Assembly (NCBI GenBank): GCA_943356745.1 | Contig: CALRFT010000001.1 | Span: 139,984-203,983 of the forward strand | Direction: 5' to 3' | DNA: 64,000 bases | From: Parcubacteria group bacterium | GTDB taxonomy: Bacteria; Patescibacteriota; Minisyncoccia; Phycocordibacterales; CSBR16-119 | Part shown: in pieces, positions 1-64,000 of the stretch | Position numbering within the stretch: the first letter of the stretch is position 1 | Layout of the letters: each line of letters starts with the position of its first letter | Position numbers and translations under genes: made by a program | Notes under the pieces: generated by a model | The model's input: only the letters and a program-made list of their open reading frames with translations | The model's database searches: none | What the model was told of the DNA's origin: nothing

Positions 1-360
1 GTGTATATTACAAATACTGTAAAATATCGTCCACCAAACAATCGCGACCCTCTTCCAGAGGAAAAAATTTCCTGTCTTCCCTGGCTCGTCGAAGAACTTG
101 AGTGCATCAAACCAAAAATAATTATTCTTCTTGGAAGACATTCTCTCAATACCTTTTTCCCTGGAGAGTCAATCTCACAGGTTCATGGAAAACTTCTTAA
201 AAAGAAGGTTCACTTTGTGGTGGGAGAAAAGAAAATTTCAATGCCAAACGAATATTACCTCCCTCTCTATCACCCAGCCGCTGCGATGTACAATGGAGCA
301 CTTCGAGAAACTCTGATTGAAGATTTCAAAAAAATTCCTATTATTTTAAAACAAATATAA
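1..360 (+). CDS. Uracil-DNA glycosylase family 4 (C-terminal part; gene starts upstream of window)
   Basis: Translation has a family-4 UDG-like C-terminal region (PPNNRDP..CLPWL..KPKIIILLG ... LPLYHPAAAMYNGALRE). The ORF runs from window edge. Confidence 0.6.
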   Translation: MYITNTVKYRPPNNRDPLPEEKISCLPWLVEELECIKPKIIILLGRHSLNTFFPGESISQVHGKLLKKKVHFVVGEKKISMPNEYYLPLYHPAAAMYNGALRETLIEDFKKIPIILKQI

Positions 361-390
361 AAAGAAGCTCAAGTAGAGCTTCTTTTAATA
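361..390. terminator. Bidirectional intrinsic terminator between convergent genes
   Basis: GAAGCTC-aagta-GAGCTTC hairpin flanked by A-tract and T-tract. Confidence 0.5.
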
Positions 391-1635
391 TTATAGGAAC
401 CATACAGCTTGTTTAAACTGTCGACCCCTGTCTTCATAGTTTTCAAAAAGATCAAAACTTTGACACGCGGGAGAAAAAACAACAGCGTCACCAGATCTCG
501 CTTTACGATGAGCGATTTGAACTGCTTGCATTATTGAAGTGACTCTGGTTATTTCGGGCACAATACCCTGAAAAAAAATACCCACACGTGAAGTATCTTG
601 TCCAAGAAGTATTAAGGAAATAACTTTCTGTTTAGCTAACTTCAGAATTAGTTCATAGTCACTTTCTTTATCAATTTCTCCCGCAATCCAAATGATGGGT
701 TTTTCTATTATCTCGAGTGTGAACCATGCTCTATTAATATTTACAGCACCGCTGTCGTTCCAATACTCAATGCCTTCAACTATTCTAAAAAGTTCCCGTT
801 GGTGCTCCTGAGCAAAAGCATCCTCAAAAGACTCTCGAATATTAACTTTACGAATATCGAAAATTTTTTTTTGATCAATCAAGGAATTCTTTTTCTTTGA
901 AAGGTTTCCAGATTCAAGAATTAGAAAGCTAGACAGAGAAGAAAGACTTTTTATGCTTTTTTGTAACGTAATAGAAAAAGGTAACGAAATATCAGTTTCA
1001 ATTAATTTTTGGGATGAAGGAACTTCATGTTCGTCTGTTACTGCAATAATAGCTTCTAATTTTTCTTCCCCTGACAGAGAAACTATTTCTTCTACAGGTT
1101 TTTGTATTCCCGTTTCTCTTTTTTTTCTTTCTTTTCTTTCTTTTGAAATTTCACACTCAACAATTTCGGGTCGCGTATTTATTTCCAAATAGAAGTGTTT
1201 TGGTGTGACTGAATCAGAAGCTTTTTGAGAAACTGACTCAGTCTTGAATGAAAAAGAATCTGAAGAAAAAACAAAACTTAAAATATTCAAATCAATATCC
1301 GCAAGATCAATGAACCCATCATCTCCATCTAAACAAGCCCAGAAACCTAAACTTTTTATGAGATTGATAATTTCATTTTTATCTTGAGAAGTATTCGTAA
1401 ACTCAATAGTTAAATATTGAGACCATTCATCTGGATCTAAAAAAGTAAGTTCTTCGATCCCAAATTTTTTCAAAAAAACCCGAACAAAGGATGCGAGGAC
1501 CCTATATTCATCGTGTGAGGAAGGACATATTTTTAATTTTATATATTCTTCTTCAGACTCTTGATGAAGAATATCTATTTCTTCTTTTGTTTTTAGACGG
1601 TATAAGCCGCCCATAATTATTTGTGCGGTTGTCAT
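391..1635 (-). CDS. Mur ligase-family protein with a MurD-like C-terminal domain and a non-canonical N-terminal region (no P-loop)
   Basis: The C-terminal ~130 aa align to MurD domain 3 (AQEHQRELFRIVEGIEYWNDSGAVN; PIIWIAGEIDKESDYE; VVFSPACQSFDLFENYEDRGRQFKQAV). The N-terminal 280 aa lack GxxGKT and contain a KERKERKKRE low-complexity stretch encoded by a (CTTT)n-like tract near 1120-1150. Confidence 0.55.
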   Translation of the reverse strand: MTTAQIIMGGLYRLKTKEEIDILHQESEEEYIKLKICPSSHDEYRVLASFVRVFLKKFGIEELTFLDPDEWSQYLTIEFTNTSQDKNEIINLIKSLGFWACLDGDDGFIDLADIDLNILSFVFSSDSFSFKTESVSQKASDSVTPKHFYLEINTRPEIVECEISKERKERKKRETGIQKPVEEIVSLSGEEKLEAIIAVTDEHEVPSSQKLIETDISLPFSITLQKSIKSLSSLSSFLILESGNLSKKKNSLIDQKKIFDIRKVNIRESFEDAFAQEHQRELFRIVEGIEYWNDSGAVNINRAWFTLEIIEKPIIWIAGEIDKESDYELILKLAKQKVISLILLGQDTSRVGIFFQGIVPEITRVTSIMQAVQIAHRKARSGDAVVFSPACQSFDLFENYEDRGRQFKQAVWFL

Positions 1636-1703
1636 AGTGTACAGTTTTTTAATTTAACTAAACAGTACGCCTTATCATCAAGTTTTTCAAGTTGACAAAG
1701 TTA

Positions 1704-1733
1704 AAACAAAAAGCCCTTATAAAGGGCTTTTTA
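1704..1733 (-). terminator. Intrinsic terminator after 1738..2919 gene
   Basis: AAGCCCTT-ataa-AGGGCTT hairpin with T-run on minus strand. Confidence 0.5.
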
Positions 1734-1737
1734 GATA

Positions 1738-2919
1738 TTAAGAACTGTATTTTTTTGCAAAAACCTGCCGAAATTTATCAAGTTCTTCAAAGTCGTCTTC
1801 TATTTTTTTCAATATATCCAATTCTTGTTTTTTTAATTCGATCATTTCTTGAAAAATAGTCACGTCTTGCTCAGTGTGACGTTCTACTTGTGATAGAAAA
1901 CGCTCGATAATTTCAGTAAGTTCCTTCAAAAATCTATCTTTTAAAAAGATAAATTCTTGTTCAATAATTATCGGCTTTACAAGCTTCGAATTTGTGCCAA
2001 GATTTGTTTTTTGGGAAACACTCACAACTTTTTTAGAATCTAATTTTACATTTTCCTTGTGTTTATTTTTCCCTTTTTGAGTTGAATCAAAAACCAAAGA
2101 CTTCACACGCACACTGTTTTTATTTTCACCAACAAGATCAACGTCACAACCTTGAGACTTGAACAGGTCAAAAACTTTTGAAATATCGTCCGTATTCAAA
2201 ATACGAACAACAAACTCTGGCTCATTTCCCTGGTATTTGTAAGCAGTGCGAGGAAGTACTTCATATTCCGTGATTTCATTTTGTTGCAAATACCATTTAA
2301 AAAACTGAGAAATGGTACGAACTTTCTGTTTTGATTTCAACAAAGAAACTACTTCAATAAGTTCTTCGACTGTTTTAATAGTTTCATCATCATTGTCCTT
2401 GTTGAAATCTTGATCAGTGTCTAGGGTTTGATTTTTAATCTCTCGAGAGTCTTCTAGAGGAACTGAAGAGACTTGAGTATTATCTACTAAAGCCTGTTGT
2501 TGATCTTGCTGGTTAGGTCCTCCCGTTAAGCCATCATGTTGATTCTGGTCATCATCTTTAGAAACAAAATCTTTACAAAAGTTTTTAACCTTGTCATCCC
2601 CATACTCCAAAAGAAATTCTTGAGGAAGATTAAGTGAGATTTTAAATTTCTTAATATTTTGTTTTGAATCATGAGGAGTTACATTTGTAAGTTCCAAACC
2701 TTTTCCTTGCAAACAATCCCATAAAGGAGTGATATCTTGGTTTTCCATCAATGAATGAAATTGTACGGAACTGGAATCAAGACTGATATTTTTAACAGGT
2801 TCAGAAATACGGAAACCATTGTAAACTGATTCACCTAGTGCATTACGTAAAAAAGTAATAATTGCTCCTAAAAAACTAGAGGCAATCAATCTGTCAGGCT
2901 TAATTAGTTGTTGTGTCAT
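1738..2919 (-). CDS. Hypothetical protein (393 aa, acidic/Q-rich middle)
   Basis: Long intact ORF with a good flanking terminator. No recognisable motifs. Confidence 0.45.
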   Translation of the reverse strand: MTQQLIKPDRLIASSFLGAIITFLRNALGESVYNGFRISEPVKNISLDSSSVQFHSLMENQDITPLWDCLQGKGLELTNVTPHDSKQNIKKFKISLNLPQEFLLEYGDDKVKNFCKDFVSKDDDQNQHDGLTGGPNQQDQQQALVDNTQVSSVPLEDSREIKNQTLDTDQDFNKDNDDETIKTVEELIEVVSLLKSKQKVRTISQFFKWYLQQNEITEYEVLPRTAYKYQGNEPEFVVRILNTDDISKVFDLFKSQGCDVDLVGENKNSVRVKSLVFDSTQKGKNKHKENVKLDSKKVVSVSQKTNLGTNSKLVKPIIIEQEFIFLKDRFLKELTEIIERFLSQVERHTEQDVTIFQEMIELKKQELDILKKIEDDFEELDKFRQVFAKKYSS

Positions 2920-3023
2920 GAGATATGTATTTTTAAATTGAACAATTGATTTTTAGACACCTTACTCTTTTTACAACTAAAAATCAATAAATATTGCCAG
3001 AAAAGCAATAAAATGGGATAATT

Positions 3024-3590
3024 TTGCTATCTTTTCAAGACTGTAATAAAAGTGGTTTTGAAACGTCTATATATATGAGTGACATGGAAATTGAGAAAAT
3101 CAAACAACAGTACCTAGAACACTATGACGAGCTATCCCCTGCTTTGTATCGATTTTTCGTGTTTCAGACTAGCAACACAGAGGTCGCAAGCGATCTACTC
3201 CAGGAAACCTTTCTTAAAACCTGGGAATATATATCCCAAGGGAAACCAATACAAAATCTTAGGGCTTTCTTATATCAGGTAGCGAGAAATATCCTGACAG
3301 ACTACCGAAGAAAAAAGAAATCGAGCTCACTTGAATCTCTCACGGAAACAGGTCTTGATTTTGAATCAGAAACAGACATTCTGGAAGAAGAAAGTAAACA
3401 CGATGATTTTCGATACGTTATCGAAAAATTCAAAATTCTAGACACTGAACAAAAAGAGCTCATAACCCTTCGCTATGTCGAAGATAAAAGTATTTCAGAA
3501 ATTGCAGAAATTTTACAAGAAAGACCCAATACAATTTCAGTAAAAATTCATAGGGCTATAGAAAAACTCAAAAACCATATCAATCAATAA
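3024..3590 (+). CDS. RNA polymerase sigma-70 factor, ECF subfamily
   Basis: Sigma region 2 (ETFLKTWEYI) and region 4 HTH (SISEIAEIL..NTISVKIHRAIEKLK). Alternative start at 3075 (MSDMEIEK). Confidence 0.8.
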   Translation: MLSFQDCNKSGFETSIYMSDMEIEKIKQQYLEHYDELSPALYRFFVFQTSNTEVASDLLQETFLKTWEYISQGKPIQNLRAFLYQVARNILTDYRRKKKSSSLESLTETGLDFESETDILEEESKHDDFRYVIEKFKILDTEQKELITLRYVEDKSISEIAEILQERPNTISVKIHRAIEKLKNHINQ

Positions 3591-3596
3591 AACAAC

Positions 3597-4961
3597 ATGA
3601 ATGATAACTTCAACAAGTTAATACAGTCAGCAAAACAAATAGAACTTTCTTCAGAAAAGAAAGGTATTATTCGTACGCGACTTGAAAGTTTTATTGAACT
3701 TACCCCAATCACACAAACAGTTTCAAAACCTATCAAATCTCCATTCACACCTCGAATTTCAATTTCATATTTTAGCAAGGCAATTAGTTTTGCTTTGATT
3801 GTTCTCATTGCAGGAGGAAGCACGATTTCATATGCGTCAGAAGACACACTCCCAGGCGACACGCTTTATACAGTTAAAGTAAATGTTAAAGAACCTCTTG
3901 AACAAAAACTTGCTCTGACTCCACAAGCAAAACTTGAAGTAAAAACAAAACAAGTAGAAAAGCGTCTCACTGAAGCCCAAACTCTTCTTCAAAAAAATGA
4001 TACTAGCCCAGAAAAACACAAAGAAGTTGAAGTACGAGTAGAAAAACAAGTAGAAGAAATCGCACAAACGATTAGTGAACTTCAAGAAAAAGGAGATGTT
4101 GAAACAATTCTTTCTGCAACATCAAAACTTCAACCTGTTCTCAAAGCTCACCAGGAAGCACTTCAAAAAGAAGTTAATGAACCAAGTACTGAATTACTAG
4201 CGAAATCAGTTAATCCTGTTGAGATTTCTACTTTTATGGATTCTGAAAATGAATCTTCAGACATAAGTCGTGTTAGTCTTGTTCAAGAAACAGAAACAAT
4301 TGAAGCAACTGAAACATCAGATGTATCCGAACTCAAATCATCTCTTGCTGATAGTCTTCTTAAAACAGTAGAAAAAACACTTCTTCAAGTTGAAGAACAA
4401 GAAACTAAAGCACTTGAATCAGTTGAGAACCTCGAAGTAACAGAAATAAACAAAGAACTTATTTCTTCTGTAACGGACAAAAAAGTAGAAGAAGCGACAA
4501 AAGAAATTGAAGAGATTAAAAATCAAATCTCTCAAAACGAAACCATCATCTCTGAATCTTCGAATGTATCAGAACCTGAATCAACTCTTGAGCAAACTAT
4601 CGAAGCTGAAGTTATTGTTCTCGAAACAACAATTAAACAAGACGAACTTATTCTCACTCTAGCTGACGCTGAAATTCTCCTTGCTGAATCTAAAAACCTT
4701 TACGAGCAAGGTTTGTATAAAGAATCATTAGAAAAAGCACAAGAAGCAATCAAAATCACCGCAATGATTGAGGCAAACAAAAAAATTGAAGCGGCTAAAG
4801 AAATAAAAATTGAAACAAAAACAGATATTTCTGAACCTGTTATCATCCCAGAAAAAATTATTCCTTCTGAAACTCAAATACAGATTGAAGATCAAGCGAG
4901 TCAAGCTATACAATCCCTTGAAAACTCACTTATTCTCAAACAAAATAAAAACGCACAGTAA
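3597..4961 (+). CDS. Membrane-anchored coiled-coil protein, putative anti-sigma factor
   Basis: Starts 7 nt after the ECF sigma stop. Single TM helix (ISFALIVLIAGG), then a long E/K-rich coiled-coil extracytoplasmic region. Confidence 0.45.
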   Translation: MNDNFNKLIQSAKQIELSSEKKGIIRTRLESFIELTPITQTVSKPIKSPFTPRISISYFSKAISFALIVLIAGGSTISYASEDTLPGDTLYTVKVNVKEPLEQKLALTPQAKLEVKTKQVEKRLTEAQTLLQKNDTSPEKHKEVEVRVEKQVEEIAQTISELQEKGDVETILSATSKLQPVLKAHQEALQKEVNEPSTELLAKSVNPVEISTFMDSENESSDISRVSLVQETETIEATETSDVSELKSSLADSLLKTVEKTLLQVEEQETKALESVENLEVTEINKELISSVTDKKVEEATKEIEEIKNQISQNETIISESSNVSEPESTLEQTIEAEVIVLETTIKQDELILTLADAEILLAESKNLYEQGLYKESLEKAQEAIKITAMIEANKKIEAAKEIKIETKTDISEPVIIPEKIIPSETQIQIEDQASQAIQSLENSLILKQNKNAQ

Positions 4962-4976
4962 TCATGTGCGTTTTTA

Positions 4977-6395
4977 TTATTCTTCTATAACTTCATAACC
5001 AGAAATCTCTTCTTGAGATTGTTTTTTTGAATTAAATAAAATCCAAACAATGATTGAAATCAATACCGCTAATAGTGCGAATAATCCAACATACATGGTT
5101 TTTTGATCTGAATACGAAACAAGGGATACAGCATCCTCAGTATTGCTCTCAATAAAATTATCAGTCACAACCGGACTAGTCTTTGTATCCTGTATTTTTG
5201 ATACCGTAGAACTTTTTTCTACTTCTGAAGCTGGAGACTTATTTTCTTCCAAGATGACAGGTACCATCTCACCTCTAGCATCCTTAATGACAATTGAAGA
5301 ATTTTGAAGTTTGGTTACACTTCCAGGAAAAGTAATGGTTTTACCAGCTCGGACGAGTGTATATTTTGGAATTGTAAATATCAATGAATCACTTTGTATT
5401 GACCAATACGACATATCTAAAGTATGTGAAGATGTATTTTTTAAAACAATAGTTCCATCTGTTTTAAAAGTTTCAAGTACAAGAGAATGGTCGGTTATGG
5501 AAATAATATGTTCATCATAGATATATGGATCAAGCTCTGAAAGATCTTTTCCAAAAGTAAAACGGTGATATGAAAGTGTTACAACATATTCGCCAGGATA
5601 TTGATAAATATATGCAAAATCTTCTTTCTTTGTTTTATACAACACAGTTCCATCTCCCATATTCCAAGCATAAATTCCCTTTCTAATCTCAGCATTATCA
5701 TCATTAGTTAGAAAACTTTCAAACAAAACAGGAACTCCGACAAAAGATTGTTTAACTGCTTCTATTGTTCCTTTTGGTGCTGTCTTTTTTGTTTTTTCCT
5801 GAATAGATGACGAACTTGATTTTGTTGTAGTAGTACCTTCATCTTCTTCTTCATTTTCAGAATCACCATCTTCACTCTCATCTTCTTCATTGTCATCAGT
5901 TTCTGTTTCCAAAGAGATATTTTGAGATTTCGGAGTTGCCTCTCCTTCTCTCCATGAAGAACCAAAGCGCGACAGGGTTCCAGTTGAAGAACTTTGCATG
6001 TCACCCCAACCCGAAGAGAAATTTGTAGAATCGATAACCGTTCCCAGGCTATTTTTTAAGACCAAATTCTCTCCTTCATTTGAAAGTGCACCGGAATAAA
6101 ATTTGGATGCTGTTTCTTCTGGAACAGTTGAATCATCTGTTCTTTCGAGAAGAATATATTCGGAAGGATTAACTGATATACCCGAAAGATTAATTGATGG
6201 AGCTCCGTCAGAAGCCTCCAAAAGCCAACCGTCCAAATTTATAGTTTCTGATCCTTCATTATATAATTCAATCCATTCATTATTTGCATCCCCTAAATAT
6301 CCTTGCCAGGCAATCTCATTAATTACCAAAGATGCCGAAGAAATATTCGGCATCCAAAACAACATAATAAAAATAAACAATCTTACACACCTCAT
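4977..6395 (-). CDS. Secreted protein with lamin-tail domain and PKD-like domain, C-terminal TM anchor
   Basis: Signal peptide. LTD motif (LVINEIAWQG..NEWIELYNEGSETINLDGWLL). Acidic linker. PKD-like WNMGDGT..YPGEYVVTL. C-terminal hydrophobic helix. Confidence 0.5.
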   Translation of the reverse strand: MRCVRLFIFIMLFWMPNISSASLVINEIAWQGYLGDANNEWIELYNEGSETINLDGWLLEASDGAPSINLSGISVNPSEYILLERTDDSTVPEETASKFYSGALSNEGENLVLKNSLGTVIDSTNFSSGWGDMQSSSTGTLSRFGSSWREGEATPKSQNISLETETDDNEEDESEDGDSENEEEDEGTTTTKSSSSSIQEKTKKTAPKGTIEAVKQSFVGVPVLFESFLTNDDNAEIRKGIYAWNMGDGTVLYKTKKEDFAYIYQYPGEYVVTLSYHRFTFGKDLSELDPYIYDEHIISITDHSLVLETFKTDGTIVLKNTSSHTLDMSYWSIQSDSLIFTIPKYTLVRAGKTITFPGSVTKLQNSSIVIKDARGEMVPVILEENKSPASEVEKSSTVSKIQDTKTSPVVTDNFIESNTEDAVSLVSYSDQKTMYVGLFALLAVLISIIVWILFNSKKQSQEEISGYEVIEE

Positions 6396-6399
6396 GATA

Positions 6400-8412
6400 T
6401 TAATCTAAAATACTCCGCAATACATCTTCTGGAACTTCTTTGTGTGAAGATGTTTTTTCTTCATAATGAACCTTTGTATCAAAAGTATTCCAGTTTTCAT
6501 CATCTGATTGTTTAGTATATTTTTCTAAAATAGACTCAGCTTCATTTACAAGATTTTGAAGTGACACAACATGAACGACTTCTGCTTTTTTTTGTACCGG
6601 CTTTTGAAGTATTTGTGGCTTGTGAGGAAGTGTCGGCTGCAGGTCTTCTTTCTTAGGCTGAGCATTCTTGAGAGCCATCGCTAATGCATTTTTGAGTGCA
6701 TTTTTATTTTCTTCACTTGCTTCTTTTTTACTAAAACGAAGATTAGTATTTGGAATATTTTTAGTCTCTTGTTTTTGAGTTTCAGTAGACTGGATAAAAT
6801 CCCTCACACCTTGTGGAAGATCTTTTTTAATTGGGGGTGTTTTCGGTTTAAACACTTTTGGCGCCTGCTGAATATTTTGTTTTTGAAGTTGCTTTTCTTC
6901 CTGTCTTGGAATTTCAATTTTTGGAATAACTATTTTACTCACAATAGGTGGTGGAGTATCCTCAACAAGCTGTGTTTTCTCTTGTGAAATAGTTTGCTGT
7001 ATATCAAGAGGAATAATTATCTTCGAAGGTTTTTCTTCTTCTTTTGGAGTATCAAATCGTGGTTTTGAACCAAACTTCTCAATTCTTTTTTGAGTTTGTT
7101 TCATTTCCCTATTTGTTTCAAAATGTGTACCGTGCCAATTATTAATAAATTCTTCAATTTCAGCTCGAGGTTTTGCAAATTGAGTACGAGAAGAATCAAT
7201 CACCTGTGTTCGGTAACTAATTTCGGGTTTTTCAAGTGGCCCAATTCCCACAGCAGAAAAAGGACGAGATCCCACATCGTCAATCATGAGAGAAAGGTAA
7301 AATTGAAATCGTCCAAGATTCACAATATCTTCTTGGGTAAATACCGGCGCAAAAACTTTCTCCAAAACCTCAGCATCCATCGGACCAACTCGATATGAAA
7401 TTGTTGTTCCCACGTTACCAAATACAGCATCTGAAACCGGCTCATCCATTTGAGCAATGTATTGGTGAGCAACAGTCAAAGCTAGTTTGTATTTTCGAGC
7501 TTCGGCCAAAATATCTGCAAAAGATTCATTTGCAAAGTTTTGAAACTCGTCCACAAACAAATAGAAATCCGGGAGTTTTGCAAGTTCTGACTTTGGAACA
7601 TCTGCACGACTCATCGCGCCAAGGTAAATTGCAGTAATAATCATACCTCCAAGAAGAGCTGCGTTTTGTTCTCCGATTTGTCCTTTTGAAAGGTTTACCA
7701 AAAATATTTTTTGGTTGTCCATCATGTCTCGAACATTAAAAGAAGACTTTGGTTGACCAATAATATTTCGAATGACTGGATTGGTAGTAAACTGCCCAAT
7801 CTTGTTTTGAATCGCAGGTACCGATTCGGCCTGCATACGTTCTGTATAGTTTGCAAATTCATCAACCCAAAAAGACCGGACACTTGGATCTTTCACATGC
7901 CTTACCACTTCATCTCGAAACCCCTTATCGGAAAGCATTCGGTTTACTGAAAGAAGTGTTGAGTTTGGATATTCCAAAAGCGCGAGAATTGTATTGTTTA
8001 AAATATATTCCATTCGAGCAGACCATGCGTCAACCCAAATCTTTTTAAAGGTAGACATAAGTCCAGACGATACAAGGTATCGTTTTGTTGGATCAATATC
8101 TTCCATAACATTAAAAGCAATCGGATACTCAGAATCAAAAGGCGCAAAATATACAACATCTTTCATTCGATGTTCTGGAATATAATCAAGCAGAGTTTCA
8201 ATAGCAGAACCGTGCGGATCAATAAAACACATTCCTTCTCCGTTTTGAATGTCTTGTGCTGCCATGTTTTCAAGTAGGGTAGATTTACCCATACCTGTTT
8301 TTCCAATCACATACACATGTCTTGCTCTGTCTTTATTTTTAATACCAAAACGCTTTCGTTCATTACGAAAGTCTGTAAGACCGAAATATGTAATTTTGTT
8401 TCCATCTGACAT
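6400..8412 (-). CDS. TraD/TraG/VirD4-family P-loop ATPase (T4SS coupling-protein-like), soluble, with disordered P/Q/K-rich tail
   Basis: Walker A (VYVIGKTGMGKST), DPHG box (CFIDPHGSAIE) and Walker B (LFVDEFQNF). No N-terminal TM helices. Confidence 0.55.
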   Translation of the reverse strand: MSDGNKITYFGLTDFRNERKRFGIKNKDRARHVYVIGKTGMGKSTLLENMAAQDIQNGEGMCFIDPHGSAIETLLDYIPEHRMKDVVYFAPFDSEYPIAFNVMEDIDPTKRYLVSSGLMSTFKKIWVDAWSARMEYILNNTILALLEYPNSTLLSVNRMLSDKGFRDEVVRHVKDPSVRSFWVDEFANYTERMQAESVPAIQNKIGQFTTNPVIRNIIGQPKSSFNVRDMMDNQKIFLVNLSKGQIGEQNAALLGGMIITAIYLGAMSRADVPKSELAKLPDFYLFVDEFQNFANESFADILAEARKYKLALTVAHQYIAQMDEPVSDAVFGNVGTTISYRVGPMDAEVLEKVFAPVFTQEDIVNLGRFQFYLSLMIDDVGSRPFSAVGIGPLEKPEISYRTQVIDSSRTQFAKPRAEIEEFINNWHGTHFETNREMKQTQKRIEKFGSKPRFDTPKEEEKPSKIIIPLDIQQTISQEKTQLVEDTPPPIVSKIVIPKIEIPRQEEKQLQKQNIQQAPKVFKPKTPPIKKDLPQGVRDFIQSTETQKQETKNIPNTNLRFSKKEASEENKNALKNALAMALKNAQPKKEDLQPTLPHKPQILQKPVQKKAEVVHVVSLQNLVNEAESILEKYTKQSDDENWNTFDTKVHYEEKTSSHKEVPEDVLRSILD

Positions 8413-8924
8413 TATTGTTTTACTTGTTTTTTAGTTGCTGTTTTTCTTTTTCGAACAACTGCTTTTTTTACAGGCTCTCTTTTTGTTTCAAGATATGCTT
8501 GTACACTAAAGTATGTTGAGAGTATAAATACTGCATTTAATATTTGACTGATCCAAAATAGAAATAGAGACAGCGCATTTGTGCTATCTTGAATAAAAAC
8601 AGAAACAGCAAGTATAAATGAACAGATAAAACCTGTTATAGAAACCACGAGGTTAAATACCGCAACCTTCTTCCCTTCTCCTAAAAGAGTTCCAAAAAGA
8701 AGCGCGATCCAAAGTACAATAGTAGCCAAAATCGGAGCCTCTTCTATCAGCATATTTGGTGGTATTAAAACAAGCACCGTCGCCAAAACAGAAACAGCAA
8801 TAAGTAGTGCTGCGACGACAAAAAGATAGATTGTATTTTTTCTATAAAAATGGAACAGTTGTTTATCCATAGAGAACAAAGATTTATTTAGTAATACACA
8901 TAAGTAATTATATATCAAAATCAA
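8412..8924 (-). CDS. Small polytopic membrane protein, translationally coupled to the downstream TraD-like ATPase
   Basis: Four or five hydrophobic helices. Its stop overlaps the ATG of the 6400..8412 gene (ATGA-type junction). Confidence 0.45.
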   Translation of the reverse strand: MILIYNYLCVLLNKSLFSMDKQLFHFYRKNTIYLFVVAALLIAVSVLATVLVLIPPNMLIEEAPILATIVLWIALLFGTLLGEGKKVAVFNLVVSITGFICSFILAVSVFIQDSTNALSLFLFWISQILNAVFILSTYFSVQAYLETKREPVKKAVVRKRKTATKKQVKQ

Positions 8925-9142
8925 AAAATATTATTCAAAAACTGTGGGTATTTACAAAAAAGAAAGATTATAGTAATCTACAAGAACAAACAGCTTGTTT
9001 AGGTTGTTATATAAAGGTGTATAAACCTTTGTTTTGTCTTCGCTCAGACGATATGAAAATTATATTTTCATACGCTCTTCGCTCGACGAAATAAATTATT
9101 AGTAAACGGTTTTTTAGGCTAACCTTATTACCTTTTTTCACA

Positions 9143-10288
9143 GTGAAAAAAAATAATAAAACCTATAAAGCTTGCATGAAATCGCTTACTCACAAAGTAG
9201 CGAATTTTTTATTTATGGATACAAATACAGAATATAAAGCACTCGTTGACGCAATGCCAAAAGGTCTTGAAGTTGACGCGATTGTAGAAGGAACTGTTAT
9301 CGCATTTGGAAAAGCATCAGTATTTATTGATGTTGCGCCATATGGAACAGGAGTTATTTACGGACGAGAATACAACAACGCTCGAGATGTTATCAAAAAT
9401 ATTAATATTGGAGATACAATCAAAGCTAAAATTGTAGATCGAGAAAACGAAAATGGATACATCGAACTTTCTTTGAAAGAAGCACGACAAGCGCTTATCT
9501 GGAAAGAAGCAGATGAAATCATGAACAATAAACAAGTTCTTGAACTTCCAATCAAAGAAGCAAACAAAGGAGGTCTTATTGTTGAATGGCGAGGAATCCA
9601 AGGATTTCTTCCAGCATCACAACTTAAGGCTGAACATTACCCACGAGTTGAAGATTCTGACAAAGATAAAATCTTGAAAGAATTAAAGAAACTTGTTGGA
9701 CAAGTTCTTCCACTTATGATGATTACAGTATCACCAAAAGAAGGAAAGCTTGTATTCTCTGAAAAAGAAGGAAACCAAGAAGAACGAATTGAACAAATTT
9801 CTAAATATGGACTAGGCGATGTTGTAACATGTGAAGTTGCAGGAATCGTAGACTTCGGAGTATTTCTTAAAATTGAAGAAGGAATCGAAGGACTTGTTCA
9901 CATTTCAGAACTTGATTGGGGTCTTGTAGAAAACCCACGAGAAATGTTCAAACTTGGATCAAAGATTCAAGCAAAAATTATTGAAATCAAAGATGGAAAG
10001 ATTTCACTTTCAATCAAAGCTTTGAAAGAAAATCCATGGAAAGAATTTGAAGGTCAACTTAAGAAAGGTGATATCGTGAAAGGAGCAGTGATTAAATTCA
10101 ACCGACACGGTGCACTTGTTTCTATCAAAGAAGGAGTTGCTGGACTTGTTCACAATTCACAATTTGGTGGAGAAGAAAAACTTCGAGAAGCACTTGAACT
10201 TGGAAAGTCTTACAACTTCCAACTCACACTTTTCGATGCATCAACACAAAAGATGACACTCGAATACTTGGATGCTAAAAAGGCATAA
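9143..10288 (+). CDS. rpsA: 30S ribosomal protein S1 (short form, about 4 S1 domains)
   Basis: Repeated S1 OB-fold motifs (GTVIAFGKASVFIDV; GDVVTCEVAGIVDFGVFLKI; GDIVKGAVIKFNRHGALVSI). Likely true start near 9215 (MDTNTEYK). Confidence 0.75.
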   Translation: MKKNNKTYKACMKSLTHKVANFLFMDTNTEYKALVDAMPKGLEVDAIVEGTVIAFGKASVFIDVAPYGTGVIYGREYNNARDVIKNINIGDTIKAKIVDRENENGYIELSLKEARQALIWKEADEIMNNKQVLELPIKEANKGGLIVEWRGIQGFLPASQLKAEHYPRVEDSDKDKILKELKKLVGQVLPLMMITVSPKEGKLVFSEKEGNQEERIEQISKYGLGDVVTCEVAGIVDFGVFLKIEEGIEGLVHISELDWGLVENPREMFKLGSKIQAKIIEIKDGKISLSIKALKENPWKEFEGQLKKGDIVKGAVIKFNRHGALVSIKEGVAGLVHNSQFGGEEKLREALELGKSYNFQLTLFDASTQKMTLEYLDAKKA

Positions 10289-10301
10289 ATAGTAACAAAA
10301 C

Positions 10302-10328
10302 AAAAAAGACCCGCAAGGGTCTTTTTTG
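10302..10328 (+). terminator. Intrinsic terminator after rpsA
   Basis: GACCC-gcaa-GGGTC hairpin followed by TTTTTT. Confidence 0.7.
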
Positions 10329-10649
10329 TTTTGTTAAAATAATCATTCTTTTTCCATTGATGAAAAAGAATCAAAAAATCTAGACACTCGCATTTTCTAC
10401 TAAAAACAAACATTCTTTTCTAAACATTACTAAACACTTCGCTTCTTTTCCGTCTTACGGACGGAAAAGCATAATGTTCTTAACGAAAAGGATGTTTGTT
10501 TTCTTCACGTGAGAATGTGAAAGTGTCAAAAAATCAGAAAACAACTCCTGCGAGCTTTTTTTGACTTCCAACAAATTTACACCTTTTGCCAAAATTAAGA
10601 TTGATTGCGTTATTAAATGATTTGATTTCTGCAATATAAATTATATACC

Positions 10650-11249
10650 TTAAACAAACTTATTTTTACCTCTCTCACGAAATTTCTTAAGAACCACCTG
10701 TTCTTCCGTAGTTAAGATATGATCACCTAACCCTGTTACTCTTAAGTATGTATTGAGCTCGCGAATACGGGCTGTTTGAAGCTCGCGAATACGGGCTGTT
10801 TGAAGCTCGCGAATACGGGCTGTCATATAACCAAAGTCTATTTTACCATTTTTTGTAATTGGTAGAAAAATTTTTTCATGTTGAATTTTTTTCCAGCTTG
10901 CCATGTTACTGTAAGAATAAAACTTCTTTAAAAATTGAAGTTGCGCAATGAAATAAAGACCCTCCTCAACAGAAAGTTCTTTTTCTTTAAAAGATAATGA
11001 AAAAACTCTTGCATGGGTAACCATTTTATATTCATGATTTCTAAAATAAACATATCCAAACATATCAACAGTGATTGTATTAGATTTGAATATTTTTGCT
11101 TTTATATCTGTTTTACCAATAATACCTGTATTAGTTTCTCCAGAACTTACGACAAAAATACCCTTGTTGTTAATATGAGTTTGTTGTATATCAAAATCAC
11201 CATTTTGTGGTTCAAATAATTCTGAGATTTTAAATTCTTTTTCTTTCAT
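10650..11249 (-). CDS. Restriction-modification specificity (HsdS-like) subunit, half-size with a single target-recognition domain
   Basis: TRD-like fold followed by a conserved helical region that contains a TARIRELQ x3 repeat. Lies 1 nt downstream of the MTase gene. Confidence 0.65.
   Translation of the reverse strand: MKEKEFKISELFEPQNGDFDIQQTHINNKGIFVVSSGETNTGIIGKTDIKAKIFKSNTITVDMFGYVYFRNHEYKMVTHARVFSLSFKEKELSVEEGLYFIAQLQFLKKFYSYSNMASWKKIQHEKIFLPITKNGKIDFGYMTARIRELQTARIRELQTARIRELNTYLRVTGLGDHILTTEEQVVLKKFRERGKNKFV
10757..10825 (-). repeat. Perfect 24-bp tandem repeat (about 2.8 copies) inside the specificity-subunit gene
   Basis: GCTCGCGAATACGGGCTGTTTGAA occurs at 10757-10780 and 10781-10804. 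A third copy from 10805 is identical for 19 nt. It encodes ARIRELQT repeats. Confidence 0.9.
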
Positions 11250-11250
11250 A

Positions 11251-13266
11251 CTATTCTCCTTTTAAAACACGAGAAACTTCCCAAGCAAGATAATCACTAA
11301 CTACTTTTTTAAAATCTTCTTCAGTTGGACGAGTGTCTACTATTTTATGTTGTGAAAATGTCCAGTCATTACCGTTGAGTGTGATTACATCCTCTATATA
11401 TTCATCTTTTGTAAGATATTTTAGATAATCTTTACCATATAAAACTAAATCAATTACTTCTTGGTATCTTTCTGTAGCATTATTTGTATTTTTCAAGTTT
11501 ACATCTTGACCAGATTTTTTACGATTTTGACGAGAGTACCCATCGTTAGAAAAATCAATAAATTTAACCTTTTGTTTTTCGTCATGTTTTTTACCTACTT
11601 CAAAAACATATATAGCTGTTTGCACGCCAGCTTTTCCTCGAAAAATATCTGCCATACGAATACTTGCAAGTAAAGTATTTTTCTCAAGAATTTCTTTAGT
11701 GTAGGGTAAACCATTACCACTTCCGGCATTTTCTTGAATCAAAATTACTGCTCGACCATTATTCATTTTACTGAGTCCTTTTTTAACGAAAACAAAACCC
11801 TTTCCATCTGCTGAGTACGGTGGATTAAGTAAAAAAACATTAGCTGGGAAATCTTTATTTTTATTTTCCCCTTGCTGATATTTACCTTCAAAGTTTTTTA
11901 AACTATCATCGTGGATAATGTTTGTTGATCCATCCCCCATTAAGATCATATTGAGAACAGCAAGTAAATAAATATCTGATCGTTTTTCAATTCCAAGTAA
12001 TTGTTTGTTTTTAATTTCTACAATTTTTTGATTTAATCTTTCTGGGCTCTTTATATTTTTAGTAGCGTCATCAATCATTAGTTTCATCGATGAAACAAGA
12101 AACCCAGCCGATCCTGTCGCGTAATCCCAAACATAAGAATCCATATCAACCTTAGCAAGTTTTGCCATTAATATCGTTACATAACGGGGAGTAAGCACCA
12201 CATCATTTTTATCGGAATCAGGAATATTTACCCAAGCATTCAATACATTAAACAATTTACCTGTAAAATCTAAATGGTAAGCTGATGTGAAAATTGGGAG
12301 AATATTTTTTTCAACAAACGAGTAGATAGTTTTTAGCTTACTCTCACCATTAATCGGTGTAGATAACCCAGAGGAAATAAATACTCTTGATAAATCAGTG
12401 ATTATCATTTCTTTCTTCTCTGTTGGCAAATCTCGTTTATCGAGAAAATCTGAAATTTTATTCAAAATAACCTTACCATCATTATTCTCTCTACCGGTTT
12501 CACCTCGTAAATCTGTAATTTCAAGTGGTGCGACTTTGTTTTCAACCCCAAGTCCTGCCATAAGCATACCTGTTAAAAGTTCTACTCTTGACCCAACAGA
12601 AATCTGTAAGTCATCTTGCATTTTTTGATTTAGTGCTTTGAGATTGACCTCAATTTCATTTTCAATTTTTTGACTACGTTGTTCAACTTCTTGTTGTGTA
12701 AGTTCCAGTTTTTGTACTTCAGCAATAAAATTTTCAAAATTATTTTTTGCTAAAAAAGACAAATCAGAATAGTTACCAACTTTTTTTGGTATTCCCATAT
12801 TTTTTGCAGAAACATAATAAATACCTAACTCTGTCTTTATGTCACCAGTCTTATCTTCATATCCATTAAATCCTATAGCAATTACCTCTTTATAAGAATC
12901 AGTAAAATCAATTATTGCCTTTGCATAGTGAACTGCGCCATTAACTGCAAATCCATTTATATTTGCAAAATTTGGTGAACCATCTTTTTTAATATTTTCT
13001 ATTTCACCAAAATCATTTATTTTTTCTAATTTTCCTGAAATACCTTTTACTTCAATCATTACTGGAAATAATTTTTTATCTTTTGTTTCAAGTAGTAATT
13101 TAATATCGGGGTAATTCTTACCATCACCGCCGGTTTTTGATGGAGCTTGAACCATGGCATTTGCAAGCTCACTATTTATATCTTCTGTTTTGATAAAATA
13201 CTTAAGTTCGGAAAACTCGAGTTGGCGCTTGGCAATATTCTCAATTTTTTCTTCAATACTTTTCAT
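11251..13266 (-). CDS. N6-adenine DNA methyltransferase subunit (gamma-class) with an N-terminal PD-(D/E)xK-like domain; BcgI-like Type IIB or Type I HsdM-like
   Basis: MTase motif I (DYATGSAGFL) and motif IV (NPPYS). The N-terminal ~200 aa have YPDIKLL..(x20)..MIEVKG, reminiscent of a PD-ExK nuclease core. The protein is 671 aa and no HsdR is nearby. Confidence 0.65.
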   Translation of the reverse strand: MKSIEEKIENIAKRQLEFSELKYFIKTEDINSELANAMVQAPSKTGGDGKNYPDIKLLLETKDKKLFPVMIEVKGISGKLEKINDFGEIENIKKDGSPNFANINGFAVNGAVHYAKAIIDFTDSYKEVIAIGFNGYEDKTGDIKTELGIYYVSAKNMGIPKKVGNYSDLSFLAKNNFENFIAEVQKLELTQQEVEQRSQKIENEIEVNLKALNQKMQDDLQISVGSRVELLTGMLMAGLGVENKVAPLEITDLRGETGRENNDGKVILNKISDFLDKRDLPTEKKEMIITDLSRVFISSGLSTPINGESKLKTIYSFVEKNILPIFTSAYHLDFTGKLFNVLNAWVNIPDSDKNDVVLTPRYVTILMAKLAKVDMDSYVWDYATGSAGFLVSSMKLMIDDATKNIKSPERLNQKIVEIKNKQLLGIEKRSDIYLLAVLNMILMGDGSTNIIHDDSLKNFEGKYQQGENKNKDFPANVFLLNPPYSADGKGFVFVKKGLSKMNNGRAVILIQENAGSGNGLPYTKEILEKNTLLASIRMADIFRGKAGVQTAIYVFEVGKKHDEKQKVKFIDFSNDGYSRQNRKKSGQDVNLKNTNNATERYQEVIDLVLYGKDYLKYLTKDEYIEDVITLNGNDWTFSQHKIVDTRPTEEDFKKVVSDYLAWEVSRVLKGE

Positions 13267-13527
13267 ATTCTATTTATAAACACACCACGACTAAAGAAAA
13301 TTATTTTTAAAATAATTAATACGTTAATCTTACTACATGAAAATTAAATAATCAATTTTCGACCCTTTCATAAAAAGCGTAAAGAAAAAGCAGGGTATAT
13401 TTCGTAGAGACGAACGCTTGAAGCAAAGCGTTTAGTGAGTCTCCGGAATATATCCTGCTTTTTTAGTTTTTTATGATGGGTCTAGACTTTTTGTTTCTTT
13501 TTGGGTGATGCAAAAAGAAAAATAATT

Positions 13528-14001
13528 CTAAAACTCTTTCACTTCAATATTTTCTGGTAAATCCCTAACACTAATTTTAATAGTTTCTACTGGTTTTACT
13601 TTTTTATAACTCACATATTCTGTAGAATTTATTTTTTCAAAATCTTTTTTCAAAAATACATAAACATACCCTTGAGCAGTTTGTGGTAAATTCTGATATG
13701 TTTCTTTATTTACTCTAAATAAAACATCTCCATCAACAAAAGAAAAACCTGAACGACAACTTTTCTTTAAATTTTCAGAATTAAATATTGCCATAAATAT
13801 TGCAATATCTACTATATGAGAAGTAAAAACAGCAGGTTGACCATCAGGGATTGCATCGTAAGTTCCATCTTCTTTTAATTTATGATTATACGCTTGTCGT
13901 GGTTCAAACTCTTCTTCAATCTTAGAACCTGAACCATGAAAAACATAATCCCCTATTTTTTCCAATTCTAGTAATTTTTGTTTTTGTTGCGAGTATTCCA
14001 T
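13528..14001 (-). CDS. Hypothetical protein
   Basis: Intact 157-aa ORF with a terminator-like long hairpin downstream (13385..13455). Confidence 0.35.
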   Translation of the reverse strand: MEYSQQKQKLLELEKIGDYVFHGSGSKIEEEFEPRQAYNHKLKEDGTYDAIPDGQPAVFTSHIVDIAIFMAIFNSENLKKSCRSGFSFVDGDVLFRVNKETYQNLPQTAQGYVYVFLKKDFEKINSTEYVSYKKVKPVETIKISVRDLPENIEVKEF

Positions 14002-14004
14002 AGA

Positions 14005-14556
14005 TTAATTAAACTCATTCATCGCCTTCTCCACTCCATCTTTTTGAATAGTCTTAATAATTTTCATAACCTTATCCGAAAGAGATTCAATTTCTTTTTT
14101 ATCATCCTGACTAAAAGAAGCCAAAACAAAATCTCTTCGACTTTCTGGAAGAAGCGCATTTCCTTCTTCATTTTTTCTTGCAACTCCAATTCGAATTCGA
14201 GTAAAAGCTGAGGTTCCTAAAGCTTGCTCAATAGATTTAATTCCATTGTGTCCTCCAGAGCCTCGATTAAAAGAAACTCTAATTGACCCAACAGGTAAAT
14301 CAACATCATCGTACACAACCACAACATCTTGTGGTTTTTGATTTTGTTTTGAAAGATACCAAGCAACAGATCTTCCAGATTCATTCATAAATGTTTGTGG
14401 TTTTATAAAAGTCATAGCATAATGCTCGGCTTCAATACTTTCTGCATATTTATTTTCCTTCCATTCCAAAGACCAAGCCTCAGAAACAATCCAAGCAGCG
14501 TTATGTTTTGTATCTTCATATTTTTTTCCTGGGTTTCCAAGGAGTGCAATAATCAT
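14005..14556 (-). CDS. pth: Peptidyl-tRNA hydrolase
   Basis: LLGNPGKKYEDTKHNAAW, MNESGRSV and GGHNGIKSI motifs. Confidence 0.9.
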   Translation of the reverse strand: MIIALLGNPGKKYEDTKHNAAWIVSEAWSLEWKENKYAESIEAEHYAMTFIKPQTFMNESGRSVAWYLSKQNQKPQDVVVVYDDVDLPVGSIRVSFNRGSGGHNGIKSIEQALGTSAFTRIRIGVARKNEEGNALLPESRRDFVLASFSQDDKKEIESLSDKVMKIIKTIQKDGVEKAMNEFN

Positions 14557-14584
14557 ATGTACTAGTATCCCCTATTTTCATGGT

Positions 14585-15223
14585 TTGCGTCAATACTTTA
14601 TTTTGTATTACAATACTGTCATGGAAAACACTCAACAAGAAGAGAAAACTTCAAAAATTTTCAACATTAAAAGAGAGACTTTTGAACTGATCCGATTTAT
14701 TGTTATAGCTGGTCTCATCATTATTCCCTTCCGAATTTTCATCGCTCAACCATTCATCGTAAACGGTGCGTCAATGAACCCAACATTTGAAACTAACCAA
14801 TACCTTATTGTTGACCAACTTACATATCGAACACAAGAACCAATACGCGGAGATGTTATCATCTTTCGATTCCCTCTCAACCCAAAAGACTTTTATATCA
14901 AACGAGTAATTGGACTTCCAACAGAAACTGTAACCATCGAAGGAAGCAAAGTGTATATTCAAAAAGAAGGAGAAGAAAAGATTCAACTCGACGAACCCTA
15001 TATTGAATTTGAAGCAAACAACAACATTAGCGTTACCCTTGGAGAAGATGAATATTTTGTAATGGGCGACAACAGACCAAACAGCTCTGATTCAAGACAC
15101 TGGGGAGTTTTACCAAAAGAGTTTATCGTTGGAAGAGCATACATGCGGCTCCTTCCACTCAGCAAAATAGATTTTCTTCCTGGAGAATATCACCAAACAA
15201 ATCAAGATACTGATTCATTATAA
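14585..15223 (+). CDS. lepB: Signal peptidase I
   Basis: GASMNPTF (Ser box), YIKRVIGLPTE (Lys box) and GDNRPNSSDSRHWG. Probable start at 14621 (MENTQQ). Confidence 0.85.
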   Translation: MRQYFILYYNTVMENTQQEEKTSKIFNIKRETFELIRFIVIAGLIIIPFRIFIAQPFIVNGASMNPTFETNQYLIVDQLTYRTQEPIRGDVIIFRFPLNPKDFYIKRVIGLPTETVTIEGSKVYIQKEGEEKIQLDEPYIEFEANNNISVTLGEDEYFVMGDNRPNSSDSRHWGVLPKEFIVGRAYMRLLPLSKIDFLPGEYHQTNQDTDSL

Positions 15224-15241
15224 TTAGCTTATACAACACTC

Positions 15242-16537
15242 ATGGCACAAAAAGATTCTGGGAGACTCACCCACGCAAATATTCCGATCATACAAGAAAG
15301 TGAATACTACAACATTCAAGGAATGTTTGAAAAAATTCAAGAAATCGTGATGTATTATGGATTTATTCCTGTTCATCTTCCAATGATTGAACATGAAGAA
15401 TTCGTAGCAAAGGCTGCTGGAAAACAACCTGAGAAAATCACAGAAACACTCTATGGTGTCAAACAACCAAAAAGTGGCGACAAGCTTAGTCTTCTTCAAA
15501 CAACAGCACCGGGATTTATTCGAACATATATTGACGAAAACATGATCGCGCTTCCACAGCCGGTTATGATGTACCGTTTTGGTCCACGATACCAAAATCA
15601 AAAAAATGGAACTCATGAATCTTTCACCTTCGACCTTGAAGTTGTGGGATCAGAAAAAAGTATCATGGATGCTCTTTTGATACGACTTGCTGTTTTATCT
15701 ATCGAAGAACTTGGAGGAAAACATATTTTTGTTCACATTAATTCTCTTGGAGACAAAACATGTAGACAGCACTATATCAAAGAACTCTCAAACTACTATC
15801 GAAAACATATTAATTCTCTTGATAAAGATGATAGGCAACTTCTCAAGACAGATCCACTTCTTGTTCTTAATTCAGAAAAAGAAGGAACAAAAGAAGTAAA
15901 CGCAAACGTTCCAGATCCACTTAGTTTTCTGACAACTGAATGTAAGAAACAATTTAAAGAGGTTCTTGAATATCTTGATGAACTTGGAATCTCATATCGA
16001 ATAGACAAAAAGATTACGCATGAACTTGATTCTGATAGTCACACCATGTTTGAAATCCGAGGATACTCAGAAGACGAGGAAGGAAATCATGACGAAGTAA
16101 ACAGTGTTATTCTCGCGCGAGGTGGAAGACATGATAACTTGATTAAAATGCTTGGATCGAAGAAAGACATTCCAGCAGTTGGAGCATCTATCTATGTTCA
16201 ATCAATCATGTCTATGCCTTGGTTCAAACCACACAGCCCACGAAATCTCAAAGAACCGAAAGTATATTTCATTCAACTTGGAACAGAAGCGAAAATGAAA
16301 AGTCTTGCAGTACTTGAACATCTTCGAAAAGCAAAAATTCCTGTTATGAAAGCACTTTCAAAAGACAGTCTTCAAGCACAACTTTCTGTAGCTGAAAAAA
16401 TTGGTGTTCCATACACAATTATTTTTGGTCACAAAGAAGCTCTTGAAGGAACTGTTATCATTCGAGCAATGAAAAACAGATCTCAGAAAACAGTAAAAAT
16501 TGATAAAATGATTGAGGAATTGAAAAAGATTAAATAA
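15242..16537 (+). CDS. Histidyl-tRNA synthetase paralog (HisRS-like, catalytic motifs degenerate)
   Basis: Full-length class-II HisRS architecture including a C-terminal anticodon-binding domain (TTAPGFIRTYIDE; ARGGRHDNL; AVGASIYVQSI). Motif 2 reads YRFGPRYQNQKNGTHESF instead of FRxERPQxGRxRQF. Confidence 0.55.
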   Translation: MAQKDSGRLTHANIPIIQESEYYNIQGMFEKIQEIVMYYGFIPVHLPMIEHEEFVAKAAGKQPEKITETLYGVKQPKSGDKLSLLQTTAPGFIRTYIDENMIALPQPVMMYRFGPRYQNQKNGTHESFTFDLEVVGSEKSIMDALLIRLAVLSIEELGGKHIFVHINSLGDKTCRQHYIKELSNYYRKHINSLDKDDRQLLKTDPLLVLNSEKEGTKEVNANVPDPLSFLTTECKKQFKEVLEYLDELGISYRIDKKITHELDSDSHTMFEIRGYSEDEEGNHDEVNSVILARGGRHDNLIKMLGSKKDIPAVGASIYVQSIMSMPWFKPHSPRNLKEPKVYFIQLGTEAKMKSLAVLEHLRKAKIPVMKALSKDSLQAQLSVAEKIGVPYTIIFGHKEALEGTVIIRAMKNRSQKTVKIDKMIEELKKIK

Positions 16538-16570
16538 AAAAGACCTCGCTTTCGCGGGGTCTTTTTTTAT
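16537..16570 (+). terminator. Intrinsic terminator after HisRS paralog
   Basis: GACCTCGC-tttc-GCGGGGTC hairpin followed by a T7 run. Confidence 0.6.
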
Positions 16571-16584
16571 GGTATAAATTCCGT

Positions 16585-17118
16585 ATGTCAAAAAAGATTA
16601 TTCAGCTTGGCGATGAAAGACTTCGGATTGTATGTGAACCAATCCCAGATCTTGAAATTACAAGCAAAGAAACAAAACAACTCATGAAAGACCTCGACGA
16701 CGCCCTTGCTTCACAAAAAGATGGAGTGGCTATTTCTGCGCCCCAGATCGGAGTAACAAAGCAACTTTTTGTTATCGGTGGAATTGTTTTTGATGCAGAA
16801 TATCAATCAGGAAAAACTAAAATACCAAACCCAGCAATTCCAAACCAATATTATTTCAATCCAGTAATTATTGATAGTTCGAAAGAAATGGTTGATATGG
16901 AAGAAGGATGTCTTTCAATTCGTGGAGTATACGGAAAAGTTACAAGGCCGAAAAAAATAACACTGCAATACGTAAATGAACAAGGTGAACATATTGAAGA
17001 AATAGCGACTGGTTTTTATGCTCGTGTTATTCAACATGAATACGACCACCTTCATGGAGTACTTTTTATTGATAAAGCAGAGGAAACTTGGCAAGATGAA
17101 AGCTATAAACAATACTAA
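16585..17118 (+). CDS. def: Peptide deformylase
   Basis: ISAPQIGV, EEGCLSI and QHEYDHLHG motifs. Confidence 0.9.
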   Translation: MSKKIIQLGDERLRIVCEPIPDLEITSKETKQLMKDLDDALASQKDGVAISAPQIGVTKQLFVIGGIVFDAEYQSGKTKIPNPAIPNQYYFNPVIIDSSKEMVDMEEGCLSIRGVYGKVTRPKKITLQYVNEQGEHIEEIATGFYARVIQHEYDHLHGVLFIDKAEETWQDESYKQY

Positions 17119-17938
17119 TATTATATTTTGGGGAACTCCTGATATTACCCTTACCTATTTAAATGACCTAGAACAAGCTGGATACAACATTTCAGCTGTT
17201 ATTACACTTCCAGATAGACCAATCGGCAGGAAGCAGATTTACACCGCTCCAGCACCTAAACTTTGGGCCAAGGAGAGAAATATTGTAGTCCTGCAACCAG
17301 AAAAACTTGATGGGAATTTTGAAGAAACACTCAAATCTTTCAACGCAGATATTTCAATCGTGGTTGCCTATGGAAAAATTATCCCAGAAAAAATTATTAA
17401 CATTCCCAAAAAAGGAACACTCAATGTTCACTATTCCCTTCTTCCAAAATGGCGAGGAGCAACTCCTGTTGAATCTGCAATTTTACACGGCGACATAGAA
17501 ACAGGTGTGTCTATTCAAAATATGGTATTCAAGCTTGACGCTGGAGATATTTTTGCTGAGGAAACGATAACACTTACCGGCATGGAATACAGAGAAGATT
17601 TGCGAGAAAATTTAAGTGTTATTGGTTCAAAACTTTTAATACAAACATTACCTGGAATATTAGATGGCAGCATAGTTCCCAAAAAACAAAATGAAGATTT
17701 TGTTACTCGAGCAAAAATTCTTACAAAAGAAGATGGCCAAATAAATCTTTCAGATGATCCAAAAATTTTGTGGCAAAAATGGAGAGCATATTTCCCTTGG
17801 CCAGGGCTTTTCTTTTTTGATGAAAATGGAAAAAGAATTAAAATCACCCAAGCTCGTTTTGAAAACAACAAATTTATTATAGAAAAAGTTATTCCAGAAG
17901 GAAAAAAAGAAATAACTTGGGAACAATTTAAAAAATAA
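17097..17938 (+). CDS. fmt: Methionyl-tRNA formyltransferase
   Basis: N-terminal IIFWGTPD and formyltransferase core (HYSLLPKWRGATP). Overlaps the def 3' end by 22 nt. Start chosen at MKAINN. Confidence 0.8.
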
Positions 17939-17967
17939 AAAATCCCCTTTAGGGGATTTTTTATTTT
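17936..17967. terminator. Bidirectional terminator between fmt and cyclophilin genes
   Basis: AAAAAATCCCCTTT-AGGGGATTTTTT. Confidence 0.7.
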
Positions 17968-18629
17968 ATTTCAATAGATTGAATCACAACATCTTGAACC
18001 GGTCGATCCACGCCAGGAATTGTATCCACGAGAGAAATTGTTTCTACAACATCATATCCTGAGATAACTTTTCCAAAGACAGTATGTCTTGTATCAAGAT
18101 AACTATTATCTGCAACGTTTATGAAAAATTGTGATCCGTTTGTATTTGGACCAGCATTTGCCATTGAGATTGTTCCTGCAATATTTTTGTTTTCAGCATG
18201 AATCTCATCTGCAAATTGATACCCAGGACCTCCTGTACCCCAACGAGCCATTTGTGCTGTATCTTTTGAAAGTGGATCGCCGCCTTGAATCATAAATCCT
18301 TCGATAACTCGATGGAATCGTGTTCCGTCATAAAAACCATTTTGTGCGAGAGTGATAAAGTTTTCTACTGTTTTTGGTGCTTTATCTTTCCAAAGTTCAA
18401 TTTCAATATTTCCCTGTGAGGTAATCATTGTTACCGTAATTGTTTCTTGCTCCATAGTATTTGTTTCTTCTGTTATTTGATTATTTTCTAAACTCGACAC
18501 AACATTTGCCGAAACATCTTCTTGTACTGACATTTCTTCAGTTGCTGTATCTTTTCTTGTACTCACTATAATTACCATAATAACTATAAATAAAGCAAGA
18601 ATTTGAAATATTGTTTTTCCTTTTGACAT
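17961..18629 (-). CDS. Peptidyl-prolyl cis-trans isomerase, cyclophilin type, membrane-anchored
   Basis: GFYDGTRFHRVIEGFMIQGGDP, GTISMANAGPNTNGSQFFI and HTVFGKV. N-terminal TM helix. Confidence 0.85.
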   Translation of the reverse strand: MSKGKTIFQILALFIVIMVIIVSTRKDTATEEMSVQEDVSANVVSSLENNQITEETNTMEQETITVTMITSQGNIEIELWKDKAPKTVENFITLAQNGFYDGTRFHRVIEGFMIQGGDPLSKDTAQMARWGTGGPGYQFADEIHAENKNIAGTISMANAGPNTNGSQFFINVADNSYLDTRHTVFGKVISGYDVVETISLVDTIPGVDRPVQDVVIQSIEIK

Positions 18630-18634
18630 GATTT

Positions 18635-18988
18635 TTATTTTCGTAATAAATTTTTAAATGCGATTGCTGCTTTTTTGAATACTGAACGTTTCTTCTGAGA
18701 CTGACTTGTTATTTTATATTCAATGGTATCTTTTGCAATATCAATAGCGGCATACAAATCTTCGTGAGTTTCTTCTACTTGAAAATTTTCTTTTCCTTTT
18801 TTAAGTTCAACAAAAACTCGATATACTTCTCCTTGTTTTTGATGATTGGTTGTTCTTCCCAAAGAAACAAAACATTCTGAAGAGTCGTCATAAACTATTT
18901 TTTCTAATAAAGAAAACTTTGACTTCACAAACTGATCAATAGTATCGGTAATCTCAAAATTGTTATAAGACTGGATATATAATTTCAT
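18635..18988 (-). CDS. Ribosome hibernation-promoting factor / RaiA (YfiA family)
   Basis: Short HPF core ending in the EDLYAAIDIAKDTIEYKI signature. Start chosen at MKLYIQ. Confidence 0.65.
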   Translation of the reverse strand: MKLYIQSYNNFEITDTIDQFVKSKFSLLEKIVYDDSSECFVSLGRTTNHQKQGEVYRVFVELKKGKENFQVEETHEDLYAAIDIAKDTIEYKITSQSQKKRSVFKKAAIAFKNLLRK

Positions 18989-19052
18989 AAGGCAAATTTC
19001 CACTTAAAACTATTAAACTCCGACATGTTCATTATATCACGAGTAAAAAAGA

Positions 19053-19277
19053 CTATTTATCGACAATATCAAAAATCTTTGATGGTTTATGATGACCAGA
19101 TACTATTTTTACTTTTGAAACTGGAACTTTGAAATATGAAGCTATTATTTCAAGTATTTTTCTATTTGCCATGTTTTGTTCGGGTTTTTCTTTGACAGAA
19201 ACAACAAATCTTCCGTTATTTCCTCCTCGCAAAAACTCTTGTTTTTGGCCTGTGAGAGCTGTAATTTTTACATACAT
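19053..19277 (-). CDS. DUF167 (YggU-like) family protein
   Basis: 74 aa with GGNNGRF..VKEKPEQNMANRKILEIIA..VSKVKIVSGHHKPSK pattern. Confidence 0.5.
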   Translation of the reverse strand: MYVKITALTGQKQEFLRGGNNGRFVVSVKEKPEQNMANRKILEIIASYFKVPVSKVKIVSGHHKPSKIFDIVDK

Positions 19278-19403
19278 GTTTGTAATAATAGCATAAAAAC
19301 ATTGTAAAATAAGGTTTTTTATAATTACATAATACTTGACTTATTTATATATATATGTTAATATTTTAACAAATCAAAACCCGATAATTTAAATTCTAGC
19401 TCT

Positions 19404-20216
19404 ATGAAAAATTCAATTATTTTCCTTTTTGCAGTACTTTCTGTAACTCTTTTCTCTTGTGGAGATCAAGAAAACTCTCAAGAAAAAAACTATTGTCACA
19501 CCGAACTTATTCCTACAAATCTCACAACATCTGTTGTTGGAGATATGGAGATTGTTCGCACTGGTCAAAGTATTTCTGGTATTGTAAAAGACCACAAAAA
19601 ACAAGTCCATGGTTACACCAAGGAAATGTTTTTAAAGGATAATCCTAACATTGCAAATCGTAAACCGTATGCAAAAATGAATCCTTGTGATTCTACAAAG
19701 ATTTCTTATGTGAGTATTCCAGTGTACTCTGGCGATACTGTATTCTTGCGATTAGCACTTATGATTGACACCCTACCCGGTGAAGACAAATCAATCAAGT
19801 GGCACAAATCACCAAACAGCCCCATTCATCACATTATCGATCAAGATGAAAATGGCTGGGTGATAGTTGAAGATAAGGATATTGTTTGTGATAATTCTTT
19901 TACAAACAGTATCCCTCCAAAGACTGACTATCCTTCTGAGGATAGTGGTGTTCCGTGTTGGTATTTTCTTACAGGAATTCCAAACTGGTTCTGGGTAATT
20001 CTTATTGTTATTTTCTTCGCGTGGTTTATCCGCCATCAACACAAAAAAACTCGCGATGTAATTAACAGTAACACAAATTATCAATCAGAGGACACAAGAC
20101 GACACGTAAGTGGAGAACACTCAGAAACTCGAAATGGTATGTCTGAAGTTGCTAAAGAGATTGGTAAATCCAATGAACTACTGCAGAAGATTTTGGAAAA
20201 TGGCCAAGCAAAGTAA
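19404..20216 (+). CDS. Hypothetical lipoprotein with C-terminal TM helix
   Basis: Lipobox-like LFSC signal and a TM segment WFWVILIVIFFAWFI. Confidence 0.4.
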   Translation: MKNSIIFLFAVLSVTLFSCGDQENSQEKNYCHTELIPTNLTTSVVGDMEIVRTGQSISGIVKDHKKQVHGYTKEMFLKDNPNIANRKPYAKMNPCDSTKISYVSIPVYSGDTVFLRLALMIDTLPGEDKSIKWHKSPNSPIHHIIDQDENGWVIVEDKDIVCDNSFTNSIPPKTDYPSEDSGVPCWYFLTGIPNWFWVILIVIFFAWFIRHQHKKTRDVINSNTNYQSEDTRRHVSGEHSETRNGMSEVAKEIGKSNELLQKILENGQAK

Positions 20217-20228
20217 CAAATTGAATTT

Positions 20229-20261
20229 AAAAAGCCCGAACAAATTGTTCGGGCTTTTTTG
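20229..20261. terminator. Bidirectional intrinsic terminator
   Basis: AAAAAGCCCGAACAAATTGTTCGGGCTTTTTT. Confidence 0.7.
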
Positions 20262-20276
20262 TATGTTGTTTATACA

Positions 20277-20780
20277 TTACGCAAGGTTATGCAAAAACGC
20301 ACCAACAAAATACGAAACAAGAGCTGCAATTCCTCCTACTAAAAGAGTTTCGAAAGATGCACGAATACGATTTTGTCCTGTGATTCCACCTTTAATGAAA
20401 CCAATTACAACAAAGGCAACGGAGGTGAGTATACAAGAAACCAAAAACTGTTGCCCTTGAAACCAACCAAACGCCATCTCAAAAACAAACGAAACTAATG
20501 GCGCGAGACCAAGTAAGACAAATGAGACAAATGTTACAGAAGCTGTTTTAAGTGGCTTTTTTGAATCATCACCACCGAGACGCTGCTCTGCTCGTGAAGC
20601 AAGGAAATTTGAAGATGCCATCGAAAAACCATCTGCAAGCACATTGGAAAAACCGAGAATGAGAATAATTCCAGGACTAAGACCAGCACCAACAACCCCA
20701 GCAACAATTGCAAAAGTTGTTACAATTCCATCAATTCCTCCGTAGATAAATTCTGGTAAATATTTTTCTTTATAATTCAT
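20277..20780 (-). CDS. VIT1/CCC1-family membrane protein (putative iron/manganese transporter)
   Basis: YGGIDGIVTTFAIVAGV signature plus hydrophobic C-terminal half. Confidence 0.65.
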   Translation of the reverse strand: MNYKEKYLPEFIYGGIDGIVTTFAIVAGVVGAGLSPGIILILGFSNVLADGFSMASSNFLASRAEQRLGGDDSKKPLKTASVTFVSFVLLGLAPLVSFVFEMAFGWFQGQQFLVSCILTSVAFVVIGFIKGGITGQNRIRASFETLLVGGIAALVSYFVGAFLHNLA

Positions 20781-20781
20781 A

Positions 20782-21240
20782 TTACGTGTGAGATATCATT
20801 AATTCTAGATCTCTTAAAACTTCTTCTGCGTGAATTGCTGGTTTTACATTTTTGTAATGCTTCACAATTTCACCGTTTGGATTAATCAAAAATGACTCTC
20901 GTTTAATTCCGATAAACATTTTACCAAACATAGATTTTTCTCCAAGCACATCGAAACTTTTCATAACTTCCCTTTCCGTATCTGAAAGAAGCGGAAATGG
21001 TAAACTAAATTTTTCTTTAAACTTTTTATGTGACGAAACACTGTCACCAGAAACCCCAAAGACAATTGCATTATATTTTTTAAACTCAGCCCAAGAATCT
21101 CGAATTTGACATGCTTCTGTTGTACATCCTGGAGTATCATCCTTTGGATAAAAATAAAGCAAAATCCACTGACCTTTGTAGTCAGTGAGACAATGCTCTT
21201 TATTGTTTTCATCAAGCAAACAAAAAAGTGGTGCTTTCAT
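20782..21240 (-). CDS. bcp: Peroxiredoxin, Bcp-type (AhpC/TSA family)
   Basis: FYPKDDTPGCTTEAC active-site motif. Confidence 0.8.
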   Translation of the reverse strand: MKAPLFCLLDENNKEHCLTDYKGQWILLYFYPKDDTPGCTTEACQIRDSWAEFKKYNAIVFGVSGDSVSSHKKFKEKFSLPFPLLSDTEREVMKSFDVLGEKSMFGKMFIGIKRESFLINPNGEIVKHYKNVKPAIHAEEVLRDLELMISHT

Positions 21241-21243
21241 ATA

Positions 21244-21504
21244 CTAATTATTTGGAATTCCATCCCCTCCTAAAATAACAACTCCGTCATCCTCTTCTGA
21301 AACTGGATTAATAATGTCTTGAATTTCTTCTTCTGTTTCTGAAATTTCAGCGGATATCTCTTCACTAGAAACTGTTTCTTCAGGGACGGTTTCTACAACT
21401 TCAGAAGCACTACTATCATTTCCTGATAAAATACCACTTTTAATAACAATAACGATAACTACAAAAAGAAATATAATAGCAAGAATACGTAAAAATTTTT
21501 TCAT
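21244..21504 (-). CDS. Small secreted/membrane-anchored acidic protein, hypothetical
   Basis: N-terminal hydrophobic helix then an E/S-rich tail. Tightly packed between bcp and hisS. Confidence 0.3.
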   Translation of the reverse strand: MKKFLRILAIIFLFVVIVIVIKSGILSGNDSSASEVVETVPEETVSSEEISAEISETEEEIQDIINPVSEEDDGVVILGGDGIPNN

Positions 21505-21510
21505 ATATAT

Positions 21511-22836
21511 TTAAAAATCAATAGCTTGTTTTATAAGGTCTGAAAATTCGAAAGTCTTTTGTTCTCGAGTTTTAATATTTTTAATTGATACAGTTGTATT
21601 TTCTTCTTCCTCTGTCCCAAGAATCACCACATATGTTGCTTGTGTAGATTCTGCGTAGCTAAAAATATCTCTAAATTCATTTTTTGAACCAACATAAACA
21701 TCAACTACAGAATTATTTTTTCGAAGCTCCGAAGCAACTTGCGCGGTGTATGAATTTGGTTGCTGAGAAAATACTACAATTTTTTTATTCGTCACAAGAC
21801 TTTCGAGTGCGCCGATAGTTCGAAGCGCTGTCTCGAGACGATCAACACCAACAGAAACTCCAACTGCTGGAAGTGACTGACTTGTAAATCTTTCAACAAG
21901 ATTATCGTATCTTCCACCGGAAACCACCGAACCGAATTCGGGAGCAGAGAGAAGGTTTGTTTCAAACACCGGACCTGTATAGTATGCAAATCCACGAATA
22001 ATTTTCATATCAAAAATTACTTTATCTTCCACTCCGAAATTTTCTAGATATTCTGATATAGTTTCAAGTTCAACAATTCCGGCCTCTGCATCTTGAAAAT
22101 CACCAAAAAATTTTTTAAGTTCTTTAATTGCATCTTGTGGTTTTGCGGCAATATTTGAAAATTGTTTTATTTTTTCAATCCCATCTTCAGCAATTCGAAG
22201 TCTTCTTAATTCTTGAACAAGTTCTTCTTGAGAAATTTTTTCAGCCTTATCAAGAACAATTAAAACTTCTTTCAAAAGATTCTGAGGAAATGAAATAAAC
22301 TGTGGCAAAATATTAAGAATTGTTCGAGTGTTTACACGAACAATAAAATCAGAAACCTGTAGTTCTTTCATAATTTCAGTAATCATGAAAATTATTTCTG
22401 AATCAGCAATAAGATTTTTTGTTCCTACCATATCTGCATCAAACTGCATAAACTGTCGATATCTTCCCTTTTGAGGTCTTTCACCCCGGAAAACGTATCC
22501 TGCTTGATATCGTTTAAAAGGTCTTGGAAGTGCGTTTCCGTATTGACTCACCGCTCGAGCCAAAGGAACAGTAAGATCAAAGCGCAAGGCAACATCTTCT
22601 TTATCTCCACTCAAACGTTGACTTGTTGATTCAAGACGAAACAAATTAAAATCACTCGCGCTTTCAGAAATTAAAATATTCTCAAATTCTGCAACTGGTG
22701 TTTCAAGGGGCAAGAATCCAAATCTTTTATATACTCGAGTAATACATTCAATAATGTATTGTCTTCCAGCAGCTTCAGAAGGAAGAAGATCTCGAAATCC
22801 ACTTGGAGTATTAAGCTTATTTTCGTACATATTCAT
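21511..22836 (-). CDS. hisS: Histidyl-tRNA synthetase
   Basis: GFRDLLP, class-II motif 2 (RYQAGYVFRGERPQKGRYRQFMQFDADMVG), GGRYDNL and GVDRL. Confidence 0.9.
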   Translation of the reverse strand: MNMYENKLNTPSGFRDLLPSEAAGRQYIIECITRVYKRFGFLPLETPVAEFENILISESASDFNLFRLESTSQRLSGDKEDVALRFDLTVPLARAVSQYGNALPRPFKRYQAGYVFRGERPQKGRYRQFMQFDADMVGTKNLIADSEIIFMITEIMKELQVSDFIVRVNTRTILNILPQFISFPQNLLKEVLIVLDKAEKISQEELVQELRRLRIAEDGIEKIKQFSNIAAKPQDAIKELKKFFGDFQDAEAGIVELETISEYLENFGVEDKVIFDMKIIRGFAYYTGPVFETNLLSAPEFGSVVSGGRYDNLVERFTSQSLPAVGVSVGVDRLETALRTIGALESLVTNKKIVVFSQQPNSYTAQVASELRKNNSVVDVYVGSKNEFRDIFSYAESTQATYVVILGTEEEENTTVSIKNIKTREQKTFEFSDLIKQAIDF

Positions 22837-22943
22837 ATATCCATATGGTACTTGATTTAGACTTATGAATCAAGAAAGAATTTGAATAAAATCAAAAAAT
22901 GTGCTTTAATACCTGAGTTAGAAATAATAGAAAATATACACTT

Positions 22944-23486
22944 ATGAACCTATGGCATGATGTTTCTCGAGGAGATAACACTCCAAACGAGATGAATGTA
23001 ATCATTGAAATTCCAAAAAACTCACCAAATAAGTATGAGATTGATAAAGAAACTGGACTTATCGCACTCGACCGAGCAAATTACTCGGGACATCCATATC
23101 CATTTGACTATGGCTTTGTTCCTCAAACACTGTGGGATGATGGAGATGCGCTTGATGTAATTGTACTTACAACTTACCCTCTCAATGTTGGTATTCTTGT
23201 ACGAGTTCGACCTGTTGCTGTTATGGAAATGATTGACGGTGGAGAATCTGACTACAAAATCATCGCAGTTCCTATTGATGACAAACGATGGGATGATGTT
23301 CACGATATTTCTGATCTTAACAAACATAACCTGAAAGAATATCGACACTTTTTTGAAACATATAAAGATTTGAAAAAAGATGATGGTAAAAAATCAGTTG
23401 AAATTCTTGGATACAAAGGAAAAGAAGAAGCAATGAAAGCAGTTGAAAAATCAATTGAACTCTACAATCAAAAATTTGCAAAATAA
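22944..23486 (+). CDS. ppa: Inorganic pyrophosphatase (family I)
   Basis: PYPFDYGFVPQTLWDDGDALDVIVL and DYKIIAVPIDD. Confidence 0.9.
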   Translation: MNLWHDVSRGDNTPNEMNVIIEIPKNSPNKYEIDKETGLIALDRANYSGHPYPFDYGFVPQTLWDDGDALDVIVLTTYPLNVGILVRVRPVAVMEMIDGGESDYKIIAVPIDDKRWDDVHDISDLNKHNLKEYRHFFETYKDLKKDDGKKSVEILGYKGKEEAMKAVEKSIELYNQKFAK

Positions 23487-23516
23487 AAAACGCGTATGCG
23501 TTTTTTATTTTTTAAA
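23484..23516 (+). terminator. Intrinsic terminator after ppa
   Basis: AACGCGTATGCGTT followed by a T-run. Confidence 0.55.
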
Positions 23517-23542
23517 TACCTTGTTACAATTAAAATACAAAA

Positions 23543-24628
23543 ATGTTTTCAAAAGTAAAAGCAGCACAAAAAAAATACAAACGCACTATTATCATAGCGG
23601 CGATTATTGGAGGTTTTATTCTTGACGCACTCACACTTCAGCAAATTGATCGTGTTTTTGATAACGCCATTTTCATAACCCACATTCTTATTCTTGGAAC
23701 TTGTATTGCTCTCCTTTTCTCAAAAAATACAGAACGTGGAATCAAACTCAAAATTGCACAGCGTGAAAGATTTATTAATACACTTGTAATATTTTCTTTT
23801 GGTGCACTTTTTTCTGGATTCATAATCTTTTATGGAAGAAGTGGTTCCCTTCTTTCGAGCTGGCCTTTTCTCCTATTACTTCTTGGACTTATGCTTGGAA
23901 CAGAGATAAAACGGGCATATTATGAAAATGTAGTATTCCAAATTTCTTTCTACTATCTTGCTATTTTTTCTTATCTCATTTTTTTCCTTCCTGTGTTATT
24001 TGCTGAAGTTGGGGTTTTAATGTTTCTTGTAAGTGGTATCGTCAGTTTATTTGCAATTTTTTTATACCTTCAAATTCTCAAGAAAATTAATACTGAGATA
24101 TTTCGAGAGTATATTCCAAAAATCAGACTTCGAGTATTTATAATTTTTGTTCTATTTAATATTCTCTATTTTACAAATATCATTCCCCCCGTTCCTCTTT
24201 CACTTAAATTTAAAGCGATCTATCACTCGATAGAAAAAACTGGAGACAACAGCTACCTTGGAACATACGAAGAAGCTTCTTGGTATAACATTTTTGAAAC
24301 AAGAAGTAGAACAGTTCACAAAGAAGAAGGTTCTCCAGTGTATGTTTTTGCTTCTGTATTTGCACCAACCAGACTTGAAACTGACATATATCATTCATGG
24401 CACTACTACGATAAAGAAAATGTCCGTTGGGTAAAAACAGACAGGATAAGAATTCCAATATCTGGCGGAAGAGATGAAGGATTTCGAGGATATTCAAGAA
24501 AACAAAACTTATGGCCTGGAAAATGGAAGGTTATTATTGAGACAGAAAGAGGCCAAAGACTTGGACAGATTCGATTTAGCATTTCAGATAAAAATATAAC
24601 TCCACAATTAATACAAGAGCAGCTATAG
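23543..24628 (+). CDS. Polytopic membrane protein with a C-terminal soluble domain, hypothetical
   Basis: About 6 TM helices followed by a ~130-aa hydrophilic domain (WHYYDKENVRWVKTDRIRI..). Confidence 0.4.
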   Translation: MFSKVKAAQKKYKRTIIIAAIIGGFILDALTLQQIDRVFDNAIFITHILILGTCIALLFSKNTERGIKLKIAQRERFINTLVIFSFGALFSGFIIFYGRSGSLLSSWPFLLLLLGLMLGTEIKRAYYENVVFQISFYYLAIFSYLIFFLPVLFAEVGVLMFLVSGIVSLFAIFLYLQILKKINTEIFREYIPKIRLRVFIIFVLFNILYFTNIIPPVPLSLKFKAIYHSIEKTGDNSYLGTYEEASWYNIFETRSRTVHKEEGSPVYVFASVFAPTRLETDIYHSWHYYDKENVRWVKTDRIRIPISGGRDEGFRGYSRKQNLWPGKWKVIIETERGQRLGQIRFSISDKNITPQLIQEQL

Positions 24629-25864
24629 AAGCTGCTCTTTGTATTTTGTAATAGCCTCTTCAAGAATTGGTTTTTGATTTTCTGGAATAGGCGCCGCGCT
24701 TGGAGACTTTGTTTCAAGAGGGTGAACCAAAGCACCATTTTTATACATTTCATAATGAAGATGTGGACCAGTTGATCTTCCGGTTGAACCAACAGCGCCA
24801 ATCAAATCTCCTTGTTTTACCTTTGCTCCCTTGCTTACATAAATTTTTGAAAGATGGGCATATGCAGTTGCAAATCCTTGCCCGTGATCAATTTTTACAA
24901 AATTACCATAGGCACCATTCCATCCAGAATACACAACTGTACCGTCTCCTACTGTTTCAATTGGAGTTCCTGTGTCGGCTGCAAAATCTATCGCTCTGTG
25001 AGTTTTAAAGGTTCCCAAAATTGGATGTTTTCTATTAAGCGAGAATCCTGAAGAAATTCGTTTGTAACTAAGTGGTGTTTTCAAAAGAAGTCTTTGTGTT
25101 GCTTCACCATCTTCATTGTAGTATTTATTATTGCCTTTTGAATCTTTCACAAGATAACTAAAAAATTCATTTCCTTCATTTACAAAACGCCCAGCAAGCA
25201 AGTCTCCTGTTCCAGCAAATTCCCCGTTTCTATATCTATTTTCAAAAACAAGAGAAAATTGATCACCCTCTCGAATACTTGAAGTGAAGTCAACATCCCA
25301 CGCAAAAACTGTTGCAAGTTCCATAATCATTCGATCAGTCAATCCAGCATCTAGTCCAGATGAATAAAAAGATTCAGAAACCACCCCACTCACAACAGAT
25401 TGTTTTATTTCATAGACAATATCTTTTCTCTCAACAGAAAAACCATTTTCAGTTTTTGAAATCAAAAGCTCTTCTGTGTTATTAATGTCATATGAAAAAG
25501 AAATAAGAACACTATCTTTTTCAATAATTGAAATAATCGAATCTTTTCTGATTTTTGTAATATCAAAAACTTCTTTAATTTGTTCAATCAAAACAAGAGA
25601 ATCTTCGTAAGAAATACCTAGTTGAAGTTGAAATATTCCAAGAAAGGTATCACCTTCTTGAATAGTATAGGTTCTTTTTTGATTTTCTGTTTTTTGTTCC
25701 ATCAAATCTGGATCTTGATTAACAGACTGAGATTCTTCACGTGCATTTGTAGAAGATCCAGAAAAAGTAGAGATAAACAAAGAAACAAAAACAACAGCAA
25801 TCACGGTGATTCCGCGATATACAAGGTTTCTTTTGCGTATTGAACGCATGTATTCCATAGACAA
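24623..25864 (-). CDS. M23-family peptidoglycan endopeptidase
   Basis: HRAIDFAADTGTPI..GAYGNFVKIDHGQGFATAYAHL..GSTGRSTGPHLHYEM motifs. N-terminal TM anchor. Confidence 0.8.
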   Translation of the reverse strand: MSMEYMRSIRKRNLVYRGITVIAVVFVSLFISTFSGSSTNAREESQSVNQDPDLMEQKTENQKRTYTIQEGDTFLGIFQLQLGISYEDSLVLIEQIKEVFDITKIRKDSIISIIEKDSVLISFSYDINNTEELLISKTENGFSVERKDIVYEIKQSVVSGVVSESFYSSGLDAGLTDRMIMELATVFAWDVDFTSSIREGDQFSLVFENRYRNGEFAGTGDLLAGRFVNEGNEFFSYLVKDSKGNNKYYNEDGEATQRLLLKTPLSYKRISSGFSLNRKHPILGTFKTHRAIDFAADTGTPIETVGDGTVVYSGWNGAYGNFVKIDHGQGFATAYAHLSKIYVSKGAKVKQGDLIGAVGSTGRSTGPHLHYEMYKNGALVHPLETKSPSAAPIPENQKPILEEAITKYKEQLL

Positions 25865-25926
25865 ATATTATATCAAAAAACCTTAGTTTTTTATTAAAAC
25901 ACCATAATTTATGCTATTATACAAAT

Positions 25927-26787
25927 ATGACACTACAAAGAATTATTTCAATTAGTCGACCAAGGTTTTGGATATATGAATTTGGAACTTTTGCTTTTGG
26001 GGCAATCGCAGCCTTTTCAAGTTTTTCAAATTTATTAAACATACAAACTATCATTTTTGGTTTCTATTTTCTTATCCCTGCAAATATTCTTATTTATGGG
26101 ATCAATGATATTTTTGATTATGAGACAGATAAACTCAACCCTAAGAAAGTTGAATACGAAGAATTACTAGAACCAAAAGATCAGAAAAAAGTATGGTGGT
26201 GGATTATTCTCACAAACTTCCCATTTATAATTGCAGCCTTATCTCTTGAAACACCTGCAATGATTTCATTCTTTGCTTTTATATTCTTTGCAAGCTTCTA
26301 TTCAGCAAAACCAATTCGAGCAAAAGCAAGACCCTTCCTTGACGCGCTATTCTCAGCTTGTCACTACATTGCAACTGGAGTATTCGGATACTATCTTCTT
26401 GGTGGTGAATCTTTTCCAACTCTTGGTTTTGTCGCAGGAATACTTTGGGCAGTTGCAATGCATGCATATTCAGCAGTTCCAGATATCAAAGCAGATGAGG
26501 ATGCAAAACTTCAAACTATCGCAACAGTACTTCGAGAAAAAGGAACTCTCGTACTCTGTCTCATGCTTTATGGAATATCAGCATATCTCGGATCAACAGT
26601 CTTAGGAATTGGAGTTCTTATGTATGGACTTGTATATATAAGTCTTATGATTATTTCTCTCAAAAAAGTTGGACCAGGAGGAAGCGGACTCTTTAAAATC
26701 TATACTTATTTTCCATATATCAATCTGGTAGCGGGTGCAGTTATGACCATTTCACTACTTCTGGTTCACCCACTTATTTCAATATAA
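25927..26787 (+). CDS. UbiA-family prenyltransferase (in carotenoid cluster; possibly carotenoid-modifying)
   Basis: NDIFDYETDKLN (NDxxDxxxD) and VPDIKADEDAKL (second D-rich motif). About 8 TM helices. Confidence 0.6.
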   Translation: MTLQRIISISRPRFWIYEFGTFAFGAIAAFSSFSNLLNIQTIIFGFYFLIPANILIYGINDIFDYETDKLNPKKVEYEELLEPKDQKKVWWWIILTNFPFIIAALSLETPAMISFFAFIFFASFYSAKPIRAKARPFLDALFSACHYIATGVFGYYLLGGESFPTLGFVAGILWAVAMHAYSAVPDIKADEDAKLQTIATVLREKGTLVLCLMLYGISAYLGSTVLGIGVLMYGLVYISLMIISLKKVGPGGSGLFKIYTYFPYINLVAGAVMTISLLLVHPLISI

Positions 26788-26815
26788 AAAATCCCCATAA
26801 GGGGATTTTTTATAT
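26786..26815. terminator. Bidirectional terminator between UbiA-family gene and crtI
   Basis: AAAAAATCCCCATAAGGGGATTTTTT. Confidence 0.7.
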
Positions 26816-28330
26816 ATCATTCAAATCTTTGAGTGGTCTTGGGTGTTTAATTCCTCTAATTCGCTTATATGCAAGCTCTGAAGAAATAAGACAAATCGGC
26901 ATTCCAATTCCTGGATTTGTTCCAGCGCCAACATACAGAAGATTATCAATCTTTTTACTTTTATTTCCAGGACGGAGCAATGTTTGCTTGAGTGTATGAG
27001 CAAGTCCAAGTGCGGTACCTTGGAAAGCATTGTAATCTTTTTGGAAATCTTGATGAGCATATAAACTTTCATATTCAATCATGCCTTCAAGATTTGGAAT
27101 ATTTAAATCTTGCTTCATCATTCCAATGATCTTATCTCTATATTCCTTCTTTTGAGATTCAGAAAACTCGAGTCCTGCGGCCACAGGAACAAGAACGAAA
27201 AGCAAATCCTTACCTTCTGGCGCAATAGTTTTATCTGTTTTTGTTGGACAACAAACATAATAAGATGGATCATCTGGGAATTTTGGATTATCAAATACGT
27301 CTTTAAAATTATCCTTCCAATTTACAGAGAAACGAAGATTATGATGAGTAAGTGTCTTAACCTCTTGATTTAATCCAAGATAGATTATAAATGCCGACGG
27401 TCCCATCACTGCCTTATCCCAATACTTTTGTGGGAAGGTTCTATTTTTTTCTTCCTTTACAAGTTTCGTCTCTGTAAAATGCATATCTACATTTGAGATA
27501 ACATGATCAGGAAAAATAACCTCCCCGTTTTCCAACCTAACACCAGTTGCTTTCTTATCTTCAATAATAATTTCTGACACAGGTGTTCCAACTCGTATTA
27601 TAGTTCCATTTTTTCGAGCAATATTTTCCAATGCTTCTATGATTTTATAGATTCCTCCTTCTGGATAGTACACACCCATATCAAAATCTATGAAGTTCAT
27701 AATATTATACAAAGCCGGAGTTTTGTCTGGCGCTGAACCAAGAAAAACAAGAGTATATTCAAGAATTTTTTTCAATCGTTCATCTTGAAACCAACCATCA
27801 AGGTAAGATTCCATCGTTTGAAATGGGTTCATCTTGAGACCTTCTTTCAAAAAATCCATTTGAACGAAATCAAAAACTGAATTATAGTTCCGATACATAA
27901 ACTGCCGTTTTGCTAAGTCATACTGCTTTCCTGAACGTTCTAGATATTTTTTAATTTTTTCAGCAGAACCCTTTTCGAGTTTCTCAAACGTATCAAGATC
28001 CTTTGAAAGATCAGAGTATAAATCAAGGACCGGGAATTCCTTATCTCCTGGGAAAAATACTCTGTACGACGGAGAAAGTTTTATCAGATTAAGATGATCT
28101 TCTATTTTTTCATCAAGTAAAGAGAAAAAATGTTCAAAAATATCAGGCATGAGGTACCATGAAGGTCCCATGTCGAAAGTAAAACCTTTCTCTTTCAAAA
28201 GCCGAGCTCGGCCTCCAGTGGTTTCATTTTTTTCAAGAAGTGTCACTTGATATCCCTGCTTTGCTAAAAGACAAGCAGTTCCAAGTCCTCCAATTCCAGC
28301 TCCGATGATTACAATGTGTTCTTTTTTCAT
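26810..28330 (-). CDS. crtI: Phytoene desaturase (CrtI family FAD-dependent oxidoreductase)
   Basis: N-terminal Rossmann fold (HIVIIGAGIGGLGTACLLAKQGYQVTLLEKN..GGRA). About 500 aa. ATGA overlap with the crtB stop. Start chosen at MKKEH (28330). Confidence 0.75.
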   Translation of the reverse strand: MKKEHIVIIGAGIGGLGTACLLAKQGYQVTLLEKNETTGGRARLLKEKGFTFDMGPSWYLMPDIFEHFFSLLDEKIEDHLNLIKLSPSYRVFFPGDKEFPVLDLYSDLSKDLDTFEKLEKGSAEKIKKYLERSGKQYDLAKRQFMYRNYNSVFDFVQMDFLKEGLKMNPFQTMESYLDGWFQDERLKKILEYTLVFLGSAPDKTPALYNIMNFIDFDMGVYYPEGGIYKIIEALENIARKNGTIIRVGTPVSEIIIEDKKATGVRLENGEVIFPDHVISNVDMHFTETKLVKEEKNRTFPQKYWDKAVMGPSAFIIYLGLNQEVKTLTHHNLRFSVNWKDNFKDVFDNPKFPDDPSYYVCCPTKTDKTIAPEGKDLLFVLVPVAAGLEFSESQKKEYRDKIIGMMKQDLNIPNLEGMIEYESLYAHQDFQKDYNAFQGTALGLAHTLKQTLLRPGNKSKKIDNLLYVGAGTNPGIGMPICLISSELAYKRIRGIKHPRPLKDLNDI

Positions 28331-29172
28331 ATAAAGATTGATATAACAGTTATAATTTTTTTCTTCCAAGATGATAATACATGCTTTTTTGACCAAATAT
28401 CATAATTTGATTTTTCAATTTCGTCTAATATTCCTTCGTATTTACGAGCAGCAACTCTCAGTGGAAATTTTAGTTTCCAAGGTAAGTCTTCAATTCCAAC
28501 CCAAGCTTTTTGATACAAATCTCTACATCTTTGTATTTGAAATTTCATAAAATTTTTCCAGGCAGTTGAGTTTCTCTTAAGCTTGATATCTTCCAAGGAA
28601 ATTTCAAAATGATTCATTTCATCTTCTGGCATATACACCCTTCCCAATATTTCAAAATCTTCTTGTATATCACGCAAAAAATTTGTCATTTGCATAGCTT
28701 CAGCAAAAGCTTGTGCGCTCTTGAGTCTTTTCTGATCATATAAACCAAAGAAATGAAGCATTGTAAAACCTACAACAACTGCACTTCCGTACATATATTC
28801 TTCAAGGTCTACATAATTTGAATATTTTTTTTGTTCAACATCTTGAGACATTGCTTTCAAAAAAGCATCTGCATACTCAAGTGGGACGCGATATTGCTGA
28901 AACGCCTTTTTCATATACCAATGAATATCTTCAATATCTCGTTCGTCCTTCAAAGTCATTTGCCAGTCTTGTATCCAGGAATGTAAAAGTTTCGCTTTTG
29001 AATTTTGGTTTTCTTGCGCGTCAACATATTCATCAGCAGTGCGAACCCACGCATAATACAGGAAAACAACCTCACGAATTTTTCGAGGGAAAAAATTTGT
29101 CGCACGGTAATAATTTACACCATAGCGCTTTATTATATCTTGAGAAAATTGTAAGATTTCCTTATATGTCAT
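28327..29172 (-). CDS. crtB: Phytoene synthase (squalene/phytoene synthase family)
   Basis: YAWVRTADEYVD and MQMTNFLRDIQEDFEILGRVYMPEDE Asp-rich motifs. Confidence 0.8.
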   Translation of the reverse strand: MTYKEILQFSQDIIKRYGVNYYRATNFFPRKIREVVFLYYAWVRTADEYVDAQENQNSKAKLLHSWIQDWQMTLKDERDIEDIHWYMKKAFQQYRVPLEYADAFLKAMSQDVEQKKYSNYVDLEEYMYGSAVVVGFTMLHFFGLYDQKRLKSAQAFAEAMQMTNFLRDIQEDFEILGRVYMPEDEMNHFEISLEDIKLKRNSTAWKNFMKFQIQRCRDLYQKAWVGIEDLPWKLKFPLRVAARKYEGILDEIEKSNYDIWSKKHVLSSWKKKIITVISIFI

Positions 29173-29178
29173 AGTGTT

Positions 29179-30213
29179 TTACATTCTTGCCTCCAGTCGA
29201 TTAAGGACATCTAAAAATGCTTCTGTTGTCTTTTTTGAAAAATTTCCAATCTCGATAGATTTTCTTATTTTCTTGAAAGATTTTTCCATTTCCTTATATG
29301 TAAACATCTTAGTTCCAGTTTCTTCAAAAAGCGCTTGTAACACTTTGTTATGTTTTGACGAAAAAGATGTTCCATAAAACTTCATAAAAATATTTTTTTG
29401 ATCTTCAGTTGCATGTTTTAAAAAATGATCAGTAAGTAAGGTTTGTTGTCCTTCTCGAATATCATTCATTATTTCTTTTTTAAGAATTTGCTCTGAACCA
29501 AACATATCAAGATAATCATCTTGAACTTGAAATAAAATCCCAATCTGTTCACCTATAGAAAACATTTTTTTCTGTGTATCTTCAGAAACTTTACCAAGCA
29601 AACAACCAATCTGAAATGGTCTCGAAAAAGTATACAACGCTGTTTTATATTTTGTTTTTCTAGTAATTAATTTAGTATCAGCCTGAGGATATGATGCAAG
29701 TTTTACATCAATCATTTGACCAACAATAACCTCATCAAGTAATTGGATTATTTCACTAAAAACATCTTGAGATGCTTTTGATTCAGAGAGCGCCTGGAAA
29801 GCTGCAGCATACAAAAGATCACCCACGAGAATTGCTTGCGAGTTTGAATAGTGAGTTTTGTCACCACGAACAATTTTTTGATTTTTTTCAATAAACCCAT
29901 TTATCGAGGGGACGTCTCTTCGAGTTAAAGCCTTATCAATAACATCATCATGAATCAAGGCCAATGCATGAATAAGCTCAACAGCTATCATAACCAACCA
30001 GTGAGAATCCTGTAGCTTTTTTCCAGATTCTAAAATACCAATGTAAATACTATATGGACGAAGCCTTTTTCCTCCTTGTAAATATAAATCAACATGCTCA
30101 ATAAAAGCTTCGATATCCTTATCTTTTGCAAGCATTTTATAACTCTTTATTTTTTTATGCGTAAAAACAAAAAAACGCTTATCAAATTCTTGGGAAAATT
30201 GTTGTAAATTCAT
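29179..30213 (-). CDS. crtE: Polyprenyl (geranylgeranyl) diphosphate synthase
   Basis: FARM (ALIHDDVIDKA) and SARM (FQVQDDYLDMFG) motifs. Confidence 0.8.
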   Translation of the reverse strand: MNLQQFSQEFDKRFFVFTHKKIKSYKMLAKDKDIEAFIEHVDLYLQGGKRLRPYSIYIGILESGKKLQDSHWLVMIAVELIHALALIHDDVIDKALTRRDVPSINGFIEKNQKIVRGDKTHYSNSQAILVGDLLYAAAFQALSESKASQDVFSEIIQLLDEVIVGQMIDVKLASYPQADTKLITRKTKYKTALYTFSRPFQIGCLLGKVSEDTQKKMFSIGEQIGILFQVQDDYLDMFGSEQILKKEIMNDIREGQQTLLTDHFLKHATEDQKNIFMKFYGTSFSSKHNKVLQALFEETGTKMFTYKEMEKSFKKIRKSIEIGNFSKKTTEAFLDVLNRLEARM

Positions 30214-30236
30214 AATAAGTGAGCTTAGTATACCAC

Positions 30237-30270
30237 AAAAGAAAAGCCTGCATCAAAGCAGGCTTTTCAA
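30237..30270 (-). terminator. Intrinsic terminator upstream of crtE operon, downstream of 111-aa membrane protein gene
   Basis: AAGCCTGC-atcaa-AGCAGGCTT followed by a T-rich run on the minus strand. Confidence 0.5.
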
Positions 30271-30588
30271 GATCCAGGCAACGGTAACAGGAACAAGGAA
30301 CAAAATAAAATTCACCCCAGGAACTCCGTTTTGAGCAGCATTCCAAGATTCACAAGATGCTGGAAATCTTCTTTCTTTAAATGTGCGAGACCAGAAATTA
30401 CCAGCTCTGATAATCCTAATTCCCCACCAGTGTATCCCAGCAGAAACCACACTGAGTAAAAATATTACCCCAACGATTATCTTTATCTCTATTTCAGGCA
30501 TACAAAATATTCTATACCACAAATAGATAAATAGTAAACAAAATACAGTGAGGGTAACCCAGAATCTTTTTTGTGCTTTTGTGTACAT
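30253..30588 (-). CDS. Small membrane protein (111 aa); weak resemblance to lycopene-cyclase-domain proteins
   Basis: Three hydrophobic helices. CMPEIEI resembles the hPhEE motif of CrtYc/d-type cyclase domains (weak). Confidence 0.3.
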   Translation of the reverse strand: MYTKAQKRFWVTLTVFCLLFIYLWYRIFCMPEIEIKIIVGVIFLLSVVSAGIHWWGIRIIRAGNFWSRTFKERRFPASCESWNAAQNGVPGVNFILFLVPVTVAWILKSLL

Positions 30589-30664
30589 GATACTTAATTT
30601 TGTATTACTCTAACCTGTAAAAATAAGTAAGTCAATAAAGTAAAAGTCTATCTCGATTTATAAT

Positions 30665-32140
30665 ATGTTTATGAAAAAAATTGGACTTATATTTCCCCAT
30701 CAACTTTTTAAAAATAATCCCCTGCTCAAAATAGTTGATACTGTATATCTCATAGAAGACTCTTTGTTTTTTGGAGATAAGCATAACCATCTTTCTTTTC
30801 ATAAAATGAAAATAGCTTTTCATAGAGCGACTATGAAAAGCTACGAAGATTTTTTAAAAGAGAAAAATATTTCTGTTGAATATATTTCTTATAAAAAAGA
30901 AATTACTATTCGTGATATTGCAAAGAAATTACAAAGACATCAAATATTTGTGATTGATCCGACAGATTACCTATTGGAAAAAAGAATTCGAGAAAGTTTT
31001 AATTCTCCAACCTTCGTTGAAAATCCTCTTTTTATAAATACCAAAGAAGAAAATCAAAAATTCATCAAAACTCAATCTAAACTTCTCATGTATAATTTTT
31101 ATGTACACCAGAGAAAAAAATTGAATATTTTGATTGACTCAAAGGGAAAACCTACAGGTGGAAAATGGTCATTTGATGAAGATAATCGAAAAAAGATTCC
31201 TCAAAAAGAATATAAAAATATTCCAGAAAAAATTGAATCTCGAACAAATGACTACACAGAAGAAGCTAAAAAATATACAGAAAAAAATTTCAAAAATAAT
31301 CCCGGAAATTTAGAAACTTTTATATATCCAACTAATCATCAAGAAGCTGAGAAATGGTTCAATGACTTTCTTTCAAAACGTTTCGAAAAATTTGGACCAT
31401 ATGAAGATGCAATACTCGAAGATTATTCAATTCTTTACCATTCCCTACTTTCACCACTTCTCAACATTGGACTTCTTGAACCAAAATATATAGTTGAAAA
31501 AGCACTGTTATATGCCCACAAACATAATATCCCCATCAATTCAATTGAAGGTTTTATTAGGCAAATTATTGGCTGGCGAGAATACATGCGTCTTGTATAT
31601 GAACTTCATGGAACACAGATGAGAAAACAAAATATCTGGAAACACAAAAACAAACTACCTCTATCTTTCTACACTGGAGAAACTGGACTTGTGCCTGTTG
31701 ATCAAACCATACAAAAAATAAATAATCTCGCATATTGTCACCACATTGAAAGACTTATGGTTTTAGGAAACAGTATGTTTTTACTTGAAATAGAACCTGA
31801 TGAAGTTTACAAATGGTTCATGGAAATGTTTATTGACGCCTATGACTGGGTAATGGTGCCAAATATTTACGCAATGAGTCAAAATAGCGTTGGAGACTTG
31901 ATCACAACCAAACCCTACATATCTGGCTCAAATTACATCTTGAAAATGAGCGACTTCAAAAAAGATACCTGGTGTGACGTGTGGGATAGTATGTATTGGG
32001 TGTTTGTTTCAAAACACCATACTACTTTAGCTAAAAATTTTCGTATGAACATCATCGCAAAAAAAGCTCAAGATATGGACAATCAAAAGCTAGAGTCCCA
32101 TAAAAAAATACTAAGAGATTTTAAAAAACACATACTATGA
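30665..32140 (+). CDS. Cryptochrome/photolyase-family protein (photolyase-related, COG3046-like)
   Basis: IRQIIGWREYMRLVYE, NNLAYCHHIERLMVLGNSMFL and AYDWVMVPNIYAMSQ are typical of photolyase-related FAD-binding proteins. Confidence 0.7.
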   Translation: MFMKKIGLIFPHQLFKNNPLLKIVDTVYLIEDSLFFGDKHNHLSFHKMKIAFHRATMKSYEDFLKEKNISVEYISYKKEITIRDIAKKLQRHQIFVIDPTDYLLEKRIRESFNSPTFVENPLFINTKEENQKFIKTQSKLLMYNFYVHQRKKLNILIDSKGKPTGGKWSFDEDNRKKIPQKEYKNIPEKIESRTNDYTEEAKKYTEKNFKNNPGNLETFIYPTNHQEAEKWFNDFLSKRFEKFGPYEDAILEDYSILYHSLLSPLLNIGLLEPKYIVEKALLYAHKHNIPINSIEGFIRQIIGWREYMRLVYELHGTQMRKQNIWKHKNKLPLSFYTGETGLVPVDQTIQKINNLAYCHHIERLMVLGNSMFLLEIEPDEVYKWFMEMFIDAYDWVMVPNIYAMSQNSVGDLITTKPYISGSNYILKMSDFKKDTWCDVWDSMYWVFVSKHHTTLAKNFRMNIIAKKAQDMDNQKLESHKKILRDFKKHIL

Positions 32141-32616
32141 GAAAATTATGGAATCATGCCCCTTACCCTATTTGGAGTTTATCAACTTTGAACAATACAG
32201 GCACATGCAACATGAATATATGCAGTTATGTAACTCCAATTTCAATGAAACCAAAAGAATTTATTGTTGGGATATATTACAATACTCAAACCTTTGAAAA
32301 TATTTCAAAAACAAAACATGGACTCCTGCAACTGCTAGCAAAAGACCAAGATCATCTCGTGCGTCAATTGGGTAAGAAAAGTTCTCTCAAGACAAACAAA
32401 ATGAAAAAAATTCTAAAAGAAGAGTCTGTGGGAACACATAATTCTTATACTTATCTACGAGAATGTATTGGATATATCGAACTTGAATTTTATAAAATTA
32501 TAAAAACTTCTGGAGATCATGCGATCGGTATCGCGAGAATGAAAAGTTATAGAAGTTTACAAAACAAGCAGACACTCACATTGCAAGACCTGCAAGAAAA
32601 AAATATAATCTTATGA
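32137..32616 (+). CDS. Flavin-reductase-like (FMN-binding split-barrel) protein
   Basis: [45 protein letters not shown] pattern. ATGA overlap with the upstream photolyase gene. Confidence 0.4.
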
Positions 32617-32762
32617 GTAAAGATCCAAGAAAAGAAATCAAGCTATGCAAAACATGCCAAAGACCTTTCCATAATAGAAAAAAATGGGAGTCGAGAGGGT
32701 TGTGGGAAAATATTTTATATTGCAGCGATGCCTGTCGCAATAAGAAAAAAACCAAGCTTTAA
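32613..32762 (+). CDS. DUF2256-like zinc-ribbon small protein (49 aa), not in ORF track
   Basis: [49 protein letters not shown]. Has CxxC..RKKW..YCSxxCR pattern. ATGA overlap with the upstream gene. Confidence 0.55.
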
Positions 32763-33340
32763 TCTTGGTTTTTTTCTTGTATTGTTTTATAAAAAATTAT
32801 CTTAGTATAGATATCAAGAATAATGTATCCTATCATTGCATACGTGAGTGGAATAATACCAAACCCCTCTGGAGACAAGAGAAAAATAATGGGAAATACA
32901 GACCATCCAAAGATAATATATGGACGAACACGTTTAAATAATTCTTTATTTCCTGTTGTTAATTTTTGCACCATAACAGCATAAAACAGTGAACCAATCA
33001 CAAACCAGACGATCATAACAATACCTTGTGAAAGTGAAGCAAGTGCGCCTGTTAACATAACAAAGGGAGTAACAAATAAAATAGTACGTGTATTATCTTT
33101 ATTTATTCCAAGATACTGAGCCATAACCCAAGCAAGTAAAGCACAACTCACAGCGTATCCAATCCATCTAATATATGGTGCGGTACCGAGTTGGAGCATG
33201 AGAGTATAAGACACAGTCGTAATAGCACTTACAATAAATGCTGAATTGAATTCTTTTTTTCTCCACCCAAACCAAAATACAATGCTACTAATAAGAAATA
33301 AAACTATCGCAAAAATATTTGCTATAAAAATATTATTCAT
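32759..33340 (-). CDS. Compact seven-helix microbial-rhodopsin-like protein (193 aa) with Lys at the Schiff-base position
   Basis: Seven hydrophobic helices. The helix F/G region [35 protein letters not shown] aligns without gaps to bacteriorhodopsin [35 protein letters not shown]. Helix [16 protein letters not shown] matches KKFYAITTLVPAIAFTMYLSML. Helix C reads RWIGYAVSC. Confidence 0.55.
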
Positions 33341-33361
33341 ACGGTATCAATATATCATATA

Positions 33362-34498
33362 TTAGTGAGCATGAGCACAGCCCTCATGTTTTTCCTTTTC
33401 ACTCAGGGGTTTACCTTTACTATCCTCAAGAAATACAGCGGCGAGAAATGTTGTGAGAGGCACAGACAAAATAAGTCCAATACTTCCGATAATTGTTCTT
33501 ACTATTTCTGTTGCAAAAACCTCACTATTCAAAACAAGTCCAACATCTGAAACACCAAGAGTTGAAACATAAAGTATGAGCGGAAGCCCAACTCCAACAT
33601 ATGCAAGGACAAGAGTATTAACCAAAGCCGAAACATGTTCTTTTCCAACACGAAGCGCCCGAGTAAATACATCCTTTCTGTTTAAATTTGGATTCGCACT
33701 ATACAACTCTCTCACCACAGCAACCTGGGTGATTGAGATATCATCAAGAACTCCGAGAACTCCAATAATAATACTTGCAAGAAGTAGCCCCACAAAATCA
33801 AGTGCAACACCGCTATTAAAATCAAGATAAGTTGCCTCGTGACTACCAAATCCACTCAAATGTGTTCCAGAAACAGCCCAAGAAGCAATTATTCCGGTCA
33901 CAACGACAGTCGCTACTGTTCCAGAAAATGCAATAAGAGAACGTTTATTAAAACCGTGAGTCAGAAAAATTGCAAGCGCCAAAAGAACAGTTGCAATTAT
34001 CACACTCGTCAAAATAGGAGGTGCGCCTTTCAAAAGAAGAGGAACAAGAACGTACACAATAACAAGTATTGAAGTTCCAAGACTTACAAGCGAACGAAGT
34101 CCTTGCCATTTTGCAAATACAAGAATAAGTACAACAAAAGCAAGAACAAGCCAAGTGAGTCCATTCCTTCTATCAAAATCAACTAGACGGTACTCAGGAT
34201 TTTGTCCTTCTTCGAGATATTCTTCGACTAAAAAATTATCTCCCTTTGAAAGACCAAGATAGTCTTGTTCAACGATAATCTCATCTCCTGTAAAATTCCC
34301 TTCTCGTAATACAGCTCTAATGGTTTGCACTATGTAATCTCGACCATTTTGAAATTCAACATCAACAGGAACTTGTTCAACTACTTCAATAACTTCTGCT
34401 TCTATGATCTGAACCGTAGAATTAATTTGGTCGTCACTTTGAGCAAACAAAAAACTTGGGATCAATAGAAAACCAAAAAGAAATAATATTTTTTTCAT
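33362..34498 (-). CDS. YibE/F-like polytopic membrane protein with N-terminal signal peptide and soluble domain
   Basis: Signal peptide, ~100-aa periplasmic domain, then about 8 TM helices. Ends HEGCAHAH. Lies 21 nt upstream of the rhodopsin-like gene. Confidence 0.4.
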   Translation of the reverse strand: MKKILFLFGFLLIPSFLFAQSDDQINSTVQIIEAEVIEVVEQVPVDVEFQNGRDYIVQTIRAVLREGNFTGDEIIVEQDYLGLSKGDNFLVEEYLEEGQNPEYRLVDFDRRNGLTWLVLAFVVLILVFAKWQGLRSLVSLGTSILVIVYVLVPLLLKGAPPILTSVIIATVLLALAIFLTHGFNKRSLIAFSGTVATVVVTGIIASWAVSGTHLSGFGSHEATYLDFNSGVALDFVGLLLASIIIGVLGVLDDISITQVAVVRELYSANPNLNRKDVFTRALRVGKEHVSALVNTLVLAYVGVGLPLILYVSTLGVSDVGLVLNSEVFATEIVRTIIGSIGLILSVPLTTFLAAVFLEDSKGKPLSEKEKHEGCAHAH

Positions 34499-34533
34499 AT
34501 AATGTCATTGTATCAATATTTTTACCTCATGCA

Positions 34534-34558
34534 ATATTTGCAAATGATTTGCAAATAT
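34534..34558. promoter_or_regulatory. 25-bp perfect palindrome (ATATTTGCAAAT-G-ATTTGCAAATAT), candidate Zur/Fur-family operator in divergent promoter
   Basis: Perfect inverted repeat centred on G. Immediately followed by TATACT (34560-34565). Sits between the divergent yibE/F-like and ZIP-zur genes. Confidence 0.45.
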
Positions 34559-35417
34559 GTATACTATGGTGTATATGAATACAAACTTAGCTATTATTAC
34601 AGCACTTGGGATTGCAATACTTTCCTTTTCAGGTGCCTTACTTTCATTCAAAAAGATTAACTCTTGGTTCTCTCAAAAAATTAAATTCCTCACAATATTT
34701 GCTGCCGGTGTTTTCACTATGACATCACTAGGACTCATGAGTGAAACTTTTGAATTTCTTCCAAAAAACACAGCTGTTATTTCTATTCTTGGTGGTTTTA
34801 TTGGGATGCTTATTCTTCATAAAATTCTTCCAGAAACCCACCACCATCACGACAAAGATTGTGAATCTTGCATATCTCCAAAAAGCGGTCCTAAACTTTT
34901 AGTAGGTGATATGATCCACAATATTGCTGACGGTATTGTACTTGTTGCAGCTTTTACCGTTTCAAAAGAAGTAGGTATTATTGCAACATTTAGTATTGCA
35001 ATTCATGAGTTTATTCAAGAAATTTCAGAATATATTGTTCTTCGAAATTCTGGATACTCAATTAAGAAAACACTTATTCTTAATTTCATCTCATCACTTT
35101 CTATTTTTATTGGAGTTATAGTTGGACTTCTTTTGACGCAAGACCCAGAGTTTCAAGCAATACTTTTGGGAATATCTGCGGGAGCATTTCTCCATATTGT
35201 ATTTCACGATCTTATTCCTTATGATTCAATGAGAAAAATAAACAAAAAAGCTTCTTGGAATTATATTGGAGTATTTTTACTCGGAATTACTCTTATGATC
35301 GCTGTCGGTTTCTCAATGCCTCATACACATGAACATGGAGATTCAGAAGATATACACCATCATGAAAATGAAGAGATTTTGTTACTAGAAGAAGACCATA
35401 ATCATTCACATGAATAA
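34557..35417 (+). CDS. ZIP-family zinc transporter (ZupT-like)
   Basis: His-rich loop (HHHHDKD), HNIADGIVLVAAF and AIHEFIQEISEYIVL motifs. The true start is probably 34566 or 34575, since the ORF-track start lies inside the operator. Confidence 0.7.
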   Translation: MYTMVYMNTNLAIITALGIAILSFSGALLSFKKINSWFSQKIKFLTIFAAGVFTMTSLGLMSETFEFLPKNTAVISILGGFIGMLILHKILPETHHHHDKDCESCISPKSGPKLLVGDMIHNIADGIVLVAAFTVSKEVGIIATFSIAIHEFIQEISEYIVLRNSGYSIKKTLILNFISSLSIFIGVIVGLLLTQDPEFQAILLGISAGAFLHIVFHDLIPYDSMRKINKKASWNYIGVFLLGITLMIAVGFSMPHTHEHGDSEDIHHHENEEILLLEEDHNHSHE

Positions 35418-35757
35418 GCTTACAAGTAAAGGTGAATTAATTTTAAAAACCCTTCAGCACATGAAGGGTTTTTGTACTGCACAAGAAATTCATAAAAAAG
35501 TTCCGGAAATTAATCTTACTACTGTATATAGAAACCTTGAAAGATTTTCAGATTCAGGACTAGTACAAAAGATTTCACTTCCCCACCAAGAATTTGCTTA
35601 TGAGTTTAGTGAACACAAACACCATCACACAATTTGTGATTCTTGCAGTAATATCAAACACATTACTCTACCTGCAAAAGTCTTACGAGAAATACCTGAA
35701 CTTTCTCACTTTGACCCTGATTCAATAGAAGTTATTATTCGAGGTAAATGTAAATAA
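35410..35757 (+). CDS. Fur-family transcriptional regulator (likely Zur)
   Basis: HTH (CTAQEIHKKV..NLTTVYRNLERF) and metal site HKHHHTICDSC. Overlaps the ZIP gene stop. Confidence 0.7.
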   Translation: MNKLTSKGELILKTLQHMKGFCTAQEIHKKVPEINLTTVYRNLERFSDSGLVQKISLPHQEFAYEFSEHKHHHTICDSCSNIKHITLPAKVLREIPELSHFDPDSIEVIIRGKCK

Positions 35758-35758
35758 A

Positions 35759-35790
35759 AAACACACCAGACAGGTGTGTTTTTTATTTAT
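35759..35790 (+). terminator. Intrinsic terminator after zur
   Basis: AAAAAACACACCAGACAGGTGTGTTTTTT. Confidence 0.65.
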
Positions 35791-36065
35791 TAGTAGTTGA
35801 AATCTTCATCACTACCAAATCCCATATCATCGTCTCCATTTTCATCGTCTCCTGGAAACCAATCTTCATCCTCGTCATCAATTTCACCATCAAAATCTTC
35901 TTCAGATCCGAAAGCATCTCCTCCGAAATCTTCTTCTTCATCGTCAAAAGAAAAAAGATTTACCGAAGACGTCATATCCACAGATTGATATACAACTTGC
36001 GGAAAGAGTGTTGATAATAGCGTACTAAGCAAATGTGCCATACTATTTTGTAGTTGATTAAACAA
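35790..36065 (-). CDS. Small highly acidic protein, hypothetical
   Basis: D/E-rich 91-aa ORF. Weak support. Confidence 0.25.
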   Translation of the reverse strand: MFNQLQNSMAHLLSTLLSTLFPQVVYQSVDMTSSVNLFSFDDEEEDFGGDAFGSEEDFDGEIDDEDEDWFPGDDENGDDDMGFGSDEDFNY

Positions 36066-36218
36066 CTTGTTATATCTTAAATTACAATAATAATAAAATA
36101 ATCAACTTCATAACCAAGGCAGGATATGAATTACCTGAATTATATTCAGCGTAAAAAATAAAGCAAGAGCAAAAACCCCAAAAATCAAAAATACCCTTTC
36201 GGGTATTTTTGATTGATA

Positions 36219-36476
36219 TTATTCAGTTACAGTTGGTGTTGTTTCAGTTGCTGGAACTTCAACCACTCCTTCTGCTGCTGCGTCAGTCATTGGTGTTTCA
36301 ACCATAACTTCTGCATCAAGTGCTTCAATTGCAGCACCTTGCATATCTTGTGACATTTCTTCTGTCATCATTGTTTCGTCCATTACTGGCGCTACACCGT
36401 CTTTATTCTTTGGAATAAATACAATCGCAAGCACAGCAAGTACGATAACGATAAAGAAAATTACTCCTTTATTCAT
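36219..36476 (-). CDS. Small membrane-anchored protein, hypothetical
   Basis: N-terminal TM helix (VIFFIVIVLAVLAIVFI) and an acidic tail. Terminator at 36186..36212. Confidence 0.35.
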   Translation of the reverse strand: MNKGVIFFIVIVLAVLAIVFIPKNKDGVAPVMDETMMTEEMSQDMQGAAIEALDAEVMVETPMTDAAAEGVVEVPATETTPTVTE

Positions 36477-36574
36477 AGTACTATGTGAAAATAATTAGTA
36501 ATTAATAAGGAAATATAGAATATATCCTTGCCTCTATCATCGTATACTTAAAAATAAAAGTCAACGAGAACTGT

Positions 36575-36844
36575 TTATATTTCAATCTTTTGACAAACTT
36601 TCAATAGTGACAATGTAATCTTTTTCTTGCTCAATACAAAAACCATGTTTCCATGGTTTTTGTATTGAGCAAATAGTTCTTTTTGTTCGAGATTTTTTGG
36701 GTCAAATTTTGCTGATTGTTTTTCTTTTGCCTCATCCCAAACTCTTTTTCGCTCCTCAAAAGAAGATAGAGGTGGAATTGAATTTTGAGCTTCCTGCTGA
36801 GCTTTCTTTACCATTTCTTGATATCTTTTATTTGGATTTTCCAT
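36575..36844 (-). CDS. Hypothetical small protein (3' end contains a 21-bp perfect inverted repeat)
   Basis: 89-aa ORF. Coding status is doubtful at the C-terminus because of the hairpin. Confidence 0.25.
   Translation of the reverse strand: MENPNKRYQEMVKKAQQEAQNSIPPLSSFEERKRVWDEAKEKQSAKFDPKNLEQKELFAQYKNHGNMVFVLSKKKITLSLLKVCQKIEI
36627..36672. repeat. Perfect 21-bp inverted repeat with 4-nt loop (TTGCTCAATACAAAAACCATG tttc CATGGTTTTTGTATTGAGCAA)
   Basis: Read directly from the sequence. Followed on the plus strand by a T-rich stretch. Confidence 0.9.
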
Positions 36845-36862
36845 ATAGAAAAATAAAGTAAT

Positions 36863-37228
36863 CTATTTCTTATAAACCTTATGGTAAGAAATATATGACA
36901 AGACAAGAATAATTGCTGTCACAACTGGAAATAGAGACGTTCCATTAAAACCAAAAACCGTTGTAAGACTAATGAAAGCAAAAATATAATCGAAACCAAA
37001 ACCAGCATATGCCCATTCTTTCACTCGAGCTGGAACTTGAGGAATAATAAGAGCAAGAGCACCAGCCATTTTAAACAGAGCGAGTGTTCCAGCAAAATAT
37101 ACTGGATACCCAAGAGATGTTATGCCCTGAACTGCCATATCTGTATGCGATGTAAGTGCCGGGATCATACCTTCAAAAATAAATAGCAAAGAGGTTGTAA
37201 TCCAGAATAAAATTTTATATTTTTTCAT
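36863..37228 (-). CDS. DoxX-family membrane protein
   Basis: Four-helix small membrane protein with the MIPALTSHTDMAVQGITSLGYPVYFAGTLALFKMAGALALI pattern. Confidence 0.45.
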   Translation of the reverse strand: MKKYKILFWITTSLLFIFEGMIPALTSHTDMAVQGITSLGYPVYFAGTLALFKMAGALALIIPQVPARVKEWAYAGFGFDYIFAFISLTTVFGFNGTSLFPVVTAIILVLSYISYHKVYKK

Positions 37229-37256
37229 ATGTTTTTAGTATATCACGATGTTATAA

Positions 37257-38315
37257 CTAGCAATACTTCTTAACAATACGAGATATTTCTTCTTCATTTA
37301 CAAGACTTCTAAACAGCTGTCTAATCAATTGTTCTCTTACAGAAGAAGAGATAGATTCAGCAGGCTCTTCAAATAAATCACCTTTTTTCTGCCAAGAATC
37401 TAATGCCTTTGAAAGAACATCCTGACTCATTGAAACTAAAATAATATCATCAACGTCCAAAGCTCTATTTTTTGCCTTATTGATTTGATCCTGTTTATAT
37501 TCAAGCTTTGAATTATTAACCGTAAACTGAATCCCAACGGTTTGGGAAATATTTTCATCTGCCTCAATTCCTACTCCTCGTTTTTTTGATGTTGCTTCGA
37601 TAATGAAATCAATCTTTTCTGATACATCCTGGTAAGGGTTTGCGGGGTGAATTGAAATCTTCAAATCTTGCATCTCTGCAGAAATACGAGTCAAAAAACT
37701 TCTCACCACCCGCTCAGCCTGAGACCCAAGTGATTCACGAACTCCGTTTGTTTCTTGCTCAAAACGATCTGCAAGTTTTGAATATGCCTCAGAGAGAAAC
37801 ACATCTTGTTTTCTTTCTCGCTGGGATTGTATTCTTGCAATTGTAGGAGAAAAAATATTTGCTGTTTGTTCTTTTACCCATGCTTTCCGATACGCACTCT
37901 TCATTTGCTTATACTCAAAAGACATATTCTCAACATCTTCAAAAGAAAAATTCTTTCCCCAAATAGGAGCAACTGAGAAATAACTTTTAGGTACCACTCG
38001 CCCATCATCTGCCTTGAATTCTTTTTTGTGCTTATCATAAGAAACTCTTGAACCTTTTTGCCCAAATTCCAGGAGAGATTCTTCAAGTTTTTGTTTTGTT
38101 TTTTCAAATATTTCTATTTCTTCATCTGTTTCCGGTTTCCACCCTGAGCAAAACTCATGTACGTAAGTGTCAATCTCTCGAGGTTCTGCTTCTGGTTTTG
38201 AAATACTTTCTATTTTTGGCATTATTTCTTTCATAGTGAGATTATACCAGCGAACTAAACAAAAAAGCCAGGATTTTTCCTTACGGAAAAATCCTGGCTC
38301 ATCATAGTTTACCAC
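37257..38315 (-). CDS. Hypothetical protein
   Basis: Intact 352-aa ORF. Likely start at MKEIMPK (38235). Confidence 0.4.
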   Translation of the reverse strand: MVNYDEPGFFRKEKSWLFCLVRWYNLTMKEIMPKIESISKPEAEPREIDTYVHEFCSGWKPETDEEIEIFEKTKQKLEESLLEFGQKGSRVSYDKHKKEFKADDGRVVPKSYFSVAPIWGKNFSFEDVENMSFEYKQMKSAYRKAWVKEQTANIFSPTIARIQSQRERKQDVFLSEAYSKLADRFEQETNGVRESLGSQAERVVRSFLTRISAEMQDLKISIHPANPYQDVSEKIDFIIEATSKKRGVGIEADENISQTVGIQFTVNNSKLEYKQDQINKAKNRALDVDDIILVSMSQDVLSKALDSWQKKGDLFEEPAESISSSVREQLIRQLFRSLVNEEEISRIVKKYC

Positions 38316-38623
38316 TACGCAACTTGCTTAAACTCTGACGCAAGTAAAGAAATGGTTGTGTTAAACACTTCTTTAGCCTGTTCAGGCTTATTTTTTTTCA
38401 GCGCCCAATACTTTTTATTAAGTTCTGATACATTGTGTTTACGGAAAATTTCTACCATTTCTGATTCTCGTTTTTTAGGACGATACACATGCTCATGGTT
38501 TGAAAAACAGAGATTGAATACCTGTTTATTTAGTGTGTCTTTTGGTTTAATACCAACTAGTCTCTTAATGAGATTGTAAGCAGCTGTTCTGGTGTAAACA
38601 CCATCATCTTGAGTTGAAACCAT
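38315..38623 (-). CDS. Hypothetical protein
   Basis: 102-aa ORF whose stop overlaps the downstream gene start. Confidence 0.3.
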   Translation of the reverse strand: MVSTQDDGVYTRTAAYNLIKRLVGIKPKDTLNKQVFNLCFSNHEHVYRPKKRESEMVEIFRKHNVSELNKKYWALKKNKPEQAKEVFNTTISLLASEFKQVA

Positions 38624-38729
38624 AGGGCGTATTGATTTTGGTTAGACAAAAAACTTTTTAAATATATTACCACGAACAAACGAAAAAGCAACCTGATTCA
38701 AAACTTGTTATTTTTGATATAATTCCTAT

Positions 38730-39365
38730 ATGAAAAAAATTATTGCGCTTTCTTGCTCACCTTCCCGTGGAAGAAACTCAGATACAATACTCGATGCTTT
38801 TATGTATGGTGCAGAAAAAAATAAGGATCTTCTTATAGAAAAAATGTATCTTTCTGATATTCCAATTGACTACTACACCTATGAAAATAGCACAGGCACA
38901 CTTCCTCACGAAACTAAGTTCAAAGAGCTAGTCGAAAAAATCCAATCAGCGGACGGACTCGTGATCGCAACACCAACATACAACTTCTCTGTCCCAGCCC
39001 ACCTCAAAAACTTCATCGACAGATCACGGTTTTTCGCTCTTGATATGAACAAAAAAAATACACTTGGTCAGCCAGTTGGGAAACTGAACTATCTTGGAAC
39101 ATATTTTCTTGTTTCTGGAGGAACACCAAAATGGGCAGAAACAATTTTATTTTTTGCATATCCTCCTTTTTGGCTTCGAGGAGTTTTTCTCTATTTTGGA
39201 GCAAAGGTATTTGGCGCATACTACACTGGAGATGTTCATGCTTTTAAAAACAAACAAGTTCTTGCGATCTGTAAAAAAAGAGGCCAGCGTTTTGGAGAAC
39301 AAATTCTCACAGGAAAGAAACATGGAATCTTGGAGCGAATATTCTGGCGTCCACCACAGGTTTAA
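38730..39365 (+). CDS. NAD(P)H-dependent FMN reductase / flavodoxin-fold oxidoreductase
   Basis: MKKIIALSCSPSRGRNSDT and LVIATPTYNFSVPAHLKNFIDR. Confidence 0.6.
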   Translation: MKKIIALSCSPSRGRNSDTILDAFMYGAEKNKDLLIEKMYLSDIPIDYYTYENSTGTLPHETKFKELVEKIQSADGLVIATPTYNFSVPAHLKNFIDRSRFFALDMNKKNTLGQPVGKLNYLGTYFLVSGGTPKWAETILFFAYPPFWLRGVFLYFGAKVFGAYYTGDVHAFKNKQVLAICKKRGQRFGEQILTGKKHGILERIFWRPPQV

Positions 39366-39499
39366 TATATAATCTCACTTGATAGGAAAAGCGTGGCAAG
39401 CTGCGATAAGCTGTGAAATCTGGAGCACGCATCCATATAGATCACAGATTCTTTTCATCATGAGTGAACAGAAACATCTCAGTAACTCGTAAAACATCA

Positions 39500-39540
39500 A
39501 AAAACCCTCTTTGTAACACAAAGAGGGTTTTTATATTTTA
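39500..39540 (+). terminator. Intrinsic terminator
   Basis: AAAAAACCCTCTTTGTAACACAAAGAGGGTTTTTAT. A second terminator lies at 39599..39635 (TGTCCACCTAAAAAGGTGGACA). Confidence 0.65.
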
Positions 39541-39874
39541 CAGTCGATATAAAAATAAAAAAAGAAAAACTAAATTAATATAAGTTAATCAAACTATAAA
39601 AAATGTCCACCTAAAAAGGTGGACATAAATTTTTAGGCAAGGATATTTCTTTTCCAGTGAAATTCCTAAAAACACCGAGCTTCATAGAGAAATTTACGAT
39701 TAGAATTTATCGTTTAATGAACCTGCTTTTGACATATTCACTCGGTTTTGCCTAAATTTTCATGTTAACTCTAACACAAAGATTACTGTAGATCAAGAAA
39801 TTCCTGAAGCCTATTTAAGTATCAAAAAATCACCTTGATTTATAAACTGATTTTAAGGACTCTCAGAGCTTAGC

Positions 39875-40594
39875 TTAGTTAAAAAACTTTTGAATAGAAA
39901 AAATATTAATTAAGTTTTTTGTTTTTAGAGAAAAATACATTAGCCAGTGATATGCCATTGCTATTGGCACTAGAAAAAATGGTATAGCCCCGAGTGGAAA
40001 AATATTAACAGCATGAATTTCGCCTTGAGCAAAAACCTGAAATGGTATTTCCGAACTCAAGAAACCAAAAGTAAAGGCAGATACAAAATCTAAAACACCA
40101 AAAATAATCAAAAGATAGAATGCTGATTTTGATGGATTTGTATTTGAAACAAGTTGCACAAACAAGGTTAAGGCGACAGTTCCTACAACAATATCACCAA
40201 TTCCAGCGACATTAGCAAACTCAACCCCAACTAAATTTCGCGCTGACTCCATCAAGAATAAGAAGCCGATGAGACGAAAAATTTGTAAACCAGTAAGCCA
40301 ACGTAAATTTAATCCATTTCCTACAAAATATTTTTTCCAAAATACAACAATCAGCGATGGCCAAAGAAGATTTACAACCAAAAGAAGCGGAACCCCGAGA
40401 GGTTCTGAAATATTAAACTGCCATCGAAATATTGTAAAAAGCATAATAATCCCCCAAATTATTACACCAGATGTTATAGATACAGACTTTTTAAGACCAT
40501 GACCAGAATAATAGTAGGTTCCAAAAATCAAATACGGCACCACAAGCAGTGTTAAGATGATAACAACATACGAAAGTATAGAAAAATCAAGCAT
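39875..40594 (-). CDS. Polytopic membrane protein, hypothetical
   Basis: About 7 hydrophobic helices. Confidence 0.35.
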   Translation of the reverse strand: MLDFSILSYVVIILTLLVVPYLIFGTYYYSGHGLKKSVSITSGVIIWGIIMLFTIFRWQFNISEPLGVPLLLVVNLLWPSLIVVFWKKYFVGNGLNLRWLTGLQIFRLIGFLFLMESARNLVGVEFANVAGIGDIVVGTVALTLFVQLVSNTNPSKSAFYLLIIFGVLDFVSAFTFGFLSSEIPFQVFAQGEIHAVNIFPLGAIPFFLVPIAMAYHWLMYFSLKTKNLINIFSIQKFFN

Positions 40595-40947
40595 TATATT
40601 AATATGAAATTAATAATCCAAGTAACTAGTAATAAAATTGCAATTGCGATATTTGATAAGATAACAGGATTCTGTAGATCTTTCACAAAAAGTACTGAAA
40701 GTATTTTGTAAATAATCTGTAAAGGAAACAGTACAAAAGCAATAGTAAATGTCCAATGTGAGAAAAGAAGCGCCAGAAGACTTATACCAGCTATGGAAAT
40801 ATATAGTGAACCTAATATTTTAGAAGAAGGTGAAGAAATACCGTAGGGTTTTTCGGTAACTTTTTGAGAATAATTCACGGAAAGCAAAAAGCCAAAATAT
40901 CCAGCGACTAAAATGTTTACAGCGAGACAAATAATAATTAAAAACAT
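40594..40947 (-). CDS. Small membrane protein, hypothetical
   Basis: Four hydrophobic helices. Its start overlaps the stop of the downstream gene. Confidence 0.3.
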   Translation of the reverse strand: MFLIIICLAVNILVAGYFGFLLSVNYSQKVTEKPYGISSPSSKILGSLYISIAGISLLALLFSHWTFTIAFVLFPLQIIYKILSVLFVKDLQNPVILSNIAIAILLLVTWIINFILI

Positions 40948-41026
40948 AGTGTAAATTATTATACATGAATTTCGAGCTGAGACACAAGAAAAAAGCCTAG
41001 CGTAATGCTAGACTTTTTTCTTATTG

Positions 41027-41098
41027 CTCCCCGACTTGGATTCGAACCAAGGACCTACCGGTTAACAGCCGGTTGCTCTACCGCTGAGCTATCGGGGA
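41027..41098 (-). tRNA. tRNA-Asn (GTT); CCA not encoded
   Basis: Reverse complement folds as TCCCCGA-TA-GCTC-AGCGGTA-GAGC-A-ACCGG-CTGTTAA-CCGGT-AGGTC-CTTGG-TTCGAAT-CCAAG-TCGGGGA-G. Anticodon GUU. Confidence 0.85.
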
Positions 41099-41213
41099 AT
41101 GTTTTATATTTTAAATATATTTTCAAATAGTGATCGGAAGCAACCGGCTGGCGAATTTCTTTCAGAAATTCTTTAAACAGCCTGTTCGAAGTGACATTGT
41201 CACTTCTCACCTT

Positions 41214-41235
41214 TACCGCTGAGCTATCGGGGAAT
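41214..41235 (-). other. 22-nt direct duplicate of the tRNA-Asn 5' end (acceptor plus D arm); degenerate pseudo-tRNA remnant
   Basis: TACCGCTGAGCTATCGGGGAAT is identical at 41079..41100 and 41214..41235. The intervening 113 nt contain anticodon-arm-like fragments (CAACCGGCTG) but no intact cloverleaf. Confidence 0.45.
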
Positions 41236-41281
41236 ATAAACAAAATCCTCTTAATAAAAAGGACTCTCAAATAATACAAAA

Positions 41282-41330
41282 AAAGAGTAAAAAATGCAAG
41301 AAAGGCCGAACCCAAAGGGTTCGGCCTTGT
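41282..41330 (-). terminator. Intrinsic terminator after PorP/SprF-like gene
   Basis: AGGCCGAACCCAAAGGGTTCGGCCT hairpin followed by a T-rich run on the minus strand. Confidence 0.6.
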
Positions 41331-41331
41331 T

Positions 41332-42105
41332 TTACCTAAAATTTTGCTGAATACCAAAAGACATTCCTTTTTGCATCCCAAATTTCTGCTCAGGAAAACG
41401 AGTCTCTTGAAACGGAAACTGTCCTTGAAATGTTGAACAATATAGAAGTGTATTTTTATAAAGCACAGATCCAAAAAATCCATACCCATACAAACCATCA
41501 TATTGCGTCCCACATTCAAACCGACTTGTTTTTGTTTGATACACACGAAGTGTTGCAATCCCTGATCCGTACCAACCAAAATTTCCAAAATCATATTCAG
41601 ACAAAAATCTGAAACGAAAAAGTTGATTTAATATCTGTGGAGTAAATCCACACTCAAAACCAAGCATTGGAATATTTTCAGAAAACAATTTTGTGTGAGC
41701 CCTCACTTCCCCATTATTCATTCGATATATTTCATATCCGAAACGAACACTTGCATACCAAACTGGTCTTGAATACTGGTATCCAAGATACATTTTTGAA
41801 CGAAGTAAAGAAAGATTCATTCCCAAGACACCGTCGTGTGAGAAAAGACTGTCGGAGACAATTCGCACTCTGGTGTCGAGAATAAAATTTCCAACACCAA
41901 TTTTTTTTGGATCATTCTGAAGTAATTTTTTCCTAAAATTATCTTCAGGAATAGGCGACAATTTCACCGAACCAAAACGAATACCGGTAGTAATTTGAAA
42001 GGTATCCGAAGATGCATCAAATGGCAAAAAATTGTAAGAAATATCTTGAGCTTTACCAAAAAGCCCTAAGAAAATAATAAGCAATAATACAAAGAACTTT
42101 TTCAT
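41332..42105 (-). CDS. Outer-membrane beta-barrel-like protein, PorP/SprF-like (tentative)
   Basis: Signal peptide MKKFFVLLLIIFLGLFGKAQD. Alternating aromatic/glycine-rich strands. Located immediately downstream of a T9SS-CTD cargo gene. Start set at 42105 because a terminator hairpin occupies 42141..42174. Confidence 0.4.
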   Translation of the reverse strand: MKKFFVLLLIIFLGLFGKAQDISYNFLPFDASSDTFQITTGIRFGSVKLSPIPEDNFRKKLLQNDPKKIGVGNFILDTRVRIVSDSLFSHDGVLGMNLSLLRSKMYLGYQYSRPVWYASVRFGYEIYRMNNGEVRAHTKLFSENIPMLGFECGFTPQILNQLFRFRFLSEYDFGNFGWYGSGIATLRVYQTKTSRFECGTQYDGLYGYGFFGSVLYKNTLLYCSTFQGQFPFQETRFPEQKFGMQKGMSFGIQQNFR

Positions 42106-42190
42106 AGTAAACCTCCTTTTTGTTGAGTATATCACAAAAGAAAAACCCTTTGCATTTGCAAAGGGTTTTAAAAATCTCATTCTCTTTTTC

Positions 42191-44254
42191 TTACAACTTC
42201 AACTTGGAAGTTGTTCGACTATTCCCATTATAACCAACAAAGAGGTAAATACCTTCTGAAAGATTTGGATTGAGAACTTCACCACGCGAGAAATTTTGAA
42301 GCTTTTGACCAGCGAGATTAATTATCTCTACACGATCGAAACGTTCAATAGAAAATCCAAATTCTTGAATTCCAATTTCTTCAACTGAAACAATTTCCTG
42401 ATAGGTATGGATTGAAATATCTGTTGTATACAATACAACATTGGTACCAGTATCGTACAACTCAGCCCAGAACATATGAGTTCCATACAGTCCCGCCAAA
42501 CTGTAATCAAAAGATGTATATTGATTTGAAACAGTCACATCCATAATTTCAACAGTAGGATTTGTTGGGCTATCGTGATATACACGAAGACCCACAGAGT
42601 TAAAGTCACCAAGATCATAATACATGAACAAAGTAACTAGCATACTCATATCCCAGTTCACAGAAAAGTTTGTAAACTCCGGCTCAACAGGCTCATCAGA
42701 AAGTGTTGTAAACGACAGTGAGAAATTTGTATTAAAATACTGTCCTTCTGCATACAAAACTCCAAGATAGACATAGGTCATGCCCGGTTCGAGATTTGTA
42801 AGTTGAATCAAATAATTTGAACTCATTTCTGTATTAACAGAAAGAGGTGTCCAAACCGTATCAACTCCTACAAGGATAATTCCAACCATGGCTTCTTCTA
42901 CACATCCACCAAAATTCACATATGCCAACTGCACATATGCAGAAGTTGTTGTGATATTAGTAGCGGTCTCAAGAATATGTGTTGGATTACTTGAACATGC
43001 TGGAACTGTTTCGAGTGTAGCAGAAACCAAACAAGCGTTTGATTCAAGAACAACCTCAACAATTCCACTCGAATACGAACTGATTTGAACTGGAAGCTCA
43101 AAGACTGCCGGGTTTTGTGTCGGGACAATTTGCCCCACAAGTGAATCACCTACGTAATAGAGAAGCTTAGTATTCCCAGCATTGTCATCATTCCAGGTCG
43201 TGACAGCTTCATAGAAACCATTCCCAAGATCATTCAGATCAAGACCGACGGTCGGGTTAGCTGTTAATGCAACATCAACAATAGTTGAAATGGGATTCAT
43301 TTCAAAATTGTCGTTTGAAGCAGACACACTCACACGCCACGCTGGTGCATTTGGAAGATTAAACAAAATTGGAACTGAAACAAGGGAATCAATAATAATT
43401 TCATTGGTAAAGTTGAAAGAATATTCTTCATAAGGTTCAAAAGAACCGCCACAAAGCATTTTTTCAACCGACACAACAAATTCAGAATTCGGACCTCCCG
43501 AGTTCACAACTGTCAGATTTACAAACAAGCTGTCATTTTCGGCTGTCGCTGTAAGGGTAACATCTGGCACAGATGCAACAAAGCTATCCATGACTCCGGA
43601 TTCACATTCTTGAAGAAACATAATACTTGTTCCATTGTAAATCTCTGGATTACAAACTTCATATGTTTGTCCAGCAGAAATTTCAAGAGTATCAGCATAT
43701 GTTCCAACTCCAAACACTTCAACTGTTTGTAAAAAAGGGGTACCCCCATCAATGGAAGTAAACCAATACAAAGCAGCAGGTGCTCCACCAGAGTTGTAAT
43801 CGAAAGAAACAACAATCCCAAGATCAACAATTTCTGTTACTTGAAATTGAACAGAGACAGGACCAGCACAAGGAAAACTCCATGAAATCATATTGGATTG
43901 AATTGTATCTTGCCCGGAAAGCCAGACATTAACATATCCATTCCAAAGTGAATCACAGTCAACAACAATATCCTGAAAGGTATACTGCTCTGAATATCCA
44001 AGTGCGAGGTTTGATTGAACTGCGGTTGAGGTTGTATCTCCTGAAGAAAAATAGTGGAACTGTGCATTTACAGTCTGTCCTGCCGGAGCTTGAATCCAAA
44101 GAGAAATATCTGAGTAGATATTAAACTGTGTAGAAACACTCGGTTGAACAGTAATGTTCTGCGCTCGAGCCTGAAACACCAAAACAATACAAAGCATTGC
44201 AATGGTAAAAAATTTCTCAAAAGAGAATAAGGGTGTCAAAGAACTTTTTTTCAT
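42191..44254 (-). CDS. Large secreted surface protein with T9SS-type C-terminal sorting domain (Por_Secre_tail-like)
   Basis: Signal peptide. The C-terminal ~60 aa (VEIINLAGQKLQNFSRGEVLNPNLSEGIYLFVGYNGNSRTTSKLKL) match the type-A T9SS CTD pattern (..G..YLV.....G...T.KL.K). Confidence 0.5.
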   Translation of the reverse strand: MKKSSLTPLFSFEKFFTIAMLCIVLVFQARAQNITVQPSVSTQFNIYSDISLWIQAPAGQTVNAQFHYFSSGDTTSTAVQSNLALGYSEQYTFQDIVVDCDSLWNGYVNVWLSGQDTIQSNMISWSFPCAGPVSVQFQVTEIVDLGIVVSFDYNSGGAPAALYWFTSIDGGTPFLQTVEVFGVGTYADTLEISAGQTYEVCNPEIYNGTSIMFLQECESGVMDSFVASVPDVTLTATAENDSLFVNLTVVNSGGPNSEFVVSVEKMLCGGSFEPYEEYSFNFTNEIIIDSLVSVPILFNLPNAPAWRVSVSASNDNFEMNPISTIVDVALTANPTVGLDLNDLGNGFYEAVTTWNDDNAGNTKLLYYVGDSLVGQIVPTQNPAVFELPVQISSYSSGIVEVVLESNACLVSATLETVPACSSNPTHILETATNITTTSAYVQLAYVNFGGCVEEAMVGIILVGVDTVWTPLSVNTEMSSNYLIQLTNLEPGMTYVYLGVLYAEGQYFNTNFSLSFTTLSDEPVEPEFTNFSVNWDMSMLVTLFMYYDLGDFNSVGLRVYHDSPTNPTVEIMDVTVSNQYTSFDYSLAGLYGTHMFWAELYDTGTNVVLYTTDISIHTYQEIVSVEEIGIQEFGFSIERFDRVEIINLAGQKLQNFSRGEVLNPNLSEGIYLFVGYNGNSRTTSKLKL

Positions 44255-44353
44255 TTTTTAATTGTTTTAAATAAATTTTGGGTTTTGCAATTTATAGCAT
44301 TTTTTACATATTTTGTCAATAGAAAACACAGGTTTCTAGAACCTGTGTTTTAT

Positions 44354-45076
44354 TTATATATCTTTATTTTTAAGTGCTTTTTTCCTTTCTTTAAAATCTT
44401 GAATCCAAATTCTTGGGAGAGAATATGCGTTTTCAATGGCAAATTCCCCCACTTTCATACGTCGAAGACTTGCTAGAGTTGCTGGAAAACCAAGACGAAC
44501 CCCAAGCTCTTCTGCTAACGATCGAATATACGTTCCCTTGGAAACAAAAAATCGAACTCTCACATAGACAAAACCTTCTTGTTCAAAAATATCTAAAAGA
44601 TTTGCTTGATATACTTTCATTTCTCGAACCGGACTTTCAATATCTTTTCCTTCACGTGCATATTGATATAGTGGCTTCCCGTCTTTTTTCAAAGCAGAAA
44701 AAACTGAAACCGGAAGTGTTTGAATACCTTCCAAAGACAAAACTTTTTCTTCAATTTCTTTTTTTGAGTATGAGATATCTTTTTGTTCTTCCAAAATCTC
44801 ACCCTCCAAATCCCCTGTTGTTGTTTTTTTACCAAGCAAAATATCTGCAATATAGACCTTATCCAAACCAACAAGATCAGCTAACTTTTTCGTTCCTTTA
44901 CCTATACCAAGAACGAGAACACCAGTCGCTCTTGGATCTAAAGTTCCAGCATGACCAATTTTGATTTTTCCAAAATGTTTTTGAATAATCCGAATCACAT
45001 CAAAAGAAGAAATACCGAAGGGTTTATCCATTACAAGAATCTCTGGCAATATTTGATTTTCTTGAATTATATTCAT
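44354..45076 (-). CDS. truB: tRNA pseudouridine(55) synthase
   Basis: DKPFGISSFDVIRIIQKHFG..KIGHAGTLDPRATGVLVLGIG. Confidence 0.85.
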   Translation of the reverse strand: MNIIQENQILPEILVMDKPFGISSFDVIRIIQKHFGKIKIGHAGTLDPRATGVLVLGIGKGTKKLADLVGLDKVYIADILLGKKTTTGDLEGEILEEQKDISYSKKEIEEKVLSLEGIQTLPVSVFSALKKDGKPLYQYAREGKDIESPVREMKVYQANLLDIFEQEGFVYVRVRFFVSKGTYIRSLAEELGVRLGFPATLASLRRMKVGEFAIENAYSLPRIWIQDFKERKKALKNKDI

Positions 45077-45100
45077 GTACACATTAGCTTACATTAAAAA

Positions 45101-45133
45101 AAGCGGTTCGCAAATGCGAACCGCTCTCCACCC
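45101..45133 (-). terminator. Intrinsic terminator after lipoprotein gene
   Basis: AGCGGTTCGCAAATGCGAACCGCT hairpin with T-run on the minus strand. Confidence 0.6.
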
Positions 45134-45146
45134 AAAAACTCGAAGG

Positions 45147-45767
45147 TTAGTTGCCACCGGCTTCTTGACCTGGAGTTTTAACTCCTGAAACAACTTTTCC
45201 TGAGCCCTTCTTAATTTCACCAACAACAAGAAAATATTGTTTGTAATCTTGAGGAAGAGAATACTTTGCTTTTTGATAAGTAACAAAAGGTTTACCTTTC
45301 ACTAAACCATCCGGCACAATCACAACTCGAAGACTGTCATCATACTCAGCAGTCAAAGAAGACAAGCCGAGTTCAGGATCATAACTTTCCTCCTCCCATG
45401 TAATCTGGAAAGAAGCATCTTTACGAAGCGCTGATTCAGCATTTGAAAATTTACCGAGCTTAGTCGCGGGAAAACGAACTGTTTTATCATTCAACAAAAC
45501 GAGATTTCCGTCTCCATTCACTTTATAAACTCCGTTTCCTGGTTCTTCAACCAATGTGAGTGTTAGTTCCTTTTCAAAACGAAAACGAACATTAGCAACA
45601 TCAGAAGGATTAATTGACTGAAGAAGAGGTAGGGTAAGTTTTACAAGCGCAGGTTTTTCACCAGTGTTTTCTTTTTTTGTTGCGGTAGTATCTTTTGAAC
45701 CACTACAAGCAACTAAGAATGCTGTAACCAAAAAGGCTACAAAGTAAGAGAAAATTTTCTTATTCAT
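45147..45767 (-). CDS. Hypothetical lipoprotein
   Basis: Lipobox LVACSG after a signal peptide. Confidence 0.4.
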   Translation of the reverse strand: MNKKIFSYFVAFLVTAFLVACSGSKDTTATKKENTGEKPALVKLTLPLLQSINPSDVANVRFRFEKELTLTLVEEPGNGVYKVNGDGNLVLLNDKTVRFPATKLGKFSNAESALRKDASFQITWEEESYDPELGLSSLTAEYDDSLRVVIVPDGLVKGKPFVTYQKAKYSLPQDYKQYFLVVGEIKKGSGKVVSGVKTPGQEAGGN

Positions 45768-45837
45768 TTTTCTGTGTATTTTTAAGGTTCTATTTGTTTT
45801 GCATACATATTATCATATATATACAAATTTGTCAATA

Positions 45838-46443
45838 CTATACAATAGACTTCAGAAAAGATATTCGATGTTCTTCAACTGTCCCAAAATCTCGAATCGC
45901 CTTAATATGCAAGGCTGTTCCATACCCCTTATGCGCATCAAATCCATAATGTGGGTACTTTTTATGAAGATCAGACATATATTCATCACGAAGAACCTTT
46001 GCAATAATTGAAGCAAAGGATATAACGCTTTCCTTTTCATCTCCTTTAACGATTGTCTGCTGGGCAAATTCGGGAGGAAGAGAAAGTCCTCCATCAAGAA
46101 GTACTAAAGTATCCTTTCTCGTATCTTCAGAAACCAAGGCTCTGGTTGCGTGTTCTACGGCATATTTAATACAAACAGCAATACCTTTTGAATCAATCTC
46201 CGAAGCGGGCGCTTTTGCAAGACTATATGACACAAGGCCCTCTTTTTTCTTTTGAAGTAAATATGAAAACCATTTTTGACGCATTTTTTCAGTGAGTTTT
46301 TTTGAATCTCGAATCGGCAAATCAGTACCTTGGACAATATCTTCCAAAAATTCAACAGGAATCTTACAAGCGCACACATATACAGGCCCTGCAAGTGGTC
46401 CTCTTCCAACCTCATCAACTCCGACAATATATTTGTAGTTCAT
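45838..46443 (-). CDS. rnhB: Ribonuclease HII
   Basis: GVDEVGRGPLAGPVYVCAC and DSKKLT motifs. Confidence 0.85.
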   Translation of the reverse strand: MNYKYIVGVDEVGRGPLAGPVYVCACKIPVEFLEDIVQGTDLPIRDSKKLTEKMRQKWFSYLLQKKKEGLVSYSLAKAPASEIDSKGIAVCIKYAVEHATRALVSEDTRKDTLVLLDGGLSLPPEFAQQTIVKGDEKESVISFASIIAKVLRDEYMSDLHKKYPHYGFDAHKGYGTALHIKAIRDFGTVEEHRISFLKSIV

Positions 46444-46487
46444 GCAATATCTATCCTACCATGAGCTAGTGGTATAATAAACAAACG

Positions 46488-49400
46488 ATGAAAAAAGAAT
46501 TTGTCCATCTCCATACACACTCTCACTATTCTCTCCTTGAGGCTCTTCCAAAACTTAAAGCTTTGGCACAAAAAGCAAAAGAATATGGATCTGGTGCACT
46601 TGCAATCACAGACTACGGAAACCTTTACAATGCAATTGATCTCTATAAAACTTGTGAAAAATATGAAATAAAACCAATCGTTGGAATGGAGGCTTTTCTA
46701 GCATCTCAAGATCACACAAAACCAGATGATTCACTTGATAACAGAACATTTCATCTCGTACTTTTAGCGAAAAATGAACATGGGTATAAAAATATTATTC
46801 ACTTTGCAACAATTGGAAATACCGAGGGTGTTTCGTATCGTCCACGGATAGACAAGAAGGTTTTGTTTTCACGATCTTCAGATATTTTTGTTCTTGCTGG
46901 TACACAGTTTAGTGAACTTGCTCATCTTGTTGAACAAAATAAAATTGAAGACGCAAAAAAATGGATAGAAGAATATAAACAAGTTTTTGGTGAAAATTTA
47001 TATCTTGCAATTACTCACCATCCTGAAGATGAGCATGACACTATGCGGAGAGAAACCTTGGTGCAACTTGGAAAAGAAACAGATACTCCAATAGTTGCAA
47101 CATACAATACTCACTACATAGACAAGCGTGACAAAGATATTCATCAGACACTTCTTGATATTTCTTCAAAACACGAAAAGGAACGTACTCAAATCAATTT
47201 CAAAAAAGGAGACTATTCATATAAAAGTCCAGAAGAAGCTTGGGAAGATTTCAAATATTATCCAGAAGCACTTGAAAACACTCTTAAGATTCGAGATGCT
47301 TGTAATCTAGAACTTGAATTGGGAAATTGGACCTTCCCTCTTTTTGAAATTGAAGGAAATGTTTCTGCAGATGACAAACTTCGGGAAATCACTTACCTTG
47401 GTCTTGAGAAAAAAGGGATTGAAAAAACTGCCGAGGTTGAAAAACGAATCGAGTATGAACTTGAAGTTATTAAACTGAAGGGTTTCTCTATCTATCTTTT
47501 GATCGTGGGGGACCTTTTGAAATATGCGAGAGAAAATAATATCGTTACAACAATCCGAGGTTCTGTTGCAGGATCTTTGGTTACCTATTTGATTGGTATT
47601 ACCAATGTAAACCCTCTCGACTACAAACTTCCCTTTGAACGATTCTTGAACCCAGAACGTCCATCCGCACCAGATATCGACATGGACTACGCAGATAACA
47701 GACGAGACGAAATGCTTGATTATGCGAGAGCAAAATACGGAACAGAAAAAGTTGCTCAAATTGGTACCTTTGGAACCATGGCAGCTCGTGGTTCCGTGAA
47801 AGATGTTGCTCGAGCTCTTGGATATCCATATTCTGTTGGAGATAAGATTTCAAAAATGATCCCAATGGGATCACAGGGTTTTCCAATGACAATCAATCGA
47901 GCCTTGGAAATGATTCCAGAACTAAGCGAAGCCTATGAAAACGAACGAGACGTTCGAGAAATTCTTGACTACGCGAGAGGGATTGAAGGAAACGTAAGAC
48001 ACATCTCTGTTCACGCCGCCGGAGTGGTTATTTCACCTGGACTTCTGGAAGAATTCGTACCAACTCAAAAAGATCCAAAAGGTGGAAAAATAATTACTCA
48101 GTATGACATGCGTGGAGTTGAAGATGCAGGACTTATTAAGTTCGACTTTCTTGGAATTCGAAACTTGGCAATTTTGGGAGATGCTGTTGATCTTGTACAA
48201 AAACTTCAAGGGAAAGATATTGATATTGAAAACATTCCTCTCGATGACCCAAAAACATTTAAACTTCTCGCTGAAGGAAAAACCATTGGTTTGTTCCAGC
48301 TCAATGGTTCAGGAATGACGAAATGGCTCAAGGAACTTCGCCCCACAACAATACATGATATCAATGCGATGGTGGCGCTGTATCGTCCAGGACCGATGGA
48401 AATGATTCCTGAGTACATTAAAAGAAAATATAATCCGTCAATGGTGAGTTATCTTGATGACCGAATGAAAAGTATTCTTGATCAATCTTTTGGAGTTATC
48501 ACCTACCAAGATGACGTGATGATGATTGCGATTGAACTCGCAGGATATTCTTGGCTTGAGGCAGACAAACTTCGAAAAGCGATGGGAAAGAAAATTCCAG
48601 AGCTCATGGAAGAACAAAAACAAAAACTATTCAAAGGACTTCAAGAACACGGAATGACAGATGCAAAAATTCGAGAACTATGGGCTCTCATCGAACCTTT
48701 TGCCGCCTATGGTTTCAACAAAGCCCACGCCGCAAGTTATGGACGAGTAGCGTATCAAACTGCCTTCATGAAGGCAAACTATCCTGTTGAATATATGACA
48801 GCGATTCTTACCGCTGAATCTGGAGATATTGAAAAAATTGCCGAAATTATTCGTGAATGTGAGAACATGGATATTCAAGTTCTTCCACCAAATATCAATG
48901 AAAGCTTCGGAGGATTTACCATTGTTGGAGAACTTGGAAATAGATCAATATTGTTCGGACTCTACACAATTAAAAATCTTGGAGGTGATATATCAGACGC
49001 TATTATTGAAGAAAGAAAACGTGGTGGAAAATATACTTCTCTTGAAAACTTTATTGAACGTGTCAACCATAAAGGAATGACAAAAAAAGCAATCGAATCA
49101 CTCACGAAGTCTGGTGCACTTGATTGTCTTTCTGTAGACCGAGCAACCATTCTTAAAAATATGGAATCTCTTTTGGATCACAATAGACAAATCCATCAAA
49201 AAAACGCGAATCAGAATTCTCTTTTTGCAGATTTGGGAGAAACACCAAACTTTCATCTTATCCCTGGTGACCCACTTCCACTTCGAGAAAAACTAGCGTG
49301 GGAAAAAGAACTACTCGGAGTATACGTATCTGGTCACCCGCTTGATGTCTACAGAGAAAAAATTCAAGAAAAAGGAGTAACTATTTTTAAAATTCTAGAA

Positions 49401-49661
49401 CAAGGAATTGATAAAAAAGATATTGTTTTAGCGTGTCACATTGATGATGTTCGTATGATTATCACAAAAAAGAATCAGCAAATGGCTTTTGTAAAAGTAA
49501 GTGATCATACTGGAGTTATGGAAACTGTTATTTTCCCAGATCTCTATAAAGAATCTCGAGCTTTCCTCACAGCAGATAATCTTGTTGTTGTGAGAGGTAA
49601 AATTTCAATCAGAAATGGAGAAAAAAGTATTATTGTGGATAAATTGAAAGAACTCAAATAA
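46488..49661 (+). CDS. dnaE: DNA polymerase III alpha subunit (short form, 1057 aa)
   Basis: PHP domain (HLHTHSHYSLLEA), palm/fingers motifs (GRGSVAGSLVTYLIGITNVNP; PDIDMDY) and an OB domain at the C-terminus. TATAAT lies 10 nt upstream of the ATG and there is no SD. Confidence 0.9.
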   Translation: MKKEFVHLHTHSHYSLLEALPKLKALAQKAKEYGSGALAITDYGNLYNAIDLYKTCEKYEIKPIVGMEAFLASQDHTKPDDSLDNRTFHLVLLAKNEHGYKNIIHFATIGNTEGVSYRPRIDKKVLFSRSSDIFVLAGTQFSELAHLVEQNKIEDAKKWIEEYKQVFGENLYLAITHHPEDEHDTMRRETLVQLGKETDTPIVATYNTHYIDKRDKDIHQTLLDISSKHEKERTQINFKKGDYSYKSPEEAWEDFKYYPEALENTLKIRDACNLELELGNWTFPLFEIEGNVSADDKLREITYLGLEKKGIEKTAEVEKRIEYELEVIKLKGFSIYLLIVGDLLKYARENNIVTTIRGSVAGSLVTYLIGITNVNPLDYKLPFERFLNPERPSAPDIDMDYADNRRDEMLDYARAKYGTEKVAQIGTFGTMAARGSVKDVARALGYPYSVGDKISKMIPMGSQGFPMTINRALEMIPELSEAYENERDVREILDYARGIEGNVRHISVHAAGVVISPGLLEEFVPTQKDPKGGKIITQYDMRGVEDAGLIKFDFLGIRNLAILGDAVDLVQKLQGKDIDIENIPLDDPKTFKLLAEGKTIGLFQLNGSGMTKWLKELRPTTIHDINAMVALYRPGPMEMIPEYIKRKYNPSMVSYLDDRMKSILDQSFGVITYQDDVMMIAIELAGYSWLEADKLRKAMGKKIPELMEEQKQKLFKGLQEHGMTDAKIRELWALIEPFAAYGFNKAHAASYGRVAYQTAFMKANYPVEYMTAILTAESGDIEKIAEIIRECENMDIQVLPPNINESFGGFTIVGELGNRSILFGLYTIKNLGGDISDAIIEERKRGGKYTSLENFIERVNHKGMTKKAIESLTKSGALDCLSVDRATILKNMESLLDHNRQIHQKNANQNSLFADLGETPNFHLIPGDPLPLREKLAWEKELLGVYVSGHPLDVYREKIQEKGVTIFKILEQGIDKKDIVLACHIDDVRMIITKKNQQMAFVKVSDHTGVMETVIFPDLYKESRAFLTADNLVVVRGKISIRNGEKSIIVDKLKELK

Positions 49662-49690
49662 TTGTGTACAATAAAGAAAAATAAGTTCCC

Positions 49691-50041
49691 ATGACAGTAA
49701 GCACTATTAATGTAAGATTAGATTTTGCTTCTGACCCAAAGTACAAAACAGCAAAATCAATTTTAGAAAATCGTTTTTCAGATTTTCCTAAGACACTTGA
49801 TTTCGATATCATTGCAAATCTTTCAAAACAAGTAGTATATGAACTCGCTACTGACACTGATTTTTGTGATGACAAACATCAAGCATCTTTGTTTGCTCTA
49901 GAATGGTTATTTCAAGAAATATACCAGAGAAATGTACCACTTGAAAAAAATCAATTTCTACTTTTGTGTGGAGATTCAATTATTCCACTCGACATGGAGA
50001 AAGAAGAAATCAGTCAAGAAATTTGGTACAAAAAGATATAA
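49691..50041 (+). CDS. Hypothetical protein
   Basis: 116-aa ORF directly after dnaE, followed by two terminators (50042..50072; 50083..50112). Confidence 0.35.
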   Translation: MTVSTINVRLDFASDPKYKTAKSILENRFSDFPKTLDFDIIANLSKQVVYELATDTDFCDDKHQASLFALEWLFQEIYQRNVPLEKNQFLLLCGDSIIPLDMEKEEISQEIWYKKI

Positions 50042-50116
50042 AAGCCAGACAGTGTTCTGGCTTTTATTATTCTCAAAGAAAAAACCAGCACTTCGTGCTG
50101 GTTTTTTCTTTGAGAA

Positions 50117-50689
50117 TTAAATCTCATATGTTCGCATAATATCCATAATATCCATCACTTCGTATGCATATTCTGCAACAATTGATGGTGGGTTATACGT
50201 TTGTAGAATTGCTTTTGTAGATTTTCCGGTATAGTAACTCGAAGTTTTCGGGTTATTACCACCAAGATTCCACGACACAATTTCAATCGCCTCTTCTGGA
50301 GAATTAAAGTTTATTTTACAACTTCCCCATCCAAGGAAGGAGTGAGTTACGCTTTTACAAGCATGACGTCCTCCTGTTGATTCTCGAACTGAAATTGCCG
50401 CAACAAGAAATGGGTCCAGATTATTCTTACGAGCTTCTCGTACGAAAACCTCTCCGTATCCCTCAAGTGGCATATTTCGATCTTTAAAATATGCGTCAAT
50501 CTTTTTTGCTTCATCTGACACCAAGAGGTCTGAAGAAATTTCCTCTCCCATAATTGATGACGAAGACAAAGAATTTGTAACCTCTGCCACATTTGGGTTA
50601 ATACCCGCAATACTTGAAACAAGTAGTGGAAGCGCCACAAAAGAATGAAGTGTATTTTGTATGAATCCTTTTTGTTTTTTGCTATACAT
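50117..50689 (-). CDS. Secreted lysozyme-like / lytic transglycosylase-like peptidoglycan hydrolase (tentative)
   Basis: Signal peptide. NNLDPFLVAAISVRESTGGRHA resembles the lysozyme-like superfamily catalytic region. Confidence 0.45.
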   Translation of the reverse strand: MYSKKQKGFIQNTLHSFVALPLLVSSIAGINPNVAEVTNSLSSSSIMGEEISSDLLVSDEAKKIDAYFKDRNMPLEGYGEVFVREARKNNLDPFLVAAISVRESTGGRHACKSVTHSFLGWGSCKINFNSPEEAIEIVSWNLGGNNPKTSSYYTGKSTKAILQTYNPPSIVAEYAYEVMDIMDIMRTYEI

Positions 50690-50866
50690 AAACGAGGGTT
50701 TCGCTCCCTCAACTCAACATCTGTCCGTTTTCCCGTAGGGAAAACCACCCACAAACGCCTTACGGCGTCTTGTAAAAACATAGTTAGATATGTTCTTCGT
50801 AAGACACCATAAATGTAATGAACCAAATAAAAAAGGCCCCTCGCGGGGGTCTTTTAAGACTCCCTG

Positions 50867-50896
50867 AGTATAGCAAAGGACCCTAAAAACTGTCAA
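50867..50896 (-). promoter_or_regulatory. Sigma-70-like promoter (TTGACA-N18-TATACT) facing the lysozyme-like gene; a terminator-like hairpin lies immediately downstream
   Basis: Minus strand: -35 TTGACA at 50896..50891 and -10 TATACT at 50872..50867. The GACCCCCGCGAGGGGCC+U6 hairpin is at 50831..50857. Confidence 0.3.
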
Positions 50897-51097
50897 TACA
50901 CCCAGAAACGAGCCAGAAAATATACCTGAAAGATATTGTTTTATAAGGTTTTTTAGTCTTTTGTATATAAAAAAGTCCCGAAAAAATGATTGAGTATGGT
51001 CAAAAAAACTAAAAAGCCTTATTTATAAGGCTTTTTATAAAGTTCTAGAAAAAAAAGTATTCTTCATAATCCCACAAATTTGACATTGAGACAATAA

Positions 51098-51130
51098 AAA
51101 TAAGGCTTGTAAAAAGCCTTATTTTTATTG
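51098..51130 (-). terminator. Intrinsic terminator after secA (first of three palindromic hairpins 50831-51130)
   Basis: ATAAGGCTT-gtaaa-AAGCCTTAT with flanking T-runs. A similar AAAAAGCCTTAT-tta-TAAGGCTTTTT is at 51012..51045. Confidence 0.6.
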
Positions 51131-51131
51131 C

Positions 51132-53609
51132 TTATTCTGCTATAGTCCAACCATCTTTGAGATATTCGTCAATTTTCTTGAATTTTACTTCAATTCGTTC
51201 ACTTCCTCGAACCAAGGTAATTTTGTCATTTCTGTCATATTTTTTAGAAATATTTTGACTTATTACCACAGGATCTGGTTGAGGTACTTGCTGCTGCTCT
51301 GCAACATGGATAGTTTTTAGGAATTCAATAATCTGATTCTTAGTCATTTCTTCCATTCTTTGGAACATTACAAGTCCTTCTCGTTTGTATTCAATAATCG
51401 GATCACGCTGTCCATAAGAACGAAGCCCCACTGAGTTTCGAAGATATGACATAGATTCCAAATGTTCAACCCAGAGAATATCTGTAGAATGGAGCACTAT
51501 TCTTCGAACTATCATCCAGAATTGATTTTCTCCAACAAGAGCAGTTTTCTCTTGAATAATTCCATCAATAAGTTCTTTTGGAAAATTCTCAAGAAGATAT
51601 TGCTTTACCTCATCATCACTTGCGAGAAGCATTTTTCTTCGTCTTGCATATACCGCATTTCTTTGAGTATTTAAAACGTTATCGTACTCAAGAGTTGATT
51701 TTCTACCGTCAAACTGAAATCCTTCGACTTTCTTTTGCGCACTTTCAATTGATTTTGAAACAATACCGCTTGAAATAGGTTCGTCTTCTGGAAGTTTAAG
51801 AGTTGTAACAAGAGACTTGAGTCTGTCTCCTCCAAAAATTCTTGCAAGTTCATCATCAAGAGATATAAAGAATTGGGTTTTTCCTGGATCTCCTTGTCGT
51901 CCCGCTCGACCTCGAAGCTGATTATCAATTCTTCGAGAATCATGTCGCTCAGTTCCAAGAACAAACAAACCTCCAAGTTTTCGAACTTCTTCTGCTTGTT
52001 CTTTTGTTGAAGGTTCCCCTCCAAGTTTAATATCGATTCCTCGACCGGCCATGTTTGTTGCGATTGTAACCGCACCGAGTCGCCCAGCCTGTGCAATAAT
52101 CTGACCTTCTTGTTCATGCTTTTTAGCGTTCAATACTTCGTGCTTGATTCCAAGTCCTCGAAGATATTCAGACAAGAGTTCGTTTTGCTCAATTGAAATT
52201 GTACCAACCAAGATAGGCTGTCCTGTTTTGTTTACTTCTTGGATAGTTTTTGCAATCGCTTTAAATTTAGCCTGCTTATTAAAGAAGATAAGATCCTCAA
52301 GATCAATTCGTTCAATTTTTTTATTTGTAGGAATTGTAATCACAGGGAGATTGTATACAGCAAGAAACTCTTCTTTTGAGGTTTCAGCTGTTCCGGTCAT
52401 TCCCGAAAGTTTTTTGTAGAACCTGAAATAGTTTTGATATGTAATTGAAGCAGAAGTTTTACTTTCTCTTTTGATTTGAACTCCTTCCTTTGCCTCGAGT
52501 GCTTGGTGAAGCCCCATACTAAACCGTCGCCCTGGCATCATACGCCCTGTTGATTGGTCAACGATCACAATCTCTCCATCTTTTACAACATATTCTTTGT
52601 CTTTAATAAAAATTGCTTCTGCTCGAACAGCAGTTTCAAGATGGTGAACATACTTCATTCCCTTTTCAGTATAAATATTTGTAATACCTAGAAGCTTTTC
52701 TGCTTTTTCTATTCCAGAATCTGTAAGTGTAATCGCACGAAGTTTTTCATCAACTCCATAGTCTTGCTCTCTGGTAAGTTGTTTTGCAATTTTTGCAAAA
52801 GTTGTATAAAGCTCACCTGATTCTTCGCCAGGCATTGAGATGATAAGTGGAGTTCTTGCCTCATCAATCAAAATAGAATCTATTTCATCAACTACAGCAA
52901 AAGCATGTTTTCTTTGACTAAGCTGTTCTTTACTTGTTACCAAGTTATCACGAAGATAATCAAAACCAAACTCATTATTTGTTCCATACGTAATATCTGC
53001 TTCGTATGCCTGCTTTCTTGTGCAAGGACGAAGGTAATCATACTCAACTTTAAATGAGCCAAGAGAATCACGTTCTTTGTCATCTTCTCGAGTAGCAAGA
53101 GATTCATCATATATGTATGAAGTATTTTCTTGATTGATTACAGAGATTGAAAGTCCGAGAAAATTATAAATTTGTCCCATCCACACAGCGTCACGTCTTG
53201 CGAGATAGTCGTTCACAGTAATAACATGTACGCCTTCTCCAGTTAATGCATTGAGATATGCAGCGAGAGTTCCCACAAGAGTTTTTCCTTCTCCTGTTCG
53301 CATTTCAGCAATAGCACCAGAATGAAGAGCCATACCTCCAATAAGCTGAACGTCATAGTGTCTCATTCCAAGTGTTCTTTTTGAAGCCTCTCGAACTACA
53401 GCAAAAGACTCCGCAAGAATATCATCAAGTGTTTTACCTTCTTGAAGTTTTTCTTTGAAATAGACTGTTTTTGCTTTGAGTTCTTCATTTGAAAGTTGAC
53501 TCATTACAGCTTCAAAATTATTGATTTCCTGGATCTTATTTTGAGCTTTTTTGATAAAAGAGGTACTCTCATCACCAAAAAGCTTCTTGAATTTGCCTAA
53601 TATTGACAT
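51132..53609 (-). CDS. secA: Preprotein translocase ATPase SecA
   Basis: Start at MSILGKFKKLFGD. Walker A region (MRTGEGKTLVGTLAAYLNAL) and DEVDSILIDEARTPLIIS. Confidence 0.9.
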   Translation of the reverse strand: MSILGKFKKLFGDESTSFIKKAQNKIQEINNFEAVMSQLSNEELKAKTVYFKEKLQEGKTLDDILAESFAVVREASKRTLGMRHYDVQLIGGMALHSGAIAEMRTGEGKTLVGTLAAYLNALTGEGVHVITVNDYLARRDAVWMGQIYNFLGLSISVINQENTSYIYDESLATREDDKERDSLGSFKVEYDYLRPCTRKQAYEADITYGTNNEFGFDYLRDNLVTSKEQLSQRKHAFAVVDEIDSILIDEARTPLIISMPGEESGELYTTFAKIAKQLTREQDYGVDEKLRAITLTDSGIEKAEKLLGITNIYTEKGMKYVHHLETAVRAEAIFIKDKEYVVKDGEIVIVDQSTGRMMPGRRFSMGLHQALEAKEGVQIKRESKTSASITYQNYFRFYKKLSGMTGTAETSKEEFLAVYNLPVITIPTNKKIERIDLEDLIFFNKQAKFKAIAKTIQEVNKTGQPILVGTISIEQNELLSEYLRGLGIKHEVLNAKKHEQEGQIIAQAGRLGAVTIATNMAGRGIDIKLGGEPSTKEQAEEVRKLGGLFVLGTERHDSRRIDNQLRGRAGRQGDPGKTQFFISLDDELARIFGGDRLKSLVTTLKLPEDEPISSGIVSKSIESAQKKVEGFQFDGRKSTLEYDNVLNTQRNAVYARRRKMLLASDDEVKQYLLENFPKELIDGIIQEKTALVGENQFWMIVRRIVLHSTDILWVEHLESMSYLRNSVGLRSYGQRDPIIEYKREGLVMFQRMEEMTKNQIIEFLKTIHVAEQQQVPQPDPVVISQNISKKYDRNDKITLVRGSERIEVKFKKIDEYLKDGWTIAE

Positions 53610-53719
53610 GACAGTATAGTACCATATTGAGACCCAAGAAAAAACCCTATACAAAAAACAAAAAAGTCCTCGAAAGGACTTTTTTGTTAGGTAGGTAGAT
53701 ACATAATAACGAAGCGAAA

Positions 53720-53854
53720 TTATCGTCGTCGTCGTGATGTTTTCTTAGCTGCTTTCTTTACAACTTTTTTAGTTGCTTTTTTAGCTGCTTTCTTTACAAC
53801 TTTCTTTGCTGCTTTCTTTGCAACTTTTTTAGCTGTTTTCTTTTTTGCTGCCAT
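53720..53854 (-). CDS. Small lysine/alanine-repeat basic protein (44 aa, histone H1-like AKK repeats), not in ORF track
   Basis: Translation is MAAKKKTAKKVAKKAAKKVVKKAAKKATKKVVKKAAKKTSRRRR. The underlying DNA repeat is GCTGCTTTCTTTACAACTTT-like. Confidence 0.4.
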   Translation of the reverse strand: MAAKKKTAKKVAKKAAKKVVKKAAKKATKKVVKKAAKKTSRRRR

Positions 53855-54060
53855 CGTAGTTTAAATATCTATCTATTAAAATAACACTTCGACCATACAT
53901 GCATGTATTTTTGTAAAGTGTTATACATGTACGTAAATAATTATAGCGTATTTAAAAAATAAAAAAGTTTTTTTTATTTATTTTGTGGATAACTATTCTA
54001 CTTTTTTGGCGAATTACATTCTCCTTGCAAAGCGAAAACTTTTTGTGTAATGTATCAATC

Positions 54061-54339
54061 ATGAAAGATACACGAGTGATTGAACAAATGGAATATGTTT
54101 TTAAAATACTTGCAAACAATCACAGACTTGCAATCATTAAACTTCTTAAAAAAGAAACTGATTTATCTGTGTGGTATATAACAAACAAAATTGGAAGTAA
54201 TGTGAAAGCAACATCAAAACATTTGCGAATACTTTTAGATGCGGGAATTATTGAACGTGATCAACATTTAAATGAAGCAGTATATTTTCTTTCAAGAAAA
54301 AATTCTCGTATGCTTCGATATATTATTAAGCAATTGTAA
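54061..54339 (+). CDS. ArsR-family transcriptional regulator
   Basis: HTH region (ILANNHRLAIIKLLKKETDLSVWYITNKIGSNVKATSKHLRILLDAGII). Start chosen at MKDTRV. Terminator at 54340..54382. Confidence 0.55.
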   Translation: MKDTRVIEQMEYVFKILANNHRLAIIKLLKKETDLSVWYITNKIGSNVKATSKHLRILLDAGIIERDQHLNEAVYFLSRKNSRMLRYIIKQL

Positions 54340-54587
54340 AAATAAAAAGAGATTCGCAAAGCGAATCTCTTTTTATTTTTCTTCTCTTCAATCAACGCGA
54401 ACGGGAGCAAAACTCCAACAAAATAAATGTGAGTGCTGCCGTTCGCTGTGATTAAAGACAAGTATATGTATATTGTATGCAAATATTCTTGAATAGCAAA
54501 TAGAATAATCCACAAACAGAAAAGACCTCCACGCGAGAGGTCTTTTCATGTTATTTTGTTGGGAGTCTTTTAACTCACATTTTTATA

Positions 54588-54616
54588 GTATCAGGTTTGA
54601 CTTTTAGTGTCAAGTT
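54588..54616 (+). promoter_or_regulatory. Candidate promoter of RNase P RNA (TTGACT-N17-TATTGT)
   Basis: -35 at 54588..54593 and -10 at 54611..54616. The predicted RNA 5' end at 54623 lies about 7 nt downstream. Confidence 0.35.
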
Positions 54617-54622
54617 TTGTAT

Positions 54623-54927
54623 TGTATACAAGCATCGGATAGTTACCCTTCGGGGAGGAAAGTCCGGACACACCCTGTTTTTGCAGGAGAATGGTAGCGG
54701 GTAACGCCCGTCCAAGAATGTTTGAGAGGTGCGAGCAGTGACGATGGATCCGAAAGGTGAAGACATCCCCTGTGGATGAATTCTATGGCGACATAGAAGT
54801 GAAACGGCCAAATCCTTACCTGTGTGCAAGTCCGTGCCCAGCTTGTCTGGGAGTGACGCAGAGAATTGTTTGGTAACAAACAATCAAGATAAATGACTGT
54901 CTATTACAGAATCCGGCTTATAGATGC
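54623..54927 (+). ncRNA. rnpB: RNase P RNA (bacterial type A, compact at about 305 nt)
   Basis: P1 pairing GCATC...GATGC. Conserved GGAAAGTCCGGAC (P4 5' strand), GGGTAACGCCCG, AGTGAAACGGCC and ACAGAATCCGGCTTATAG (P4 3' strand). Terminator at 54941..54965. Confidence 0.8.
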
Positions 54928-55027
54928 AACAACATATGAAAAAACCGCCTCAAAGCGGTTTTTTCTTTTTGTTTTTATATTGACTAATTTAAAATATTAT
55001 AATATTATACAAACAAAATATATACCT

Positions 55028-55174
55028 ATGAATACTATACTTTCTTTATTCGAAGATGCTTTGGCTTTCGTGACAAATCCAGATGCCAGAAAAGTCTCTC
55101 AATTCAAATACCCTTCCGGCCAACCAATGTCTGTTAGGGAAGCAAAAAAACAAGGATTACTAGAAACAAACTAA
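55028..55174 (+). CDS. Small hypothetical protein (48 aa) between two terminators
   Basis: MNTILSLFEDALAFVTNPDARKVSQFKYPSGQPMSVREAKKQGLLETN. Upstream TTGACT...TATTAT. Terminator at 55189..55222. The longer ORF-track version overlaps rnpB. Confidence 0.3.
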   Translation: MNTILSLFEDALAFVTNPDARKVSQFKYPSGQPMSVREAKKQGLLETN

Positions 55175-55395
55175 AATTGTTTCTATGTTAAAAAAACCGC
55201 TTTGGGGCGGTTTTTTCTTTTCCTCGACCCTTGAAGAAAAGACGCAAAGAAAAACACAGACAAACTCTGATAAGAGACTTACGTTCAAGCGAAGCGGTTA
55301 GTAAATCTCCAGAATTTGTCTGTGTTTTTTAGTCTTTTCAAGTGGGTCTTGAGTTTTTGCTACTTTTTTATCAAGAAAAAAGTAGGTAAAAAAAA

Positions 55396-55752
55396 TTATT
55401 TCTTAGACTCAATAAAAGAAACCTTATTACCATCAGGATCATGTAGTGCAAAATATACCCCCCAATTATATTCTTTCAGTTCGTCTTTAAATTCAAGACC
55501 GAGGTTTTTTAACCTTTCAAATTCTTCTTGAATATTTTCTGGTTGTATAAAGATCGTTTGATACCCTGCGATTTCTCGTGTGCCCTCTTTTTCAAGACGA
55601 ATACCTAAATTAACTCTATTTGCAAAGTGAAAAGAAACAAAACGTTCTTCGTCTTGGTAATGAAACTCAAGACCAATTATCTTTTCATAGAAGTCTCTAA
55701 TCCTTTTTATATCTTTTGTATAAAGAATAACGCTTTCTAAATTTAAATTCAT
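55396..55752 (-). CDS. VOC-family (glyoxalase/bleomycin-resistance fold) protein
   Basis: Paired beta-alpha-beta-beta-beta modules (ESVILYTKDIKRIRDFYEKIIGLEF...VYFALHDPDGNKVSFIE). Confidence 0.65.
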   Translation of the reverse strand: MNLNLESVILYTKDIKRIRDFYEKIIGLEFHYQDEERFVSFHFANRVNLGIRLEKEGTREIAGYQTIFIQPENIQEEFERLKNLGLEFKDELKEYNWGVYFALHDPDGNKVSFIESKK

Positions 55753-55763
55753 ATTTTTTAAAA

Positions 55764-56243
55764 TTACAATTCTATATCAACCTTCGTCCCCACAGTAAGC
55801 CCAAGCTCTCTCGCATATCCTGCATTTAGCTCAAGTACATACAGGGCCGGTTTTGGTGGAGTGAAAAGCATTGGATAACTTTCAGGCGCTGCATTTTCTT
55901 TTACAAAAACAACTTCCCCTTCCTCATCAATCCAAACCATATCAATTGAAAAATTCATTTCCTTCATCCAGAAACTATATTGATCTGGTTTCTCAAAAAC
56001 AAAAAGCATTCCTTTTTCTTCTGGTAAATATGTTTTATTTGAAAGTCCTCTTGTTCTTATTCGTGGGTCATCAGCAAGATACACCTCTACTTCTTTTCCA
56101 TATACTGAAATGGTATCTTTTTCATATCGCATATACTCAGAAAACAAATGAAAATCTGTATCTTTTGTAAGAGCAAACAAAAAACCAAATCCAACCAACA
56201 AGAGGAGTACCAGAGAATATATTGTTTTCTTTTTTTGTGTCAT
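55764..56243 (-). CDS. DUF192 domain protein (secreted)
   Basis: LADDPRIRTRGL..LPEEKGMLFVF..FWMKEMNFSIDMVWIDEEGEVV. Start chosen at MTQKKK. Confidence 0.55.
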   Translation of the reverse strand: MTQKKKTIYSLVLLLLVGFGFLFALTKDTDFHLFSEYMRYEKDTISVYGKEVEVYLADDPRIRTRGLSNKTYLPEEKGMLFVFEKPDQYSFWMKEMNFSIDMVWIDEEGEVVFVKENAAPESYPMLFTPPKPALYVLELNAGYARELGLTVGTKVDIEL

Positions 56244-56276
56244 GGGTGTATTGTAGCAAAAATACAAAAAATAAAA

Positions 56277-56308
56277 ACCAGCATATGCTGGTTTTTATTT
56301 TTTTGTCT
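56277..56308. terminator. Bidirectional terminator between 16S region and DUF192 gene
   Basis: AAAAACCAGCATATGCTGGTTTTTATTTTTTT. Confidence 0.65.
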
Positions 56309-56523
56309 TAAAAAGAATACCTATTTCATATTATCTCCTTAGCTTTGTTTCGCTTCAACCTTGTTTACTAGAGGCTACAAGTACTCTTGTATAGTAGCTT
56401 TGTAAAAGGATTTTTGTTTTATCTTTCCAGTAAAACATTGGGATTGGTTTTCCTCCAATCAAGGCATACTCATCGAGATGAGTAACCGACGCTTTGTCTT
56501 TAACAAAAAAGACAATTTTCAAA

Positions 56524-58050
56524 TTGAATTATTCCACGAGCAGCTTCCGCTACCCGTGCCTTGTTACGACTTAGTCCCTGTCACCGAATTTACCTTAGGC
56601 CCTCCGTGAGGAGAGACTTTGGGTACCCCCGGCTCCCTTGACTTGACGGGCGGTGAGTACAAGACTCGAGAACGTATTCACCGCAGTATAGCTGACCTGC
56701 GATTACTAGCAATTCCAACTTCATATGGTCGAGTTTCAGACCACAATCCGAACTAAGAATGGTTTTTAAGGATTGGCTCAGTCTTACGACGTCGCGACCC
56801 GTTGTACCATCCATTGTATCATGCGTGTAGCCCAAGGCGTCTAGGGTCATGCTGACCTGGCGTCATCCTCTCCTTCCTCCCAGCCCACAATCCACGAATG
56901 ATGATTCATTCCTGAACTTTGGGCCGGGCAGTCTCGCGTGACACTTGTAACACGCTGATGAGGGTTGCGTTCGTTAGCCCACTTAAGGGTACAACTCAAG
57001 CCACGAACTGACGACGGCCATGCAACACCTGTCTAGCCGTCCCGAAGGAAAATTCTGGTTTCCCAAAATCGTCGTCTAGATGTCTAACCTTGGTGAGGTT
57101 TTTCGTTTATCATCGAATTAAACCGCATGATCCACTGCTTGTGCGAGTCCCCGTCTATTCCTTTGAGTTTTAGTCTTGCGACCGTACTTCCCAGGCGGCA
57201 GATTTAACGCGTTAGCTACGCCTCTCGAAGGGTCGATACTCCGAAAAGCTAATCTGCATCGTTTAGGCCGTGGACTACTGGGGTATCTAATCCCATTCGC
57301 TACCCACGGTTTCGTGCCTCAGTGTCAGAAATGTGCCAGTGTACTGCCTTCGCTTTTGGTGTTCCCAACGATATCAACGGATTTCACCCCTACACCGTTA
57401 GTTCCGTACACCTCTCACATTCTCTAGTCATACCGTTTCGAATGCATTCCTCGGGTTAAGCCCGAGTCTTTAACATTCGACTAATATAACCACCTACGCA
57501 CCCTTTACGCCCAATAATTCCGGATAACGCTTGAGGCTCTCGTATTACCGCTCCTGCTGGCACGAGATTAGGAGCCCCTTATTCATAAGGTAACGTCAAA
57601 AATTTCCTCCCTTATAAAAGATTTTTACACTCCGAAGAGCGTCATCAATCACGCGGCGTCGCTCCGTCACACTTTCGTGCATTGCGGAAGATTCTCGACT
57701 GCAGCCTCCCGTAGGAGTTTGGACCGTGTCGCAGTTCCAATGGTGGGGGTCAGGCTCTCACCTCCCCTAGGCGTCATAGCCTTGGTAAGCCATTACCTTA
57801 CCAACTAGCTGATACCACACAGGCCGATCTAGAAGCGATAAATCTTTACCCCGGAGGGACTATCAAGTATTAATCCACCTTTCGGTGGGCTATTCCTGAC
57901 TTCTAGGTACGTTCCTATGCATTACTACCCCGTTCGCCACTAACCAGCGTGAAAACTTTGTCCGAAGACTCCATTTCCACAAGGTTCGTTCGACTTGCAT
58001 GCCTTATCCACGCCGCCAGCGTTCATCCTGAGCTAGGATCAAACTCTAAC
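56524..58050 (-). rRNA. rrs: 16S ribosomal RNA (about 1.53 kb), not followed by 23S/5S in this window
   Basis: Reverse complement begins AGAGTTTGATCCTAGCTCAG and contains ACTCCTACGGGAGGCTGCAG, GTGCCAGCAGGAGCGGTAATAC, GGATTAGATACCCCAGTAGTCC and TTGTACTCACCGCCCGTCA. It ends with helix 45 (GGAA loop) followed by AATAATTCAA. Confidence 0.9.
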
Positions 58051-58297
58051 AATAAACTTAATAATCGAAATTATTAATTTGAAACGAAACAAAGCAAAAA
58101 AGATAATTTGTTGCTTTGTTTAATAAAAGGGTTATTCACACGATTCACCATGTATATTTCCATATACTTGTTTTTTATCGTTTGCATAACAATATCTTCA
58201 TATCCTAATTAATATATGAAGAATAGGTATTCTTTTTTCAAGGTAGTTTCCCTCAAATTTCTTTAAAGAAAAACGCCTTCTTTAAGACGCAAATACA

Positions 58298-58325
58298 AGT
58301 ATATTCATAGCGAAATAAATGTCAA
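58298..58325 (-). promoter_or_regulatory. Candidate 16S rRNA promoter (TTGACA-N16-TATACT)
   Basis: Minus strand: -35 at 58325..58320 and -10 at 58303..58298, about 250 nt upstream of the 16S 5' end. Confidence 0.3.
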
Positions 58326-58545
58326 GCTTTTTGTAAGTTCTTTTTACACAAAATCAAAGATGTTTGACACACAAAGAATATATGTTATATTCCCAATCAG
58401 ACCAGTGAACAAAAAGACTATGAAAAACAACATTTTTTACGGATTTTTAGGGTTTATTTTTATGTTTTTTCTTATGGCAATCTTATACGTAATGAGACCT
58501 GAAAAAATTAAAACTAAAAAACGACACTTAGTAAGTGTCGTTTTT

Positions 58546-59067
58546 TTATTGGTTATTAAGCCAATCAATCATTTTCTGGTATGTTGCGGGACCAGCTTGC
58601 CCATCAGCAGTGAGACCTTGTGCTTTTTGGAAAGCCGCAACTTTTGTTTTTGTTCCTGCTCCGTAGTCGTTATCTAGTCCGCCCGAAGTTTTGTTGTATA
58701 CGTTCAGGAATTCTTGTACTGTTCCCACTCGAGTTCCTCGACTTCCCTCTTTCATAAGAATATTGTCAGTAATTAGTTTTTGAAGTCGTGCAATAAGATC
58801 TGAATATTCTCCAGAGGCCGTAGAAGGAGTGGTGTTTGTTGGTGTTGGAGTAGTTGTTTCTGTTTGTGTTTCATTTTGTTCAACTTGCTCGGTTTGTGAA
58901 TTTCCAGAATCAACAACGCCACTTACTGGAGTCTGAGCAACAACTTGAATTTCTTCTGTTTCAGCGATTCGGACCGGTTCATTTAATGATGTTGCAGCCC
59001 AATATCCTCCAAAACCAAGAACTCCAACAAAACCAAGTATGAGTAGATATGCTTTAAATGTTTCCAT
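58546..59067 (-). CDS. Secreted protein with C-terminal peptidoglycan-binding (PG_binding_1-like) domain
   Basis: Signal peptide/TM. T/P-rich linker. C-terminal GLDNDYGAGTKTKVAAFQKAQGLTADGQAGPATYQKM repeats. Confidence 0.5.
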   Translation of the reverse strand: METFKAYLLILGFVGVLGFGGYWAATSLNEPVRIAETEEIQVVAQTPVSGVVDSGNSQTEQVEQNETQTETTTPTPTNTTPSTASGEYSDLIARLQKLITDNILMKEGSRGTRVGTVQEFLNVYNKTSGGLDNDYGAGTKTKVAAFQKAQGLTADGQAGPATYQKMIDWLNNQ

Positions 59068-59176
59068 ATATATGAATAATACTACAAAATAAAATCAAAA
59101 CAAATTCACAACCCCTTTAAAGAGTGTTAATTCCGGGGTATTGCAAAAAAAGCCGTTTTCTGTAATAATCATGGAC

Positions 59177-59404
59177 ATGAATAGTATTCTACTCTGGATT
59201 CAAATAATTCTAGCAATCATCATTATCCTAGGAATCTTAGCTCAGAAATCAAACTCAGGGCTCGGAGGTGCCTTTGGTACTGGTAACGACGGATCTACCA
59301 CATATCACACAAAACGAGGTTTTGAAAAATTCCTTTTCTATACAACAATCGTTTCGTCTCTAGCATTCGTGGCACTTACGCTCGTACAGGTGATTGCGCT
59401 TTAA
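59177..59404 (+). CDS. secG: Preprotein translocase subunit SecG
   Basis: Two TM helices flanking the Gly-rich loop (LAQKSNSGLGGAFGTGNDG). 75 aa. Confidence 0.7.
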   Translation: MNSILLWIQIILAIIIILGILAQKSNSGLGGAFGTGNDGSTTYHTKRGFEKFLFYTTIVSSLAFVALTLVQVIAL

Positions 59405-59465
59405 TAGCTCACGTTTTTTAACGTGGGTTTCAATCTTGTTATAAGATTACAAGCCGATTACGCAC

Positions 59466-61181
59466 ATGAACATAAAAAATATATTTTCAAGAAGCTCAAT
59501 TCCTTCTATCAAGGAATGTATTAACGCTGTTAAAAGTTTCCCGAAACAAAGGAAAATTATTTTCCTTTGTGTTTTATGTTTACTTTTTGTAAGTGGTATC
59601 TCATTATTTGCCCAAGTAGCTATTCAACCTTTTCAAGAAGAAATAGCAGTGTTTGGTGGAATACACCAAGAAGGAGTTATTGGAACACCGCGATTTGTAA
59701 ATCCAGTACTTTCTTTTACTCAAACAGACAAAGATTTAGAGAGTCTTGTTTTTGCTGGACTTACTAAAAAAAATATCGACGGATCAATCACACTTGATAT
59801 TGCAGAAGATTTCTCTGTGTCTTCAAATAATCTTGTCTATACATTCACAATTCGTGACGACGCGCGTTTCCAAGATGGAACACCAATCACAGCGTCTGAT
59901 GTTGTATTCACAATTCAAACAATTCAAAATCCTGAAATAAAAAGCCCAAAACAAGTTTTCTGGGAAGGAGTACAGGTTCAAGAAATTGATTCTCAAACAG
60001 TTCGATTCACACTCAAGCAACCTTTCATTAGTTTCCTAGAAAATACAAGTATCGGTATTCTTCCATTACACATTTGGAAAGATGTAAGTTCTGAAGAGTT
60101 TCCCTTTTCAAAATTCAATACAGAACCTATTGGTTCAGGAAAATATGAAATTGTCTCAGTGAAAAAAAATAAAGATAGTATTGAAATGTACATACTTGAA
60201 AGTTCAAAGTATTACAATGGTGAAAAACCATTCATCAAAAACATTGAATTTTACTTCTTTGACGATAAACAAAAAGTAATTCGAGCATTGAGACGAGGAA
60301 GTATTGATGCACTTTCTGGAATTAGTCCACAATCTGTAGATGAACTTCCCAAGAAAACAACAATCTATACAGCAACGCTACACAGAATGTTTGGACTATT
60401 TTATAACCAGAAAGAAAGTTCACCTGTGCAAGAAAAAGCAGTCAGACAAGCAATCGATATCGGAATCAATAGGAAGTACATTATCGATGATGCGCTTCAA
60501 GGTTTTGGAGAACCAATCAAAAGTCCAGTGCCGACAACAATTCAAACCAACAATGAATATAAAAATATTATTGAAAGTGATTTGCAAGAAGCCTCAAGAC
60601 TTTTAACTAATGCTGGTTGGATTCCTGGAGAAAATGGTATTCGTTTCAAGAATAGCAAACCTCTTCAGATTACAGTCACAACAGCGTCTATTCCAGAACT
60701 TGAAATCGCAGCATATAATATTCAAGAACAATTACAACAACTTGGTATTGAAGTATTGATAGAAACACTTTCTATCAATGACCTCAACCAAAATGTTATT
60801 CGATCTCGAAATTTTGAAGTGCTTTTATTTGGTAACATGCTCAACCAAGAAACCGACATCTTTGCATTCTGGCACTCATCACAAACAAGTGATCCTGGTC
60901 TCAATATTGCTTCATACAAAAATGAAACTGTTGACAACCTTCTTGAGCAAATAATTCAAACATTTGATACAAATCAAAGGATACAAATGTATTCACGGTT
61001 TGAAACTGAATTCTTTAAAGATATACCAGCAACATTTATATATAGCCCAGAACTCATTTATGCGGTTCGTGGCAATGTTCAAGATGTTGTGTTATCTCCT
61101 ATTACAAACTCATCAGAGCGATTACTCAATATTGAGAATTGGTACACGGAAACAAACTTTGTATTCCCTACCAAAGACTAA
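59466..61181 (+). CDS. ABC transporter substrate-binding protein, family 5 (peptide/nickel type)
   Basis: N-terminal TM/signal. SBP_bac_5-like core (FTIRDDARFQDGTPITASDVVFTI...). Confidence 0.6.
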   Translation: MNIKNIFSRSSIPSIKECINAVKSFPKQRKIIFLCVLCLLFVSGISLFAQVAIQPFQEEIAVFGGIHQEGVIGTPRFVNPVLSFTQTDKDLESLVFAGLTKKNIDGSITLDIAEDFSVSSNNLVYTFTIRDDARFQDGTPITASDVVFTIQTIQNPEIKSPKQVFWEGVQVQEIDSQTVRFTLKQPFISFLENTSIGILPLHIWKDVSSEEFPFSKFNTEPIGSGKYEIVSVKKNKDSIEMYILESSKYYNGEKPFIKNIEFYFFDDKQKVIRALRRGSIDALSGISPQSVDELPKKTTIYTATLHRMFGLFYNQKESSPVQEKAVRQAIDIGINRKYIIDDALQGFGEPIKSPVPTTIQTNNEYKNIIESDLQEASRLLTNAGWIPGENGIRFKNSKPLQITVTTASIPELEIAAYNIQEQLQQLGIEVLIETLSINDLNQNVIRSRNFEVLLFGNMLNQETDIFAFWHSSQTSDPGLNIASYKNETVDNLLEQIIQTFDTNQRIQMYSRFETEFFKDIPATFIYSPELIYAVRGNVQDVVLSPITNSSERLLNIENWYTETNFVFPTKD

Positions 61182-61196
61182 GACGCTCACAAAATT

Positions 61197-63125
61197 ATGG
61201 AACAAAAAACTAACAATCCTCAAAATAATCGAAGAGTTGGACATGGTGGACGAGGACACCATATGAGAAACAATAATCCTCACAAGAAACCACACTCTTC
61301 AAACAACCAACAACAAAAAGGTTCGCAAGGACCAAAGAAACACTTCAAGCCTTCAGGAGGACGAATGAATAAAAATCGTCCAATGAAACCGATGAAGAAA
61401 AAAGTGATTCTCACAAAAAACCAAAACGCGAAACCAAACAAATATCCAAAACTTGAAAAAGATGTAATTCGAATCATTCCACTCGGAGGAGTAGAACAAA
61501 TCGGAGTAAACATGACAGCAATCGAAATGAACGATCAAATCATCGTTATCGATGCAGGTATTGGATTTTCAAATCAGGATACGCCAGGAATCGACTACAT
61601 GATTCCAAACACAACTTACCTTGAAGACAACAAAGATAAGGTGCGAGCACTCGTGATTACACACGGTCACTTGGACCATATCGGAGCGATTCCCTATCTT
61701 TACAACCAAATTGGAAAACCACCAATCTACACACTTGAATTCGGAGCACTTCTTATTAAAAGTAAATGTTCAGAATTCCCTGGTGTTGATCCAAAAATTG
61801 TAACTGTCGGACAAGATAGAGAAGATGTATTAATCTCTGACGATTTCAAAGTAAAATTCTTTGGACTTACTCACTCAATTCCAGATTCAACGGGAGTTAT
61901 TATCAAAACAAAATTTGGTGGAATCGTTTCAACTGGAGATGTTCGAGTAGATAACGACAACGGAGTTCCTCTTCCAAAAGAAATTGAGCAGTACAAACTT
62001 TTCAAAAACGAAAAAGTACTTCTCATGACGATGGACTCAACAGGGATTCCTCACCCGGGCTGGTCAGCATCTGAACGAGAAGTAATTGAAACAATTGACG
62101 GAATGATTAAAAGCGCTCCAGGACGAATTATTATTGCTTCTTTCGCATCTCAAGTAGAACGACTCATTGCATTCATTGAATCAGCAAAGAAGTATGGAAA
62201 ATATGTTGTCATCGAAGGACGTTCAATGAACACAAACCTTGGAATTGCAAAAGAATTGAAACTCGCTGACTTTTCACATGTGATCTCAGCAGATGATATG
62301 AAAAACTATCCTCCACACAAAATTGTGATGGTGGTAACAGGTTCTCAAGGTGAAGAGTTTGCTGCGCTTATGCGTATCTCAAACAAAACTCACCGAACAA
62401 TCACTCTTGAGCCGTCAGATACCATTGTTCTCTCTTCTTCTGTTGTACCAGGAAATGACTTTGCTGTTACAAAGTTGAAAGATAATCTGTATCGAACAGA
62501 CGCAAGAATCGTAACCTATATGGACAACGTAGTTCACGCATCAGGACATGGAAAACGAGGAGAACTTACTTGGATTCACAATCAGATCAAGTACAAATTC
62601 TTCATGCCGATTCACGGAAACCACTACATGCTTAAAATGCATGCAGAACTTGCTGAACAGCTTGGATGTCCAAAAGAAAATGTAATTGTGCCAGATAATG
62701 GTTCAATTATTGAAATTCGAGACGAAGGAGAAAATATCATCAAACTAGAACAAAAGGTTCCTGGCGATCCAAGAATTGTTGACGGATTCTCAGTTTCAGA
62801 AGAACAACATTTAGTAATCCGAGATCGAAAGATTTTGGCAGAAGATGGAATCTTTGTAATCATCGTAATGCTCGATCGAAAAACAAAAAAACTCAAAAAG
62901 TCCCCTGATCTTATTTCTCGAGGATTTGTTGTGTTAAAAAATAACAAAGATCTTCTTACAGACGCACGTAATCTCATCAAGAAAACTGTTGAGGATACAG
63001 CACAAAATATGAATCCAATTGATTTTGATTACATTAAAGATGTAACAGCACAAAAACTTACAAAGTTTTTGATGCAGGCTTCAGGAAAACGACCAGAAGT
63101 TATCCCAGTAATTTTGAGTTCGTAA
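61197..63125 (+). CDS. rnj: Ribonuclease J (metallo-beta-lactamase / beta-CASP) with an N-terminal basic low-complexity extension
   Basis: HxHxDH (ALVITHGHLDHIGAIPYL). Beta-CASP motifs. The C-terminal domain is present. The first ~85 aa are N/K/R/H-rich. Confidence 0.85.
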   Translation: MEQKTNNPQNNRRVGHGGRGHHMRNNNPHKKPHSSNNQQQKGSQGPKKHFKPSGGRMNKNRPMKPMKKKVILTKNQNAKPNKYPKLEKDVIRIIPLGGVEQIGVNMTAIEMNDQIIVIDAGIGFSNQDTPGIDYMIPNTTYLEDNKDKVRALVITHGHLDHIGAIPYLYNQIGKPPIYTLEFGALLIKSKCSEFPGVDPKIVTVGQDREDVLISDDFKVKFFGLTHSIPDSTGVIIKTKFGGIVSTGDVRVDNDNGVPLPKEIEQYKLFKNEKVLLMTMDSTGIPHPGWSASEREVIETIDGMIKSAPGRIIIASFASQVERLIAFIESAKKYGKYVVIEGRSMNTNLGIAKELKLADFSHVISADDMKNYPPHKIVMVVTGSQGEEFAALMRISNKTHRTITLEPSDTIVLSSSVVPGNDFAVTKLKDNLYRTDARIVTYMDNVVHASGHGKRGELTWIHNQIKYKFFMPIHGNHYMLKMHAELAEQLGCPKENVIVPDNGSIIEIRDEGENIIKLEQKVPGDPRIVDGFSVSEEQHLVIRDRKILAEDGIFVIIVMLDRKTKKLKKSPDLISRGFVVLKNNKDLLTDARNLIKKTVEDTAQNMNPIDFDYIKDVTAQKLTKFLMQASGKRPEVIPVILSS

Positions 63126-63128
63126 CAA

Positions 63129-63155
63129 GAAAAAACCCGAAAGGGTTTTTTCTTT
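63129..63155 (+). terminator. Intrinsic terminator after rnj
   Basis: AAAAAACCCGAAAGGGTTTTTTCTTTT. Confidence 0.7.
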
Positions 63156-63170
63156 TGGTACAATATAGAT

Positions 63171-64000
63171 ATGTTATATAACGCACTCAAAAAATTAAAA
63201 GTAATCTATGAAGCAAATTTTATTCTTGTTATCGCAATAGCAGCAACAGCATACATTCATTCAAGTTATCTTCTTTCTCTTGGAACAAAAATTCCCGAGG
63301 GAATCTTGTTTGCTTTTGGTTCTCTTGGAGGACTTATCATGACCATCTTCTCACCGACAGTTTTTCACAAATTGGGAGTGGAAAAAGGAACAAGTATTGC
63401 TGGAATTATAAACGCTATCATGCTTGCAATTATGGGTCTTTCAATTCATCCCCTGCTTTCCATTATTGCTTTTGTTATTGCAGTAAGTACCACAGCACTT
63501 ATTGTTGTTGGTTTTGATATTATAATTGAGAGATTTAGTAAAGAAAAATATACCGGCGGTATTCGTGGAGTAAATCTCGCACTTGGAAATTTTGCCTTTC
63601 TCTTAGGACCAATAATTGCAGGACTCATCGCAGAAGAATTTGGTATTTCTGCAATATACTTTTTTGCCTCAATTACAATTCTTGTGATGGTGTTGTTTTT
63701 TCATGGAAGATTTCGAGACTTTAAACAAACAACTAGTCTGAAGCGTCGTGAAATTATTGAAAGTTTCAATACACTATGGCATGAAAAAAATCTTCGAAAT
63801 GCATACATCTCTGGATTTGTTGTAGAATTCTTTTTTGCTATTTGGGCAATATTCACAACAATTTATATGAATAGAATCATGGGATTCAACTGGGAACAAA
63901 TTGGAGTTTTGTTCGCAATCATGCATATTCCCTACATTATTCTTGAACCAATCATTGGAAAAATTGCAGATAAGGAAAACAATGAAAATCTCCTCATGGC
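63171..64000 (+). CDS. MFS-type transporter (5' part; runs off window end)
   Basis: Open frame from ATG 63171 to the window end with successive hydrophobic helices (GSLGGLIMTIF; IAFVIAVSTTALIVVGF; GNFAFLLGPIIAGLIAEEFG). Confidence 0.5.
   Translation, partial: MLYNALKKLKVIYEANFILVIAIAATAYIHSSYLLSLGTKIPEGILFAFGSLGGLIMTIFSPTVFHKLGVEKGTSIAGIINAIMLAIMGLSIHPLLSIIAFVIAVSTTALIVVGFDIIIERFSKEKYTGGIRGVNLALGNFAFLLGPIIAGLIAEEFGISAIYFFASITILVMVLFFHGRFRDFKQTTSLKRREIIESFNTLWHEKNLRNAYISGFVVEFFFAIWAIFTTIYMNRIMGFNWEQIGVLFAIMHIPYIILEPIIGKIADKENNENLLM

Follow-up and report, generated by a model that had tools for sequence, protein, structure and literature searches.

The locus described here raises the question of how a restriction-modification system that carries only half of a specificity subunit might recognise its target, and to which class of enzymes such a system belongs. 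In the window, the whole 64-kb stretch of DNA that was analysed, it consists of two translationally coupled genes, RM and S, with a single nucleotide (11250) between the RM stop and the S start and the sequence GGAGA immediately 5' of the S ATG (Table 1). A preliminary description of this DNA had reported two ORFs of 671 aa and 199 aa with 1-nt spacing, exactly as we find them, and had seen in them a BcgI-type Type IIB organisation rather than a classical Type I system. Our analysis bears this assignment out, and the locus is probably a BcgI-like (Type IIB) RM system with an (RM)2S2 half-S assembly.

Table 1. Features of the RM-S locus and its surroundings, in coordinates of the window
Feature	Position	Strand	Remarks
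Strain-variable island	10390..14006	(.)	S, RM and 157-aa ORF; 3.6 kb
S gene	10650..11249	(-)	ORF, 199 aa; half-size specificity subunit with one TRD, one conserved helix and connector
Vestigial GAGAGAG tract	10670..10676	(-)	codons R191-E192-R193; stop 6 codons later
Perfect 24-bp tandem repeat	10752..10823	(-)	three units, residues 143-166, TARIRELQ-TARIRELQ-TARIRELN; start of conserved helix
RM gene	11251..13266	(-)	ORF, 671 aa; nuclease and N6-adenine methyltransferase fusion, subunit of the BcgI 'A' / BsaXI 'RM' type
Gamma-class N6-adenine methyltransferase domain	11455..12198	(-)	residues 357-604; Pfam N6_Mtase 8.2e-20
Methyltransferase motif IV NPPY	11815-11826	(-)	residues 481-484
Methyltransferase motif I DYATGSAGFL	12097-12126	(-)	residues 381-390
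Helical connector, probably HsdM_N-like	12232..12699	(-)	residues about 190-345; all-helical in model
N-terminal PD-(D/E)xK nuclease domain	12712..13266	(-)	residues 1-185
Putative catalytic core P53-D54 ... E72-x-K74	13045..13110	(-)	plus invariant E33 upstream
157-aa ORF	13528..14001	(-)	upstream of RM on island; putative, not assigned to the RM-S system

Nuclease and methyltransferase in a single chain

Over its full length (residues 19-669) RM matches the PADLOC model REase_MTase_IIG PDLC03616 with an E-value of 2.6e-192, and a homologue search returned more than 7999 homologues. This best REBASE-derived model represents a sister cluster and not the presumed BcgI A-type cluster, the 637-position PADLOC model PDLC03602, which is matched with 1.6e-43 and which, judged by the length of BcgI A, we assume to be of the BcgI A type and thus of similar subunit size. 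As is typical of Type IIB enzymes, nuclease and methyltransferase are combined in one polypeptide, a separate Type I-like S gene lies adjacent, and the window encodes no HsdR-like translocase. A Type I arrangement, with a separate HsdR carrying an SF2 motor and nuclease beside a nuclease-free HsdM, is not what we observe: no HsdR-like gene adjoins the locus, as had been stated before, and none occurs elsewhere in the 64-kb window, while no helicase domain was detected in RM with Pfam or PADLOC, and the absence of an ATP-dependent translocase is a Type IIB trait. The two genes, the separate S-like subunit and the missing translocase are shared with BcgI, a Type IIB enzyme with an A2B protomer and the target CGA N6 TGC, whose A subunit like RM combines an N-terminal PD...EXK nuclease with a gamma-class m6A methyltransferase. 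RM differs from the single-chain Type IIG/IIL enzymes (MmeI, BpuSI, DrdV) in that the TRD is absent from its polypeptide and resides in the separate S protein; natural fusions of RM and half-S occur as rare relatives (P0087, P0089).

The motifs quoted in the preliminary description proved to be real (Y52-P53-D54-I55-K56-L57-L58, M70-I71-E72-V73-K74-G75, D381-YATGSAGF-L390 and N481-PPY-S485), and the nuclease-like domain proposed from the first two of them is reflected in the AlphaFold model of RM (pLDDT 81), where the N-terminal 185 residues adopt a confidently predicted PD-(D/E)xK fold. D54 forms the start of strand 55-60 in this model, and E72 and K74 lie inside strand 66-74. None of the residues P53, D54, E72 and K74 varies among 66 aligned homologues, nor do those of the methyltransferase motifs, but the homologue set is only 68-82% identical, which makes this invariance weaker evidence than it sounds. 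The putative catalytic core corresponds in position to Glu53 in the PD...EXK motif of BcgI A (PMC3592470), with Asp54 as the acidic residue here, and the order of an acidic residue, D and E-x-K is that of BsaXI, E73/D90/E105/K107 (PMC11997821).

The methyltransferase domain was likewise correctly recognised as gamma-class, with a Pfam N6_Mtase match of 8e-20, invariant motifs I and IV, and DYATGSAGFL preceding NPPY, the motif order that defines the class. In the AlphaFold model only about 70 residues follow the methyltransferase core up to the RM C-terminus. The helices between nuclease and methyltransferase probably form an HsdM_N-like connector, and Foldseek aligns RM with Type I HsdM proteins over 415-550 columns. 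The model also aligns end to end, over about 670-679 columns, with the Type IIB enzyme BsaXI (8w2p_A/8w0p_A), known as (RM)2S from cryo-EM, and the domain order is the same. This relationship emerged from fold comparison alone: phmmer and hmmsearch detected no sequence similarity between BsaXI and RM, and PDB sequence searches with the RM protein and its family profile yielded only weak HsdM matches, the family profile matching HsdM of StySJI/EcoKI. BsaXI RM is larger, about 915 aa, and its 'knob' and C-terminal 'paddle' (PMC11997821) are both absent from the 671-aa RM.

A half-size specificity subunit and its probable origin

S matches Pfam Methylase_S (E 3.5e-13) and PADLOC Specificity_II (E 1.4e-48), the latter at profile positions 12-201. 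As only this half of the 405-position model is covered, S is indeed the half-size, single-TRD specificity protein of 199 aa that it had been taken for. It keeps a complete TRD, helix and connector, and its homologues include one annotated as 'restriction enzyme BgcI subunit beta'. Since no TRD2 remnant was found downstream of S (best E 0.36) and the 64-kb window contains no other S-like coding, the island carrying one S only, the sequence indicates that the half-S is not a sequencing split.

The two-TRD S and the 2 RM : 1 S stoichiometry of Type IIB enzymes are therefore not available to this system. In BcgI B two TRDs are present and one chain binds two A subunits, while S with its single TRD would have to dimerise. 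By analogy to Type IIB enzymes S would be required for recognition by RM, which would contribute one active site of each kind, a PD-(D/E)xK nuclease and a gamma-class m6A methyltransferase, with S supplying DNA recognition through one TRD and the single long helix behind it. Two S chains would probably pair by antiparallel packing of their helices, each binding one RM chain, and the resulting (RM)2S2 particle would be equivalent to the protomers of BsaXI, (RM)2S, and BcgI, A2B. It would recognise a bipartite palindrome of half-site, N-gap and inverted half-site, methylate one adenine per half-site and, where the DNA is unmodified, cleave it through both strands to either side of the site, at fixed distances. 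The predicted target is thus palindromic, unlike that of BcgI. An engineered precedent exists in BsaXI, where RM with a TRD1-CR1 half-S cuts the symmetric sequence AC N5 GT (PMC9159934); that half-S is man-made, whereas the same architecture is natural in the window. Homodimers acting on palindromes are also formed by truncated EcoR124I and EcoDXXI and by natural NgoAV HsdS (PMC3874165, PMC3320862, PMC6789123), but EcoR124I-NT and the EcoDXXI truncations belong to Type I (Type IC) systems and, unlike the window half-S, were made in the laboratory by transposon insertion or engineered deletion.

A profile scan of genome contigs revealed 16 loci, fairly distant from that of the window, and closer relatives were reached through the contigs that encode their proteins. 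In several relatives a tract able to shift the frame occupies the TRD1-CR1/TRD2 junction of S. The tract is (GA)9.5 in L002, (GA)7 in L022, (GA)9 in L023 and G9 in L003-5, in each case followed by an intact TRD2 out of frame, and the tails of at least 13 among 36 short S homologues are encoded by such a tract. L022 is the closest relative by RM (82% identity), and its S has two TRDs with a (GA)n junction. At the same junction the window retains GAGAGAG only, with no TRD2. The half-size S would thus most likely descend from an S gene with a midpoint (GA)n tract that lost its second TRD and helix by deletion, an event which would have locked the gene in its one-TRD form; with GAGAGAG alone remaining and no second TRD, the window S does look locked as a half-S.

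Helix repeats and possible specificity variation

At the start of the conserved helix, S contains a perfect 24-bp repeat (TRF: 10756-10823, period 24, 2.8 copies, 100% matches). A second public assembly, L001, has two units in place of three, an in-frame change; over 12,576 bp the two assemblies otherwise show no mismatch. A contig was found for the 191-aa allele, and exact searching with the 199-aa S matched no contig on record; the 2-versus-3 unit difference could be a choice made in assembly rather than a real polymorphism. Across the S family an anchor-based count gave 1-3 units, with P0136 over-counted by one.

Variable in-frame helix repeats of this kind are a feature of NgoAV-like phase-variable specificity. 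In hsdS of NgoAV, a Type IC system of Neisseria gonorrhoeae, zero to three LEAT repeats in the helix shift the gap from N6 to N7, and a poly-G frameshift yields a functional truncated HsdS that acts on the palindrome GCA N8 TGC (PMC6789123). Both devices recur in the window S family, as the 8-aa repeat in 1-3 copies and as the midpoint (GA)n or poly-G tract. The repeat unit comprises 8 aa against 4 in NgoAV, and NgoAV, unlike the window system, is of Type I and has its HsdM and its HsdR translocase as separate subunits. In the window, moreover, the tract is vestigial and TRD2 deleted, so that only the helix repeat can still vary.

Each 24-bp unit adds 8 residues to the helix directly behind the TRD. 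The copy number, three in the window and two in L001, may in this way set the gap length of the target; were about 4 residues to correspond to 1 bp, as in Type I enzymes, each unit would be worth roughly 2 bp. This proposal draws on the Type I systems in which the number of TAEL or LEAT repeats determines the gap (PMC3874165, PMC6789123), among them EcoR124I and EcoR124II, where having three TAEL units instead of two in the central conserved helix alters the gap by 1 bp (PMC3874165, PMC3320862). In BsaXI, however, CR1 could be shortened from its C-terminus by 8-32 aa with the N5 gap unchanged (PMC9159934), a result that speaks against any straightforward dependence of the gap on helix length in Type IIB enzymes.

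New in the present case are the GAGAGAG half-S as opposed to tract-interrupted two-TRD relatives, the 24-bp repeat polymorphism and the locus being missing from sister strains. Specificity switching is well known in Type I and III systems, and the family-wide junction tracts suggest that it also operates in BcgI-like systems. More tentatively, the S genes of the BcgI family might hold a two-part device for specificity variation not yet described for Type IIB, in which the (GA)n or poly-G tract toggles between two-TRD (asymmetric) and one-TRD (palindromic) forms and the slippage-prone 24-bp helix repeat, in 1-3 units, tunes the gap. The window would then represent a locked, one-TRD, natural (RM)2S2 end-state whose repeat still varies, 2 versus 3, within one uncultivated population, and cells living side by side would differ in the sites that they restrict and methylate. 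The Type IIB enzymes form a small group, in which the setting of gap and cleavage distances is still being worked out; BsaXI, with papers of 2022-2025, appears to be the sole member with a solved structure. A natural one-TRD S with 2- and 3-unit alleles in the same background offers a test of whether helix length sets the Type IIB gap and of whether enzymes assembled as (RM)2S2 function in nature.

Alternative readings and the accessory island

Among other explanations, the one that retains a minor but real share of probability is that the locus is an inactive relic. After loss of TRD2-CR2, S would be unable to assemble a working complex and, as restriction and modification both need S, the locus would be silently OFF but not yet decayed. 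The closest relatives do have S genes with two TRDs, in relatives a frameshift in the tract produces the same truncation, perhaps as an OFF state, and most of the sister-strain contigs lack the island. Reports also describe BcgI-like systems of H. pylori as inactive (PMC3936762), and NgoAVIII yielded no methylated motif (PMC6789123). Nevertheless, the 2-kb reading frame of RM is undamaged, and none of the residues that are invariant among the aligned homologues has been lost, the proposed catalytic residues among them, in a host genome that appears to be small and compact. S for its part retains TRD, helix and connector in full, its repeat changes in frame, and half-S forms, engineered and natural, are active in BsaXI, EcoR124I, EcoDXXI and NgoAV (PMC9159934, PMC3874165, PMC6789123).

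We regard it as improbable that the partner of the half-S is another, different half-S or an orphan TRD protein encoded elsewhere in the genome, to give a heterodimeric S and an asymmetric target. Co-expressed N- and C-terminal half-S of EcoDXXI regenerate wild-type specificity (PMC3874165), orphan TRD proteins are many in genomes (PMC9159934), and L002 and L012 each have two half-S ORFs side by side; the island, however, holds a single S, with no second S-like coding within the 64-kb window, in a genome whose remainder amounts to at least 518 kb. A classical Type I M+S pair, with HsdR elsewhere and an N-terminal extension that is not a nuclease, would suit the methyltransferase core and helical domain, which most resemble HsdM, and the Type I-like Methylase_S protein, but is effectively refuted by the confident PD-(D/E)xK fold with its invariant P53, D54, E72 and K74, by the full-length Type IIG RE-MTase match of RM, and by the lack of HsdR within the window.

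Apart from its half-lost S and variable 24-bp repeat, a modest twist, the BcgI-like locus is a fairly ordinary piece of routine accessory defence. In blastn comparisons of L024, L026, L027 and L028 with the window, the flanks match at 96-99% identity up to 10389 and from 14007 onwards, and the sister strains carry an unrelated 985-bp segment in place of the island. Its GC content of 0.29-0.32 is below that of most 1-kb windows, and no att-like direct repeats or integrase were found at its boundaries. The whole locus is an accessory island, probably of horizontal acquisition, and it is dispensable, since most sister-strain contigs are without it. For the 157-aa ORF, NCBIfam, PADLOC and PHROGs gave no family and Pfam no more than a weak DUF6886 match (E 0.0024), and in the sister strains it is missing together with RM and S.

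Architecture of the RM protein

The preliminary description proposed two open reading frames, one for RM, a nuclease-methyltransferase protein, and one for S, a specificity subunit. Both are present at the coordinates and with the 1-nt spacing it gave (Table), and the motifs it quoted were located in RM at residues 52-58 (YPDIKLL), 70-75 (MIEVKG), 381-390 (DYATGSAGFL) and 481-485 (NPPYS). In RM, residues 357-604 match Pfam N6_Mtase (8e-20), and a weak match to VRR_NUC (E 0.018) covers residues 39-81, exactly the proposed nuclease core. PDLC03616, a REBASE-derived PADLOC model of Type IIG restriction-enzyme/methyltransferase fusions, matches residues 19-669 at 2.6e-192, and a second PADLOC model (637 positions) does so at 1.6e-43. 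Homologues of RM number in the thousands; the top 120 share 67-82% identity with it, most having about 675 aa, and the few named ones among them derive from MAGs of Clostridia, Spirochaetia and Helicobacteraceae. Across an alignment of 66 homologues, E33, P53, D54, E72, K74, the PPY of methyltransferase motif IV and most of motif I do not vary, and N481 hardly does, but, the sequences being rather closely related, invariance by itself carries modest weight.

Positions of the features discussed (window coordinates unless a relative's locus or RM residues are named)
Feature	Position	Strand	Remark
RM ORF, 671 aa	11251-13266	minus	ORF
S ORF, 199 aa	10650-11249	minus	ORF
157-aa ORF	13528-14001	minus	weak DUF6886 match only; gained or lost with RM and S on the island
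Island	10390-14006		replaced in sister strains
Tandem repeat in S	10756-10823		24-bp unit, 2.8 copies
Inverted repeat, 24 nt	13385-13408 / 13440-13463		31-nt loop
RM part 1	residues 1-185		alpha/beta domain, AlphaFold model
RM part 2	residues about 190-345		all-helical region, AlphaFold model
RM part 3	residues about 357-604		Rossmann-type methyltransferase, AlphaFold model
RM part 4	C-terminus		short, helical, AlphaFold model
S midpoint tract, relative L002	2026-2044
S midpoint tract, relative L003	about 2995-3005
S midpoint tract, relative L022	about 6565-6580
S midpoint tract, relative L023	about 4565-4585
VirD4/TraG-type homologue	6400-8412	minus	TrwB_AAD_bind, T4SS-DNA_transf
HisRS-family gene, 431 aa	15242-16537	plus
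HisRS-family gene, 439 aa	about 21.5-22.8 kb		L025 14270-15589
16S rRNA gene, complete	56522-58054	minus

The AlphaFold model of full-length RM (pLDDT 81) has four parts. D54 stands at the start of strand 55-60 and E72 and K74 lie in the adjacent strand 66-74, which in the model is the canonical PD-(D/E)xK arrangement. The nuclease-fold comparison gave values of 9.0 for the HsdR fragment 3h1t, 7.4 for the Type IIG enzyme BpuSI, 6.6 for EcoR124I HsdR, 6.1 for DrdV, about 6 for Hjc resolvases, 5.2 for a VRR-NUC domain and 5.1 for FokI. The N-terminal PD-(D/E)xK nuclease that had been suspected is thus upheld by the predicted fold, and the HsdM_N-like helical module follows the nuclease domain rather than taking its place. 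With Foldseek, the whole model matched Type I HsdM proteins and the RM subunit of the Type IIB enzyme BsaXI, the latter over about 670-679 columns, essentially the full query. In the BcgI A subunit, a PD...EXK motif includes Glu53, and the E53A mutant no longer cleaves (PMC3592470); in BsaXI the conserved residues E73, D90, E105 and K107 are indispensable (PMC11997821). The E33...D54...E72-x-K74 pattern of RM resembles these catalytic residues, in a mapping that we infer rather than take from a superposition.

The genes around the locus are housekeeping genes (S1-domain protein, peptidyl-tRNA hydrolase, signal peptidase, HisRS, deformylase, formyltransferase), and the largest ORFs of the window encode, among others, DnaE, SecA, RNase J, a solute-binding protein, an amine oxidase and a photolyase-related protein; one of them, of 687 aa, is without Pfam match. 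No HsdR-like translocase was found among these neighbours or the largest ORFs of the 64-kb window, in agreement with the earlier claim that none is adjacent, and a Type I reading is excluded. With the Type IIG fusion match and the nuclease fold, this favors a BcgI-type over a classical Type I organisation, as had been proposed; the system belongs to the BcgI-like Type IIB family.

Two RM homologues, P0087 (871 aa) and P0089 (859 aa), are candidate natural single-chain fusions of RM with one TRD-helix half-S, a putative Type IIG-like derivative of the family. In relative L023 the RM gene is split (2019-4043) into ORFs of 428 and 243 aa, so that some family members are decaying.

The half-size specificity subunit

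Residues 4-158 of S match Pfam Methylase_S (3.5e-13), and the match to a PADLOC Type II specificity model (1.4e-48) is confined to positions 12-201 of 405, so S is half a normal S subunit; GGAGA lies just upstream of its ATG. Of the 120 homologues listed, 85 reach full size (at least 300 aa, with most at 336-349 aa), and one in this group bears the annotation 'restriction enzyme BgcI subunit beta'; many of the remainder have 165-270 aa. Using the C-terminal halves of the 85 full-size homologues, tblastn detected no remnant of a second TRD 3' of the S stop codon (best E 0.36), and, across the whole window, no further coding for S-like or RM-like proteins. An ORF-calling artefact is therefore rejected as the cause of the short S, and the half-size, single-TRD subunit of the preliminary description stands.

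In BcgI, B forms the center of an A2B protomer (PMC3592470); in BsaXI, which is (RM)2S, the two helices of S pack into an antiparallel bundle (PMC11997821). A one-TRD S would need to dimerise; it would do so via its single helix, yielding (RM)2S2 with a palindromic bipartite target. When an engineered BsaXI TRD1-CR1, the first TRD with its conserved helix region, is paired with the BsaXI RM subunit, the target is AC N5 GT and the cuts fall outside it (PMC9159934), so that half-S function is no longer a Type I analogy alone. Type I precedents are EcoR124I-NT (GAA N7 TTC) and EcoDXXI truncations (PMC3320862, PMC3874165), and the naturally truncated NgoAV HsdS recognises GCA N8 TGC (PMC6789123). 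The main rival, an inactive remnant, would be tolerable for the cell, as BcgI-like systems lacking S are harmlessly OFF, but with the 2-kb RM ORF and the TRD and helix of S intact, and functional half-S proteins on record, we consider it unlikely. That a partner half-S is encoded elsewhere in the genome, outside the 64 kb, seems improbable.

Junction tracts and helix repeats

In L022, the closest RM relative (82% identity), the S ORF of 193 aa ends ...SRERESNL at a (GA)7 tract, beyond which lie a second TRD and helix, both intact, in a different frame. Tracts of (GA)9.5 and (GA)9 occupy the corresponding point in L002 and L023, each followed by a second TRD, and L003-L005 have a G9 tract and then an intact second TRD and helix. 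As these tracts at the S midpoint precede an intact, out-of-frame TRD2, the sequences suggest frameshift switching between two-TRD and one-TRD forms in BcgI-like systems. At least 13 of 36 short S homologues finish with tract-encoded tails (RERE or GGG), and several others with GG; one full-size H. pylori homologue carries its G-tract in frame, and the S genes of more distant relatives are mostly full-size and uninterrupted. At this position the window's S has CGT GAG AGA GGT, a vestigial GAGAGAG, through which the frame reads to a stop six codons further on; a second TRD is absent. In the simplest history, a tract-bearing ancestor would have lost TRD2 and its helix by deletion, leaving S locked in the one-TRD form.

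Directly after the TRD, S contains a perfect 24-bp tandem repeat (100% matches) encoding TARIRELQ-TARIRELQ-TARIRELN. Its best database match, P0121 (191 aa), is identical save for one unit fewer, and is located on ENA contig ERZ27280302:k141_742120, which also encodes the exact RM protein. Over the 12,576 bp of this locus the alignment to the window shows 0 mismatches and only one gap, of 24 nt, as it does over a longer stretch of 17.3 kb; two public assemblies of essentially one genome therefore differ by one repeat unit only, which may reflect polymorphism within a population, a difference between samples or the assembler's choice. Members of the S family (homologues P0121-P0241) have one to three copies of the 8-residue unit, xxR[IV]RELE, and these copies are often perfect. 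Zero, one, two and three units were counted in 1, 16, 61 and 1 full-size proteins (at least 300 aa) and in 0, 2, 14 and 12 shorter forms, so three-unit helices are enriched in the latter (12/28 vs 1/79; Fisher p about 1e-7, uncorrected for relatedness).

In Type I systems the gap grows by 1 bp each when EcoR124 goes from two to three TAEL copies and NgoAV from one to two LEAT copies (PMC3874165, PMC6789123). By this rule one 8-residue unit of S would add about 2 bp, the computed geometric upper bound being 12 angstroms, about 3.5 bp. As deletions of 8-32 residues from the C-terminus of the BsaXI half-S left the N5 gap unchanged (PMC9159934), an effect of repeat number on specificity is uncertain, and we would expect it about as readily as its absence. 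The lost TRD2, the vestigial tract and the polymorphic helix repeat are a modest addition, mirroring what is known for Type I NgoAV; our non-exhaustive literature search found no published account of such S-gene devices in BcgI-like systems.

The island and its surroundings

In sister-strain contigs that encode an identical HisRS protein, the flanks match the window at 96-99% identity, but S, RM and the 157-aa ORF upstream of them are missing, and an unrelated segment of 985 bp with two very small ORFs takes the place of the island; this island-free arrangement is found on more contigs than the island-bearing one. Neither an integrase nor flanking direct repeats were found at the island. Its low GC (0.29-0.32, below most 1-kb windows), the unrelated phyla of the named RM relatives and the island-free sister strains fit a dispensable defence island acquired horizontally.

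Upstream neighbours of the RM gene differ among relatives, the 157-aa ORF occupying this place in the window. The 260-nt gap between that ORF and the RM start holds an inverted repeat, 88% complementary, that could by its sequence be a terminator or operator. Part of the 985-bp segment (L024 6585-6755) is 77.5% identical to an unrelated stretch of the window (55212-55386), which may point to a dispersed short element. No 23S rRNA match was found anywhere in the window, which carries a complete 16S gene with SecA about 3 kb downstream, and the rRNA genes appear unlinked. The VirD4/TraG-type coupling-protein homologue adjoins a small membrane protein and is kept in sister strains, and the two HisRS-family genes lie within 7 kb of one another.

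Follow-up and report, generated by a model that had tools for sequence, protein, structure and literature searches.

The 24-bp tandem repeat found in the specificity (S) gene of the window, by which is meant the whole 64-kb stretch of DNA that was analysed, is best read as the modular part, variable in length, of a long alpha-helix that comes after the DNA-binding domain of a half-size S subunit belonging to a BcgI-like Type IIB/IIG restriction-modification (R-M) system, and from the variation of the repeat in copy number we infer a change in the spacer of the recognition site; a probability of roughly 0.55 is given to this reading. A 24-bp helix repeat in BcgI-like S genes is not new with the window, having already been described in H. 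pylori in 2011. What is added here is an S subunit with a single target recognition domain (TRD) encoded on an accessory island, a one-unit polymorphism between near-identical genomes, and a helix length that is quantised across the family.

The array lies on the minus strand at 10756..10823, and was detected by Tandem Repeats Finder (TRF) with a period of 24, 2.8 copies, 100% matches, no indels and a score of 136, being both the top-scoring and the sole perfect tandem repeat within the 64-kb window. Its 20-nt core, ACAGCCCGTATTCGCGAGCT, has three minus-strand matches spaced by 24 nt, against an expectation of 0.00 from 100 shuffles. A perfect 24-bp repeat had been claimed in the preliminary description of this DNA, with coordinates that proved right to within 2 nt; the perfect period stops at 10823, not 10825, leaving two full units plus 20 nt. 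The GC content of the array is 0.56, versus 0.31 for the S gene. The units within the open reading frame (ORF) at 10650..11249 are as follows.

10823..10800, minus strand: repeat unit 1, TARIRELQ, codons 143-150
10799..10776, minus strand: repeat unit 2, TARIRELQ, codons 151-158
10775..10752, minus strand: repeat unit 3, TARIRELN, codons 159-166, with a diverged 3' end

The divergence of unit 3 is confined to its last two codons, which are CTC AAT as opposed to the CTT CAA of the other units, and the earlier claim that the array encodes ARIRELQ three times over is therefore upheld to the extent that the units read, in frame, TARIRELQ, TARIRELQ and TARIRELN. The suggestion that the repeat might serve as an ON/OFF phase switch has to be given up, since the unit of 24 bp is divisible by three and lies inside the ORF, such that no frameshift results and both alleles encode full-length proteins.

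The gene that contains the array, and the parts of its product, are placed as follows.

10650..11249, minus strand: S gene, 199 aa, a single-TRD (half-size) specificity subunit of the BcgI-like Type IIB/IIG kind (Pfam, PADLOC and Foldseek)
10836..11249, minus strand: TRD, residues 1-138, modelled as a mixed beta/alpha globular domain (AlphaFold2 pLDDT 93-98)
10734..10835, minus strand: conserved-region helix, residues 139-172, presumed to act as dimerisation zipper or spacer ruler (DSSP on the AlphaFold2 model)
10665..10709, minus strand: connector helix, residues 181-195, preceded by a loop after helix 139-172 (AlphaFold2 model)

The S ORF matches Pfam Methylase_S (E=3.5e-13) and the PADLOC profile Specificity_II PDLC03593 (E=1.4e-48), the latter over profile positions 12-201 of 405 only, and its relatives carry the name BcgI subunit beta. 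The cluster table contains a protein identical to the window S (P0121). A search of PDB sequences with S and with its partner RM returned nothing useful, and fold comparison was used instead. The structure of S was predicted as an AlphaFold2 monomer from a 49-sequence alignment, with a mean pLDDT of 92.4, and Foldseek matched the model to the HsdS structures 1ydx, 1yf2, 5ybb_D and EcoR124I 7bst_A, as well as to the BsaXI S subunit 8w0p_C. In the model, all three 8-aa units (residues 143-166) fall inside one uninterrupted 34-residue helix, 139-172, directly after the TRD. The in-frame units, the Methylase_S match and this predicted helix together bear out the earlier claim that the repeat belongs to the conserved helical part of a half-size S. 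Within the TRD, the motifs GDFDIQ and DMFG contain residues invariant among the 49 aligned relatives (G17, D20 and I21; D62, M63, F64 and G65), and in YKMVTHARVF the residues T78, H79 and V82 are likewise invariant with the remainder at least 90% conserved. A 24-sequence alignment gave a similar list of conserved TRD motifs.

The layout of the window S is TRD-CR-connector only, in 199 aa, and not the TRD1-CR1-TRD2-CR2 order of a full-length subunit. Since single-TRD S alleles are known in the BcgI-like family (PMC3077401), this is a variant layout, not grounds for exclusion. The connector helix aligns with the connector of full-length relatives, in which it leads into TRD2, and in those relatives a poly-G tract often lies just beyond it; no poly-G tract is present in the window S gene. 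C-terminal halves taken from 88 two-TRD relatives, used as tblastn queries, recovered the existing TRD only, with neither a TRD2 nor a pseudogene remnant 3' of S, and no other S or TRD copies able to form an inverting shufflon were found within the window.

Immediately upstream of S is its presumed partner.

11251..13266, minus strand: RM gene, 671 aa, BcgI-A-like, a fusion of a PD..ExK nuclease at the N terminus with a gamma-class N6-adenine methyltransferase (Pfam, PADLOC and Foldseek)

The RM stop codon ends 1 nt before the S start codon, the junction being GGAGAATAGTATG, and GGAG stands just ahead of the S ATG. RM matches Pfam N6_Mtase at residues 357-604 and PADLOC REase_MTase_IIG over residues 19-669 (E=2.6e-192), and the residues P53 D54 ... 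E72 x K74 and N481 P482 P483 Y484 are invariant in 25 homologs; in the BcgI A subunit, the glutamate of the PD...EXK motif is Glu53 (PMC3592470). The N-terminal domain is predicted to have the order alpha-beta-beta-beta-alpha-beta at a pLDDT of about 80-90, and in the whole model, for which pLDDT is only 67.7, the full length aligns to the BsaXI RM subunit 8w0p_A and the C-terminal two-thirds to HsdM proteins (Foldseek). By tblastn, the record of Staphylococcus phage phi-42 (X94423.1), a phage cited as encoding the BcgI-like Sau42I (Dempsey et al. 2005, cited in PMC3077401), matches RM at 29% identity over 84% of the query, and so does a gene of phage phiSabovST1 annotated as 'bcgIA protein'. 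HsdR is absent from the island that carries these genes and from the 16 neighbouring or large window ORFs that were scanned. These 16 encode housekeeping or otherwise unrelated products, among them DnaE, SecA, RNase J and a VirD4/TraG-like type IV coupling ATPase. The fusion of nuclease and methyltransferase, the adjacent HsdS-like S and the failure to find HsdR identify the system, on sequence evidence, as a BcgI-like Type IIB/IIG pair with a half-size S and not as Type I, the class to which the preliminary description had assigned it.

The R-M genes are part of a segment that varies between strains.

10387..14000: island of about 3.6 kb, variable between strains and flanked by an S1-domain gene and pth, carrying ORF157, RM and S (from alignment of sibling contigs)
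13528..14001, minus strand: ORF157, 157 aa, with no function assigned, present or absent together with the R-M genes

The island was delimited by comparison with seven sibling contigs whose flanks are about 98% identical. Three of them (L082, L084 and L085; flanks 98.0-99.3% identical) align to window position 10386 and again from 14001, the island being replaced by some 980 bp of unrelated sequence, and the other four (L086, L087, L090 and L091) have the boundary at 14001 only. The GC content of the island is 0.307, versus 0.349 for the window. A promoter and terminator scan and a repeat search of the island flanks revealed no integration signature, and ORF157 gave a weak, sub-threshold Pfam match to DUF6886 only, with no match in PADLOC or PHROG. 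The source of this DNA is an uncultured bacterium of low GC content (35%), and the window also contains a 16S gene at 56522-58054. The exact island is carried by only two genomes, and the copy-number polymorphism is accordingly known as one between genomes.

The second of those genomes provides the most direct view of the variation. The top database match to S, a protein of 191 aa (P0001), equals the window S minus exactly one TARIRELQ, with 0 other differences. The contig concerned, ENA k141_742120 (L001; 518 kb), is syntenic with the window and carries two copies of the unit versus three, and its alignment to window positions 650-21249 comprises 20,600 columns in which the sole differences are a 24-bp gap at the repeat and two SNPs (window 859 and 877). 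RM is 100% identical and intact in both the two-copy and the three-copy genome (P0181). As the two genomes differ by almost nothing else over 20.6 kb, they amount to a clean natural experiment. In other lineages, a difference of one unit also separates P0128 from P0124 (379 versus 371 aa, 0 mismatches), and the members of the otherwise identical or near-identical pairs P0016/P0110, P0157/P0120 and P0077/P0177. Further population variants were not recovered: a scan of JGI metagenomes yielded one distant locus at 49% identity, and the best match in a scan of genome representatives, among which this species is not included, stood at 61%.

Across the family, the distance between the invariant residues F139 and Y168 takes only three values in the 236 alignable sequences, namely 12 residues in 25, 20 residues in 183 and 28 residues in 28, equivalent to 1, 2 and 3 units in this alignment-based count, in which two of the 28-residue cases (P0071 and L007) are false and represent C-terminal-type conserved regions. 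At the nucleotide level, perfect or near-perfect 24-bp tandem repeats occupy the same S-gene site in 12 of 80 species-representative loci, including those of Campylobacter jejuni, Seminibacterium arietis, Veillonellaceae, Clostridia, an alphaproteobacterial MAG and three H. pylori strains; in the last of these, TRF found repeats of GCCGAACTTGAGCAGTGTCGGCTC, a rotation of the published H. pylori unit (L032, L040 and L043). TARIRELQ aligns to the same columns as the QCRLAELE unit of H. pylori. Perfect 24-bp duplications with lineage-specific unit sequences are present at the S helix site in at least 10 other taxa, and the fact that each lineage has its own unit sequence points to independent and recent duplications. 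The copy-number polymorphism anticipated in the preliminary description is thus realised, with two copies in a near-identical genome versus three in the window, and with 1, 2 or 3 units in relatives. Judged from the alignments, unit gain and loss is a family-wide process, in which 1, 2 or 3 units only were seen. Units are gained and lost in whole 24-bp steps and at a pace well above that of point mutation, the presumed mechanism being slipped-strand mispairing or unequal recombination of the identical units.

With regard to function, a change in the spacing of half-sites is the most likely effect of copy number, by analogy with Type I systems. Two S subunits would pair via antiparallel packing of their repeat helices and, together with the C-terminal helices of two RM subunits, would assemble into an (RM)2S2 complex with a bipartite palindrome as its recognition site. 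Such a half-S homodimer would be formed via a single helix and would read its palindrome in the way that the engineered BsaXI TRD1-CR1 half-S reads the symmetric site AC N5 GT (PMC9159934). Since the units are identical, unit i would pack on partner unit n+1-i for any n, and the zipper should therefore stay intact while the DNA-binding domains shift; the 8-residue unit is out of heptad phase, which makes this packing argument a qualitative one. Each added unit would set the DNA-binding domains about 12 Angstrom further apart and rotate them by about 80 degrees. The three-copy and two-copy alleles would then recognise the same half-site with a different spacer length, the step being +2 bp per unit if the experimentally calibrated rule of 4 aa to 1 bp is scaled, or 3-4 bp if pure helix rise is taken. 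As one S serves restriction and methylation alike, the two activities would change target in concert. The proposal in the preliminary description, drawn from the TAEL repeats of EcoR124I/II, that copy number alters the sequence recognised is an unproven claim by analogy; the comparison itself is the right functional one, both cases having an in-frame helix repeat and natural alleles that differ in copy number alone. Against a change of spacer stand the BsaXI half-S proteins with CR1 deletions of 8-32 aa, which kept the N5 spacer with lowered activity (PMC9159934). In addition, the BcgI methyltransferase is cited as favouring hemimethylated DNA (Kong 1998 and Smith 2013, cited in PMC6789123), such that a new specificity could be toxic to its own host, which argues against free switching.

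A stronger form of the spacer reading, offered tentatively and as something that may well not hold, is that evolution has made of the 8-aa unit a 'digital ruler' used throughout the family. The GC-rich, identical units would be kept or regenerated so as to maintain a mutable helix, each unit would add a step of about 2 bp, and the RM and S pair would move among discrete palindromic specificities, for example N4, N6 and N8. Single-TRD S subunits might then favour three-unit alleles, since the length required by a homodimeric zipper would differ from that of the CR1/CR2 pair in two-TRD subunits.

Of the alternatives to a spacer change, the one that fares best, although it is improbable on balance, is that the length polymorphism is simply tolerated, with TRD spacing fixed by RM and the DNA, specificity unchanged, and copy number at most tuning the stability or activity of the complex. 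The same BsaXI half-S, which lost 8-32 aa of CR1 and still cut AC N5 GT with less activity, would fit such an arrangement (PMC9159934), as would the hinge seen in the BsaXI CR1 helix (PMC11997821), and two units are by far the commonest state in the family (183 of 236), which would be expected if one length were optimal. However, lengths in the family are strictly quantised in 8-aa steps, and one- and three-unit forms persist in many lineages. Moreover, the number of central repeats alters spacing in every Type I system tested, homodimeric half-S mutants included (PMC3874165, PMC3983042, PMC6789123), and the BsaXI deletions would not be comparable if they removed the free C-terminal end of CR1 and not internal units (PMC9159934).

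It seems unlikely that the repeat acts instead as an in-frame activity switch, in which one copy number gives a working system and the other a loss-of-function or attenuated one, permitting escape from self-restriction or the uptake of DNA. The H. pylori homologs are often inactive (PMC3936762, PMC3983042), the CR1 deletions impaired cleavage by BsaXI (PMC9159934), and the R-M island is dispensable, being absent from sibling strains. However, RM is intact and 100% identical in both genomes, at least 10 lineages have three-unit alleles in an otherwise conserved S, and a frameshift or deletion would be a simpler means of inactivation, one for which relatives already use poly-G tracts.

That the difference of two versus three copies is an assembler's error, by collapse of the repeat in one of two metagenome assemblies, is highly improbable and was rejected, since the array of 44-68 bp is below typical read length and below the largest k-mer of 141 (as inferred from the ENA name k141_742120), and since protein pairs of independent origin, drawn from other species and, among other sources, from isolate genomes of H. 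pylori and C. jejuni, also differ by one unit (PMC3077401). Equally remote is a classical Type I HsdS with an ON/OFF phase-variable simple-sequence repeat, for which the HsdS fold and Methylase_S match of S could be cited, but which is contradicted by a unit length that causes no frameshift, by a partner with a built-in PD..ExK nuclease and a Type IIG profile match, and by the lack of HsdR in the island and among the large window ORFs scanned.

Type IIB enzymes cut out a short fragment around a bipartite site, and derive their specificity from a small, re-engineerable S subunit. If the number of helix repeats does set the spacer, then the natural one-, two- and three-unit alleles would provide a simple rule with which to predict or design recognition sequences from sequence data alone, and the repeat would represent a fast, in-frame route to diversification of the methylome and of defence in uncultured bacteria. 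Should the 8-aa unit be a digital ruler in the fuller sense, the EcoR124 principle would reach Type IIB enzymes with a different module size and could inform the design of cutters with programmable spacers. Were the spacer instead to prove constant, Type IIB complexes would measure distance in a manner unlike Type I.

Among known systems, the H. pylori BcgI-like S subunits HP1471 and JHP1364 are members of the same S family, having been retrieved with the window S (P0115; loci L032-L078). Between the TRDs of the H. pylori BcgI-like (Type IIG) S gene, Furuta et al. (2011) found the 24-bp CAGTGTCGGCTCGCCGAACTTGAG (QCRLAELE) in 0-4 tandem copies, and they also reported a single-TRD allele (PMC3077401). 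The H. pylori unit resembles that of the window in its length (24 bp, 8 aa), in its position directly after TRD1 and in the motif xRxxELEx (QCRLAELE versus TARIRELQ), and the two also share a copy number that varies between strains and the existence of a single-TRD form. Krebes et al. (2014) classed HP1471/72 and JHP1364/65 as BcgI-like, with a phase-variable poly-G tract in the S gene, and Hpy99XXII was found to methylate TCA N6 TRG (PMC3936762). In the study of Furuta et al. (2014), the Type IIG S genes of H. pylori could not be linked to motifs (PMC3983042), and inactivity is common in these systems. Unlike its H. pylori counterparts, the window S is a fixed single-TRD protein with neither TRD2 nor a poly-G tract, from an uncultured host of 35% GC, and the DNA of its unit is unrelated to that of the H. 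pylori unit, which indicates an independent duplication.

EcoR124I, EcoR124II and EcoDXXI also have an in-frame repeat in a conserved helix beside the TRD, and natural alleles one unit apart, although their unit is of 12 bp (4 aa) as opposed to 24 bp (8 aa) and is part of a Type IC HsdS that works with a separate HsdR motor. In EcoR124I and EcoR124II, TAEL present twice or three times gives N6 or N7, and in homodimeric half-S mutants two repeats give N7 and three give N8 (PMC3874165). Similarly, in the Type I group 2 systems of H. pylori, the methylated bases are separated by 7 or 8 bp when there are 3 or 4 repeats (PMC3983042). Repeats of the EcoR124 TAEL type have a proven effect on the spacer, which for the repeat of the window is only inferred.

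NgoAV of Neisseria gonorrhoeae, the specificity of which is set jointly by the number of LEAT repeats and a downstream frameshift (PMC6789123), resembles the relatives of the window S in combining a helix repeat with a poly-G tract that turns a two-TRD S into a half-S, and the window S corresponds to the truncated state. NgoAV differs in being a Type I system with a 4-aa unit, and in possessing the poly-G tract that the window gene does not have.

Closer in type is the Type IIB enzyme BsaXI, which likewise consists of an RM fusion and an HsdS-like S, as the fold matches indicate, and for which cryo-EM revealed an (RM)2S complex with an antiparallel CR1/CR2 helix bundle (PMC11997821); its half-S derivative directs the enzyme to a symmetric site (PMC9159934). 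However, the RM of BsaXI has 914-916 aa as opposed to 671, its natural S has two TRDs, and its CR1 is without a tandem repeat. BcgI itself (CGA N6 TGC) shares with the window system an A subunit that fuses a PD..EXK nuclease to an N6-methyltransferase and a B subunit that is S-like, but its B subunit has two TRDs and it works as A2B, whereas the window system would be expected to employ a homodimer of half-S subunits.

The number of 8-aa units in the conserved helix of the specificity subunit, S, was found to vary with the architecture of the protein. Among cluster representatives drawn from P0001-P0120, the relatives of the window S protein (10650-11249), three-unit helices were present in 10 of the 38 representatives that end soon after the helix, being either single-TRD or truncated proteins, as opposed to none of the 78 two-TRD representatives. 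One-unit helices showed the opposite trend, occurring in a single member of the former class (1/38) and in 17 of the 78 two-TRD proteins. The association between unit number and class has a Fisher p value of 6e-6, which is to be read with the shared phylogeny of these sequences in mind, since they are not independent. An exception to the three-unit pattern, the two-TRD protein P0128, was found among the cluster members.

The helix is also distinguished by its base composition. In 70 of 75 loci, among the window (helix at 10734-10835) and the relatives L002-L081, GC3 was much higher in the conserved-helix codons than in the TRD codons of the same S gene, with mean values of 0.425 and 0.259, respectively (Wilcoxon p=1e-12). 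Within the window the repeat has a GC content of 0.56 versus 0.31 for the S gene as a whole, and codon comparison revealed that GCC, CGC and GAG, which are used in the repeat, are scarce elsewhere in S and RM. The high helix GC3 could stem from biased gene conversion, from selection that favours slippage, or from DNA-level conservation of the region as a site of recombination.

With regard to the partner protein, two close homologues of RM, P0267 (871 aa) and P0269 (859 aa), which share 67-69% identity with it, carry a Methylase_S domain fused within a single chain. This arrangement shows that natural RM-S(half) fusions exist in this family.

The S and RM genes of the window reside in a strain-variable island, which is the first of the following features of the window and contains the second:

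10387-14000, island indel relative to strains ~98% identical in the flanks, comprising a complete R-M system and a 157-aa ORF (13528-14001)
13385-13463, inverted repeat of 24 nt, 88% complementary, with a 31-nt loop, between ORF157 and the start of RM
15242-16537 and 21511-22836, two HisRS-like genes (431 and 441 aa), 5 kb apart
53741-53843, imperfect 12/36-bp tandem repeat whose unit, read on the minus strand as GCAGCTAAGAAA, encodes Ala-Ala-Lys-Lys
56522-58054, minus strand, complete bacterial 16S rRNA gene

Strains without the island have ~980 bp at the same place. A pair of very short ORFs lies in this sequence, as does a segment of 58 bp that resembles window 55329-55386. An integrase and flanking direct repeats were sought at the island and neither was found. 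The inverted repeat could serve as a terminator or operator. Of the HisRS-like genes, that at 21511-22836 encodes tRNA-synt_His and anticodon-binding domains, and that at 15242-16537 matches the tRNA-synt_His and anticodon-binding families on sibling contigs. The repeat at 53741-53843 lies immediately upstream of the SecA gene (51132-53654), whose listed start codon is TTG, and may represent an N-terminal extension of SecA if the real start sits farther upstream. No 23S gene is located next to the 16S rRNA gene within the window.

The connector that follows the helix in S carries a poly-G tract of 8-22 nt at a number of related loci (L002, L003, L005, L006, L012, L032, L034, L043, L066 and L071-L074), and L076 has an (AG)8 tract at the same site. 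The window connector, RERG (cgt gag aga ggt), is devoid of a poly-G tract, and the gene stops 6 codons on. Frame variants inside one 90% cluster (P0098/P0165/P0168 and P0120/P0154) yield either a half-S protein of ~190-224 aa or a two-TRD S protein of 364-397 aa. A poly-G tract in the S gene connector has already been described for H. pylori (PMC3936762), and such poly-G and frame variation appears to be widespread.

What the first reader, a model, noticed from the sequence alone, without database searches (positions are those of the whole stretch)
15242..16537. Second, full-length HisRS paralog with eroded catalytic motifs next to lepB/def/fmt
Besides a canonical hisS (21511..22836) the window encodes a 431-aa protein. 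It aligns end-to-end with HisRS, including the anticodon-binding domain. Motif 2 reads YRFGPRYQNQKNGTHESFTF (versus FRxERPQKGRYRQFHQ), and the HisA-loop region reads THELDSDSHTMFE (versus RGLDYYNRTVFE). Several ATP and histidine-contacting arginines and tyrosines are replaced. This resembles HisZ-type regulatory paralogs, yet HisZ normally lacks the anticodon-binding domain, and small-genome lineages usually lack histidine biosynthesis. It could be a tRNA-binding regulator or editing/trans-acting factor derived from HisRS.
Basis: partly seen in the sequence, partly recalled or inferred. Interest (0 to 1): 0.5.

Follow-up and report, generated by a model that had tools for sequence, protein, structure and literature searches.

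The report
Dead HisRS kept as tRNA binder
This small-genome bacterium has kept its original histidyl-tRNA synthetase gene after a second, working enzyme took over, and the old copy has lost every catalytic residue but strictly preserves the residues that read the tRNA-His anticodon, so it most likely now serves as a non-enzymatic tRNA-His-binding protein of a kind that has not been described.

Summary
ORF 15242..16537 (+, 431 aa) is a full-length HisRS homolog that keeps 2 of 15 audited catalytic and substrate residues. The hisS at 21511..22836 (-) is intact.

It is not a duplicate. It is the lineage's native bacterial-type hisS, still in the ancestral pth-lepB-hisS-def-fmt slot. The intact gene belongs to the eukaryote/archaea-like HisRS subfamily (23% identical) and is present in every relative checked, so it is inferred to be the added copy.

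The dead copy is under strong purifying selection. Its dN is lower than that of the active hisS, def, fmt, lepB and pth, and its replacement motifs are invariant across 19 sequence clusters.

All published acceptor-end and active-site contacts are lost. The three side chains that read anticodon bases G34, U35 and G36 (E399, R408, Q415) are invariant.

The same pattern recurs in a large radiation of eroded HisRS-like proteins in Parcubacteria (112 of 146 nearest 50%-identity representatives). A flanking-gene tree indicates that the candidate's clade eroded independently.

Best reading: a non-catalytic, anticodon-specific tRNA-His-binding protein whose downstream role is unknown. It is not HisZ, not an active synthetase and not a decaying pseudogene. 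No description was found in the searchable literature.

The parts
15242..16537 (+). Pseudo-HisRS: a 431-aa catalytically dead descendant of the native bacterial-type histidyl-tRNA synthetase
   Evidence: ORF. PF13393 + PF03129, and TIGR00442 below cutoff. 2 of 15 catalytic residues retained. Model pLDDT 82 with HisRS fold. dN lower than neighbours.
15326..15397 (+). Motif-1 / dimer-interface region (aa 29-52, FEKIQEIVMYYGFIPVHLPMIEHE), retained
   Evidence: Y38, Y39, G40, P43, P47 and E50 are invariant across the clade and canonical enzymes, and F41 and E52 nearly so. P47 and E50 are 96-100% conserved in canonical HisRS and 100% in the clade.
15485..15514 (+). Former LRPEGT histidine alpha-amino-binding loop, now LSLLQTTAPG (aa 82-91)
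   Evidence: R81L, E83T, T85A.
15572..15640 (+). Remodelled motif 2 (aa 111-133) with a 3-residue loop deletion. The ATP alpha-phosphate Arg is replaced by Q118, the A76-binding Glu by Q120, and the loop arginines are lost.
   Evidence: The new pattern GP(R)Y(Q/E)NxKxxxHExFTFD is conserved in the clade.
15737..15991 (+). Insertion domain (aa 166-250). The fold-defining residues are kept, but the acceptor-clamping basic residues equivalent to Tt R197, R204 and K209 are replaced (L200, L207, E212).
   Evidence: Contacts taken from PMC4357726.
16007..16054 (+). Former HisA motif, now KKITHELDSDSHTMFE (aa 256-271). R259 becomes H260, G becomes E261, and YY becomes S264-D265. The new residues are invariant in the clade.
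16118..16141 (+). HisB motif GGRYD changed to GGRHD (aa 293-300)
   Evidence: Y288 becomes H297, invariant in the clade.
16172..16210 (+). Former motif 3 (aa 311-323, PAVGASIYVQSIM). The ATP gamma-phosphate Arg is replaced by S321, and the segment varies within the clade, so constraint is relaxed.
16256..16534 (+). Anticodon-binding domain (aa 339-431). It is the most conserved part of the protein (0.86 within-clade identity), and its net charge is +9.3 against +2.9 in canonical HisRS.
   Evidence: PF03129 E = 5.7e-15..
16427..16486 (+). Anticodon-reading segment G396-H-K-E399...R408-A-M410...Q415. E399 corresponds to Tt E388 (reads G34), R408 to Tt K397 (G36) and Q415 to Tt Q404 (U35).
   Evidence: Mapping (1adj residues 30-404 align to candidate 35-415) and PMC4357726. 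Conservation is 100% in the clade and 99-100% in the independent eroded radiation.
21511..22836 (-). Active HisRS of the eukaryote/archaea/cyanobacteria-like subfamily. It is the enzyme that must charge tRNA-His in this organism.
   Evidence: TIGR00442 357.6 bits, above cutoff. Best PDB relatives are 3net, 6nhi and human 4g84, with all motifs intact. Only 23% identical to the candidate. Present 5-6 kb downstream in all clade members with enough flank.
14585..15223 (+). lepB (signal peptidase I), upstream gene of the conserved slot. An 18-nt gap separates it from the candidate.
   Evidence: No terminator-like site between the genes.
16585..17938 (+). def and fmt, the downstream genes of the conserved slot
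14005..14556 (-). pth (peptidyl-tRNA hydrolase), divergent neighbour that marks the ancestral slot

Best explanation
The gene is the lineage's original bacterial-type hisS. A second HisRS of the eukaryote/archaea-like subfamily took over charging of tRNA-His. The native enzyme then lost every residue needed to bind ATP, activate histidine and hold the tRNA acceptor end. It kept its fold, its motif-1 dimer region and an anticodon-binding domain whose three anticodon-reading side chains are invariant. It therefore most likely works as a non-catalytic, probably dimeric protein that binds tRNA-His specifically through the GUG anticodon, acting as a holder, sequestering factor, sensor or adaptor for tRNA-His. 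SHOWN: homology and fold, loss of catalytic and acceptor contacts, positional orthology with native hisS, coexistence with an intact HisRS of another subfamily, strong purifying selection, retention of the anticodon-reading residues, and the same pattern in an independently eroded radiation. INFERRED: that it binds tRNA-His, that it is a dimer, that the second hisS arrived by transfer before the erosion, and what the binding achieves downstream (unknown).
For: (1) 13 of 15 catalytic and substrate residues are replaced or deleted, and the TIGR00442 score is below cutoff. (2) Canonical HisRS of sister Paceibacteria occupies the identical pth-lepB-[hisS]-def-fmt slot. The nearest canonical relative, P0020 (54% identical), also shares the upstream UDG-sigma70-DUF5667-LTD-TraG-S1 block. 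(3) The intact second hisS lies 5-6 kb downstream in all five distinct clade lineages with enough flank, and it belongs to another subfamily. (4) Selection: dN to the closest relative is 0.071, against 0.168 for the active hisS, 0.095 for def, 0.197 for fmt, 0.137 for lepB and 0.115 for pth. Amino-acid identity to relatives is higher than for the active hisS in all four comparisons. Within-clade identity is 0.76, similar to the 0.79 among canonical enzymes. (5) The replacement residues are themselves invariant over 19 clusters: H11, Q62, Y117, N119, K121, E126, H260, E261, D265, S266, H267 and H297. This is not decay. (6) Published TtHisRS-tRNA-His contacts (PMC4357726) were mapped onto the protein. 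The anticodon readers E399, R408 and Q415 are 100% conserved. The acceptor and active-site contacts (equivalents of Tt E64, E114, the motif-2 arginines, R197, R204, K209, G260 and Y264) are all replaced. (7) Convergence: in 115 independently eroded representatives with 36% mean identity, only 8 of 93 anticodon-domain columns are at least 97% identical, and these include all three readers (P = 4e-4). (8) The anticodon domain is the most conserved domain, and its net charge rises to +9.3 from +2.9. (9) The fold is intact and the best structural matches include the tRNA-bound HisRS 4RDX.
Against: There is no direct binding or expression evidence. With the acceptor-end contacts gone, affinity would rest mainly on the anticodon domain, which Tian et al. 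report contributes only modestly to aminoacylation (5- to 9-fold effects). The three reader residues could be conserved partly for structural reasons. Whole-protein net charge is lower than in canonical HisRS. The conserved His/Asp/Glu-rich remodelled pocket suggests an additional function that this explanation does not cover. No tRNA-His gene or anticodon-arm mimic was found in the window to point to a target. The HisRS gene tree alone cannot prove independent erosion. The transfer origin and timing of the second hisS are inferred, not shown.
Confidence: 0.55

Rival explanations
1. A new ligand-binding or catalytic function sits in the remodelled pocket. The former histidine/ATP site, now lined by invariant H11, H125, E126, E133, H260, E261, D263, D265, H267 and H297, binds a metal or small molecule, or catalyses a new reaction, possibly on tRNA-His delivered by the anticodon domain.
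For: The replacement residues are invariant across the clade, not drifting. 34 sites are fixed differently between the clade and canonical enzymes, and they concentrate in HisA, HisB and motif 2. The composition, five His plus several Asp/Glu, is typical of metal or acid-base sites (inference).
Against: The independently eroded radiation has entirely different pocket residues (VANRDYCxETIFE, LEEKIA), and none is shared with the clade. Any pocket function would therefore be clade-specific and cannot explain the recurrent retention. Motif 3 and the motif-2 loop are variable in the clade. The residues that would position the acceptor end near the pocket are lost. No coordinates were available to test whether the new residues cluster.
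Confidence: 0.15
2. A protein-protein scaffold unrelated to tRNA. The HisRS body and C-terminal domain are retained as a structural subunit or partner of another complex, as the class II synthetase-like accessory subunit of mitochondrial DNA polymerase gamma is.
For: The fold, motif-1 region and domain interfaces are conserved. Known synthetase-derived pseudoenzymes often act through protein contacts, such as HisZ with HisG (background knowledge).
Against: This does not explain why exactly the three anticodon-reading side chains are among the 8 near-invariant anticodon-domain columns in two independent erosions, nor why the domain became more basic. No conserved new neighbour gene accompanies it. 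The slot is the ancestral one.
Confidence: 0.15
3. A HisZ-type regulatory subunit of ATP phosphoribosyltransferase.
For: It is a HisRS-derived, non-catalytic bacterial protein. NCBI labels some members of the related eroded family 'ATP phosphoribosyltransferase regulatory subunit'.
Against: TIGR00443 scores 47.4 bits against a 271.65 cutoff, well below the candidate's own hisS score. A full anticodon domain is present. None of the 40 window ORFs scanned is a his-biosynthesis gene, and none appears in about 20-kb loci of relatives. Patescibacteria generally lack amino-acid biosynthesis (background knowledge).
Confidence: 0.03
4. Still an active, unusual HisRS (a true second synthetase).
For: Full-length architecture. 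JGI's automatic annotation calls it histidyl-tRNA synthetase.
Against: The motif-2 Arg, the motif-3 Arg, the HisA catalytic Arg, the histidine-binding Glu/Thr/Tyr residues and both Glu residues essential for A76 positioning are all replaced. No class II synthetase is known to work without the motif 2 and 3 arginines (background knowledge). An intact HisRS is encoded 5 kb away.
Confidence: 0.02
5. A decaying pseudogene on its way to deletion.
For: Catalytic motifs are eroded. Motif 3 is variable.
Against: The ORF is intact in 19 clusters spanning 69-100% identity. dN is lower than for the active hisS and most neighbours. The replacement motifs are invariant. The model folds confidently. Streamlined genomes delete useless genes quickly (background knowledge).
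Confidence: 0.02

Closest known systems
Canonical bacterial histidyl-tRNA synthetase (TIGR00442; structures 1qe0, 1kmm, 1adj/4rdx)
   Same: Same length, domain order and fold: class II catalytic domain, insertion domain and class IIa anticodon-binding domain. It sits in the same genomic slot as hisS of sister lineages, is 50-54% identical to canonical Nomurabacteria HisRS, and has the same anticodon-reading residues.
   Different: 13 of 15 catalytic and substrate residues and all published acceptor-end contacts are replaced. The motif-2 loop is shortened by 3 residues. The HMM score is below the curated cutoff. An active HisRS of another subfamily coexists with it.
HisRS-like domain of the eukaryotic kinase GCN2
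   Same: A full HisRS-like module (catalytic-like plus anticodon-binding-like domains) that lacks the elements for adenylate formation and aminoacylation and has been repurposed to bind tRNA for regulation (PMC11363354).
   Different: In GCN2 it is one domain of a large eukaryotic kinase, and by that paper's section heading its anticodon-binding domain 'lacks anticodon-decoding side chains', so it senses deacylated tRNAs generally. Here the protein stands alone, is bacterial, and keeps the decoding side chains at 100%. That predicts specificity for tRNA-His. No kinase or other effector domain is present.
HisZ (regulatory subunit of ATP phosphoribosyltransferase, TIGR00443)
   Same: A bacterial HisRS-derived protein without aminoacylation activity.
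   Different: HisZ is an old duplicate that works with short-form HisG in histidine biosynthesis and normally lacks the anticodon-binding domain (background knowledge). The candidate fails the HisZ model (47 bits against a 272 cutoff), has the anticodon domain, has no his genes nearby, and is the native hisS eroded in place.
The large eroded HisRS-like family of Parcubacteria/Paceibacteria (for example P0241-P0360; Taylorbacteria and others), named in databases 'His/Gly/Thr/Pro-type tRNA ligase C-terminal domain-containing protein', 'hypothetical protein' or, probably wrongly, 'ATP phosphoribosyltransferase regulatory subunit'
   Same: Same origin (type-A hisS downstream of pth-lepB), the same loss of pocket and acceptor contacts, and the same retention of the anticodon domain and its three reader residues.
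   Different: The replacement motifs are different ((R)LEEKIA, VANRDYCxETIFE, IGxRYDxL), with no shared derived pocket states. The downstream context differs (ybeY-ftsA-ftsZ instead of def-fmt). Erosion is much deeper: usually only the anticodon-domain Pfam family still matches. The flanking-gene tree places the candidate clade with a canonical-HisRS organism instead (86% bootstrap; clade + eroded family 0%), so the erosion was independent. Whether those genomes carry the second hisS type was not testable here.
Accessory subunit of mitochondrial DNA polymerase gamma (class IIa synthetase-like), cited from background knowledge only
   Same: A homodimeric class IIa synthetase-derived protein, including an anticodon-binding-like domain, with no aminoacylation activity and a new role.
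   Different: It is eukaryotic, and it binds the polymerase and DNA rather than a tRNA anticodon. It was not compared computationally here.

Membership tests
Functional histidine--tRNA ligase (TIGR00442 equivalog) | Whole-protein HMM score at or above the curated cutoff | tested here: not met
   217.5 bits against a cutoff of 286.75. The other hisS in the window scores 357.6.
Functional histidine--tRNA ligase (TIGR00442 equivalog) | Class II motif 2 (Arg for the ATP alpha-phosphate, Glu, loop arginines) and the motif 3 Arg | tested here: not met
   R113Q, E115Q, R121 deleted, R311S, G308Y.
Functional histidine--tRNA ligase (TIGR00442 equivalog) | HisRS-specific HisA (RGLDYY) and HisB (GGRYD) motifs and the LRPEGT loop that bind histidine | tested here: not met
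   R259H, Y263S, Y264D, Y288H, E83T, T85A.
Functional histidine--tRNA ligase (TIGR00442 equivalog) | HisRS fold with insertion domain and class IIa anticodon-binding domain | tested here: met
   PF13393 + PF03129. AF2 model pLDDT 82; top Foldseek hits 1adj, 4e51 and 4rdx, prob 1.00.
Functional histidine--tRNA ligase (TIGR00442 equivalog) | Anticodon-reading residues (equivalents of Tt E388, K397, Q404) | tested here: met
   E399, R408 and Q415 are invariant in the clade.
Functional histidine--tRNA ligase (TIGR00442 equivalog) | Histidine activation and tRNA-His aminoacylation activity | not testable with these tools
   Requires ATP-PPi exchange and aminoacylation assays.
HisZ (TIGR00443) | Whole-protein HMM score at or above the curated cutoff | tested here: not met
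   47.4 bits against a cutoff of 271.65.
HisZ (TIGR00443) | Co-occurrence with short-form hisG and other histidine-biosynthesis genes | tested here: inconclusive
   None among the 40 largest ORFs of the 64-kb window, and none in the called genes of relatives' loci. The rest of the genome could not be scanned.
HisZ (TIGR00443) | Catalytic-domain-only architecture (no class IIa anticodon-binding domain in typical members) | tested here: not met
   PF03129 at residues 340-429, E = 5.7e-15.
GCN2-type HisRS-like regulatory domain | Embedded in a protein kinase next to pseudokinase and C-terminal domains | tested here: not met
   A stand-alone 431-aa ORF with only HisRS domains.
GCN2-type HisRS-like regulatory domain | Anticodon-binding domain without anticodon-decoding side chains (binds deacylated tRNAs generally) | tested here: not met
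   The decoding side chains are retained at 100%. The GCN2 feature is as described in PMC11363354.
Synthetase-derived pseudoenzyme (general kind) | Clear homology to a synthetase, loss of catalytic residues, and persistence under purifying selection | tested here: met
   loss; selection.
Large eroded HisRS-like family of Parcubacteria (P0241-type) | Shared derived motifs ((R)LEEKIA, VANRDYCxETIFE, IGxRYDxL) and the pth-lepB-X-ybeY-ftsA-ftsZ context | tested here: not met
   None of these motifs is shared. The context is def-fmt (against 54-56). The flanking-gene tree separates them. The HisRS gene tree itself is ambiguous.

The most novel reading that the evidence does not exclude
Patescibacteria have repeatedly converted their native HisRS into a stand-alone, anticodon-specific tRNA-His-binding protein. 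This would be a bacterial counterpart of the GCN2 sensor module, but specific for one tRNA. It would carry out a regulatory or protective task on tRNA-His that is more constrained than aminoacylation itself: sensing or sequestering uncharged tRNA-His, shielding its anticodon, or recruiting another activity. In the window's clade the remodelled His/Asp/Glu pocket may add a new ligand or catalytic site.
Probability: 0.3. Interest if true: 0.85.

Novelty: new variant of a known kind. Interest (0 to 1): 0.68.

Why it matters
Catalytically dead synthetase relatives are known (HisZ, the GCN2 HisRS-like domain, the polymerase gamma accessory subunit). A free-standing bacterial pseudo-HisRS that keeps the anticodon-decoding residues and discards everything that touches ATP, histidine and the acceptor end was not found in the searchable literature.

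It evolves more slowly than the enzyme that actually charges tRNA-His. The same outcome arose at least twice in Parcubacteria, where eroded forms outnumber canonical ones among the candidate's nearest sequence representatives. This points to an unrecognised, strongly selected tRNA-His-related function in organisms with minimal genomes.

It also gives a dated natural experiment on how an essential enzyme is displaced and repurposed in place. The window's clade is a young, lightly eroded case with a canonical sister.

There is a practical consequence too. Hundreds of database entries called 'histidyl-tRNA synthetase' or 'ATP phosphoribosyltransferase regulatory subunit' in these genomes are probably mislabelled, which affects metabolic reconstructions and marker-gene sets.

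Tried and rejected
(1) HisZ reading: rejected. TIGR00443 is far below cutoff, and no his-biosynthesis gene is among the 40 window ORFs scanned.

(2) Decaying pseudogene: rejected by dN and identity comparisons with 10 neighbouring genes and by the invariant replacement motifs. dS is saturated (above 1) in all pairs, so dN/dS values (0.05-0.13) are only indicative. The argument rests on relative dN.

(3) 'The canonical hisS is the degenerate one': rejected.

(4) Single origin with the large eroded family: an NJ tree of HisRS sequences places the clade beside the eroded radiation, but the sister group is unstable (sister group mixed in 59, all eroded in 39 and all canonical in 2 of 100 bootstraps). 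A four-point test is inconclusive because the distances are saturated. No derived pocket states are shared, and the flanking-gene tree contradicts a single origin. I treat the erosions as independent but not proven.

(5) The motif-2 3-residue deletion as a shared marker: rejected. Loop length ranges from 12 to 26 residues (two longer outliers) in the eroded set.

(6) mRNA anticodon-arm mimic, as in ThrRS or yeast HisRS autoregulation: 1 hairpin of the form 5 bp + YUGUGRN found against 0.45 expected, and it lies inside an ORF. The 5' leader of the active hisS has a hairpin without GUG. No support.

(7) Looking for tRNA-His: the window has only tRNA-Asn, and the fetched loci have none.

(8) Co-occurrence of the second hisS type with the large eroded family: not seen within +-10 kb in L042 and L072-L074. 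A contig-length coincidence (5,926 bp) proved false. This remains untested.

(9) Literature searches for a described pseudo-HisRS in CPR/Patescibacteria found nothing relevant.

(10) The genome-contig scan found only one clade member, and the metagenome scan only three, so the clade is small.

(11) Promoter and terminator scans were uninformative apart from the absence of terminators inside lepB-X-def-fmt.
Full report
OBSERVATION. The ORF at 15242..16537 (+) encodes 431 aa. A second hisS lies at 21511..22836 (-). The candidate matches the HisRS catalytic family PF13393 (48.6 bits) and the class IIa anticodon-binding family PF03129 (55.7 bits) from end to end. It scores 217.5 bits against NCBIfam hisS (TIGR00442), below the curated cutoff of 286.75. 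The other gene scores 357.6. The two proteins are only 23% identical.

The candidate's best solved relatives are bacterial HisRS: S. aureus 1qe0 (E = 8e-44), E. coli 1htt/1kmm and T. thermophilus 1adj/4rdx. An AlphaFold2 model built from a 47-sequence alignment is confident (pLDDT 82, pTM 0.80). Foldseek returns only full-length HisRS, including the tRNA complex 4RDX.

CATALYTIC AUDIT. I used the HMMER alignment to E. coli HisRS and MAFFT alignments to canonical enzymes. They give R81L, E83T, T85A, R113Q, E115Q, R121 deleted within a 3-residue deletion of the motif-2 loop, Q127T, R259H, Y263S, Y264D, Y288H, G308Y and R311S. Only the HisB Gly and Arg survive, which is 2 of 15 audited positions. 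The other hisS has an intact motif 2 (FRGERPQKGRYRQF), HisA (RGFAYYTG), HisB (GGRYD) and motif 3 (GVSVGVDR).

IT IS THE NATIVE GENE, NOT A DUPLICATE. The homolog search shows a sharp gap. Nineteen clusters are 69-100% identical to the candidate. After them come hundreds of proteins about 50% identical that are annotated as histidine--tRNA ligase of Nomurabacteria, Paceibacteria or Patescibacteria and have intact motifs.

In four related contigs the candidate's ortholog sits in pth<-, lepB, X, def, fmt, with the second hisS 5-6 kb downstream between ahpC and ppa. In sister organisms with a canonical enzyme, that enzyme occupies the same pth-lepB-[hisS]-def-fmt slot. The nearest canonical relative, P0020 (54% identical), also shares the further-upstream UDG-sigma70-DUF5667-LTD-TraG-S1 block. 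The pth-lepB-hisS arrangement is widespread in Patescibacteria.

The 441-aa enzyme belongs to a different HisRS subfamily. Its best solved relatives are Nostoc 3net, 6nhi, human cytoplasmic 4g84 and Thermoplasma 1wu7. Its nearest relatives outside the clade (about 40-50% identical) are in other Patescibacteria, in unrelated genomic contexts. I infer that this second enzyme was acquired and took over charging, which released the native gene. The order of events is dictated by necessity but was not observed directly.

IT IS UNDER STRONG SELECTION. Across four relatives the candidate is more conserved than the active hisS: 89 vs 78%, 74 vs 66%, 72 vs 60% and 69 vs 49% identity. It is also more conserved than pth, lepB, def, fmt, the PPIase and HPF. 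Nei-Gojobori dN to the closest relative is 0.071, against 0.168 for the active hisS. Only ppa is lower. dS is saturated, so the ratios (0.05-0.13) are only indicative.

Mean identity within the clade (0.76) equals that among canonical enzymes of similar breadth (0.79). The anticodon-binding domain is the most conserved part, at 0.86. Thirty-four sites are fixed differently in the clade and in canonical enzymes, and they concentrate in HisA, HisB and motif 2. The replacements are invariant across all 19 clusters: H260, E261, D265, S266, H267, H297, Y117, N119, K121 and E126. By contrast, motif 3, the motif-2 loop and the KEMY loop have simply lost constraint. This is remodelling followed by purifying selection, not decay.

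WHAT IS KEPT AND WHAT IS LOST. Tian et al. 2015 (PMC4357726) list the contacts in the T. thermophilus HisRS-tRNA-His complex.
- Anticodon contacts: G34 is read by Glu386-Glu388, U35 by the Gln404 side chain, and G36 by Lys397 (side chain) and Lys399 (main chain).
- Acceptor-end contacts: Glu64 and Glu114 (both essential), the motif-2 residues Arg115, Gln117, Lys118, Arg120 and Arg122, the insertion-domain residues Arg197, Arg204 and Lys209, and Gly260 and Tyr264.

The alignment ends at candidate residue 415 and 1adj residue 404. That fixes the correspondence E399 = Glu388, R408 = Lys397 and Q415 = Gln404. These three residues are 100% conserved in the clade. The contacts mapped individually (equivalents of Glu64, Glu114, Arg197, Arg204, Lys209, Gly260 and Tyr264, and the motif-2 ATP Arg) are all replaced; the remaining motif-2 loop contacts lie in the segment shortened by the 3-residue deletion, where the loop arginines are lost. 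The anticodon domain's net charge rises to +9.3, against +2.9 in canonical enzymes. In short, the protein has discarded everything needed to activate histidine and to hold the CCA end, and has kept, with more stringency than working enzymes (92%, 72% and 87% at these positions), what is needed to read the GUG anticodon.

A RECURRENT PHENOMENON. While auditing loci from a metagenome scan I found other, differently eroded genes in the same slot (L042, L048, L049). The L042 protein has more than 1,000 relatives of 400-430 aa in Taylorbacteria, Nomurabacteria and other Parcubacteria. Most match only PF03129. They are named 'His/Gly/Thr/Pro-type tRNA ligase C-terminal domain-containing protein', 'hypothetical protein' or 'ATP phosphoribosyltransferase regulatory subunit'.

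Among the 146 nearest 50%-identity representatives of the candidate in a 1.84-billion-protein library, 112 keep 8 or fewer of the 15 catalytic residues and only 30 keep 13 or more. This radiation has its own replacement motifs: (R)LEEKIA, VANRDYCxETIFE and IGxRYDxL. Its context is gyrA...S1-pth-lepB-X-ybeY-ftsA-ftsZ. It shares no derived pocket state with the candidate clade.

The radiation converges on the same retained core. Only 8 of 93 anticodon-domain columns are at least 97% identical across 115 representatives with 36% mean identity: G347, A350, R362, Q380, G396, E399, R408 and Q415. These include all three anticodon readers (hypergeometric P = 4e-4), and all eight are identical in the candidate clade.

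INDEPENDENT ORIGIN OF THE WINDOW'S CLADE. An NJ tree of the HisRS sequences places the clade beside the eroded radiation, but the sister group is unstable, and long-branch attraction or convergent loss could produce that result. A four-point analysis is inconclusive.

A tree of the flanking genes pth + lepB (353 columns, 500 bootstraps) gives a clear answer. The clade is monophyletic (100%). Its sister is the organism carrying canonical P0020 (86%). The grouping of the clade with the other eroded lineages has 0% support. Taken with the shared upstream and downstream synteny and the lack of shared derived states, the clade is best read as a younger, independent erosion. That makes it a useful lightly eroded case: it still keeps P47, E50, G60 and the HisB Gly-Gly, which the old radiation has lost. 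This conclusion rests on NJ trees of short alignments and should be repeated with better models.

MECHANISM. Most likely (0.55) this is a non-catalytic, probably dimeric protein that binds tRNA-His through its anticodon. What that binding achieves is unknown. The possibilities include sequestering or sensing tRNA-His, protecting it, or delivering it to another activity.

The main rivals are as follows.
- A clade-specific new ligand or catalytic site in the invariant His/Asp/Glu-rich pocket (0.15). This could coexist with tRNA binding but cannot explain the recurrent retention, because the other radiation has a different pocket.
- A tRNA-independent scaffold role (0.15).
- HisZ, an active HisRS and a decaying pseudogene are each at or below 0.03, for the reasons given above.

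COMPARISON WITH KNOWN SYSTEMS. The closest functional analogue is the HisRS-like domain of GCN2, which also keeps both HisRS domains, lacks the catalytic elements and binds tRNA. According to PMC11363354, however, its anticodon-binding domain lacks the decoding side chains, and it is part of a eukaryotic kinase. HisZ shares only the ancestry. The candidate fails the membership tests for functional HisRS, for HisZ and for the GCN2 type. It fits the general kind 'synthetase-derived pseudoenzyme'. I found no description of such a protein in seven literature searches, though the searchable library is incomplete.

LIMITS. There are no expression or binding data. The tRNA-His gene of this organism and the rest of its genome could not be examined. 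No model coordinates were available to test whether the new pocket residues cluster. dS is saturated.

VERDICT. The feature is real, strongly selected, and part of a larger undescribed phenomenon. I rate it a new variant of a known kind, with interest 0.68.

Noticed in passing
L042:9941-11125 (+); L072, L073, L074 at 10001-11254; proteins P0241-P0360 and most of P0361-P0504: A very large, diverse radiation of eroded HisRS-like proteins in Parcubacteria/Paceibacteria. 112 of the 146 nearest 50%-identity representatives keep 8 or fewer of 15 catalytic residues. They sit in a fixed S1-pth-lepB-X-ybeY-ftsA-ftsZ context. Their database names are generic or probably wrong, such as 'ATP phosphoribosyltransferase regulatory subunit'.
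   Followed up: partly
L048:9935-11272 (+) and L048:13091-14554 (-): A partly eroded HisRS (8 of 15 residues: motif-2 Arg to Ala, motif-3 Arg to Lys, HisA YY to FF, HisB GGNY) downstream of lepB on a 264-kb contig. It may be an intermediate stage. About 2 kb downstream lies a 487-aa ORF whose sequence looks like a RelA/SpoT-type (p)ppGpp enzyme; that call is by eye and was not run against Pfam. Other intermediates are P0375 (12/15), P0486 and P0489 (10/15).
   Followed up: no
window 25927-33340: A light-related gene cluster: UbiA prenyltransferase, a phytoene-desaturase-like amine oxidase, phytoene/squalene synthase, polyprenyl synthetase, a photolyase-related (DPRP) protein, a flavin reductase and a bacteriorhodopsin-like protein (PF01036, 32759-33340, -). 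So a Patescibacteria genome has a rhodopsin next to carotenoid-synthesis genes.
   Followed up: no
window 10650-14001: A type I restriction-modification specificity subunit (10650-11249), an N6 DNA methylase (11251-13266) and an unannotated 157-aa ORF (13528-14001) are inserted between the S1 gene (9143-10288) and pth. Relatives L004 and L006 have S1 directly next to pth.
   Followed up: no
window 3024-8924: A conserved block: ECF-type sigma factor, a DUF5667 protein, a secreted LTD/PKD-domain protein, a TraG/TrwB-type type IV coupling ATPase and a small ORF. It is shared with L004, L006 and the canonical-HisRS relative L009, and it served here as a synteny marker.
   Followed up: partly
window 56522-58054 (-): A complete 16S rRNA gene (1,533 nt) with no 23S or 5S gene anywhere in the 64-kb window, so the rRNA genes are unlinked. 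The only tRNA in the window is tRNA-Asn(GTT) at 41026-41098.
   Followed up: no
window 22851-22874 (-): A hairpin, CTTGATT-CATAAGTCTA-AATCAAG (7-bp stem, 10-nt loop), 14 nt upstream of the start of the active hisS. It has no GUG in the loop, so it is not an obvious tRNA-His anticodon mimic. Conservation in relatives was not checked.
   Followed up: no
window 22831-22836 (-): The start codon of the active hisS is ambiguous. The first ATG gives 441 aa (MNMYEN...), but the public gene call for the identical protein (P0121) is 439 aa, starting at the second ATG. The exact 441-aa sequence is absent from the protein collection.
   Followed up: partly
L011:12179-16416: In another Patescibacteria genome (GCA_964566505.1) the eukaryote/archaea-like hisS sits in a cluster of synthetase genes: a class IIa gene with PF00587+PF03129, a class Ib gene with PF00579, and a class IIb gene with PF00152. 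This is an unusual concentration of aaRS genes.
   Followed up: no
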